From: Horticoccus luteus
Lineage (GTDB): Bacteria; Verrucomicrobiota; Verrucomicrobiia; Opitutales; Opitutaceae
NCBI RefSeq assembly: GCF_019464535.1
Contig: NZ_CP080507.1
Span: 1,020,001-1,052,000, forward strand
Direction of reading: 5' to 3'
DNA length: 32,000 nt
Shown here: one piece after another, positions 1 to 32,000 of the stretch
Layout: each line of letters begins with the position of its first letter
Position numbering within the stretch: the stretch's first letter is position 1
Made by a program: the position numbers and the translations under genes
Notes under the pieces: model-generated
What the model was told of the DNA's origin: nothing
Databases searched by the model: none
What the model saw: only the letters and a program-made list of their open reading frames with translations

Positions 1-189
1 CGCAACCCGAATCCGCGTATGCCCGACTTCCAAAAACTGCCGTTTACGCGGCAGGAGCAAAATCGCAAAAGCCATCCCGCCTCCGCAGGCGCGGAAGGTG
101 GCGCGCACGGCGAAGGCCACGGAGAAATGAAGAAGCAAGCAGACCACGCGATGCTCGATTCCGCCAAACGTTTAGGAGGCGTTAGCTAA
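1..189 (+). CDS. 3' end of upstream gene, probably ACIII subunit ActB (Fe-S/molybdopterin-like subunit), partial at the window edge
   Basis: Frame 1 is open from base 1 ([20 protein letters not shown]...[29 protein letters not shown]). Its TAA stop overlaps the actC ATG as TAATG at 187-191. The ActB assignment rests only on the canonical actABCDEF order. Confidence 0.45.
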
Positions 190-1676
190 TGGCTCACGTC
201 GAACAAACCGCCCCTCCGGCTATTCTGCGGGAGGTCAAGCCAGCCATTTTGCCGCGCGCAGAGTTGGTCGAGCATGGCCGCAGCTTCACTTGGATTACAG
301 AGAAGATCTGTGGGATCGTGGAAGGCCAAACCCCGACGTGGTGGTGGTGGTGCTTCGCGGTCGCTTGCTTTGTCGCTTCGTTTACCTTTGCGGGCATCAC
401 CTACCTTGTCGCCACCGGCGTCGGTGTGTGGGGCCATCGCAATCCCGTGAACTGGGGCTGGCCGATCGTGAACTTCGTTTTCTGGATCGGTATCGGTCAC
501 GCCGGCACTTTGATCTCCGCGATCTTGTGCCTGTTGCGCCAAAAGTGGCGGACGTCGATCAACCGTTCCGCGGAGGCGATGACGATCTTCGCCGTCGTCT
601 GCGCCGGCATTTTCCCGGTCTTTCACGTTGGTCGCGTTTGGTATGCATGGTTCTTGTTCCCGATCCCGAATTCCAACGCGATCTGGCAGAATTTCCGCTC
701 ACCGTTGGAATGGGACGTGTTCGCTGTTTCGACCTACGGAACGGTTTCGGTGCTCTTTTGGTATGTCGGTATGATTCCTGATCTGGCGGTCTTGCGTGAC
801 CGTTTTCAGGAAAAAGGGCGCCGCGTCCGCTCCTTCTGCTACGGCCTGTTCGCGATGGGGTGGCGTGGATCGAACCGCCATTGGAGCAACTACGAAATGG
901 CGTATTTAATCTTGGCCGGCATCGCGACGCCGCTCGTGCTTTCGGTGCACACGGTCGTTTCGTTCGACTTCGCAGTCGCGCTGATCCCAGGCTGGCATAC
1001 AACAATTTTCCCGCCGTATTTCGTGGCGGGCGCAATCTTCTCAGGCTTCGGCATGGTGCTGACCCTGATGCTGCCCTTGCGATCGATCTACCGCCTCGAA
1101 GATCTCATTACGCAGTATCACATCGACTGCATGTGCAAGATCACCCTCGCGACGGGCACGATGGTCGGATATGCCTACGCGATGGAGTTCTTCATCGCGT
1201 GGTATGGCGCGAATCCGTTTGAAGGCTTCACGTTTATCAACCGCGCGTTCGGCCCTTATGCTTGGGCGTATTGGATCATGATTTCCTGCAACGTCATCAC
1301 GCCGCAGTTCTTCTGGTTCAAGTCCGTCCGTCGCAATACGACGATGGTTTGGGTGCTGTCGTTGTTCGTGAACGTAGGCATGTGGTTTGAGCGTTTTGTC
1401 ATCATCTGCACGTCGCTCACCCGTGATTTTCTCCCGTCGAGCTGGGGTTATCTCAGCCCGACCGTGGTCGATATCTTCACATTCTTCGGCACCTTCGGGC
1501 TGTTTTCCGTCCTCTTCTTGCTCTTCATCCGCTTCCTGCCTCTGATGGCGATTGCCGAACTGAAGGTAGTAACGCCGCAGGCGGACGTGCATGGACCGCA
1601 CGGTACGCCGGAGCATGCCACGGGTTTTGGTGATCCGGTGGAAGTTGAACAAGGCGGTCCGAGCCCGAAACACTAA
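189..1676 (+). CDS. actC: Alternative complex III subunit ActC (NrfD/PsrC-like polytopic quinol-interacting membrane subunit)
   Basis: 495-aa polytopic protein with NrfD-family hallmarks ([49 protein letters not shown]). It is followed by the actD/E/F-type genes. Confidence 0.9.
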
Positions 1677-1682
1677 ACGACC

Positions 1683-2216
1683 ATGGCTGCACAAACTTAC
1701 GGCCTGATCGCCACTTTCGATAATACGCCCGCGCTTTATCACGCGGCGCAGCAAGTGCGCGATGCCGGCTACAAGAACTGGGACTGTATCACTCCGTTTC
1801 CCGTGCACGGGCTTGATCGTGCGATGGGCTTGCGTCGCTCGATCGTGCCCCGCATTTCCCTCGTCGGTGGCATTACCGGCTTTTGCACCGGCATGCTGCT
1901 CATCTGGTGGGCGAACGGTTTCGAATATAAACTCATCGTCGGCGGCAAACCGTACTTCAGTCCGATGTTTGCGTTTCCGATCAGCTATGAGCTGACGATT
2001 CTTTTTACCGCGTTCGCGACCATCATCGGTATGTTTGTGCTTAATGGTTTGCCGATGCACTACCACCCGGTACTGAAATACGATCAGATCAGGCGTGGCA
2101 TGGATGACACGTTTTTCATCGTCGTTGAAGCGCGGGATCCGCGTTTCAACCTGGCCAACACCAAAGCGCTTTTAGAAAAGGCCGGCGGTCGGGAAATCGT
2201 GGAACTGGAGGCCTGA
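1683..2216 (+). CDS. actD: ACIII subunit ActD (DUF3341-type membrane protein)
   Basis: 177 aa. N-terminal soluble part (YGLIATFDNTPALYHAAQQVRDAGY) plus two TM helices, typical of ActD. Starts 6 nt after the actC stop. Confidence 0.85.
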   Translation: MAAQTYGLIATFDNTPALYHAAQQVRDAGYKNWDCITPFPVHGLDRAMGLRRSIVPRISLVGGITGFCTGMLLIWWANGFEYKLIVGGKPYFSPMFAFPISYELTILFTAFATIIGMFVLNGLPMHYHPVLKYDQIRRGMDDTFFIVVEARDPRFNLANTKALLEKAGGREIVELEA

Positions 2217-2219
2217 CCC

Positions 2220-2855
2220 ATGCGCACCGTCTATCTCATTACTGCGCTCATCATTGTTCTCGGGCTCTCCATCCTCGGCTTCCGGGGGCGTGCGTTCACG
2301 AAGCCGCCCATGGATGTATTTCCGGAAATGGCATTCCCTGGCATGAAGTATCAGCCGAAATACAAGCCGCAGGGGCCGAGCAACTTCTTTGCCGACGGTC
2401 GGGCGGATCGGCCGCTGCCAGAAGGTGTAGTCTCGCGCGACATGCTCCGTAGCGATGACGCACTCTATCAAGGCAAGGACGCATCCGGAGCGTTCATCCA
2501 CGGATTCCCCGCGGCAGTTACGGTTGATCTTAAGCTGCTTCAACGCGGCAAAGAACGCTTTACGATCTATTGCTCTCCGTGCCACGGCGCACTCGGCAAT
2601 GGGCAGGGTATTACGAAGTCCTACGGGATGGGCGCTACGCCCACCTACCATGACGACCGTCTACGGCAAATGCCGGAAGGCGAGATCTTCAACACCATCA
2701 CGCACGGCAAGGGCAATATGCTCTCTTACGCGGACAAGCTTGTTCCTCAGGACAGGTGGGCGGTAATCGCCTACGTTCGCGCCCTGCAACGCGCCGAAAC
2801 GGGCACGCTCGCGGACGTTCCTGCGAATCATCGATCGGAGCTTGGCCTCAAATGA
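2220..2855 (+). CDS. actE: ACIII subunit ActE, membrane-anchored monoheme cytochrome c
   Basis: N-terminal TM helix, a single CSPCH heme c motif and a distal Met region (GKGNMLSYA). Starts 3 nt after the actD stop. Confidence 0.85.
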   Translation: MRTVYLITALIIVLGLSILGFRGRAFTKPPMDVFPEMAFPGMKYQPKYKPQGPSNFFADGRADRPLPEGVVSRDMLRSDDALYQGKDASGAFIHGFPAAVTVDLKLLQRGKERFTIYCSPCHGALGNGQGITKSYGMGATPTYHDDRLRQMPEGEIFNTITHGKGNMLSYADKLVPQDRWAVIAYVRALQRAETGTLADVPANHRSELGLK

Positions 2856-4123
2856 GCACTCACGCTGAATCTGCTCCCACCACCTTGGTTCCAGCCGCGT
2901 CGCCCGCGGCTGGCGCAACGAAAGCGTTGGGCATTGGCATAATTGGATTGGTGCTGACTGCACTCGGCCTCTTCGTCAGCGACCTTCGCAGCGTCGCCTT
3001 CTCGTACTTGGTCGGCATTTCCTATTGGACGGCCATCGCCATCGGCATGCTGATGATGATCATGATTCATCACGTTTTTGATGCATCTTGGTCCGTCGTC
3101 ATTCGCCGGCAGTGGGAGCACGGGATCGCCAGCTTCAAGTGGTTGCTGCTGCTTTTCCTGCCCTTGCTGATTGTTACCTTCTGGAAGCCGGGCTCCGTCT
3201 GGCCATGGACCGACCTTAGCCACGTCATCAGCAATGGTGAAACCGTGGGCCACGATCCGCTCTATTTGAAGAAATCGGCGTTTCTGAGTATCAAAGCACT
3301 GTTCGGCGCGACGGTCGTGTTTTACCTTCTCTGGTGGTGGCTCTCCGCCCGTTTGCGGAAAGCGTCGTTCACTCAAGATAGCGACGGCGATCCTCGCTGG
3401 ACCCTCATGAACCGAGTGACCTCCGCAGCCGGCATCCCGATTGGAGCTATCACCCTGACGGCGGCAGCCATTTACTGGATCAAGAGTCTCGAATACCACT
3501 GGTTTTCCACGATGTATGGCGTGTGGTTCTTCGCGAACTGCGTGCGCGGTGCCCTTTGCGTTGGCGTAGTGATCATGGTTTGGCTGCAACGTCGCGGCGA
3601 ATATCGAGGCGTGCTCAATACCAATCACTATCACAGCATCGGCCAGCTCATGTTGGCGTTCACGGTCTTCTGGGCCTACGTCACCTTCGCGCAATACTTC
3701 CTGATCTGGAATGCCAACGTGCCGGAAGAAACGTTTTGGTATAACATTCGCGAACTGAATCAAGACGGGCACACCAACCAATGGTGGTGGGTCGGTTTGG
3801 CGATTTTGTTCGGCCACTTCGTCATTCCGTTCCTCTTATTGCTGTCCTACCGCTACAAAGTCACGCCGGTCATTATTCGGCGCATCGCGTATGGCATCTT
3901 GGCGTCCATCCTTCTCGATCTTTGCTATAATGTCCTGCCGGCGCTGCGTGACAGCCACGATAATCCCCAGCCCTTTCTTTCGATTCGTCTGCTGTGGGTG
4001 GCAACTTCCGTAGTAGGCATTGGCGGCGTTTGCGTGTGGGCTTACCTGCGCAGCTTTGCGACGACCAAACTGATTCCTATCCGTGATCCTCGGATTGGCG
4101 AGAGCCTCACGCACCATGAGTAA
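2852..4123 (+). CDS. actF: ACIII subunit ActF (second NrfD-like polytopic membrane subunit)
   Basis: Polytopic membrane protein. Start placed at the ATG at 2852 (MSTHAESAP...), which overlaps the actE stop as ATGA. The longer track ORF from 2756 would run inside actE. Confidence 0.85.
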   Translation: MSTHAESAPTTLVPAASPAAGATKALGIGIIGLVLTALGLFVSDLRSVAFSYLVGISYWTAIAIGMLMMIMIHHVFDASWSVVIRRQWEHGIASFKWLLLLFLPLLIVTFWKPGSVWPWTDLSHVISNGETVGHDPLYLKKSAFLSIKALFGATVVFYLLWWWLSARLRKASFTQDSDGDPRWTLMNRVTSAAGIPIGAITLTAAAIYWIKSLEYHWFSTMYGVWFFANCVRGALCVGVVIMVWLQRRGEYRGVLNTNHYHSIGQLMLAFTVFWAYVTFAQYFLIWNANVPEETFWYNIRELNQDGHTNQWWWVGLAILFGHFVIPFLLLLSYRYKVTPVIIRRIAYGILASILLDLCYNVLPALRDSHDNPQPFLSIRLLWVATSVVGIGGVCVWAYLRSFATTKLIPIRDPRIGESLTHHE

Positions 4124-4436
4124 CCCTTCCGCAAAACCTGTTTCATTGTTTACCGTCATCGCCGTTTTGGTGTGCCTGGGGTTGTTCTTCGCGGTGGCGT
4201 GGTGGACCCGGAGTCCGGCGCTGGCGCCGAGGGAACTCGCGCCGGAAGGATTGGCGGCCGACCAGCAATGGAAGGCGACGCCTGAATCGCGCAAAGCGCA
4301 CCTTGTCACCCTGCGCGCCGAAGAAGCCAAGCATGCCACGACGTACGCGTGGATCGACCAAAGCGCCGGGACGGTGCAATTGCCCATTGACCGCGCCATG
4401 GAGCTGACCGTTGAACGTTACAGCGCCAAACACTGA
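4116..4436 (+). CDS. Small single-pass membrane protein of unknown function, embedded between actF and the ccoN-like gene
   Basis: Start at the ATG at 4116 (MSNPSAKPVSLFTVIAVLVCLGLFFAVAWW...), overlapping the actF stop by 8 nt. One TM helix plus a roughly 75-aa soluble tail (…AWIDQSAGTVQLPIDRAMELTVERY). I recognise no family. Confidence 0.6.
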   Translation: MSNPSAKPVSLFTVIAVLVCLGLFFAVAWWTRSPALAPRELAPEGLAADQQWKATPESRKAHLVTLRAEEAKHATTYAWIDQSAGTVQLPIDRAMELTVERYSAKH

Positions 4437-4455
4437 GCCTCGTTATCAATTTGAG

Positions 4456-5871
4456 ATGATCACAAACTCGCCAACCGCCGCCGAAGTCAGCGACATCGAC
4501 GTCACCGCGCGCCGGCCGTTGCTCTACTTGTTCGGTTCCGCGTTCCTTTGGCTCGTGCTAAGCGGGCTTTTCGCCGTGGTAAACTCGCTTCAGCTCACGA
4601 TGCCAGCGTTGTTGGCGCACTGCCCGGTGCTGACCTACGGGCGGCTGCACGCCGCGCACGAGAGCGCATTCATCTATGGGTGGGCGGCCAATGCCGGCAT
4701 GGCTATTTCGCTTTGGCTGCTGTCGCGTTTGGGTCTCACCATGATGCGAGGCGCCTCGTTCGTTTGTTTGGGTGGACTCTTTTGGAACATCGGAGTGCTG
4801 GTGGGCGTGGGCGGGATCTTGATCGGTGATGCAACGACGTTTTCGGGCCTGCAGATGCCTCTCTATGCCCACGCTGTGTTGCTCGTAGCATTCGGCTTCA
4901 TGGCAGTAGCTGGTGTACTGGCTTGGTCGGGCCGGAAGCATGAAACCGCGTTTGCTTCGCAATGGTATGCGTTGGCGGCGATTTTCCTTTTCCCGTGGAT
5001 CTTCTCGATTGCCCTGATCTCGCTCCTGCTCGCTCCAGGAGCAGGCACTTCGCAATCTGTCGTCAGTGCGTGGTTTGCGGAGAACCTCTATATGCTCTGG
5101 CTCGCCCCAATGGCGTTGGGTGCTCTCTATTACCTCCTCCCCAAGATCACTGCCAAAGCGATTCCGCATTACTCGTTCGCCGGACTGGGCTTTTGGACTT
5201 TGATCGTCGTTGGATCCTGGACCGGGCCGCGGGTATTGGTGAATGGTCCTGTGCCTGCGTGGATTCCCACGGTGGCCATCGCGCTGACTTTTGTAGCACT
5301 GATGCACTACTGGCTGGTGTGGCTTAATCTTCGCGGTCTGTTCGCAACTCGCGGGAGCATCGTGTTGAAGTTCGCGGCGCTTGGCTTCGCGGCTTATATC
5401 CTGACCGGCCTGGCCAATGCAGTTCTTTCCTTCCGAACGCTCGCGAACGTGGTTCAGTTTACCTATGTGACTGATGCGACCGGGGCACTGGCGCTCATTG
5501 GCTCGATTTCCCTGACATTTTTCGCCGCGATCTATTTTATTGTCCCGCGTCTTTGTGGCCGGGCCTGGCCTTCCGCAGGTTTGGTTCGCATTCACTTCGG
5601 CGCCTCAGTGCTCGGAGTCGTGGCGATTGTGGTTGGCTTGGCCGTGGCAGGGTGGGTGCAAGGGCGCGAGTTGAATTCGACCGCGGACTTCGCACATATC
5701 GCGGCCGTTACGAAGCCGTGGTTGCTGCTCGCCACCGCGGGCCAAGCACTGCTGCTTGTCGGCAATATTCTGGCGACGTTCCACTTTCTCCGGCTGATCG
5801 CTTGCCGGCGCAATGAAGTCACCTTGCCCGCGTTTCGGGCACCAGCGGCGATGGAGGTTTCCGTATCATGA
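4456..5871 (+). CDS. cbb3-type heme-copper oxidase subunit I (CcoN) homolog lacking most metal ligands
   Basis: About 470 aa, of 12-TM length, and collinear by eye with CcoN (GRLHAAHESAFIYGW; YYLLPK; GP..L; GALALIG). Start is the ATG at 4456 (MITNSP); the alternative ATG at 4411 would overlap the previous gene by 26 nt. The stop overlaps the ccoO-like start as ATGA. Confidence 0.85.
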   Translation: MITNSPTAAEVSDIDVTARRPLLYLFGSAFLWLVLSGLFAVVNSLQLTMPALLAHCPVLTYGRLHAAHESAFIYGWAANAGMAISLWLLSRLGLTMMRGASFVCLGGLFWNIGVLVGVGGILIGDATTFSGLQMPLYAHAVLLVAFGFMAVAGVLAWSGRKHETAFASQWYALAAIFLFPWIFSIALISLLLAPGAGTSQSVVSAWFAENLYMLWLAPMALGALYYLLPKITAKAIPHYSFAGLGFWTLIVVGSWTGPRVLVNGPVPAWIPTVAIALTFVALMHYWLVWLNLRGLFATRGSIVLKFAALGFAAYILTGLANAVLSFRTLANVVQFTYVTDATGALALIGSISLTFFAAIYFIVPRLCGRAWPSAGLVRIHFGASVLGVVAIVVGLAVAGWVQGRELNSTADFAHIAAVTKPWLLLATAGQALLLVGNILATFHFLRLIACRRNEVTLPAFRAPAAMEVSVS

Positions 5872-6506
5872 GAAACGGTGTCACTTTATTTTTCGGCTTG
5901 TTTATCGCCCTGGGGATTTCCTGGGCCGGTCTCGTCATCGGCACGCGTGCCCAATACGCGAGTCTGCGTCCCCACTACGACGATAACGAAAGCGCCAGCT
6001 TCCCTCAGAGGCAGGCAGGCGTGGCGGCGCAGGGGCAGATGGTTTACGAGGATCTTGGCTGTGTGTCATGCCATACACAGCAGGTGCGCCGCGCTGGCAT
6101 CGGGTCGGACAAGGCTCGTGGTTGGGGCGATCGGCAGTCAGTAGCCCGTGATTTTCTTTATGATTCACGGCCGCAACTCGGAAACGCACGGATCGGCCCG
6201 GACCTGTCGAACTATGCGGCGCGGGCCAAAGACAGCGGCATGACACCTGATCGGCTCTATGCTTACCTCTACAACGGGCACAATGGCATGCCGGCTTATC
6301 CATTTCTTTTTGAGAAACGCCCCATTATTGGCGAGCGGGATGCGCACGCCCTGAACGTAAAGTTGCCTGCCGGTTTCGAGATCGCACCGACCCGGCGCGC
6401 CGAGCAACTGGTGGCCTATTTGCTGAGCTTGAATCACACCTACGAATTTAGCGAAGCGCAACCCGTGGTGCATGGGACTGCCGAAGGGGAAGGTGAAACG
6501 AAATGA
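5868..6506 (+). CDS. ccoO: cbb3-type oxidase subunit II (CcoO) homolog, monoheme cytochrome c
   Basis: N-terminal TM helix, CVSCH heme motif, then GPDLS and NGMPAYPFL (Met ligand region). These are collinear with the CcoO motifs CxGCH...GPDL...KMPSYPWL. Confidence 0.85.
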   Translation: MRNGVTLFFGLFIALGISWAGLVIGTRAQYASLRPHYDDNESASFPQRQAGVAAQGQMVYEDLGCVSCHTQQVRRAGIGSDKARGWGDRQSVARDFLYDSRPQLGNARIGPDLSNYAARAKDSGMTPDRLYAYLYNGHNGMPAYPFLFEKRPIIGERDAHALNVKLPAGFEIAPTRRAEQLVAYLLSLNHTYEFSEAQPVVHGTAEGEGETK

Positions 6507-7171
6507 GCGCTCCAGAATCGCAAGATCCGCGCCTGCAGCAAGCCGGCGCCACCGACGAAAGCGTTTTGAACGCCCACGAACCGCGCTTGAAGTTCAAGCC
6601 CGACACGAAAGCGCATTATGCGCTGATGCCCTTGGCGATCGTGTTCGTGTTTAGCGCATTCATTTTCATTGCTGGCACCTATGTGCACGATTTTTCGGGC
6701 CATTTTGCGCCCAGCGTGTTCGACGAAACGGGGTTGCCGATTCAGCCCGGCAGCGGAGCGACCGCGAAAGTGGACCCGCTTGTTTTAGGTCGGCGCCAAT
6801 TTGATTCGGCCTGTGTTACCTGTCACCAAGCGACGGGGTTGGGCATTCCGGGAGTCTACCCGCCGCTGGCTGGGTCGGAATGGGTCGATGGTTCGGAGGA
6901 GCGTGTCATCAGCATCGTCTTGCACGGCCTCAAAGGCAAAGTGCATGTAAAGGGTGCCGAATTTGGCGCGGCCGTCATGCCGGCTTTCGGTCAAGTGCCG
7001 GGGTCCGGCTATAACTGGAGCGATGAGAAGATCGCGGCCGTTTTGACCTTTATTCGGCAGGAATGGGGCAACAAGGCCGGCCCGATCACGGCAGCCAAGG
7101 TCGCGGAACTTCGCACAAAGGAAGGCTCGCGTGGCGAGTGGAGCGAAGAGGAATTGTTGAAGCTCCCCTGA
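6503..7171 (+). CDS. Membrane-anchored class I monoheme cytochrome c (resembles one CcoP heme domain)
   Basis: TM helix (ALMPLAIVFVFSAFIFIAGTYV), CVTCH motif and a distal Met (AAVMPAFG). The ATGA overlaps the ccoO-like stop. Confidence 0.85.
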   Translation: MSAPESQDPRLQQAGATDESVLNAHEPRLKFKPDTKAHYALMPLAIVFVFSAFIFIAGTYVHDFSGHFAPSVFDETGLPIQPGSGATAKVDPLVLGRRQFDSACVTCHQATGLGIPGVYPPLAGSEWVDGSEERVISIVLHGLKGKVHVKGAEFGAAVMPAFGQVPGSGYNWSDEKIAAVLTFIRQEWGNKAGPITAAKVAELRTKEGSRGEWSEEELLKLP

Positions 7172-7199
7172 GGCCGTTGGAAATCCAAATTTCACTCAA

Positions 7200-7226
7200 G
7201 CCGCAGAGTAATCTGCGGCTTTTTTG
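7200..7226 (+). terminator. Rho-independent terminator closing the respiratory operon
   Basis: 7-bp stem gccgcag (7200-7206) / ctgcggc (7213-7219), 6-nt loop, then TTTTTT (7220-7225). Lies 29 nt after the cytochrome c stop. Confidence 0.75.
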
Positions 7227-7255
7227 TCGCCTGTTAGCGGCGTCGCCCGGCGCGC

Positions 7256-8254
7256 TTAATCCCCGAGTTTGCGTGAGGGCACGAGGTAGTTTTGCACGTA
7301 ATCGCGCACGGCTTCGGGCAACGCCGTCATGGGGCGGCGGTAGCCTGTATCCCGCAATTTAGCGACATCGGCGCGGGTGAAGTACTGGTACTTGCCGCGC
7401 AGGATCTCAGGCATGTCGATGAAGTCGATCTGCGGTTCGCGCCCAAGGGCTGCGAAGATAGCGCGAGTGAGCGTGAGCCATGTATTGGCCTCGCCCGAGC
7501 CGAGGTTGAACAGCCCGGCCGCCGTGGGCGCTTGGTCGGCAAAGTGCAGCGTCATGGCGACCGCATCTTTGACGTAGAGGAAGTCGCGCATCTGTTCGCC
7601 ATCCTTGAACTCCGGCTTGTGGCTCTTGAACAACTGCACCCGTCCCGTGGCGAGGATCTGTTGGTAGGCTTTGTTTACGAGGGAGCGCATGTCGCCCTTA
7701 TGATCCTCGTTCGGGCCAAACACATTGAAGTATTTTACGCCCACAATCTGTTTCAACCAACCGCTGTGCTGCGCGTGCACATCGAAAAGATGTTTCGAAT
7801 AGCCATACATGTTGAGCGGACGCAATCGGGAGAGATTGTCATCGCGATCATCCATGCCTTGGGCTCCGTCACCATACGTCGCGGCCGAGGAAGCGTAGAT
7901 GAAGCGGGCGTTTTGTGCGAGGGCCCACGCAGCGAGTTCCTTCGTGTAGGCGTAATTGTTGTCGATGAGGTAGGTGGCGTTGCGCTCGGTCGTGGCCGAG
8001 CAGGCGCCGAGATGAAATACAGCCGAAAACTTCCCGAATGCGTGGGCGCGATCTGCGATCTGACGGCGGAAGACATCGGCTTCCACGTAGTCGGCGAATC
8101 GCAACGGCGTGAGGTTTTTCCATTTCTCGTCGGCACCCAGAAAATCCGTTACGACGATATCGCCGACGCCTCGCTCGTTGAGCGCCCAAATCAAGGCGCT
8201 GCCAATGAAGCCCGCGCCTCCTGTAACTAAAATCCGACCCGTGAGAGTGCTCAT
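7256..8254 (-). CDS. hldD: ADP-L-glycero-D-manno-heptose 6-epimerase
   Basis: Rossmann N-terminus ILVTGGAGFIGS, then ASSAATYG, YGYSK, FNVFGPNE.HKG.M and RDF.YV.D, collinear with E. coli RfaD/HldD. Start set at M15 of the track ORF (MSTLTGRILVTGG). Confidence 0.9.
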   Translation of the reverse strand: MSTLTGRILVTGGAGFIGSALIWALNERGVGDIVVTDFLGADEKWKNLTPLRFADYVEADVFRRQIADRAHAFGKFSAVFHLGACSATTERNATYLIDNNYAYTKELAAWALAQNARFIYASSAATYGDGAQGMDDRDDNLSRLRPLNMYGYSKHLFDVHAQHSGWLKQIVGVKYFNVFGPNEDHKGDMRSLVNKAYQQILATGRVQLFKSHKPEFKDGEQMRDFLYVKDAVAMTLHFADQAPTAAGLFNLGSGEANTWLTLTRAIFAALGREPQIDFIDMPEILRGKYQYFTRADVAKLRDTGYRRPMTALPEAVRDYVQNYLVPSRKLGD

Positions 8255-8325
8255 GCTAGAACGCTCCATCAACGGTGATGCGCGCGGTCGACGCAAGAAC
8301 TCAGGGTCGTGAGCCGTCGCTTCGC

Positions 8326-9132
8326 CTAACTTTGCTGTGCAAGTTCGCGGGAGCGGTCTGCTGCGGCCAGAACGGCGGCGCGAACCGTGGCGCGAAAGTC
8401 ATGCGCTTTGAGTTGCTGCAAGCCCGCGAAGGTGGTGCCGTTCGGCGAGGTGACTTGGTCGCGCAACGTTTCCGGGTCGATTTGTCGGCGCGCGAGTAGG
8501 CGCGCGGCTCCGAGAGTCGTCTCCGCGGCAAATGTGGTGGCTAAGTCTGACGTCAGGCCGGCGGCGACGCCCGCATCGCGGAGCGCCGCGACAAACTCGA
8601 AGAAAAATCCCGGGCCACTGCCACCGAGTGCCGTGATGGCGTCCATTTGCGACTCTTCAACGGCAACGGCGCGTCCCATCGCTTGCAGGAGCCGATCGAT
8701 CAACGTGGCATCGGTGGTGGCAGGAGGACGCAGCGCGCACCATCCGGTCATACCCGCACCGATCGCGGCGGGGGTGTTGGGCATCGCCCGCACCACGTTG
8801 CGAGCGTGCGGGAAAACGCCCGCGAGCCGCTCGAGTCGTTTGCCGGCGAGCACGGAAATTACAAGACGATCACTCGTGAGTTCGGCGAGGCGTGGATCGG
8901 CTCCCGCCAGGTGCTGAGGTTTGAACGCCACCACCAAGGTGTCGGCATCCGCTAAAAGGTCGTCGATGGAGCGGGCGCAACGGATGCCAGTGCGCGCGGC
9001 CAGACGGGCAGCGCTGACGCCTGGGCCCCCGAGGCAAATCAGGTCGGCGGGCGGCACGACTTTGTTTTCCAACAGGCCATCGACCATTGCGCCGGCGAGA
9101 TTTCCGGCGCCGAGGAAAGCGAATCTAGGCAT
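8326..9132 (-). CDS. proC: Pyrroline-5-carboxylate reductase
   Basis: FLGAGNLAGAM dinucleotide fold, RAMPNTPAAIGAGMT, SGPGFFFEF and TSPNGTT motifs. Confidence 0.9.
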   Translation of the reverse strand: MPRFAFLGAGNLAGAMVDGLLENKVVPPADLICLGGPGVSAARLAARTGIRCARSIDDLLADADTLVVAFKPQHLAGADPRLAELTSDRLVISVLAGKRLERLAGVFPHARNVVRAMPNTPAAIGAGMTGWCALRPPATTDATLIDRLLQAMGRAVAVEESQMDAITALGGSGPGFFFEFVAALRDAGVAAGLTSDLATTFAAETTLGAARLLARRQIDPETLRDQVTSPNGTTFAGLQQLKAHDFRATVRAAVLAAADRSRELAQQS

Positions 9133-10258
9133 CTTGAAGTAGTCTCCGGGCTTTGCGCTCGATAGGATGGACGAGAATGGCGCACGCTCCGCCGCCGGAA
9201 TGGTCCACGAGGGAAACGTCGCCGCCGAGCCCCCGCAACGCGTGGCGGGCGATGGTCAATCCCATGCCCACGCCGACGGTGTTTTTGGAACTGATAAACG
9301 GTTCGAACATGTGATCGCGAATCTCCGGATTAAGTCCGCGACCGCGGTCTTCGACAAAAATTTCCACCGCATCCCCCTCGTCGGGTCGGGTGATGCGCTG
9401 CGTCCGCACAGTGATGGGCCGGGTCTGGGTGCTGGGAGCATCGTAGCTTTCCCAAGCGTTGATCAAAACCTTGGCCAAAACTTCTTCAAAAACCTCCGTG
9501 TTCGAATCGATCGTCAAATCACCCAGCGGATTGTCTATCGTGATGGGATTTTCATGACGATAATCCTGACGATAGCGTTGCACGCCGCCGTCGAGGAGCG
9601 CGCGCAAACTGCATTTTCCGAGCGGAGGGCGGGTCTTGATGACGAGCGAGCTGAGTTGTTTGATGATCGTAACGATGCGATGAACGGCCTCTTCGACTTG
9701 CGCAGCGTTGCGCTTCACTTGCTCGGGTTTGTCGTAATACGCTTTGATTAGATCGAGGTAGCCGATAACGACGCCGAGCAGATTGTTTAAGTTGTGAGCA
9801 ATGCCTTGGGTGACCGCGCCGATGGTCGCCGCGCGCCGGGCTTCCGCCAAACGGCGCGTGAGATCGGCCATTTCGCGATTAATGGCGACGAAGCGGAGCT
9901 GCGTCTGCACGCGGGCCATGGTTTCATCGAGATCGATCGGTTTGGTAATGTAGTCGACTGCACCAACGCCGAGGCCTTCCAGCTTACCTTCTTTGGAGCT
10001 GCGCGCGGTGATGAAGATGACAGGGATCGAGCGCGTTTCTTCCGTGCCTTGCAGCCGTTGGCATACTTCGATGCCGTCCATTTCCGGCATCATCACGTCG
10101 AGGAGGATCAAGTCTGGTTTGTGCTCCACCACCTGATCGAGCGCTTCGAGTCCGCTGTAGGCGGTCAGAACTTCGATGCCCTCGCGTTCCAGTTTGCGCT
10201 TCAGCAACTGGACGTTGATCGGTTGGTCATCGACCACCAAAATTTTCGGCGCGGACAT
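9125..10258 (-). CDS. Soluble hybrid histidine kinase with an N-terminal receiver (REC-HisKA-HATPase_c)
   Basis: REC domain (ILVVDDQ...LILLDVMMPEMDG...ITKP), H-box (GIAHNLNNLL), and N/G boxes (EDRGRGL, GVGMGL). No TM or sensor domain. The 3' end overlaps the proC start by 8 nt. Confidence 0.85.
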   Translation of the reverse strand: MSAPKILVVDDQPINVQLLKRKLEREGIEVLTAYSGLEALDQVVEHKPDLILLDVMMPEMDGIEVCQRLQGTEETRSIPVIFITARSSKEGKLEGLGVGAVDYITKPIDLDETMARVQTQLRFVAINREMADLTRRLAEARRAATIGAVTQGIAHNLNNLLGVVIGYLDLIKAYYDKPEQVKRNAAQVEEAVHRIVTIIKQLSSLVIKTRPPLGKCSLRALLDGGVQRYRQDYRHENPITIDNPLGDLTIDSNTEVFEEVLAKVLINAWESYDAPSTQTRPITVRTQRITRPDEGDAVEIFVEDRGRGLNPEIRDHMFEPFISSKNTVGVGMGLTIARHALRGLGGDVSLVDHSGGGACAILVHPIERKARRLLQDA

Positions 10259-10296
10259 GTAACAGGAGCAAAAGGGCTTCCTGCAGAGCGCGCAAG

Positions 10297-11169
10297 CTAG
10301 CGCGCGGAAGCTTTGTAAGCCTTGACCGTGTTTTTCATGAGCAACGCCACGGTCATAGGGCCAACGCCTCCGGGGACGGGAGTGATTTTGCTCGCGATCT
10401 GCGAGACGGACGGGAAATGCACGTCGCCGGTGAGACGATAGCCGTTTTTTTTCGTCGCGTCGGCTACGCGGTTGATGCCGACGTCGATGACGACCGCACC
10501 GGGTTTCACCATGTCGGCGGTGACGAACTCCGCGCGGCCGATCGCGGCGATGAGCACATCGGCGGAACGCGTGATCTCGGGCAGATTGGTCGTGCCCGAG
10601 TGGCAGATCGTCACTGTGGCGTTAGCACCGTTCTTTTTCTGCACGGCGAGAAGCGCGATGGGTTTGCCGACGATCAGTGAGCGCCCGAGGACGACGACGT
10701 GTTTGCCTTTGAGGTCAACGCTGCTGCGTCGGAGCAGTTCCATGATGCCGGCCGGCGTGCACGCAACAAATCCCGACTCATCTTCCTGGGCCACTTTGCC
10801 CAGATTCAAGGTGTTGAAGCCGTCGACGTCTTTCTCGGGTGACACCCGCCGAAACACCGCCAGTTCGTCAATCTGTTTGGGAAGTGGCGACTGGACGAGA
10901 ATGCCGTCGACGGTGGGATCGGCATTGAGGTTATCGAGCAAGGCGAACAACTCGGTCTGCGTGGTCGTGACAGGAGGCAGAATCACGCGGCTTTCGAGGC
11001 CGATCTCCGCGGCGGTTTTCTCCTTCTTCTTCACGTAAGAAATCGAAGCCGGATCCTCGCCGACGCGCACCAAAGCGATACAGGGTCGGCGCCCGGTGAA
11101 TTGCGCGACCTCGGCCTTTAACTCGGCGATGATGTCGGAGGCGATCTTGTTGCCGTCGATGAGCTCCAT
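10297..11169 (-). CDS. folD: Bifunctional methylenetetrahydrofolate dehydrogenase/cyclohydrolase
   Basis: [10 protein letters not shown]..., [26 protein letters not shown] and [13 protein letters not shown] motifs. Start set at M13 of the track ORF. Confidence 0.92.
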
Positions 11170-11259
11170 GCGAACAAGGTGGAGCGGACGCGGGAAGTGC
11201 GTCAAACGAAACGACCGGCGGAGATTCGTTTCTGCCCACGCGGGCCGCGAGCGCGTCGG

Positions 11260-12075
11260 TTACTTGAGCTGCAGACTCTCGACGTCGATCACGATGTCTT
11301 TGCCGCCCGGCGTTGGTTTGGCGGTGCCATACACGACGACGGTGTGATCGACGTAGCTCGGAAGTTGTTCAGTCAACAGAAGCTTGGAGGTATTGAGATA
11401 CGCGTAGCGGACGCCGGCATCGTCTTTTAGCTGCCAGTCGTAGGGGCGACGGGGCATAAAGGGCCGCTTCGTGGACTCAAACCGGCCTTGGAAAAAGCGC
11501 GGGAGAGAGGCGGGCGTGTTGTCGTTGAGCGAAACGAGGGGAGCCGCTTGCGCACCGGAACGCGTGCCGTAAGCAGAGGAAGTTACCGGTGCCGGCGACA
11601 TTGGCGCGGAGGCCCCGCTGGCGGGCGAATCTTCGGCGGGCCGTGGTGCAGGCTGGGGAACACCGGCGACGCGGACGTAGCCGGTGAGTTTTTTCGTGAG
11701 CCGAATCTGCGTCCATTTGCCGTGCAAACCGGTGATTTCGGTGCGGTCGTTCTTCTCGATCGTGGCCAGAGTGGGCGAGGCGGAATCAGGCGCGAGGTGC
11801 ACGGCGGTGCCTTCGATCACATCAAGCCCCTTGGTGATATCTTTGTTCATCACGTAGCCTTCGTGTTCGTCGCCGGGGATCTCTACGGCGAGCCAGCCGT
11901 CGGGTGCCGGACCCGCGCGCACGGGTTCGGTGCCGGCTTTGAGCGAGGAGACCACGGGGGAATGATCTTCAGGCTGGAGGTGGACGGCGGTCGTGGCGCT
12001 GAGCGGTGCCGCGGAGGACCACGAGGCGAGAGCGATAGACGCGAACGCGCAAAGAGTGGATTTAGTCTTCATCAT
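11260..12075 (-). CDS. Secreted protein with two SH3b-like repeats, a Pro/Ala/Ser linker and a C-terminal domain of unknown function
   Basis: Signal peptide MMKTKSTLCAFASIALASWSSA. Two similar roughly 55-aa segments (AVHLQPEDHSPVVSSLKAG...GYV and AVHLAPDSASPTLATIEKN...GYVRV). The start overlaps the upstream gene's stop by 14 nt. Confidence 0.6.
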   Translation of the reverse strand: MMKTKSTLCAFASIALASWSSAAPLSATTAVHLQPEDHSPVVSSLKAGTEPVRAGPAPDGWLAVEIPGDEHEGYVMNKDITKGLDVIEGTAVHLAPDSASPTLATIEKNDRTEITGLHGKWTQIRLTKKLTGYVRVAGVPQPAPRPAEDSPASGASAPMSPAPVTSSAYGTRSGAQAAPLVSLNDNTPASLPRFFQGRFESTKRPFMPRRPYDWQLKDDAGVRYAYLNTSKLLLTEQLPSYVDHTVVVYGTAKPTPGGKDIVIDVESLQLK

Positions 12076-12847
12076 GATCGGAGGCGGTGGTGGCCGGGAC
12101 GTGGCGACGGGGCGTGTGGAACAGCGATTCGATTTCTTTGGTGGAAAGTTTCTTCATCGCCCGCAGGGGAATCCCTTTCAGGCGGAATGACCCGATTTGG
12201 TAGCGCCGCAGGCGTTTTACGTCGAAACGCAACGCGAGGAAAAGTTGCCGGATTTCACGCTTTTTGCCGTGGTGCATCCAGACATCGAGGTTGGTGGACG
12301 TTTTGTCGGGACTCGGATTTACGAGGGCGGCGTGTTCGACCTTCAACCGTTCGCCTTCGATCACCATGCCGCGGATCAGCAATGGGATACGGGTGAAGGG
12401 GAACGGGTCCTTCAAAATAACGTGGTAGCGTTTGACCACGGTATTGGAGGGGTGCATGAGCCGGTTGGCGAGATCGCCGTCGGTCGTGAGAATGAGCAGA
12501 CCTTCGCTGTCGAGGTCGAGGCGGCCGGCGCAGAAAAAGCGGTAGCGGGCGAGTTCGCGCGGAAGCAGGTCAAAGACCGTGCCCGAGTGATGAGGGTCGT
12601 CGTTGGAGCAAACGAGGCCGCGAGGCTTGTGCATGGCCAGGGTGATGCGCGGTTGAGCCTGGGCGCGGACCGGTTTTCCGCTGACGGTGACTTTGTCGAG
12701 TCCGGGAACGATCTTTTGCCCCAAGGTGGCGGGCTGGCCATTGACCCAGACTTCTTTCTGCGCGATCAGCACTTCCGCCGCGCGGCGCGAGCACACGCCG
12801 GCATCGGCGAGAAACTTTTGCACACGCAGGGCGGACGGATCAGTCAT
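12062..12847 (-). CDS. RsuA/RluB-family 16S/23S rRNA pseudouridine synthase with an N-terminal S4 domain
   Basis: S4 motif (LRVQKFLADAGVCSRRAAEVLI...V.VNG) and catalytic GRLDLDSEGLLILTTDG. Start set at M13 (MTDPSAL). Confidence 0.85.
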   Translation of the reverse strand: MTDPSALRVQKFLADAGVCSRRAAEVLIAQKEVWVNGQPATLGQKIVPGLDKVTVSGKPVRAQAQPRITLAMHKPRGLVCSNDDPHHSGTVFDLLPRELARYRFFCAGRLDLDSEGLLILTTDGDLANRLMHPSNTVVKRYHVILKDPFPFTRIPLLIRGMVIEGERLKVEHAALVNPSPDKTSTNLDVWMHHGKKREIRQLFLALRFDVKRLRRYQIGSFRLKGIPLRAMKKLSTKEIESLFHTPRRHVPATTASDHDED

Positions 12848-12945
12848 GCCGCGCAGTTGGCGGCAATTCTTATGACGAGGCAAGCCACGAGCCCGCTAAA
12901 GTATATCTTGCGAAGGCGGGAGCGTGGGGCTTTTTCGATTCGGCC

Positions 12946-14109
12946 ATGTCTGACGCCGATTCCTCCGCTCAATTTTCCAAGGATAATCCTTTCGCCGCCC
13001 GGTTGGTGGAAAATCGCTTATTGTCAAAGCCCGGGTCTGCGAAGGAGACGCGGCACGTGGTGGTGGATATCGCGGCCAGCGGACTTACCTACAAAGCGGG
13101 TGATTCACTAGGCGTGTTTCCCACGAACCGGCCCGGCGATGTGGCGGAGATTCTAACGCGTCTTGGTGCGACGGGCGAGGAGGCGGTCGTGCTGCCGAGG
13201 AGTGCGGGCCCGCTCCGCTTCGATGAAGCGTTGCGGAGCAAACTCGCTCTCGCGCGGCCCACCCGGAAGCTGTTGGAGCTGCTTGCCGCCAAGACCGCTT
13301 CGACCGATGAACGCGAGCGGCTCGCCGCGATGCTCGCCCCCGAAGGCAAGGATCTCTGCGCAGGGTATCTGGAGCAGCGTGAGTTTATCGACGTTTTGCA
13401 GGAGTTTGCCGGAGCCGAAGTCTCGCCCCAGGAATTGGTCGATCACATGCGCCGGTTGATGCCGCGTCTCTATTCGATCGCCTCGGCGCCGCAGCGGCAC
13501 CCAACAGAAGTTCATCTGACGGTGGCGGTGGTGCGCTACGAAATGAACCATCGGGAGCGTGTGGGGGTGTGTTCCACGTTTCTCGCCGACCGGGCGGTCT
13601 CCGGACAACCGGTCGTGCCGGTGTTCGTGTCGCATTCGCATTTCGGTCCGCCGGCCAATGGGGCGACCGACGTCATCATGGTGGGTCCGGGAACAGGCAT
13701 CGCGCCGTTTCGCGCCTTCATCCAGGAGCGCGTCGCGACAGGGGCGACGGGACGCAGTTGGTTGTTTTTTGGCGATCAACACCGGGCGGTTGACTTTCTC
13801 TATGAAGACGAGTGGTCGGACTATCTCGCGAAAGGGCAGCTTACGCGGCTCGACACGGCATTCTCTCGGGATCAGTTGCTGAAAGTTTATGTGCAGGACC
13901 GGATGAGGGAAAACGCCGCGGAACTCTGGCGCTGGATCAGCAATGGCGCGCATTTCTACGTCTGCGGTGATGCGACGCGGATGGCGAAGGATGTCGACCA
14001 AGCGCTGCATGATGTGATCGCGGAGCAAGGCCACATGGAGATCGCGGCCGCCGGCGATTACGTGAAGCAGATGAAAAAGGAAAAACGTTACCAGCGAGAC
14101 GTGTATTGA
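12946..14109 (+). CDS. CysJ/diflavin-reductase-type FAD/NADPH (FNR-like) module, stand-alone with no flavodoxin domain
   Basis: NPF..A.L..N..L, RHVVVDI, YKAGDSLGVFP, RLYSIAS, GVCS.FL, MVGPGTGIAPFRAF, FFG.Q, YVQD and FYVCGD...M, ending in RYQRDVY. This is the C-terminal CysJ architecture only. Confidence 0.85.
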   Translation: MSDADSSAQFSKDNPFAARLVENRLLSKPGSAKETRHVVVDIAASGLTYKAGDSLGVFPTNRPGDVAEILTRLGATGEEAVVLPRSAGPLRFDEALRSKLALARPTRKLLELLAAKTASTDERERLAAMLAPEGKDLCAGYLEQREFIDVLQEFAGAEVSPQELVDHMRRLMPRLYSIASAPQRHPTEVHLTVAVVRYEMNHRERVGVCSTFLADRAVSGQPVVPVFVSHSHFGPPANGATDVIMVGPGTGIAPFRAFIQERVATGATGRSWLFFGDQHRAVDFLYEDEWSDYLAKGQLTRLDTAFSRDQLLKVYVQDRMRENAAELWRWISNGAHFYVCGDATRMAKDVDQALHDVIAEQGHMEIAAAGDYVKQMKKEKRYQRDVY

Positions 14110-14204
14110 GGAGCGACGCGGCGCGCGGGCGGGCGCGTGGCCGCGCACACCAGTGAATTTTCGACTCGCTACGCCGTAGAGGCTGCCCGCTACTTTTCGC
14201 TCGC

Positions 14205-14954
14205 ATGCTCACGTTTACCAATCGCACTGCACTCGTCACCGGCGCCGGCCGGGGGATCGGAAAAGCCATCGCGGAAATGCTCGCGCGGCACGGCGTCACC
14301 GTCATCTGCGTTTCGAAATCGGCCGATTCCTGTGGAGCGGTCGCCAGCGGAATCATAGCGGCTGGCGGGAAGGCGAAAGCGGTGGCCGTGGATGTCGCCG
14401 ATGGCGCGGCAGTCGCCAAAGCCGCGGAAGAACTTTTGAAGGAGTTTCCCGCGATCGATATTCTGGTGAATAACGCCGGTATCACGCGCGACGGGCTGCT
14501 GTTTCGGATGAGTGAGACTGATTGGAACGACGTGCTGGCGACGAACCTTTCCAGCTGCTTTCATTGGACCAAGCATCTGGCGCGGCCCATGACGCGTGCG
14601 CGGTGGGGCCGCATCGTAAACATCACCTCGGTCAGCGGGATCATGGGAAATGCCGGGCAGGCGAACTATTCCGCGGCGAAGGCCGGCATGATCGGGCTCA
14701 CGAAAACCTTGGCGCGAGAATTCGCCTCCCGAAGCATCACGGTAAATGCGGTCGCCCCGGGTTTCATCAAGACCGATATGACGACGGAATTCGTCAACAG
14801 CCCCGACATTGCGGGCAAGGTGTTGGAAACCGTGCCGCTCAAGCGATTTGGCGAGGCGGCGGACATCGCAAACATGACGGCGTATCTCTGCTCGGAAGAG
14901 GCCGGCTACATCACGGGGCAGGTTTTTACGGTTGACGGCGGCATGGCGATGTGA
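14205..14954 (+). CDS. fabG: 3-oxoacyl-ACP reductase
   Basis: [20 protein letters not shown] and [15 protein letters not shown] motifs, with a QVF.VDGGM.M C-terminus. Immediately upstream of acpP. Confidence 0.92.
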
Positions 14955-14980
14955 ACCCTCAACCCTCAAGAATTTCATCC

Positions 14981-15244
14981 ATGGCAGAGCAAAAAACCAT
15001 CGAACAGCGCGTTAAGGAAATTATCGTTAACCAGTTGAACGTTAACGAGGAGCAAATCACTCCGAATGCCTCCTTCCTCGACGATCTCGGCGCTGATTCG
15101 CTCGACACCGTCGAGCTCATCATGGCCTTCGAAGAAGAATTCAAGGACGAGATCAAGGGCGAGATTCCCGAGACCGACGCCGAGAAACTTCAGACCGTCG
15201 GCCAAGTGGTCGACTACATCAAGAACAAGGCCGCCGCGAAGTAA
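14981..15244 (+). CDS. acpP: Acyl carrier protein
   Basis: [19 protein letters not shown]... with [20 protein letters not shown] (phosphopantetheine Ser in DSLD). Start set at M11 of the track ORF. Confidence 0.95.
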
Positions 15245-15262
15245 GCGGATCGCTCATACGCT

Positions 15263-15316
15263 GGCGTCTTACCGGCTTCCCTTGCGGGAGCGCACGGTAG
15301 GACGCCTTTTTGTTTT
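15263..15316 (+). terminator. Strong hairpin plus T-tract between acpP and fabF (terminator/attenuator)
   Basis: 12-bp stem ggcgtcttaccg (15263-15274) / cggtaggacgcc (15295-15306, one G-U pair), followed by TTTTTGTTTT. Confidence 0.7.
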
Positions 15317-15333
15317 CAACCTTTCTCGCCCGC

Positions 15334-16587
15334 ATGGATTCAGGAAAATCCCAGGAACGTCGCATCGTTATTACCGGCCTTGGTGTCGTGGCCTCCATCG
15401 GCCACGATGTGAATGCCTTTTGGGCGAGCCTGATCGCAGGGCGTTCAGGCGTTGATCGCGTGACGCATTTTGACTGCACCCAATTCGCTTCGCAGATCGG
15501 GGCGGAGGTGCGTGATTGGGAGGCGGCGGCGCATATGGATCCTAAAGAAGCGCGGCGCAACGATCGCTACACGCAGTTTGCCTACGTGGCGGCTCGCCAA
15601 GCGGTGCGCGATGCCGCACTGGAGATGGCGAAGGAAGACGGCGACCGCGTCGGTGTGATCATCGGCTCGGGCATCGGAGGCATGCAGACGATCGAAACGC
15701 AGCACGACATTTTGCGCGAACGGGGACCGCGGAAGGTCTCACCGTTCATGATCCCGGCGTTGATCAGCAACATGGCGGGAGGGTTGGTTGCGATGGATCT
15801 GGGCGCCCGCGGTCCGAATTTCGGGGTGGTATCCGCTTGTGCGACGAGCACACACGCCATCGGCGAGGCGTTCAATGCGTTGCGCCGGGGCGATGCCGAC
15901 GTGATGGTGGCGGGGGGGAGCGAAGCGGCCATTACGCCTTTGGCGTATGCGGGTTTTTGTTCGATGAAAGCGATGAGCACGCGCAACGGGGAGCCGAAGA
16001 GAGCGTCCCGGCCGTTCGACCTCAATCGCGACGGGTTCGTCATGGGCGAGGGTTCGGGTATCGTCGTGCTGGAGACGCTCGAGCATGCGCAGGCTCGCGG
16101 AGCCCGCATCTATTGTGAGCTGGCCGGCTACGCGGCGACCTGTGATGCTTTTCACATCACCCAGCCTGATCCGGAAGGGAAGGGGCTCTCGTTGGCGATG
16201 CGGCGCGCGCTGGATACAGCGCAGTTACGCCCGGAAGAGATCGATTATATCAATGCCCACGGCACTTCGACGCCCTACAACGACAAGTTTGAGACCCTCG
16301 CGATCAAAAAGGTCTTTGGTGAACATGCCCGGCGGCTCGCCATCAGTTCGACCAAGTCGATGACGGGGCACCTGCTCGGAGCGGCGGGCGCGATCGAATG
16401 CGTAGTCTCTGTAAAGACGATCGAGCAAGGGATCGTTCCGCCGACGATCAATCTGGAAACGTCAGATCCCGACTGCGACTTGGATTACGTGCCCCACGCG
16501 AGTCGCGCGATGCGAGTGCGCACGGTCCTGAGCAACAATCTCGGTTTCGGCGGCCAGAACGCTGCCTTGGTCTTGCGAGCCCTTTAA
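15334..16587 (+). CDS. fabF: Beta-ketoacyl-ACP synthase II
   Basis: RRIVITGLGVV, ACATSTHAIG (active-site Cys), NAHGTSTP and GHLLGAAG motifs, with an N.LGFGGQNA C-terminus. The ATG at 15334 is preferred over the TTG at 15310. Confidence 0.93.
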   Translation: MDSGKSQERRIVITGLGVVASIGHDVNAFWASLIAGRSGVDRVTHFDCTQFASQIGAEVRDWEAAAHMDPKEARRNDRYTQFAYVAARQAVRDAALEMAKEDGDRVGVIIGSGIGGMQTIETQHDILRERGPRKVSPFMIPALISNMAGGLVAMDLGARGPNFGVVSACATSTHAIGEAFNALRRGDADVMVAGGSEAAITPLAYAGFCSMKAMSTRNGEPKRASRPFDLNRDGFVMGEGSGIVVLETLEHAQARGARIYCELAGYAATCDAFHITQPDPEGKGLSLAMRRALDTAQLRPEEIDYINAHGTSTPYNDKFETLAIKKVFGEHARRLAISSTKSMTGHLLGAAGAIECVVSVKTIEQGIVPPTINLETSDPDCDLDYVPHASRAMRVRTVLSNNLGFGGQNAALVLRAL

Positions 16588-16732
16588 AGCGGCGCGGATG
16601 CCGACAGAAATCGGGTTCGCCGAAGGATTAGAGTGCTCTACGCGGAAAAGCGTGCGCCTTCTACGTGCCTCAGGGCTGGCACGAACGAACCGAAAGCTCG
16701 TGCGCGCTCAGAGCGGCTTGGAGCCCGGGTAG

Positions 16733-16770
16733 CAAAAAGCCCCGGTCGCGCACGACGCGCATACCGGGGC
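16733..16770 (-). terminator. Rho-independent terminator of rpmB
   Basis: On the - strand, gccccggt...accggggc (8 bp outer stem plus inner GC stem) followed by TTTTT. Lies 22 nt downstream of the rpmB stop. Confidence 0.75.
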
Positions 16771-16791
16771 GAAAAACCTTGGGCTAACGCG

Positions 16792-17022
16792 TCAGGCTTT
16801 TTCGATGAGGCCGGCCTTGATGGCCTTCACCGAAACCCAGATGCGTTTGGTGCCGCCATTGGCGGTCTTCACGCGCACGCGCTGAAGATTGGGGCGAAAC
16901 TTGCGCTTCGTGATGCTCGTGACGTGGGTGCCGATGCCGCCGCTCTTCTTCGACTGACCCTTACGGTTGATGCGGTTGCCTTTGACGGGACCTTTTCCGG
17001 TGATTGCGCAGATTCTAGCCAT
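16792..17022 (-). CDS. rpmB: 50S ribosomal protein L28
   Basis: MARICAITGKGPVKGNRINRKGQSKKSGGIGTHVTSITKRKFRPNLQRVRV... (76 aa). Only the C-terminal part of the 297-aa track ORF is the gene. Confidence 0.93.
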   Translation of the reverse strand: MARICAITGKGPVKGNRINRKGQSKKSGGIGTHVTSITKRKFRPNLQRVRVKTANGGTKRIWVSVKAIKAGLIEKA

Positions 17023-17355
17023 GGTGATTGCGATTTGATTAAAGGGTCGAGCGTAGAAGCCGCCGCTCCAGTGATGCAAGGGGAAATGTTCTCGATCACG
17101 CCGGCCCGCGGCACGCTTTTTCTCGCTCGCGCGTGATGGCACCGAAAACGCTCGCTGCGAAGCGAAAAGCGACCGCTTTGCTCGCCGCGCGGACGGATGG
17201 CGCCTGCTAGTGAGGCCGGACAAATAGGACACGCGGGGACTGAATCGGCGGCGAGGCGGGCAGGCAGAAAGCGGGGAAGTCCGCTCTTCCAAATTAGGGA
17301 GCGGAAACGAGGAAATCGGTGGCGCTCGCATGTTCGATGGCGTCAGATAGGGTCC

Positions 17356-18228
17356 ATGCCAGAGACGCATACGATCGGATTTATCGGCACGGGGGTGATG
17401 GGACGCAGCATGGCGGCCCATTTGCTGCAAGCCGGCCACCGCCTGCGGGTATTTACGCGAACGCCGGCAAAGGCGGCCGAGCTCGTCGCCAAAGGAGCTA
17501 AGTGGTGTCGCACTGCCGGCGAAGCGGCCGGTGAAGCGGACTTCGTAATCACCATGGTGGGCTACCCGAGCGATGTGGAAGAAGTCTACTTTGCTCCATC
17601 GGGAATCTTGGAAAACGCGCGCGGAGGAGCCGTCCTGATTGACATGACCACCTCGAGCGCTCGCCTCGCCGAGAGAATTGCCCACGCTGCGGAGGCACGC
17701 GGGTGCCGGGCTCTCGACGCCCCCGTTTCTGGAGGAGACGTCGGGGCTCGGGAAGCCCGGCTCGCCATTATGGTCGGGGGCGAGGAAACGGCGTTTGAGC
17801 AGGCGAAACCGGTTTTGGCGTTACTTGGCAAAAACGTGGTTCGTCAGGGTGGTCCCGGGGCCGGCCAATACTGCAAGATGGCCAATCAAATCGCCGTGGC
17901 GGTCGGCATGCTGGCATGGGCCGAGGCGCTGGCGTTGGGTGCGGCCGCGGGGCTGGATCCGGCGGTGATGCTAACGAGTATTAGCGGCGGAGCCGCCGGG
18001 AGCTGGGCCATGACCAACCTGGCTCCGCGGGCGCTGGCGGGAAATTTCGCTCCGGGGTTTTATGTGAAGCATATGTTGAAGGATATCGGCATTGCGCTGG
18101 CCTGCGCGGCGGAATTGGGCGTCGATACCCCCGGTTTGGCTACCGCGAAGGCGGCCTACGATCGGGTGGTGGCGGCGGGAGGTGCCGACTGCGGCACGCA
18201 AGCTATCTATCGCGTGTATGCGCCATGA
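17356..18228 (+). CDS. NAD(P)-dependent oxidoreductase, 3-hydroxyisobutyrate dehydrogenase (HIBADH/GarR/MmsB) family
   Basis: IGFIGTGVMGRSMA, DAPVSGG..GA....L.IMVGG, G.G...K..NQ and K.M.KD motifs. Start at the ATG at 17356 (MPETHTIGF). Confidence 0.85.
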   Translation: MPETHTIGFIGTGVMGRSMAAHLLQAGHRLRVFTRTPAKAAELVAKGAKWCRTAGEAAGEADFVITMVGYPSDVEEVYFAPSGILENARGGAVLIDMTTSSARLAERIAHAAEARGCRALDAPVSGGDVGAREARLAIMVGGEETAFEQAKPVLALLGKNVVRQGGPGAGQYCKMANQIAVAVGMLAWAEALALGAAAGLDPAVMLTSISGGAAGSWAMTNLAPRALAGNFAPGFYVKHMLKDIGIALACAAELGVDTPGLATAKAAYDRVVAAGGADCGTQAIYRVYAP

Positions 18229-18374
18229 GGTGTAAATCTGAGCCAAAGGCATCGTAAATCGCCGGATGGGTTGAGTCGCGGATTTTGCGGGGACTGAGAT
18301 CCGTCGATACGGTTCCCGCCTGCCTGTGTTGCCCCGATGTCGCTCAGGGGTGCGTGGGGTTACGATGTTCACGC

Positions 18375-18941
18375 ATGAAAACCATTCCCATCCCAGCGTT
18401 TGTAAATATGCGCCGCCTTACCTTGGCGGCTTTGGCAGCAGCAGTCGTCGGCGTGACTTCCGTCAATGCCCAGTCGTCCACCGCCACGATGCCCGCCAAG
18501 AGCGATTCGAACCACGTGGCCCGCGTTGATCGGCACTTTGTGGAGGAGGCTGCCGAAGGTGGCATGCGGGAAGTCAAGTTGGGTGAACTTGCGCAGGGGC
18601 GCGCGCTCGACGGCGGAGTGAAGGCTTTCGGCCAACGTATGGTCGCCGACCATACGCAGGCGAACAATGAGCTGAAGGCGTTGGCCGCCGCCAAAGGAAT
18701 CACCATCAAAGCCGACGAGAAGAAAGATCGGGATTACGACAAGTTGTCAGCGAAAGCGGGCAACGAGTTTGATGAGGATTACGTCAAGATGATGGTGAAG
18801 GATCATAAGAAAACCATCAAGCTGTTCGAGGACGAAGCCAAAGACGGGAAGGATGCTGATCTGCAAGCGTTCGCGAACAAGACTCTGCCCACTTTGAGGG
18901 AGCATCTCGCGCAAGCCCAAGCGCTGAAGAAAAAGGACTGA
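18375..18941 (+). CDS. Secreted DUF4142-family (ferritin-like four-helix) protein
   Basis: Signal peptide (MRRLTLAALAAAVVGVTSVNAQ) and a duplicated motif typical of DUF4142 (DRHFVEEAAEGGMREVKLGELA...MVADH / FDEDYVKMMVKDHKKTIKLFE...LPTLREHL). The alternative start at 18408 is equally plausible. Confidence 0.8.
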   Translation: MKTIPIPAFVNMRRLTLAALAAAVVGVTSVNAQSSTATMPAKSDSNHVARVDRHFVEEAAEGGMREVKLGELAQGRALDGGVKAFGQRMVADHTQANNELKALAAAKGITIKADEKKDRDYDKLSAKAGNEFDEDYVKMMVKDHKKTIKLFEDEAKDGKDADLQAFANKTLPTLREHLAQAQALKKKD

Positions 18942-18957
18942 CGTTCTGCTTCGCGTT

Positions 18958-18992
18958 AAAACCGGGTGCGCATCGCGCATCCGGTTTTTTTG
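18958..18992 (+). terminator. Rho-independent terminator after the DUF4142 gene, possibly bidirectional
   Basis: 11-bp stem accgggtgcgc / gcgcatccggt with a 3-nt loop, followed by TTTTTTT. The A-run on the 5' side could also serve the converging - strand gene. Confidence 0.75.
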
Positions 18993-19050
18993 TGTCCACC
19001 TTCAGATCATCGGCGGAATCAAGGTGATTGCGCCCACCGGACGAGTCACG

Positions 19051-20547
19051 TCAGCCGGCGCACGCCGCAGTTTCATTCGCGAATTCGAAATCGGAGAGCG
19101 GACTGTGTTGGCGCTTACGTTTACGGTAGAGAGTGGATTTATCGATCCCTAGAATACGCGCAGCATGTTCAAGCGTGGTGGTGCGCTCGATTACCTGGCG
19201 AATGTGTTCTTCTTCGATTTTGGCGAGGCTTACGTATGAGCCCACTTGCGGTGTGGCCGCGTGCGTCGAAGTAGGGATCTCAAAATCTGCGAGGTCCAAA
19301 ATATCGCGGTCAGACAAGATGGCGGCGCGTTCCACAACGTTGCGCAACTCCCGCAAATTTCCCGGCCAGTCGTAGGATTGCAGTGCTTCGCCCGCCAGCG
19401 GCGTGAAGCCGCGAAACTCGCGATGAAGATCGTCGCCGATGGAGCGGAGAAGGTGGTTGGCGGCGTCGAGAATGTCTTCCGGGCGCTCGCGCAGGGGAGG
19501 CAATTCGAGCGAAATGACGTTGAGGCGATAATACAGATCTTCGCGGAAGCGACCGGCTTTAACCTCAGCCGCAAGGTTGCGATTCGTCGCGGCAATGATG
19601 CGGACGTTGGCCTGCCGAGAGCGGCTCTCTCCCACGCGTTCATAGACCCGGTCTTGCAGCAGTCGCAGCAGTTTCGGCTGAATGTCGAGCGGCAGATCGC
19701 CGACCTCATCAAGAAAAAGCGTGCCGCCCTCAGCGGCCGCTACTTTACCCATCGCGTCAGAGATGGCGCCGGTGAACGAGCCGCGCACGTGTCCGAATAA
19801 TTCGCTCTCCAACAATTCCCGCTTCAGGCAGGGGCAGTTTACCGTAACAAAAGGCTCCTTCGCGCGATTGCTTCGCTGATGGATGGCCTCCGCCAAGATG
19901 GTCTTCCCGGTGCCATTTTCGCCTAAGAGGAGGACCGACGCGGTTGTCGGTGCGACGCGCCAGGCGGTTTCAAGAATGCGTTTCACCGTCGGATTCTGCG
20001 ACGTGAACTGGCCCTTCGAGCTCCCTTGGACGCCTCGCGGGGCAGGCGTGGGGGAAAGAGCGGCTGCGCCACGATTCGACTCCGGAGATCGCGCTTGTTC
20101 ACGGAGAATTGATTGAAGGCGATCGACGTCGACTGGCTTCATCACGCAGGCCGTCGCGCCCGCGGCCTGCGCCGCCGCCTGTTCGGTTTCGTCGCTCACC
20201 AGCACCACCAGTGGAAGTTCCGGCTCGATCGTGCGAAGGGCAGAGAGAAGCGAGGAAGCGTCGTGAGCTTTCATTTCCCAATCCAGCATACCGACGCCAA
20301 ATTTCCCCAACGCACCGAGCGTTTGCAGGTCATCTGGAGTTTGCACGCCGCACGCTTCCATCGAACAATCACACAACCCGAATGCGAGCAGGCGCCGGTT
20401 GCGATTTTCGTCTCCAATCAAAAGAAATTTAAGAGGCTCGGTGACTGCGGATTTGCGCACTGGCACCCGGTCGCCGGGAACAACCGGTGGCGGTGGCAGG
20501 ACGAACTCTAAAGAGGGACGCGGCTGGCCCGGCGTGCGTAAGTTCAT
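19051..20547 (-). CDS. Sigma-54-dependent enhancer-binding protein (NtrC/Fis family): REC-like domain, AAA+ domain and HTH
   Basis: Walker A GENGTGKT, the sigma-54 contact loop GSFTGA, FLDEVG, RIIAATN, YYRLNV and WPGNLREL motifs, with a C-terminal HTH ([18 protein letters not shown]). The N-terminus carries a roughly 40-aa Pro-rich extension before the receiver-like domain. Confidence 0.9.
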
Positions 20548-20752
20548 GTCCGTGAGTATGCCGACATCACGTTCCGCCGGAAATCGGACCAGATGCGGCC
20601 GAGTTGTTGGTGTGAAACGCCACAGGTTGCCGGTTTACTGTCCGGGTGGTAGTCGGGAAACACCCGGTGCCGTAAAGCCGAGGACTACGACCTAGTTTCA
20701 GCATCGTCCAACCCGCGACTCCGGGCTGGCGGTCACGGCCCGACGCCAACCG

Positions 20753-20989
20753 TCAGCGCGCGCGCGAGCTGTCAGAATTCGTCTCCGCCGTGCGGCTCAG
20801 CCAAAGCTGCAATTCCGCTTCCTCCCGGCACGTCGAAAAATACTCTGCCGACCGTCGCTCGTGACTCATGATCGCTTGCGCATAAGCGTTGATTTCTTGC
20901 AGGGAAGGCCGGGCGCCGGGAACAATCGCGCTTAGATAGGACAGGAGGGAGGTCGGGGCAGAAAGCATGGCAGAAGGGAGAACGGGCAT
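20753..20989 (-). CDS. Hypothetical 78-aa protein (weak call)
   Basis: The only sizeable ORF in the 580-nt gap between the response regulator and the EBP gene. Third-position GC looks similar to neighbouring genes. No recognisable family. Confidence 0.25.
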   Translation of the reverse strand: MPVLPSAMLSAPTSLLSYLSAIVPGARPSLQEINAYAQAIMSHERRSAEYFSTCREEAELQLWLSRTAETNSDSSRAR

Positions 20990-21126
20990 CGCTGCCGACG
21001 AGAAAGTCGGCGTTGGGGACGAGTGCGGATTTCTCCGTCCGTTAAAAATAACGGAATCGACGCGCAGAGAAAACCGGTGGGAGAACCGGCGAAGAGTTAC
21101 AGGTTTCTCCGATGCCCTTTAGGGTC

Positions 21127-21834
21127 TCAAACGACGTTCTCGCTCTTGACCCATTGGATGGCGTAGCGGACCAAATCGGAGCCGGTTTCGAGCTGCAGCT
21201 TCAGCTTCAGGTGCTCCCGGTATGAGTCGATCGTCTTAACGCTGAGATTCAGCTTGGAGGCAATCTGCCGTGTGCTGAAGCCATTCCCGATCAATTGAAA
21301 GACCTCCATCTCACGATCGCTCAAGCTATCGATCGAGAAGCCGCCATCCTCTTTCTTTTTGTTCACGATGCGGTGGAGCATTTTTTCTTTCATCCGGTCG
21401 CTCAAATAGAGTTCTCCATCCAGCACACGATGGATCGCGGTGAGGATTCGTTCGCTCGCCTCCTGTTTCATGATGTAGCCCTGCGCGCCGGCGCGCAGCG
21501 CTCGTTCGGCGTAGAGGCTCTCATCATGCATCGACATAAACAGCACCGGCAAATTTGGCGCGAGCACCTTGATGTTCTTCATCAGCTCGATGCCGCTCAT
21601 TGTCTTCAACGAAATGTCGACCACGGCGAGGTCGGGAGAAAGCTTCGTGATTAGTTCCAGCGCCCGCGGGGCGCTGTCGGCTTCACCGCAGACGATCAAA
21701 TTGCGCTCCTGGTTGATCAAGGCCGCCACCCCTTGGCGGGTGACAGGGTGATCGTCGACGAGAAGGACATTGAACTTAGCCCCCACTTTTTCGGCTTTGG
21801 GTGCGGTGGCGGTCTCGAGTTTTGTTTTGATCAT
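21127..21834 (-). CDS. NarL/FixJ (LuxR-type HTH) family response regulator
   Basis: REC domain (VLLVDDHP...DLAVVDISL...GYIMK) plus a LuxR HTH (LSDREMEVFQLIGNGFSTRQIASKLNLSVKTIDSYREHLKLKL). Confidence 0.9.
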   Translation of the reverse strand: MIKTKLETATAPKAEKVGAKFNVLLVDDHPVTRQGVAALINQERNLIVCGEADSAPRALELITKLSPDLAVVDISLKTMSGIELMKNIKVLAPNLPVLFMSMHDESLYAERALRAGAQGYIMKQEASERILTAIHRVLDGELYLSDRMKEKMLHRIVNKKKEDGGFSIDSLSDREMEVFQLIGNGFSTRQIASKLNLSVKTIDSYREHLKLKLQLETGSDLVRYAIQWVKSENVV

Positions 21835-22051
21835 AAGTTGAGTGGAGGAAGGTCACTTTGTAGCAAACCCGTCCCCGAAGCGCTATCCGGGAATCCCCGA
21901 TTGGTTGGGTGCTGGTTTTTTCGTAGGAGGTGAGTTTCGCCGCGCTCGCAGCGAAGAGAAGAAACCCCCTTTTATTAAAATTACGGGAATGAACCCCATG
22001 GCATGGAGGTCCAGGCGAAGGTATGGTCGTCAAATCCAACCCAATATAATC

Positions 22052-22456
22052 ATGACAAATCCACATCATAAAGGCGCACGAACTCTTCTGCGAGGCAAAG
22101 GCGTTGGCACGTTGACGATGGCCGATGTTGAACGACGCGCGCGGGAACTTGCCCTCATCGAGGGACGCGACCACGTGCTTGCGGACGACTTAGCGCGAGC
22201 GAAGCTCGAACTCCAAGGAGGAGGAGTGCCGGATGCTGTGTCGGACGATGCGGATGCTTCCGGATCGCTTTCGCGCGATCCCAGCGACCCCGCTGGCAAC
22301 CGCGGAAAAATGTTGCCTGAGATGGAGGCCGACGAAGAAGGCGACTTGGAGCATTTGGCTTTGGAAGGGGTGGAAGAGGCTCAGCATGAACAAATGCTCC
22401 AATCCCGGCTGGCCGACGAGCGCGATCAAGACCGGGAGGCGGACGCCTCGAAATAG
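22052..22456 (+). CDS. Acidic hypothetical protein; the N-terminal segment is reminiscent of DUF2934
   Basis: Start placed at the ATG at 22052 (MTNPHHKG...). The segment ADVERRARELALIEGRDHVLADDLARAKLEL resembles the DUF2934 helix pair (from memory, unverified). The C-terminal half is Asp/Glu rich. The start is uncertain. Confidence 0.45.
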   Translation: MTNPHHKGARTLLRGKGVGTLTMADVERRARELALIEGRDHVLADDLARAKLELQGGGVPDAVSDDADASGSLSRDPSDPAGNRGKMLPEMEADEEGDLEHLALEGVEEAQHEQMLQSRLADERDQDREADASK

Positions 22457-22473
22457 TGGATTTGTTTAGACGC

Positions 22474-22500
22474 AAAAAAGCCCCGGCGTAAGGCCGGGGC
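22474..22500 (-). terminator. Rho-independent terminator of the BON-domain gene
   Basis: 8-bp GC stem gccccggc / gccggggc with a 5-nt loop. On the - strand it is followed by TTTTTT. Lies 29 nt downstream of the stop at 22529. The hairpin also sits 24 nt after the converging + strand ORF. Confidence 0.75.
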
Positions 22501-22528
22501 GAGGGCGACCATGCGGTCGCAAAAAGAC

Positions 22529-22867
22529 TCAGGGATTACGTTCCTTGACGGAGATATTATTTTCCACCGATTGCACGCCGGCCACGCCCCGGGCAATTTC
22601 TTCCGCCCGCTGGCGTTGAGTCTGATTGTCGACGAAGCCACCGAGCTGCACGACGCCCCGGAAGACGTTTACCTCGACGGCAAATCCGCTGACAGTCTTA
22701 TCGCGCAGCAGCGCTGCTTTGACCTTGGTGCTGATGGCGCGATCATCGATGTATTCGCCCGTGCTTTCGCGCGTGCGGGTGGCGGCACAACCGGCGTTGA
22801 ACGTCGTAATCGCAGCGGGGATGCCCAGCGCGATGATCAAGCTGAGGAGGGGGATATTTTTTTTCAT
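22529..22867 (-). CDS. BON-domain lipoprotein (OsmY-like)
   Basis: Lipobox (ITTFNAGC) and a BON domain (DDRAISTKVKAALLRDKTVSGFAVEVNVFRGVVQLGGFVDNQTQRQRAEEIARGVAGVQSVENNISV). Confidence 0.85.
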   Translation of the reverse strand: MKKNIPLLSLIIALGIPAAITTFNAGCAATRTRESTGEYIDDRAISTKVKAALLRDKTVSGFAVEVNVFRGVVQLGGFVDNQTQRQRAEEIARGVAGVQSVENNISVKERNP

Positions 22868-22894
22868 GAGGATGATTTAGGATTCGAACGACAT

Positions 22895-22915
22895 GGTGGC
22901 GCGCCAAGTCTGCGA
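22895..22915 (+). repeat. Copy A of a shared upstream element: GGTGGCGCGCCAAGTCTGCGA
   Basis: Read directly. Lies 28-48 nt upstream of the BON gene ATG (22867) but is oriented on the opposite strand. Matches copy B at 25475-25498. Confidence 0.35.
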
Positions 22916-22969
22916 GTTCCGTCGCACAATGAAGTTGGGCGGATCGTCGGCGGAATAGCCGGCTTGCGA

Positions 22970-23016
22970 GTTTGTATAAATACAGATGCCGGACCGTTTA
23001 CACGATCCGGCATCTG
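22970..23016 (-). terminator. Candidate intrinsic terminator downstream of the DUF1328 gene
   Basis: 11-bp perfect stem cagatgccgga (22983-22993) / tccggcatctg (23006-23016). On the - strand it is followed by tatttatac. Lies about 115 nt beyond the stop, so the assignment is tentative. Confidence 0.5.
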
Positions 23017-23128
23017 TCCCGGCGGCGGGTGGTCTCACGCTCCTGTGTCAGCCTTTGACCATTATGAACTGCGGGCTTGAGCCCGCCCCGCTTTAATTTT
23101 CCGTCGCCGAAAGTCGGTATCCTCCGAA

Positions 23129-23296
23129 TCAGACCGGGGGGCGGCGGCGACCAAAAATCAAAGCCGCAATGAAGAGAATCAAGAAGAGGAAGAACAGGAT
23201 CTTGGCGATACCGGCGGCGGCGCCGGCAATGCCGCCGAATCCGAGAACGGCCGCAATGATGGCAATGATGAGGAAGGTAATAGCGTATCCAAGCAT
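23129..23296 (-). CDS. DUF1328 (UPF0391/YtjA-like) small membrane protein, 55 aa; not in the ORF track
   Basis: My own translation of the - strand: [55 protein letters not shown]. This is the characteristic two-helix DUF1328 pattern with a central GFGG(I/V)AG motif. Confidence 0.8.
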
Positions 23297-23372
23297 GGTG
23301 AGAAATGGTTCAGGGTGGTGATTGCGTGACAGGGGGAACGCGGTAGTAACGCCCGCGTTGGCTTTCGATGAT

Positions 23373-23389
23373 CGCAGACGTCATGCCAA
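23373..23389 (-). promoter_or_regulatory. Candidate sigma-54 (-24/-12) promoter upstream of the DUF1328 gene
   Basis: The - strand reads TTGGCATGACGTCTGCG, that is TGGCAT-N5-cTGC with the canonical GG-N10-GC spacing. Lies about 77 nt upstream of the ATG at 23296. Confidence 0.35.
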
Positions 23390-23525
23390 GATGGCAGACG
23401 GTGAGTTTAGTGATTAGCGGTAATTCATTTGAGCGTCTTTGGACAGAGGTTTGGAGTGCAGGTTCAGGTGCATTGTGCGCGGAAATCGCGAAGAGGATGG
23501 GCGATTTGCAATGGCGATGATGCCG

Positions 23526-24614
23526 CTACTTTGCAGTGAGTTCGCGGTGAACGGCGCGTGCGGGCTTGTCCCGCCGCATGCCGAGAAACACGGGTTGCCG
23601 CAATTGGCCCTCATCAGTCCATTCGCTGAATTTTATTTGCGCGACAAGGCGAGGGCGCACCCACACGACGCTGGCCACGACCGATGGAGTCAGCCCTTGC
23701 CCATAGCGGGAACGCCGACCCAACGGCAGGGACGAAAAGGGTGAGCTGGGGAGACGAAGCGTTTTCGCTTCCCGCATGAGGGATTGGCGGGTCGATTCGT
23801 CGAATCCAGTGCCGACCTTTCCGGCATAACGCAGGCGTCCGCCTTCGTAATAGCCGACTAAAATTGCGCCGAACACAGTGCGCGAACCCTGCGGCGCGGT
23901 GAAACCGCCGATCACGAATTCCTGCTCCATCACGATGCGACATTTCAGCCACTGGCCACTGCGCCGTCCTGGTTCGTAGCGTGAACCGCTGCGCTTTGTG
24001 ACAATGCCTTCCAAACCATCGCGACGCACCTGTTCCAGCAAGCGGGCGGGCGGCTGATCGAAAACGGGGGAGAGGCGGAGGGGTGGGCGGGAGCGGTCAA
24101 GCAGTTTGGCCAGCGCGGTCTTGCGAGTCTCGATGGGGGCGGAAAGAAACGATTTTCCGTTCAAGTGAAGCAGATCGAAAATATAATACAGAAGCGGCGG
24201 GCGGACGGAGCCGCGCTGGAGCTGTTGCAGTAATTGAAATCGCGGGCGCCCGGCATCGTCGACCGCAACAATTTCACCATCGAGAGTGGCGTTGCTGCAG
24301 GGCAATGAGAGCAAAGCGGCACTAATTTCCGGGAAGAGGGGCGCGAGGCTGTTGTGATTCCGGGACCAGATCTCTGCCCGGCCGTCCTGCACGGTCGAAA
24401 GTGCGCGGTAGCCGTCGAATTTGATCTCCACCAGCCAGTCGCCCTCTGGGACCTGAACGGTGGCGAGCGCTTTCATCGGTTCAACGTAGGTTGGGGCGTG
24501 GCCCGAGCTTGGTTTGCGACGTGTCGGAGACCTGGCGGTCGATGAAGTGCGACGGCTGCCCGGCTTGCGTCCGGCAGATTTTGCACGCGGGGAAGTGGAT
24601 TTCGCGCGGGTCAT
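23526..24614 (-). CDS. ligD: ATP-dependent DNA ligase, LigD ligase domain only (NHEJ)
   Basis: Adenylation motif I EIKFDGYR, then DGEIV, LEGIVTKR and an OB-fold C-terminus (WVRPRLVAQIKFSEWT..G.LRQPVFLG.R.DK). Basic, Ser/Arg/Pro-rich 45-aa N-terminal tail. No polymerase or phosphoesterase domain. Confidence 0.88.
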   Translation of the reverse strand: MTRAKSTSPRAKSAGRKPGSRRTSSTARSPTRRKPSSGHAPTYVEPMKALATVQVPEGDWLVEIKFDGYRALSTVQDGRAEIWSRNHNSLAPLFPEISAALLSLPCSNATLDGEIVAVDDAGRPRFQLLQQLQRGSVRPPLLYYIFDLLHLNGKSFLSAPIETRKTALAKLLDRSRPPLRLSPVFDQPPARLLEQVRRDGLEGIVTKRSGSRYEPGRRSGQWLKCRIVMEQEFVIGGFTAPQGSRTVFGAILVGYYEGGRLRYAGKVGTGFDESTRQSLMREAKTLRLPSSPFSSLPLGRRSRYGQGLTPSVVASVVWVRPRLVAQIKFSEWTDEGQLRQPVFLGMRRDKPARAVHRELTAK

Positions 24615-25462
24615 GCGGCCTTTTTGCGCGAGTGGCGTTTGCGTGGCGCCTTGGCGGGTTTCTTGGTGCGTTTGCCCGCGGTGCGACGGGAGGCGTGCTC
24701 AAGGCTCTCCTGCAAAACCGCCATGAGATCGATGACCTTACCGCGATGACTCGGCTTCTTGGGAGCAGGTGGAGAAGCTTTGCCCCCGGACGCGACTTTT
24801 TCGTCGATTAGATGGAGGAGCGCGGACCGATAATCGTCGGCGTAGCGGGCCGGGTCCCATTTCGCAGTCATGCGTTCCACCAAGCTGCTCGCCATATCAA
24901 ATTCGCGGCGATTGACCTTCGCGGATTGGGGAATCTTCAGCTCTTCATCGCTGACGATCTCGTCGGCGAAATGCATTAACTCGAGCACGAGCGCGTCGCC
25001 GTTGGCTTTGAGGGCAGCGAGGTGCTGACGCGAGCGAATCACTACTTTGGCGATACCCGCCTTGCCCGAGGATTTGAGGACGTCGCGCAATAAACCGTAA
25101 ACACGATCGGCGCCTCGCTGCGGTTCAAGGTAGTAGGGCTTGTGGAAGTAGATCGGATTAACTTCCTGAAGCTCCACGAAGTCGGCGATGTCGATGGTCT
25201 GAGTGGCCTCGATGTCGACGCGCTTAAAATCGGCGTCTTTCAGGACCACGAACTTACCCTTTTCATATTCGTAGCCTTTGACGATTTCATCCCACGGGAC
25301 TTCGCGGCCATCGACTTCCGCGACCCGTTTATAGTTGATGGGGCTGAGGTCGGTCGCGCGCAGGAGGCGAAATTTTATCTCCTCGTAACGCGTGGCGGGG
25401 TAGAGCGCCACCGGCACGTTGACGAGGCCGAAGCTTATCGAGCCTTTCCAGATCGAGCGCAT
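24611..25462 (-). CDS. ku: Ku protein (NHEJ DNA-end-binding)
   Basis: Canonical N-terminus MRSIWKGSISFGLVNVPVALYPAT, then YYLEP, with a Lys/Arg-rich C-terminal tail. Start set at M32 of the track ORF. The stop overlaps the ligD start as ATGA. Confidence 0.92.
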   Translation of the reverse strand: MRSIWKGSISFGLVNVPVALYPATRYEEIKFRLLRATDLSPINYKRVAEVDGREVPWDEIVKGYEYEKGKFVVLKDADFKRVDIEATQTIDIADFVELQEVNPIYFHKPYYLEPQRGADRVYGLLRDVLKSSGKAGIAKVVIRSRQHLAALKANGDALVLELMHFADEIVSDEELKIPQSAKVNRREFDMASSLVERMTAKWDPARYADDYRSALLHLIDEKVASGGKASPPAPKKPSHRGKVIDLMAVLQESLEHASRRTAGKRTKKPAKAPRKRHSRKKAA

Positions 25463-25474
25463 GCCGCAGAATAG

Positions 25475-25498
25475 TCGCAGACGCTTCGGCGTGCCACC
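25475..25498 (-). repeat. Copy B of the shared upstream element: GGTGGCACGCCGAAGCGTCTGCGA
   Basis: Read directly on the - strand. Ends 13 nt upstream of the ku ATG (25462). Matches copy A in 11 of its first 13 positions, then has 3 extra nt, then an identical GTCTGCGA. Confidence 0.35.
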
Positions 25499-25573
25499 GA
25501 GCAATCCCGGAACGCGGCACCGGGCTTTTGCGCGGGACCCGAAAAGAAACGCCACCGCCGGGGAGGTCGGTGG

Positions 25574-25604
25574 AAAACAAAAAGCCGCGCGATCAGGCGC
25601 GGCT
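25574..25604 (-). terminator. Rho-independent terminator of the coiled-coil protein gene
   Basis: 8-bp stem agccgcgc / gcgcggct with a 6-nt loop. On the - strand it is followed by TTTTTGTT. Lies 31 nt downstream of the stop at 25635 and separates that gene from ku. Confidence 0.75.
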
Positions 25605-25634
25605 TCGGTTCATCAAACAGTCGAAGCGCCCCAC

Positions 25635-26447
25635 CTATTTGGTCGGCTGTTCGGCTTGGATCTCGTTCAACCGTTTCTCGATGTCGTTCATTTTGTTGAC
25701 GAGCTGCTGCTCCATTTTCTTGCGATCGCTGCTGGTGACGATGCTCAGCGAGGCAGCGTCTTTCACGACGTTGGCGGGCAGCGTAAGCAGGCGGGTGATA
25801 AGCCCCTGGTCTTTGAATGAGCTGAGGTAGAGCGCCGTGATTTCGTGGGAAAGCTTGAGCGCATCTTGGGCGACGGCCTGCGTGGATTGCAGGTTGTTAT
25901 TTAACTGCTGGTTTTTCGCGAGCTCGTTGGTGAGGACGTTGCCGACCTGATCGGAGATTCGCTGGCTATAGGCATTGATCGAATCGCGCGTGAGATTTTG
26001 ATCCTTCGCCATTTCGGAAAGGATGGGTTGGATGCGCTCAGCCATGCGGTTGGAAACCTTGTCGACCTGCTCATTCTGCATCTTTTCGGCCTCTTCCGGG
26101 GTTTTGGGCAACGGGTTGTAGGGCTGGATTTTTTGGGCGACGGCTTCGGCGAGGGCGTTGATGCGCTCGGTGTTCAGTTTCTGCACCTCTTCGTCCGTGC
26201 GAAACATGTCGGCTTCGCGACGGCTTACGGCGTCCTTGAGGAGCGTATTGACCGCTTCGATCTGCCGGCGATTTTCCTCCGAGGCGGTGCGCAACGCTTC
26301 GTTTTGCTCGCGCAGGGGCGCGAGTTCAGCCTGCTGGCGTTCGGCCATTTCGGTCACCGTGCGCCGGTGAATGTAAAAGGCGGCGACCACGACCAAGATG
26401 GCGGTTAGCAGGATGGTAGGGATCTGATCACGAAATTTAGGCCACAT
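25635..26447 (-). CDS. Membrane-anchored coiled-coil protein of unknown function
   Basis: One N-terminal TM helix (IPTILLTAILVVVAAFYI) followed by about 230 aa of Glu/Gln/Asn/Lys-rich heptad-like sequence. No family recognised. Confidence 0.65.
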   Translation of the reverse strand: MWPKFRDQIPTILLTAILVVVAAFYIHRRTVTEMAERQQAELAPLREQNEALRTASEENRRQIEAVNTLLKDAVSRREADMFRTDEEVQKLNTERINALAEAVAQKIQPYNPLPKTPEEAEKMQNEQVDKVSNRMAERIQPILSEMAKDQNLTRDSINAYSQRISDQVGNVLTNELAKNQQLNNNLQSTQAVAQDALKLSHEITALYLSSFKDQGLITRLLTLPANVVKDAASLSIVTSSDRKKMEQQLVNKMNDIEKRLNEIQAEQPTK

Positions 26448-26561
26448 AGGGGTGAGGTTGAGTTCGGCGGAGGATGATGGTTGAGGAGAAGGAATGCAAC
26501 GACGGCGTGGGGTGACGGGTTGCGGTTTGTTTTTTGCGCCGCGAACGCCACGTTGGGCGGC

Positions 26562-26876
26562 GTGAGTCTCAATCGAATCGAACAGCGGTTATATGACTAC
26601 GTGCAGTCGCACCCGGAAGAGCTTCGCTTCTGGAACGAGAAGGTGCGAGGGATAGGAGCATCGGCAGATCCGCATGCCGCAGCGGTGCGGTTGGAGGCGG
26701 ACTTGTGGGAATATTACAAAGAACGCAGCAGTGTGGTTCCGGATTTTCGAGCGCAGGCTGCGCGCGATGGCTTGGTGCGTACGAGTCTGCGCAACTTGTC
26801 CGAATACCTTTTGCGGCTGTGGGGCCCTGTGCGTCCACGGCGGCGTGAAGGGCAGGCTGCTCCTCGCGAATTTTGA
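26562..26876 (+). CDS. Small hypothetical protein (about 104 aa); start uncertain
   Basis: ORF 26481-26876. The N-terminal 27 codons look non-protein-like, so a GTG at 26562 (VSLNRIEQRLYDYVQSHPEELRFW...) is proposed. No family recognised. Confidence 0.4.
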   Translation: MSLNRIEQRLYDYVQSHPEELRFWNEKVRGIGASADPHAAAVRLEADLWEYYKERSSVVPDFRAQAARDGLVRTSLRNLSEYLLRLWGPVRPRRREGQAAPREF

Positions 26877-26917
26877 GGAAACCTTTTCGAAAAGCGCTCG
26901 TCACATCCCGCAACAAT

Positions 26918-26938
26918 TTCTTCCGCCTAGCGGAAGAA
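26918..26938. promoter_or_regulatory. Perfect 9-bp inverted repeat TTCTTCCGC-cta-GCGGAAGAA
   Basis: Read directly from the sequence. No T-tract follows it, so it is unlikely to be an intrinsic terminator. It shares the GCGGAAGAA 9-mer with the second palindrome at 27066-27082. Confidence 0.4.
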
Positions 26939-27065
26939 TGGGGTAAGTAAGAAAACGAAGGCGGGTCGCTTAGGGGTAGGCGGCCCGCCTTATCGTTTGC
27001 GGATGAACGGCCTAACACGACGCGAACCGCGACGGGGCGATAAATGAACAGTCAGAAGCGGAACT

Positions 27066-27079
27066 TTCCGCGCGCGGAA
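27066..27079. promoter_or_regulatory. Perfect 14-bp palindrome TTCCGCGCGCGGAA upstream of the PIN-PhoH gene
   Basis: Read directly from the sequence. Lies 63 nt upstream of the ATG at 27142. Same TTCCGC/GCGGAA half-sites as 26918-26938. Confidence 0.4.
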
Positions 27080-27141
27080 GAAATCTTTTGTCGACAATTC
27101 GCCGTGTGACCGCACGGTTATTCACAAGATATCCACCACCG

Positions 27142-28659
27142 ATGGAAACCCTGCGCGGGGCGATCGCCCCTAATTCGCGGATCAAGGTCTCGGCCCAAGT
27201 TAAGACGTTCGTGCTCGACACCAACGTCCTACTTCACGATCCGCAGAGCGTCTTCAAATTCGAGGAAAACAACCTCGCCATACCTGTGGAGGTCCTCGAG
27301 GAGCTGGACGCCATCAAGAACGAGCAATCCACGGAGCGGGGACGAAATGCGCGTCGCGTGCACCGTCTTTTGCAGGAGTTGCTACCTGATTCGCGTGCTA
27401 TGTTGGAAGGCGTCGAGTTGCCCAACGGCGGCACCCTCTCGATCATCATCAATCCCTATCTCATGGACACGGGGCGGCGGTCCCCCGCGATGGATCGGCT
27501 GCGCGCGATCCTCCCTGATCTGTCGAAAAAAGATAATCGCATCATCGCTGCCGCGCTTTTTGTCCAGGAGCAGTTTCCGCCGCCGACCATTCTTGTGACC
27601 AAGGATGTCAACGTGCAGCTCAAAGCTCGGGCGCTCGGACTCGAATCCGAAGACTATCTCAACGACAAGGTGCCGGAGCTCGCCGAGGAACAGAGTTACG
27701 GCGAAGTGCCGGTGACAGTTTACGAGCTGCAACGATTCTGCTCGGAGGGCGAACTCGCCCTCGACTCCGAGCAAGCCCGCGCTCTGGCGGTTAACGAATA
27801 TGTGCTGATCCGCTCCGACGAAGGAAAAACGATGCCCGGCCGACACGTCGGTAACGGCGTCCTGTGCCGCCTGAAGCTTCCCGACTTCGTCAAAGCCCCC
27901 GGCGGGATTCCGATTCGGCCGCGAAATCTGGAGCAGCAATTTTTCATGGATGCGTTGCTCGACGACTCGATCCAAATGATCACCTGCTTTGGCAAGGCGG
28001 GAACCGGCAAGACGCTCATTTCCACGGCCTGCGCCCTGCATCAAGTCTGCAATGACCACGCGCAATTTGACGGATTATCAATCTCCCGGCCGGTGATTTC
28101 GTTGGGCAAGGACATCGGTTTTCTCCCCGGCACCTTGGATGAAAAGATGAAGCCGTGGTTGCAGCCGTATTACGATGCCCTCGAGGTGCTGATACCTTCG
28201 AAGCCGCCCAAGGATCCACAGTTTGCGGGAAAGAAAACGTCGAAGAAGAAACACAAAAGTCACGACGAAGCTTTCGCTTCCTCGGTGCCCGCGCCAGCGC
28301 ATGTCGCCTCTGCTCCGCCCACGAAACCCTACGAACGCTTACTGCGCACAGGATTGGTGGAGGTAGAGGCGCTGGCCTTTATTCGCGGGCGTTCGATTGC
28401 CCGGCGATTTTTTATTCTCGATGAAGCGCAGCAGCTCACGCCGCACGAAGTAAAAACCGTGATCACCCGCATTGCTGAGGGCTCCAAAATCGTCCTCATC
28501 GGCGACCCGACCCAGATTGACAATCCCTACGTCGATTCGCGCAGCAATGGCCTGGTGTATGCCCACAATCGCATGAAGGGGCAGACCCTTGCGGCGCACG
28601 TCGTGCTGACGAAAGGCGAGCGTTCGCGCCTCGCTGAACTCGCCGCGGATCTACTTTGA
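27142..28659 (+). CDS. PIN-domain plus PhoH-like ATPase fusion (PhoH2/YlaK family)
   Basis: PIN N-terminus (FVLDTNVLLHDP...IPVEVLEELD...DNRIIAAAL), Walker A GKAGTGKTL, FLPG..DEK, Walker B FFILDEAQQLTPHEVKTVITR and GDPTQID motifs. The ATG at 27142 is preferred over the TTG at 27088. Confidence 0.88.
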   Translation: METLRGAIAPNSRIKVSAQVKTFVLDTNVLLHDPQSVFKFEENNLAIPVEVLEELDAIKNEQSTERGRNARRVHRLLQELLPDSRAMLEGVELPNGGTLSIIINPYLMDTGRRSPAMDRLRAILPDLSKKDNRIIAAALFVQEQFPPPTILVTKDVNVQLKARALGLESEDYLNDKVPELAEEQSYGEVPVTVYELQRFCSEGELALDSEQARALAVNEYVLIRSDEGKTMPGRHVGNGVLCRLKLPDFVKAPGGIPIRPRNLEQQFFMDALLDDSIQMITCFGKAGTGKTLISTACALHQVCNDHAQFDGLSISRPVISLGKDIGFLPGTLDEKMKPWLQPYYDALEVLIPSKPPKDPQFAGKKTSKKKHKSHDEAFASSVPAPAHVASAPPTKPYERLLRTGLVEVEALAFIRGRSIARRFFILDEAQQLTPHEVKTVITRIAEGSKIVLIGDPTQIDNPYVDSRSNGLVYAHNRMKGQTLAAHVVLTKGERSRLAELAADLL

Positions 28660-28681
28660 TCCGGGGCGCGGCGCCCGGCCA

Positions 28682-29260
28682 TCAGGTGACGTCGGCCGTT
28701 CGCAACAGGGTCGGTTGAGCTCGCCGTAGAGCGGCCCATTCCATTGCCAGGGCAAATGCGCCGGTGAAGAGCAGATCGCTCACCAGCGAGTTGCGGAAGA
28801 AAAACAAGGTGGGCGGAAATTCCGGGTGGCCGATCGTCATCGCCTGCCACCAACCCGCGGCGGATTTGGCATAGGCAACGTCGCCCGCCCATGAGACGGT
28901 GTTCGTCGCCAGATAAAATAGCACCGAGGCGCCCAGTATCCCCGACGCGAGATTCAGCCAGCTCTTCCGGCGGGCGACAGCGAACCCGATCGCCACCGCC
29001 GCCGCGAACGCCAACGTGCGAACCACCATTCCGCTGGCGTCCCAATGATAGCCGAATTGCGCGGCATAATACCGGTCGAGAAACAAATCGGACAGCAGGA
29101 GCGCGGCGAACGGCACGAGCCACAGTTTGCGGCGGCCGAGATAAACTGCGCCACAGAACGCGATCGCCATCAAGGGCGAGAAGTTGGCGAGATCGGGCGT
29201 GAGCGCCGCGACCACTCGATAGCCACAGGCGAGGACAAGCAGGAGGGCGGCGATGAGCAT
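28682..29260 (-). CDS. Polytopic (about 6 TM) membrane protein, possibly a DUF6580-like putative transporter
   Basis: 192 aa and hydrophobic throughout. The family assignment is from memory of similar proteins and is unverified. Lies 44 nt downstream of the PduO-type adenosyltransferase gene on the same strand. Confidence 0.7.
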   Translation of the reverse strand: MLIAALLLVLACGYRVVAALTPDLANFSPLMAIAFCGAVYLGRRKLWLVPFAALLLSDLFLDRYYAAQFGYHWDASGMVVRTLAFAAAVAIGFAVARRKSWLNLASGILGASVLFYLATNTVSWAGDVAYAKSAAGWWQAMTIGHPEFPPTLFFFRNSLVSDLLFTGAFALAMEWAALRRAQPTLLRTADVT

Positions 29261-29304
29261 GACGCTTTTCTGCTACTCCAAATTCCGGCGAAGAACAGAT
29301 TTTT

Positions 29305-29832
29305 CTAACCGCTTTCGGCTTCGCGCGCGAGCAGCCAGAGCAGGTCCGAGACACGATTCATGTACCTGCCGAGCAAGGGCCGCAGCCCGCGCCCGGCGGC
29401 GGCGAGGGCGCTCATGCGCCGCTCCGCGCGGCGCGCTGCGGTGCGGGCGACTTCCAGCGCTGCGGAGGTTGGCGTGGCGCCGGGTGTCGCCCAACCGGAG
29501 AGATCGAGCGACTGTTTTTCCAATGCGGCCACGGCGTCGTCGAGCCGGCTTAGGTCTTCGGGCTGCAGGCGGCGGAACTTCGACTTTTCGTAACGAGCGA
29601 GATCGCCTTCCGCGCACGCGATTTCGCCCATGAGGGCAATCAAGTCGTGTTGAATCAAGGTGAGCTGCTGACGTCTGGTCGGATTTGCGTCAGCCGCTTT
29701 GGCCACACCGAGGGCGGCGTTGAGTTCATCACACGCCCCGACCGCCTCGATTTGCGGATGACCTTTCGGCACACGCTGGCCGAAGAGCAGGGAGGTTGTC
29801 CCGTCATCGCCGGTGCGCGTGGCGATGCTCAT
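29305..29832 (-). CDS. pduO: ATP:cob(I)alamin adenosyltransferase, PduO/MMAB type
   Basis: TRTGDDGTTSL, IEAVGACDELNA, IQHDLIALMGE, GWATPGATP..AALEVARTAARRAER and YMNRVSDLLW motifs. Start set at M51 (MSIATRTGD), overlapping the def stop as ATGA. Confidence 0.88.
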   Translation of the reverse strand: MSIATRTGDDGTTSLLFGQRVPKGHPQIEAVGACDELNAALGVAKAADANPTRRQQLTLIQHDLIALMGEIACAEGDLARYEKSKFRRLQPEDLSRLDDAVAALEKQSLDLSGWATPGATPTSAALEVARTAARRAERRMSALAAAGRGLRPLLGRYMNRVSDLLWLLAREAESG

Positions 29833-30398
29833 GGCGCGCCGGTGGCGCGAGTCTGACGCGCGAGTTCTTTGACGGCGTCGTCGATCTTGTGCCGCACTCG
29901 CTTGGTCATGCGGTCGATGAAGAGCACGCCGTTGAGGTGATCCACTTCGTGTTGCACGCAACGCGCGAAAAGCCCTGTGCACTCCAACGCGTGCGGCACG
30001 CCGTGTTCATCCGAGTAAGTGACGCTGATCCGGTCCGGGCGCTTCACATCGCCCCGAATCTCCGGAAACGAGAGGCATCCCTCTTCGTAAATATCTTCGC
30101 CGGCCAAGGGCGAGACGGTCACCTGCGGATTCACCAGCGTCATCGGCATGATCAATTCCAAGGGCGGGCGCGCGCCGTCGAGCCGCCAGTCGAAATCGGG
30201 ATCCACTGCTCGCAGATCGATCACGCAAAGTTGCAAGGGTTCGCCGATTTGTTGAGCGGCGAGGCCGATGCCGTGGGCGTCGTGCATGCTGGCCGTCATC
30301 TCGGTCGCCAAACGGCGCAGCGAAGGATCGAAGGTGGTGACGAGCGCACCCTTGCGGCGGAGGACGGCGTGGTCGAAGTGAACAATCTGCAGCGGCAT
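29829..30398 (-). CDS. def: Peptide deformylase
   Basis: Three signature motifs: GIGLAAQQIG, EGCLSFP and QHEVDHLNG. Start set at M66 (MPLQIVHF). Confidence 0.92.
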   Translation of the reverse strand: MPLQIVHFDHAVLRRKGALVTTFDPSLRRLATEMTASMHDAHGIGLAAQQIGEPLQLCVIDLRAVDPDFDWRLDGARPPLELIMPMTLVNPQVTVSPLAGEDIYEEGCLSFPEIRGDVKRPDRISVTYSDEHGVPHALECTGLFARCVQHEVDHLNGVLFIDRMTKRVRHKIDDAVKELARQTRATGAP

Positions 30399-30513
30399 GG
30401 GCGTGGCTTTTGAGCGTCGGTTTGAGGTCGGTGGCCCGCAAACAAATTGTGTTTTGAACGCGTGCTCCGGGCGACGTCTGAGCGGCACTCGGTTCGCACG
30501 CTGGCTGGCGCGT

Positions 30514-31158
30514 TCAGACGCGTGACCAGACATCGCTGCGCAAAAGCCCGGCCTGCCATTCGTCATGCGCGATGTGGTGCCAGCCGCGGTCAATCATCAT
30601 AGCGGGAATTTCAGGCAACGCCCGCGCCGAGATTCGGGTGACGCGGCGAAAGAAGAAATACAACACGTCCAACCAGAGTCGCGCTCGCCAGCGACGCCAT
30701 CCTTCCGCGGGCAACGCGAAATCAGCATACAGCCAAAGGCAGTCTCGCCGAGCGGCCAGCGAAAGCTTCGCGAGCAAACCACCCGCTTCCGCGGCGGTAA
30801 AGCAGTCGAGAAAGAAGAGCGTGACGATCGCGTCGAATTCATCCGTGGGCAACGCCAGTTGGCGCGCATCGGCTTGCGTGAATTGCACCGCGGCGGGGTG
30901 AACGTTCCCGCGGAGGCGCTGTGCGGCGGTGGCGAGCATCGCGGCACTGGCATCGACGCATTGGATGCGCGCGTGCGGTGCGAGGTGCACGAGCCGGGCG
31001 AGGCAGCGGCCGTCGCCTTCGCCCAAGACGAGAATATTTTTCCGGTCACGGAGTTCGTCCAAAAAACGAAACCGGGCGCGTTCGAGCGCGCCGCCGAATG
31101 CGAGCCGTTCCAGGGCGGCGTAAATGCGCGCGAGTCGATCGAAGTTGGCGGCGGTCAT
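30514..31158 (-). CDS. Class I SAM-dependent methyltransferase
   Basis: Motif I ILVLGEGDGR and post-I CVDAS, plus an acidic FDAIVTLFFLDCF motif. The start overlaps the stop of the upstream membrane protein gene as ATGA. Confidence 0.75.
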   Translation of the reverse strand: MTAANFDRLARIYAALERLAFGGALERARFRFLDELRDRKNILVLGEGDGRCLARLVHLAPHARIQCVDASAAMLATAAQRLRGNVHPAAVQFTQADARQLALPTDEFDAIVTLFFLDCFTAAEAGGLLAKLSLAARRDCLWLYADFALPAEGWRRWRARLWLDVLYFFFRRVTRISARALPEIPAMMIDRGWHHIAHDEWQAGLLRSDVWSRV

Positions 31159-32000
31159 CGTCTGAGGTGCGCCGCGAGCCAGAGCACCGCGGGCGTGAGT
31201 AACACCGCATCCGCCAAGACGCGCGCGAGCCGTCCGTTGATGTCCTTACGGTGGTGGGCGAGATCGACGCCCGCGAGTAGCAGCGCGCTGACCGCGGTGC
31301 ACGCGAGCACGGGGGCCAGGCCCGACGGCACTGTGACCCACGCGAGGCCGGCTCCGGCGGCCACGCCCCACGGAAGCGCGCGACTGGCGCGCAGCGCCCG
31401 CCGGAACTGAAGCGCGAGGGAAGTTTGCCCGTGCGCGGCATCGACATCGATCTCCCACGCGGAGATCAACACGAGGTTGGTGAAGAAGAGCAGAGCAACA
31501 CAGCCGATCGCGCTGCCCAGCACGCCGTCGCGCACGAAGGGATCGGCCACGGGAAACAGGCCGACGCCGCCGGCGAGCAGCAACGTGACAATGATTTCCT
31601 TGGGCGCGCGCCAGCGGTGATGCCGGTGCACGAATTGGTGGGAAAGCAGGTAGAGCGCCACGGCGCCGAGGAGGATGAAGCCGGCGCTCAGCTCGCGCGG
31701 CGTGAGCCAGTGGAGCGCGATGGCCACATCCGCGGCAAACACCAAGGGCCACACGACGGCAATGGCGCGGCGTTGGGTTTGGTAAAAGCGATGGCGCGGG
31801 GTCTGGACGACATCGGGGGCGAGCCGCCAGCCTTCGATCCAGCGGTCGGCCGAATAGGCGAGCCACGTCGAGGTGCCAAGGACGATGACATGCTGGGATG
31901 ACAGCGGGAAAAGCGCGGCGCGCGCGACGAGCCATTGCCACGCGAGGGCGACCGCCGGGGCGTCCAAGGAAAGGACGGTCGGCCACTGCCACCAGCGCGG
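31155..32000 (-). CDS. Polytopic membrane protein, possibly UbiA-superfamily prenyltransferase-like; 5' end probably outside the window
   Basis: The frame stays open to base 32000 (…PRWWQWPTVLSLDAPAV…). The track start at 31967 is a TTG. Candidate Asp-rich motifs are YSADRWIEG and WEIDVDAAHGQTSLA, and the latter resembles the second UbiA motif. Confidence 0.55.
   Translation of the reverse strand, partial: PRWWQWPTVLSLDAPAVALAWQWLVARAALFPLSSQHVIVLGTSTWLAYSADRWIEGWRLAPDVVQTPRHRFYQTQRRAIAVVWPLVFAADVAIALHWLTPRELSAGFILLGAVALYLLSHQFVHRHHRWRAPKEIIVTLLLAGGVGLFPVADPFVRDGVLGSAIGCVALLFFTNLVLISAWEIDVDAAHGQTSLALQFRRALRASRALPWGVAAGAGLAWVTVPSGLAPVLACTAVSALLLAGVDLAHHRKDINGRLARVLADAVLLTPAVLWLAAHLRR

Follow-up and report, generated by a model that had tools for sequence, protein, structure and literature searches.

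What would a full-length relative of CcoN, subunit I of the cbb3 oxidases, be doing in an operon for alternative complex III (ACIII) once its catalytic metal ligands are gone? The question is raised by a gene of Horticoccus luteus (Opitutaceae) that an earlier note on the same DNA had read as a pseudo-enzyme. The window that we analysed is the whole stretch of 32,000 nucleotides in which this gene lies.

The ACIII operon and its cbb3-like genes

The features considered are the following, with the coordinates of the window:

189..1676, plus strand: ActC, NrfD-like quinol-interacting membrane subunit of ACIII (Pfam NrfD, E 4e-27)
1683..2216, plus strand: ActD (Pfam ActD PF11821, E 2.9e-64)
2220..2855, plus strand: ActE, monoheme cytochrome c (Pfam Cytochrome_CBB3 and Cytochrom_C)
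2852..4123, plus strand: ActF, second NrfD-like membrane subunit (phmmer, R. marinus ACIII ActF chain 6f0k_F, E 2.9e-56)
4116..4436, plus strand: ActG-like small protein, single TM, 106 aa (tblastn in 88 loci)
4456..5871, plus strand: CcoN-like protein, 471 aa, subunit I fold without metal ligands (Pfam, phmmer, MAFFT, AlphaFold, hhalign)
5868..6506, plus strand: CcoO/FixO-like monoheme cytochrome c with N-terminal TM anchor (Pfam FixO, E 7e-10)
6503..7171, plus strand: membrane-anchored monoheme cytochrome c in the CcoP position (Pfam Cytochrom_C, E 4e-10; weak TIGR00782 ccoP)
7198..7231, plus strand: terminator-like hairpin and T-run at the operon end (10-bp stem with 6 GC pairs, then TTTTGT)
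7256-8296, minus strand: NAD-dependent epimerase, the convergent next gene

The order ActC-D-E-F, small protein, CcoN-like, CcoO-like, cytochrome c is the same in 80/80 loci, and most related loci with a complete ActC have it at 83-88% identity. In the relatives, ActC is preceded by ActA and ActB (this is seen in orthologous loci only; the H. luteus stretch starts near ActC), which, together with ActC, ActD, ActE and ActF in the H. luteus stretch itself, bears out the placing of the gene inside an ACIII operon. Operon genes overlap at their stops and starts as ATGA, for instance ActE with ActF, and a terminator is found only after 7171. As far as can be told from the sequence, the overlapping genes are translationally coupled by ATGA, and the gene order, the overlaps and the terminator together meet what would be expected if the CcoN-like gene and the act genes formed a single transcription unit, co-transcription itself being inferred. 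The start of ActF was set by comparison with the N-termini of two orthologues (L081 and L082). A plus-strand ORF at 7292-8230 was considered as a ninth operon gene and has tblastn matches in 57 loci, but it was rejected as an antisense shadow of the well-supported minus-strand epimerase.

The 106-residue protein is conserved in ligand-complete and ligand-less operons alike. Its C-terminal motif VQLPIDRAMELTVER matches VHIPIDRAMDLIVER in the ActG of a solved ACIII (8k9e_G), and searches of Pfam, NCBIfam and the PDB returned nothing for this protein beyond that sub-threshold match; because the match reaches only E 1.2, its assignment as ActG is tentative.

The heme-c motifs of the operon are well kept. 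ActE has CxxCH in 67/67 orthologues, with M167 conserved. The CcoO-like protein, which matches the NCBIfam model of cbb3 subunit II below its cut-off (E 4e-12), has CVSCH and RxGPDL in 77/77 orthologues and, at the distal ligand position, Met in 49 and His in 24. The cytochrome c in the CcoP position has a single CxxCH in 74/74 orthologues and a conserved M159-P160 pair. The earlier remark that both partners of the CcoN-like protein retain CxxCH and a distal ligand can thus be extended to the orthologues, the distal residue being Met or His. As with genuine ccoN, the gene is followed by a CcoO-like gene and then by a cytochrome c in the CcoP position. A cbb3 complex would be expected to have a monoheme CcoO-type gene adjoining ccoN, which is the case here, and a diheme CcoP, which is not, the third subunit of the H. 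luteus operon being monoheme.

Fold and metal-ligand positions of the CcoN-like protein

The CcoN-like ORF runs without interruption from ATG 4456 to TGA 5871, and its stop shares the ATGA at 5868-5871 with the start of the CcoO-like gene. An alternative TTG start at 4411 was rejected because the N-termini of the orthologues, MITN(S/P)PTAAEVSDID, begin at the equivalent of ATG 4456. Pfam COX1 (PF00115) covers residues 23-431 with 111 bits (cut-off 34.8; E 7.9e-32), and phmmer against the PDB aligns residues 31-451 with the solved CcoN chains 3mk7_A and 9g6b_A (E about 1e-17), at 19-21% identity with some 450 residues collinear. The protein falls short of TIGR00780, the ccoN equivalog model, with 97.5 bits for a cut-off of 583.15. 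An AlphaFold model made with the family alignment as input (pLDDT 91.5, pTM 0.92) has 12 long helices, and its fit to CcoN structures gives TM 0.86-0.88 (rmsd 2.2-3.1 A), compared to TM 0.71-0.78 for subunit I of ba3, NOR and aa3. The 12-TM fold is shared with CcoN of the C-family cbb3 oxidase of P. stutzeri (3MK7; TM 0.88), as are W102, W204, Y223, P227-K228 of 'YYxxPK' and Y317. By this fold the protein belongs to the heme-copper oxidoreductase superfamily. Both the full-length collinearity with CcoN proposed earlier (on which phmmer, COX1 and the superposition agree) and the uninterrupted 12-TM reading frame with its ATGA overlap are confirmed.

The seven catalytic residues, six His and Tyr251 in the numbering of P. 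stutzeri CcoN, were located by three independent alignments: phmmer against PDB CcoN, MAFFT with P. stutzeri CcoN, and hhalign, in which the profile of the CcoN-like family was compared with ligand-complete relatives (probability 100%, E 8.8e-98, 464 columns). The equivalents are, with the P. stutzeri residue first:

H60: H. luteus H68, codon 4657-4659
H207: H. luteus E209, codon 5080-5082
Y251: H. luteus G253, codon 5212-5214
H257: H. luteus R259, codon 5230-5232
H258: H. luteus V260, codon 5233-5235
H345: H. luteus T342, codon 5479-5481
H347: H. luteus A344, codon 5485-5487

By agreement of phmmer, MAFFT and the profile-profile comparison, six of the seven (H207, H257, H258, H345, H347 and Y251 of CcoN) are missing. 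The earlier note had already read by eye the change of the CuB ligand His207 to Glu, of Tyr251 to Gly and of His257/His258 to Arg-Val, and the three alignments return exactly these residues. It had also reported the loss of His345 and His347, which holds, though at codons 5479-5487, slightly downstream of the 5470-5478 that it gave; phmmer moves these two equivalents by one residue (to G343 and L345), where there is still no His. The Tyr of helix VII that is cross-linked to a CuB His, expected in CcoN of the C-family, is Gly in 112/120 homologues as well.

This leaves one of the superfamily's six metal-binding His in the H. luteus protein, H68, and it is not conserved: the H60 column has R in the nearest orthologue, Q in the next, and Q, R or A in 116/120 homologues. 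The claim that the heme b ligand is kept is therefore correct for H. luteus but not for even its nearest orthologues, and H68 provides no evidence for a retained heme b. The proton input channel K_C, reportedly formed by T215, Y223, S240, H243 and Y317 (Hemp 2007; Buschmann 2010), has only Y223 and Y317 left, with T215 and S240 replaced by Ala and H243 by Gly. The equivalent of E323 is also apolar, and the Ca ligand E122 and R437 of CcoN are substituted.

Could the protein nevertheless still reduce O2 or NO, holding heme and copper by non-canonical or shifted ligands? Active-site residues of heme-copper oxidases (HCOs), such as the cross-linked Tyr, can migrate between helices; moreover H68 aligns with a heme b ligand, and H284 and H380 are conserved within the Opitutaceae clade. 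However, no His stands on the other five metal-ligand columns in any of the three alignments or in the structural superposition, and in hhalign none of the other His of the protein (H139, H238, H284, H380, H443) falls on a ligand column, so the earlier reading, which another His at a ligand site would have overturned, stands. H139, H238 and H443 are unconserved in the family. H284 is family-specific, lies in the middle of TM8 and is missing from the near-invariant columns of the wider ligand-less family, and H380 is a non-ligand His also found in genuine CcoN near the cytoplasmic side. The R or Q at the H68 column of the nearest orthologues, the low TIGR00780 score, the hypervariable replacements at the ligand columns across the radiation and the lack of a CcoS gene in the ligand-less loci all speak against a working reductase too. 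So does the phenotype, H. luteus being an obligate aerobe that is negative in the oxidase test, like most Opitutaceae isolates tabulated (PMC12193912), though this is only weak support for an inactive CcoN-like protein. We regard a reductase of this kind as highly improbable.

Selection and the spread of ligand loss

A gene whose catalytic residues are gone might be a decaying pseudogene, or an ORF retained by chance or by translational coupling alone. Its rate might suggest as much: relative to ActC, it evolves about twice as fast as the ligand-complete relatives (CcoN/ActC identity ratio 0.49-0.59 for ligand-less pairs compared to 0.84-0.88 for ligand-complete pairs). However, the reading frame is intact over at least 85% of the protein length in 80/80 sequences (H. 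luteus and 79/80 related loci), without frameshift or stop. In pairs with dS 0.03-0.6, dN/dS is 0.06-0.11 for close pairs, with medians of about 0.09-0.11, and 0.10 and 0.14 for H. luteus and its nearest relatives, equal to the values of the partners (CcoO-like 0.10, ActE 0.12). A figure of about 0.37 over all pairs with dS<1 was set aside as inflated, since dS approaches saturation in genomes as rich in GC as these. Additionally, 42 columns are invariant among 111 CcoN-like sequences, the family alignment gives a confident AlphaFold model, and matches to the family with E<1e-30 come from at least 501 species genomes and fall into at least 281 clusters at 50% identity. The pseudogene reading, for which we would leave next to no room, is already refuted by these selection and conservation data, and the constraint on the ligand-less gene, to judge from the sequence comparisons, is relaxed but real.

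The expectation of the earlier note that the gene is not decaying, and that its dN/dS would lie well below 1, is thus fulfilled. With catalytic residues lost, fold kept and purifying selection in force, the CcoN-like gene meets the definition of a pseudoenzyme, a reading that is further strengthened because CcoS/FixS is lost along with the ligands, because K_C residues are lost, and because evolution is faster than in the ligand-complete relatives.

The ligand-less state is also conserved in orthologues, as the earlier note had proposed to check: none of the 80 Opitutaceae-type sequences keeps more than 2 of the 7 canonical residues. When 1.84 billion proteins were searched exhaustively, 131 full-length cluster representatives were obtained, and in 128 of them most ligands are missing, with highly variable replacements. 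Intermediates exist, in which the Tyr and the CuB ligands are lost and the heme ligands kept; these are P0129 and 22/111 of the sister clade.

Ligand-complete relatives (HHYHHHH) occupy the same ACIII slot in other Verrucomicrobia (loci L083, L084 and L086), and this is taken as the ancestral state. These cbb3 oxidases of Terrimicrobiaceae, Chthoniobacterales and Methylacidiphilales (for instance P0308, P0391 and P0320) come after ActABCDEF and the ActG-like gene, and their CcoO-like and cytochrome c partners are the same. They are the closest ligand-bearing sequences, with 35% identity to the H. luteus protein and 38-52% to other ligand-less ones, and a neighbour-joining tree places them basal to the ligand-less clade. 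They differ in having all seven catalytic residues, a FixS/CcoS gene directly upstream, a downstream gene cluster for an A-type oxidase and a slower evolution relative to ActC. When a ligand-complete Verrucomicrobial CcoN was the query, the named matches among the best 120 were Chthoniobacterales, Terrimicrobiaceae and unclassified Verrucomicrobiota.

A FixS/CcoS gene, expected in a cbb3 operon, lies immediately upstream of ccoN in 4/4 ligand-complete loci, the only loci on that side of the comparison, and is fused to CcoN in three further proteins. By tblastn it is absent from the 85 ligand-less loci and from L089, a locus with partial loss, as far as the loci reach. In the ligand-less loci the ActG-like gene directly precedes the CcoN-like gene, in H. 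luteus with no room for FixS between them, and tblastn finds no FixS-like sequence in the 32-kb stretch, though a copy elsewhere in the genome is not excluded.

Possible roles without a metal centre

With confidence a little better than even, we propose that the protein is a cofactor-less descendant of CcoN, a non-catalytic scaffold that holds c-type cytochromes at ACIII as a structural and/or electron-output unit. That the protein associates physically with ACIII, that it binds no cofactor and that it works as a scaffold or electron wire are all inferences. The absence of cofactors is read from the sequence alone, without biochemical data, and the AlphaFold model does not reveal whether anything occupies the heme cavities; the status of ACIII subunit or supercomplex partner is presumed from strict synteny and from the analogy with ACIII-caa3/aa3. 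The ancestor of these Verrucomicrobia would have encoded a genuine cbb3 oxidase directly behind the ACIII genes, as some living relatives do, and this oxidase would very probably have worked beside ACIII or docked to it. Along the Opitutaceae lineage, and in a large radiation related to it, the ligands of CuB, heme b3 and heme b and the cross-linked Tyr were then lost, together with most K_C residues and the CcoS insertion factor, and the 12-helix protein and its two membrane-anchored c-type cytochrome partners were retained. The ligand-less protein would no longer reduce O2, and would hold the hemes c of the CcoO-like and CcoP-like proteins next to ACIII, so that electrons might pass from menaquinol to the ActB Fe-S clusters, the ActA/ActE hemes and then those of the CcoO-like protein and the cytochrome c, with an external acceptor at the end.

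Similar arrangements are found in the ACIII-caa3 of R. marinus and the ACIII-aa3 of F. johnsoniae, where an oxidase-type membrane module also lies directly downstream of the act genes. On docking in such ACIII-oxidase supercomplexes, electrons pass directly from ActE/ActA to the cytochrome c domain of the oxidase (PMC5928083). Those partners are active A-type oxidases seen docked in solved structures, whereas the CcoN-like partner is of C-type origin, has no catalytic centre and is associated with ACIII by inference only. NrfD-like ActC/ActF and scaffold pseudoenzymes are comparable, being conserved integral membrane proteins that lack redox cofactors and anchor redox subunits, or proteins that keep an enzyme fold without catalytic residues, but NrfD-like proteins, unlike the CcoN-like protein, do not derive from a metal enzyme. 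We know of no described case of a cofactor-less scaffold with the heme-copper oxidase fold. Across the wider ligand-less radiation, Trp, Pro and Gly make up almost all of the near-invariant columns, with no His or acidic residue among them, which fits a structural role and gives no sign of a new active site.

The scaffold reading overlaps largely with another, differing only in that the acceptor is named: the retained c-hemes may have taken on a new redox function with the CcoN-like protein as obligatory anchor, for instance as donor to a clade II N2O reductase, a nitrite reductase or a cytochrome c peroxidase, or as a heme-c peroxidase or sensor. The strict conservation of heme-c motifs in both partners agrees with this, and the alternation of Met and His at the distal ligand of the CcoO-like protein suggests a tuning of heme potential. 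ACIII, as a quinol:cytochrome c oxidoreductase, needs an acceptor (PMC5928083), and H. luteus is oxidase-negative yet aerobic (PMC12193912). However, the operon ends after the cytochrome c in the CcoP position with no further gene for a final electron acceptor, and no acceptor gene is linked to it in the 32-kb stretch or in related loci. We consider a new redox function possible, but would give it only minor weight.

A different picture emerges from the residues that replaced the ligands in the main Opitutaceae clade, where Gln is found at the H207 column in 115/120 homologues, at the H345 column in 103/120 and at the H347 column in 92/120, and Arg at the H257 column in 119/120. Such strong conservation hints at a specific role of a buried polar cluster beyond plain scaffolding. 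The cavity, relined with Gln, Arg and His in most of the family, might carry H+ or Na+ as a conduit, or sense the turnover of ACIII as a conformational coupler, and so aid energy conservation. The mid-membrane H284 of TM8 is conserved in the Opitutaceae clade, the K_C residues Y223 and Y317 are retained, and purifying selection on the CcoN-like protein is as strong as on its redox partners. Yet the cluster is lost in the H. luteus protein and its two closest relatives, where the columns are E/Q, R/S, V, T/A/L and A, and is unconserved in the wider radiation, where they are A, G, S, N, F or deletions. Furthermore, no acidic residue or His is near-invariant across the wider ligand-less family, and T215, S240, H243 and E323 have become apolar. 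We therefore think a conduit or coupler unlikely, and rate lower still, as improbable, the specific proposal that a metal-free heme-copper oxidase fold was repurposed as an ion-conducting or conformationally coupled ACIII subunit by way of the relined polar cavity and K_C remnants. Were energy coupling nevertheless true, ACIII with its pseudo-cbb3 would be a new respiratory supercomplex, with an ex-oxidase that has no redox chemistry.

A full-text literature search found no paper that describes a CcoN or HCO subunit I without its ligands, though a prior mention is not fully excluded. An "unknown group" in a PF00115 tree reportedly stems from Muntyan et al. 2015, and expression in strain TAV2 is said to have been covered by Isanapong et al. 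2013.

In NCBI, UniRef and JGI, members of the CcoN-like family, where they are given a name, are named "cbb3-type cytochrome c oxidase subunit I" or hypothetical protein. In reviews, Opitutaceae are listed with a C-type oxidase attached to ACIII (PMC8498564), and one genome paper took "the cbb3 gene" as a sign of oxygen removal (PMC4358385), though which gene was meant was not checked. If the ACIII-linked copy cannot bind metals, inferences of high-affinity O2 respiration need to be re-checked for a large and environmentally abundant group from soil, freshwater and termite and ant guts. If the protein is a scaffold, as we favour, a core bioenergetic enzyme would, once its chemistry was lost, have been retained as a structural component, a candidate for structural entrenchment in a supercomplex, and the module would give a handle on how ACIII hands on its electrons, which is still an open point. 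The family forms a natural series from working oxidase to metal-free protein, from ligand-complete forms with CcoS through those that lack the Tyr and CuB ligands to fully ligand-less ones, and the CcoN-like protein at its end may serve as a ready-made "apo" heme-copper oxidase scaffold.

The CcoN-like gene and its operon

The product of the gene at window positions 4456-5871 matches, with 100% identity, a protein of Horticoccus luteus (Opitutaceae, Verrucomicrobiota) that NCBI names "cbb3-type cytochrome c oxidase subunit I". Its gene lies in a run of genes that overlap or almost touch one another, with ATGA overlaps at 2852-2855 and 5868-5871.

Genes of the operon (window coordinates)
189-1676 (+), ActC (Pfam NrfD)
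1683-2216 (+), ActD (Pfam ActD, E 3e-64)
2220-2855 (+), ActE, monoheme cytochrome c
2852-4123 (+), ActF, without a Pfam match (E 2.9e-56 against ActF of the solved R. marinus ACIII)
4116-4436 (+), 106-aa single-TM protein with an ActG-like C-terminal motif (sub-threshold)
4456-5871 (+), CcoN-like protein
5868-6506 (+), FixO/CcoO-like monoheme cytochrome c
6503-7171 (+), membrane-anchored monoheme cytochrome c

The location inside an ACIII operon proposed in the earlier note is borne out: ActC, D, E and F lie in the window, and since ActA (217 aa, multiheme) and ActB (~1,100 aa, Fe-S) directly precede ActC in orthologous loci, the operon is complete. The small single-TM protein recurs in 88 ACIII-cbb3(-like) loci and is covered by no Pfam or NCBIfam model; its motif, YxW(I/V)D...G.VQ(L/I)P(I/V)..AM.L, is similar to the C-terminal end of ActG from a solved ACIII (8k9e_G), though only at E 1.2.

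A strong hairpin with a T-run at 7198-7231 follows the last cytochrome c gene, and the next gene is a convergent, conserved NAD-dependent epimerase/dehydratase (7256-8296, -). A 312-aa ORF at 7292-8230 (+) gave tblastn matches in 57 loci, yet it is only an antisense shadow of the epimerase gene. The gene order 3' of the operon (7256-14109: epimerase, pyrroline-5-carboxylate reductase, hybrid response-regulator/histidine kinase, FolD, SH3-domain protein, pseudouridine synthase, FAD/NAD reductase) is common to the window, the related locus L081 and one distant Opitutaceae contig. No other oxidase and no ccoGHIS gene was found in the 32 kb window. Elsewhere in it, adjacent ATP-dependent DNA ligase and Ku genes (23526-25555, -) form a bacterial non-homologous end-joining pair, and 27088-28659 (+) encodes a 523-aa PIN-domain/PhoH-like ATPase fusion protein.

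A CcoN fold without its metal ligands

The uninterrupted ORF does encode a full-length CcoN homologue, which Pfam COX1 covers from end to end with a score of 111 bits (E 8e-32). When phmmer was run against all PDB chains, nothing but the CcoN subunit of cbb3 oxidases was matched, at E 2e-17 to 3e-14 and with collinear alignments from residue 31 to residue 451. The structure predicted from 111 family members (pLDDT 91.5, pTM 0.92) has 12 long helices and superposes on seven solved CcoN chains with a TM of 0.86-0.88 and an rmsd of 2.2-3.1 Å at 19-21% identity, compared to a TM of 0.75-0.78 for B-type oxidases and NOR.

We mapped the ligand columns in three ways, by phmmer, by MAFFT, and by aligning the family profile with 15 ligand-complete relatives in hhalign (464 columns at a probability of 100% and E 8.8e-98), using P. 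stutzeri CcoN residues 23-460 as the reference, with numbering verified for H60, H207, Y251, H257, H258, H345 and H347. The alignments confirm the ligand loss: H207 is replaced by E209 (codon 5080-5082), the cross-linked Y251 by G253, H257 and H258 by R259 and V260 (codons 5230-5235), and H345 and H347 by T342 and A344 (within 5479-5487), where phmmer is offset by one residue and there is no His either way. None of the other His residues that the earlier note had named as possible ligands falls on a ligand column; H380 aligns with a non-ligand His also found in genuine CcoN, H284 is a family-specific residue in mid-TM8, and H139, H238 and H443 are unconserved. The equivalent of H60 is indeed present, as H68, but the nearest orthologue has R in this column, the one after it has Q, and 116 of 120 homologues carry Q, R or A. 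Being unconserved, and with H347 lost as well, H68 does not speak for a low-spin heme. It is very probable that the protein cannot form a canonical heme-copper centre.

One pattern is less easily squared with a purely structural role. In most Opitutaceae homologues the vacated columns hold a conserved set of residues, a buried polar cluster that could act as a hydrogen-bond network in place of the metals or as part of an ion path. Gln occupies the H207 column in 115 of 120 homologues, H345 in 103 and H347 in 92 (His to Gln being a single-base change), Arg the H257 column in 119, and His is kept at H258 in 93. These columns are more conserved in the main Opitutaceae clade than its average column (mean identity 63%), and the clade also has a conserved TM8 His. 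However, the cluster is lost in the window protein and its two closest relatives (E/Q/Q, R/S/R, V, T/A/L, A), and other clades carry unrelated residues, so that a family-wide new site is unlikely, though a clade-specific one is not excluded.

Several independent signs also point to lost chemistry. From R. capsulatus genetics, the small protein CcoS/FixS is known to be required for inserting hemes b and b3, as well as Cu, into CcoN. A FixS/CcoS-like gene (48-81 aa) lies immediately upstream of CcoN in all four ligand-complete loci examined:

FixS/CcoS-like genes (locus coordinates)
L083, 9822-10004
L084, 9759-10004
L086, 9788-9997
L088, 9858-10004

In three further ligand-complete proteins (P0524, P0526, P0529) CcoS is fused to CcoN. 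A tblastn search with three queries (L001-L087 and the window, with L089 checked separately) found no FixS/CcoS in the window or, as far as each locus extends, in 84 other ligand-less loci and in L089, a locus with partial loss. Among what we take to be the K_C proton channel residues, T215 and S240 have become Ala and H243 Gly in the window protein, while Y223 and Y317 remain; other residues stand in for the Ca ligand E122, for E323 and for R437. With the ccoN equivalog model TIGR00780 the protein reaches 97.5 bits, where the cut-off is 583.

Selection and descent

The relatives were scanned with one genome per species, and at least 501 genomes encode one. The best 80 loci are nearly all from Opitutaceae or Opitutae, including cultured Cephaloticoccus. 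As the earlier note supposed, the gene is not decaying: the frame is intact over at least 85% of its length in all 80 sequences (the window and 79 related loci), none of which keeps more than two of the seven canonical catalytic residues. The order ActC-D-E-F, small protein, CcoN-like, CcoO-like and cytochrome c holds in every related locus, within contig reach. Nei-Gojobori dN/dS of the CcoN-like gene (pairs with dS 0.03-0.6) is 0.05-0.16 in all but a few pairs (maximum 0.42), with medians of 0.09 and 0.11, similar to CcoO-like (0.10), ActE (0.12) and ActC (0.04-0.12); selection therefore acts on the ligand-less protein as strongly as it does on the partners that bind heme. Values for the window against its nearest relatives (0.10 and 0.14, at 78% and 71% amino-acid identity) are only approximate, because dS is ~1.4. 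The CcoN/ActC identity ratio is 0.84-0.88 for ligand-complete pairs compared to 0.49-0.59 for ligand-less pairs, and both cytochrome partners likewise evolve faster; constraint on the ligand-less CcoN is relaxed, not abolished. The kept fold, the lost ligands, the intact frame and a dN/dS of ~0.1 support the pseudo-enzyme interpretation.

Searched exhaustively with phmmer, 1.84 billion cluster representatives gave 1,356 matches at E<1e-3 and 281 at E<1e-30. We scored ligand patterns in the 131 full-length proteins among the best 150 matches. Only three are complete (HHYHHHH), one of them from the planctomycete Telmatocola and one from Burkholderiales, and in 127 most ligands are missing, their places taken by highly varied residues or, in the H257/H258 columns, by a deletion. 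The remaining one, P0129 from an Opitutales MAG (L089 5791-7251), reads HHAQYHH, keeping the three heme ligands and H207 and lacking the Tyr and the other two CuB His. A profile search with distant members added ligand-complete proteins from Terrimicrobiaceae, Chthoniobacterales and Methylacidiphilales-related MAGs, and a second large ligand-less Opitutaceae clade of Lacunisphaera type (AHTSRRW).

In a crude neighbour-joining tree rooted on P. stutzeri CcoN, indicative only, ligand-complete sequences branch first on short branches, and all ligand-less ones form a single long-branched clade with P0129 at its base. Three ligand-complete proteins (L083, L084, L086) occupy the identical slot, after ActABCDEF and the ActG-like gene, and the ligand-less gene therefore descends from a genuine ACIII-linked cbb3 oxidase. 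Of 111 proteins in the Chthoniobacterales/Terrimicrobiaceae clade, 22 are without the Tyr, a CuB His or both and have all heme ligands kept, and another homologue, P0314, keeps the b3 and CuB ligands and has lost both heme b ligands. Such intermediates suggest that the Tyr and CuB site is eroded first, perhaps repeatedly, though alignment error or Tyr migration is not excluded.

Partner cytochromes, possible role and annotation

The heme motifs that the earlier note saw in both partners are general, with CxxCH in 77/77 CcoO-like and 74/74 cytochrome c orthologues, as well as 67/67 ActE orthologues; the CcoO RxGPDL motif is also conserved. The distal Met named in that note is conserved in the cytochrome c, as Met-Pro. 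At the CcoO-like position (M141, window 6288-6290) Met or His is found in 73 of 77 orthologues (Met 49, His 24), an alternation expected to change the heme potential considerably. As a quinol:cytochrome c oxidoreductase, ACIII is known to dock to oxidases encoded downstream and to hand electrons on from ActE or ActA straight to the oxidase's cytochrome c domain (PMC5928083). The near-invariant columns of the wider ligand-less radiation are almost all Trp, Pro or Gly, plus two Arg, Asn, Gln and Tyr, with no His and no acidic residue; as far as sequence can tell, such a pattern is typical of a structural protein and speaks against a new catalytic or ion-binding site.

The conserved heme partners, the docking precedent and this signature favour a scaffold role: the genes would encode a fossilised cbb3 module, with subunit I serving two ACIII-attached c-type hemes as their platform in the membrane, and ACIII assembly may have come to depend on it. 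The steps from a ligand-less, conserved protein to a scaffold or electron wire are inference, and we give a specific scaffold or electron-output role about an even chance. Ligand-less operons end after the cytochrome c, and nothing follows in the operon. Directly after the ACIII-cbb3 genes of three ligand-complete operons lies an A-type oxidase cluster, giving an ACIII-cbb3-aa3 mega-cluster:

A-type clusters (COX2, COX1, COX3, CtaA/CtaB, SCO1; locus coordinates)
L083, 12937-13791
L084, 12940-17455
L086, 12925-18306

Though homologous to subunit I of heme-copper oxidases, the protein lacks their defining metal ligands, and it differs from its most similar relative, C-family CcoN, in lacking the cross-linked Tyr, an intact proton channel and a score above the equivalog cut-off; unlike a cbb3 complex, its operon has neither diheme CcoP nor CcoS. 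The most fitting description of the protein is that of a pseudoenzyme derived from CcoN. We found no description of a ligand-less CcoN in the full-text literature searched, though an earlier passing mention is not excluded. With reference to Refojo et al. 2010, the ACIII-linked gene of Opitutaceae has been counted among C-type oxidases (PMC8498564), and a cbb3 gene has been taken as evidence of oxygen consumption (PMC4358385; a match to the ACIII-linked copy is not established); a recent survey of new oxidase families discusses those missing the Tyr, not the His ligands (PMC11214002). The feature is a real, strongly conserved and widely distributed cbb3 oxidase derivative, systematically mis-annotated where the databases checked name it cbb3 oxidase subunit I, as NCBI does for the window protein.

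A table of Opitutia isolates gives H. luteus KSB-15 as oxidase-test negative and obligately aerobic; most of the Opitutaceae in it are oxidase-test negative too, several of them being obligate aerobes (PMC12193912). This phenotype fits the lost chemistry, as weak evidence only. The annotation "cbb3 oxidase subunit I" is seen in H. luteus and other Opitutaceae.
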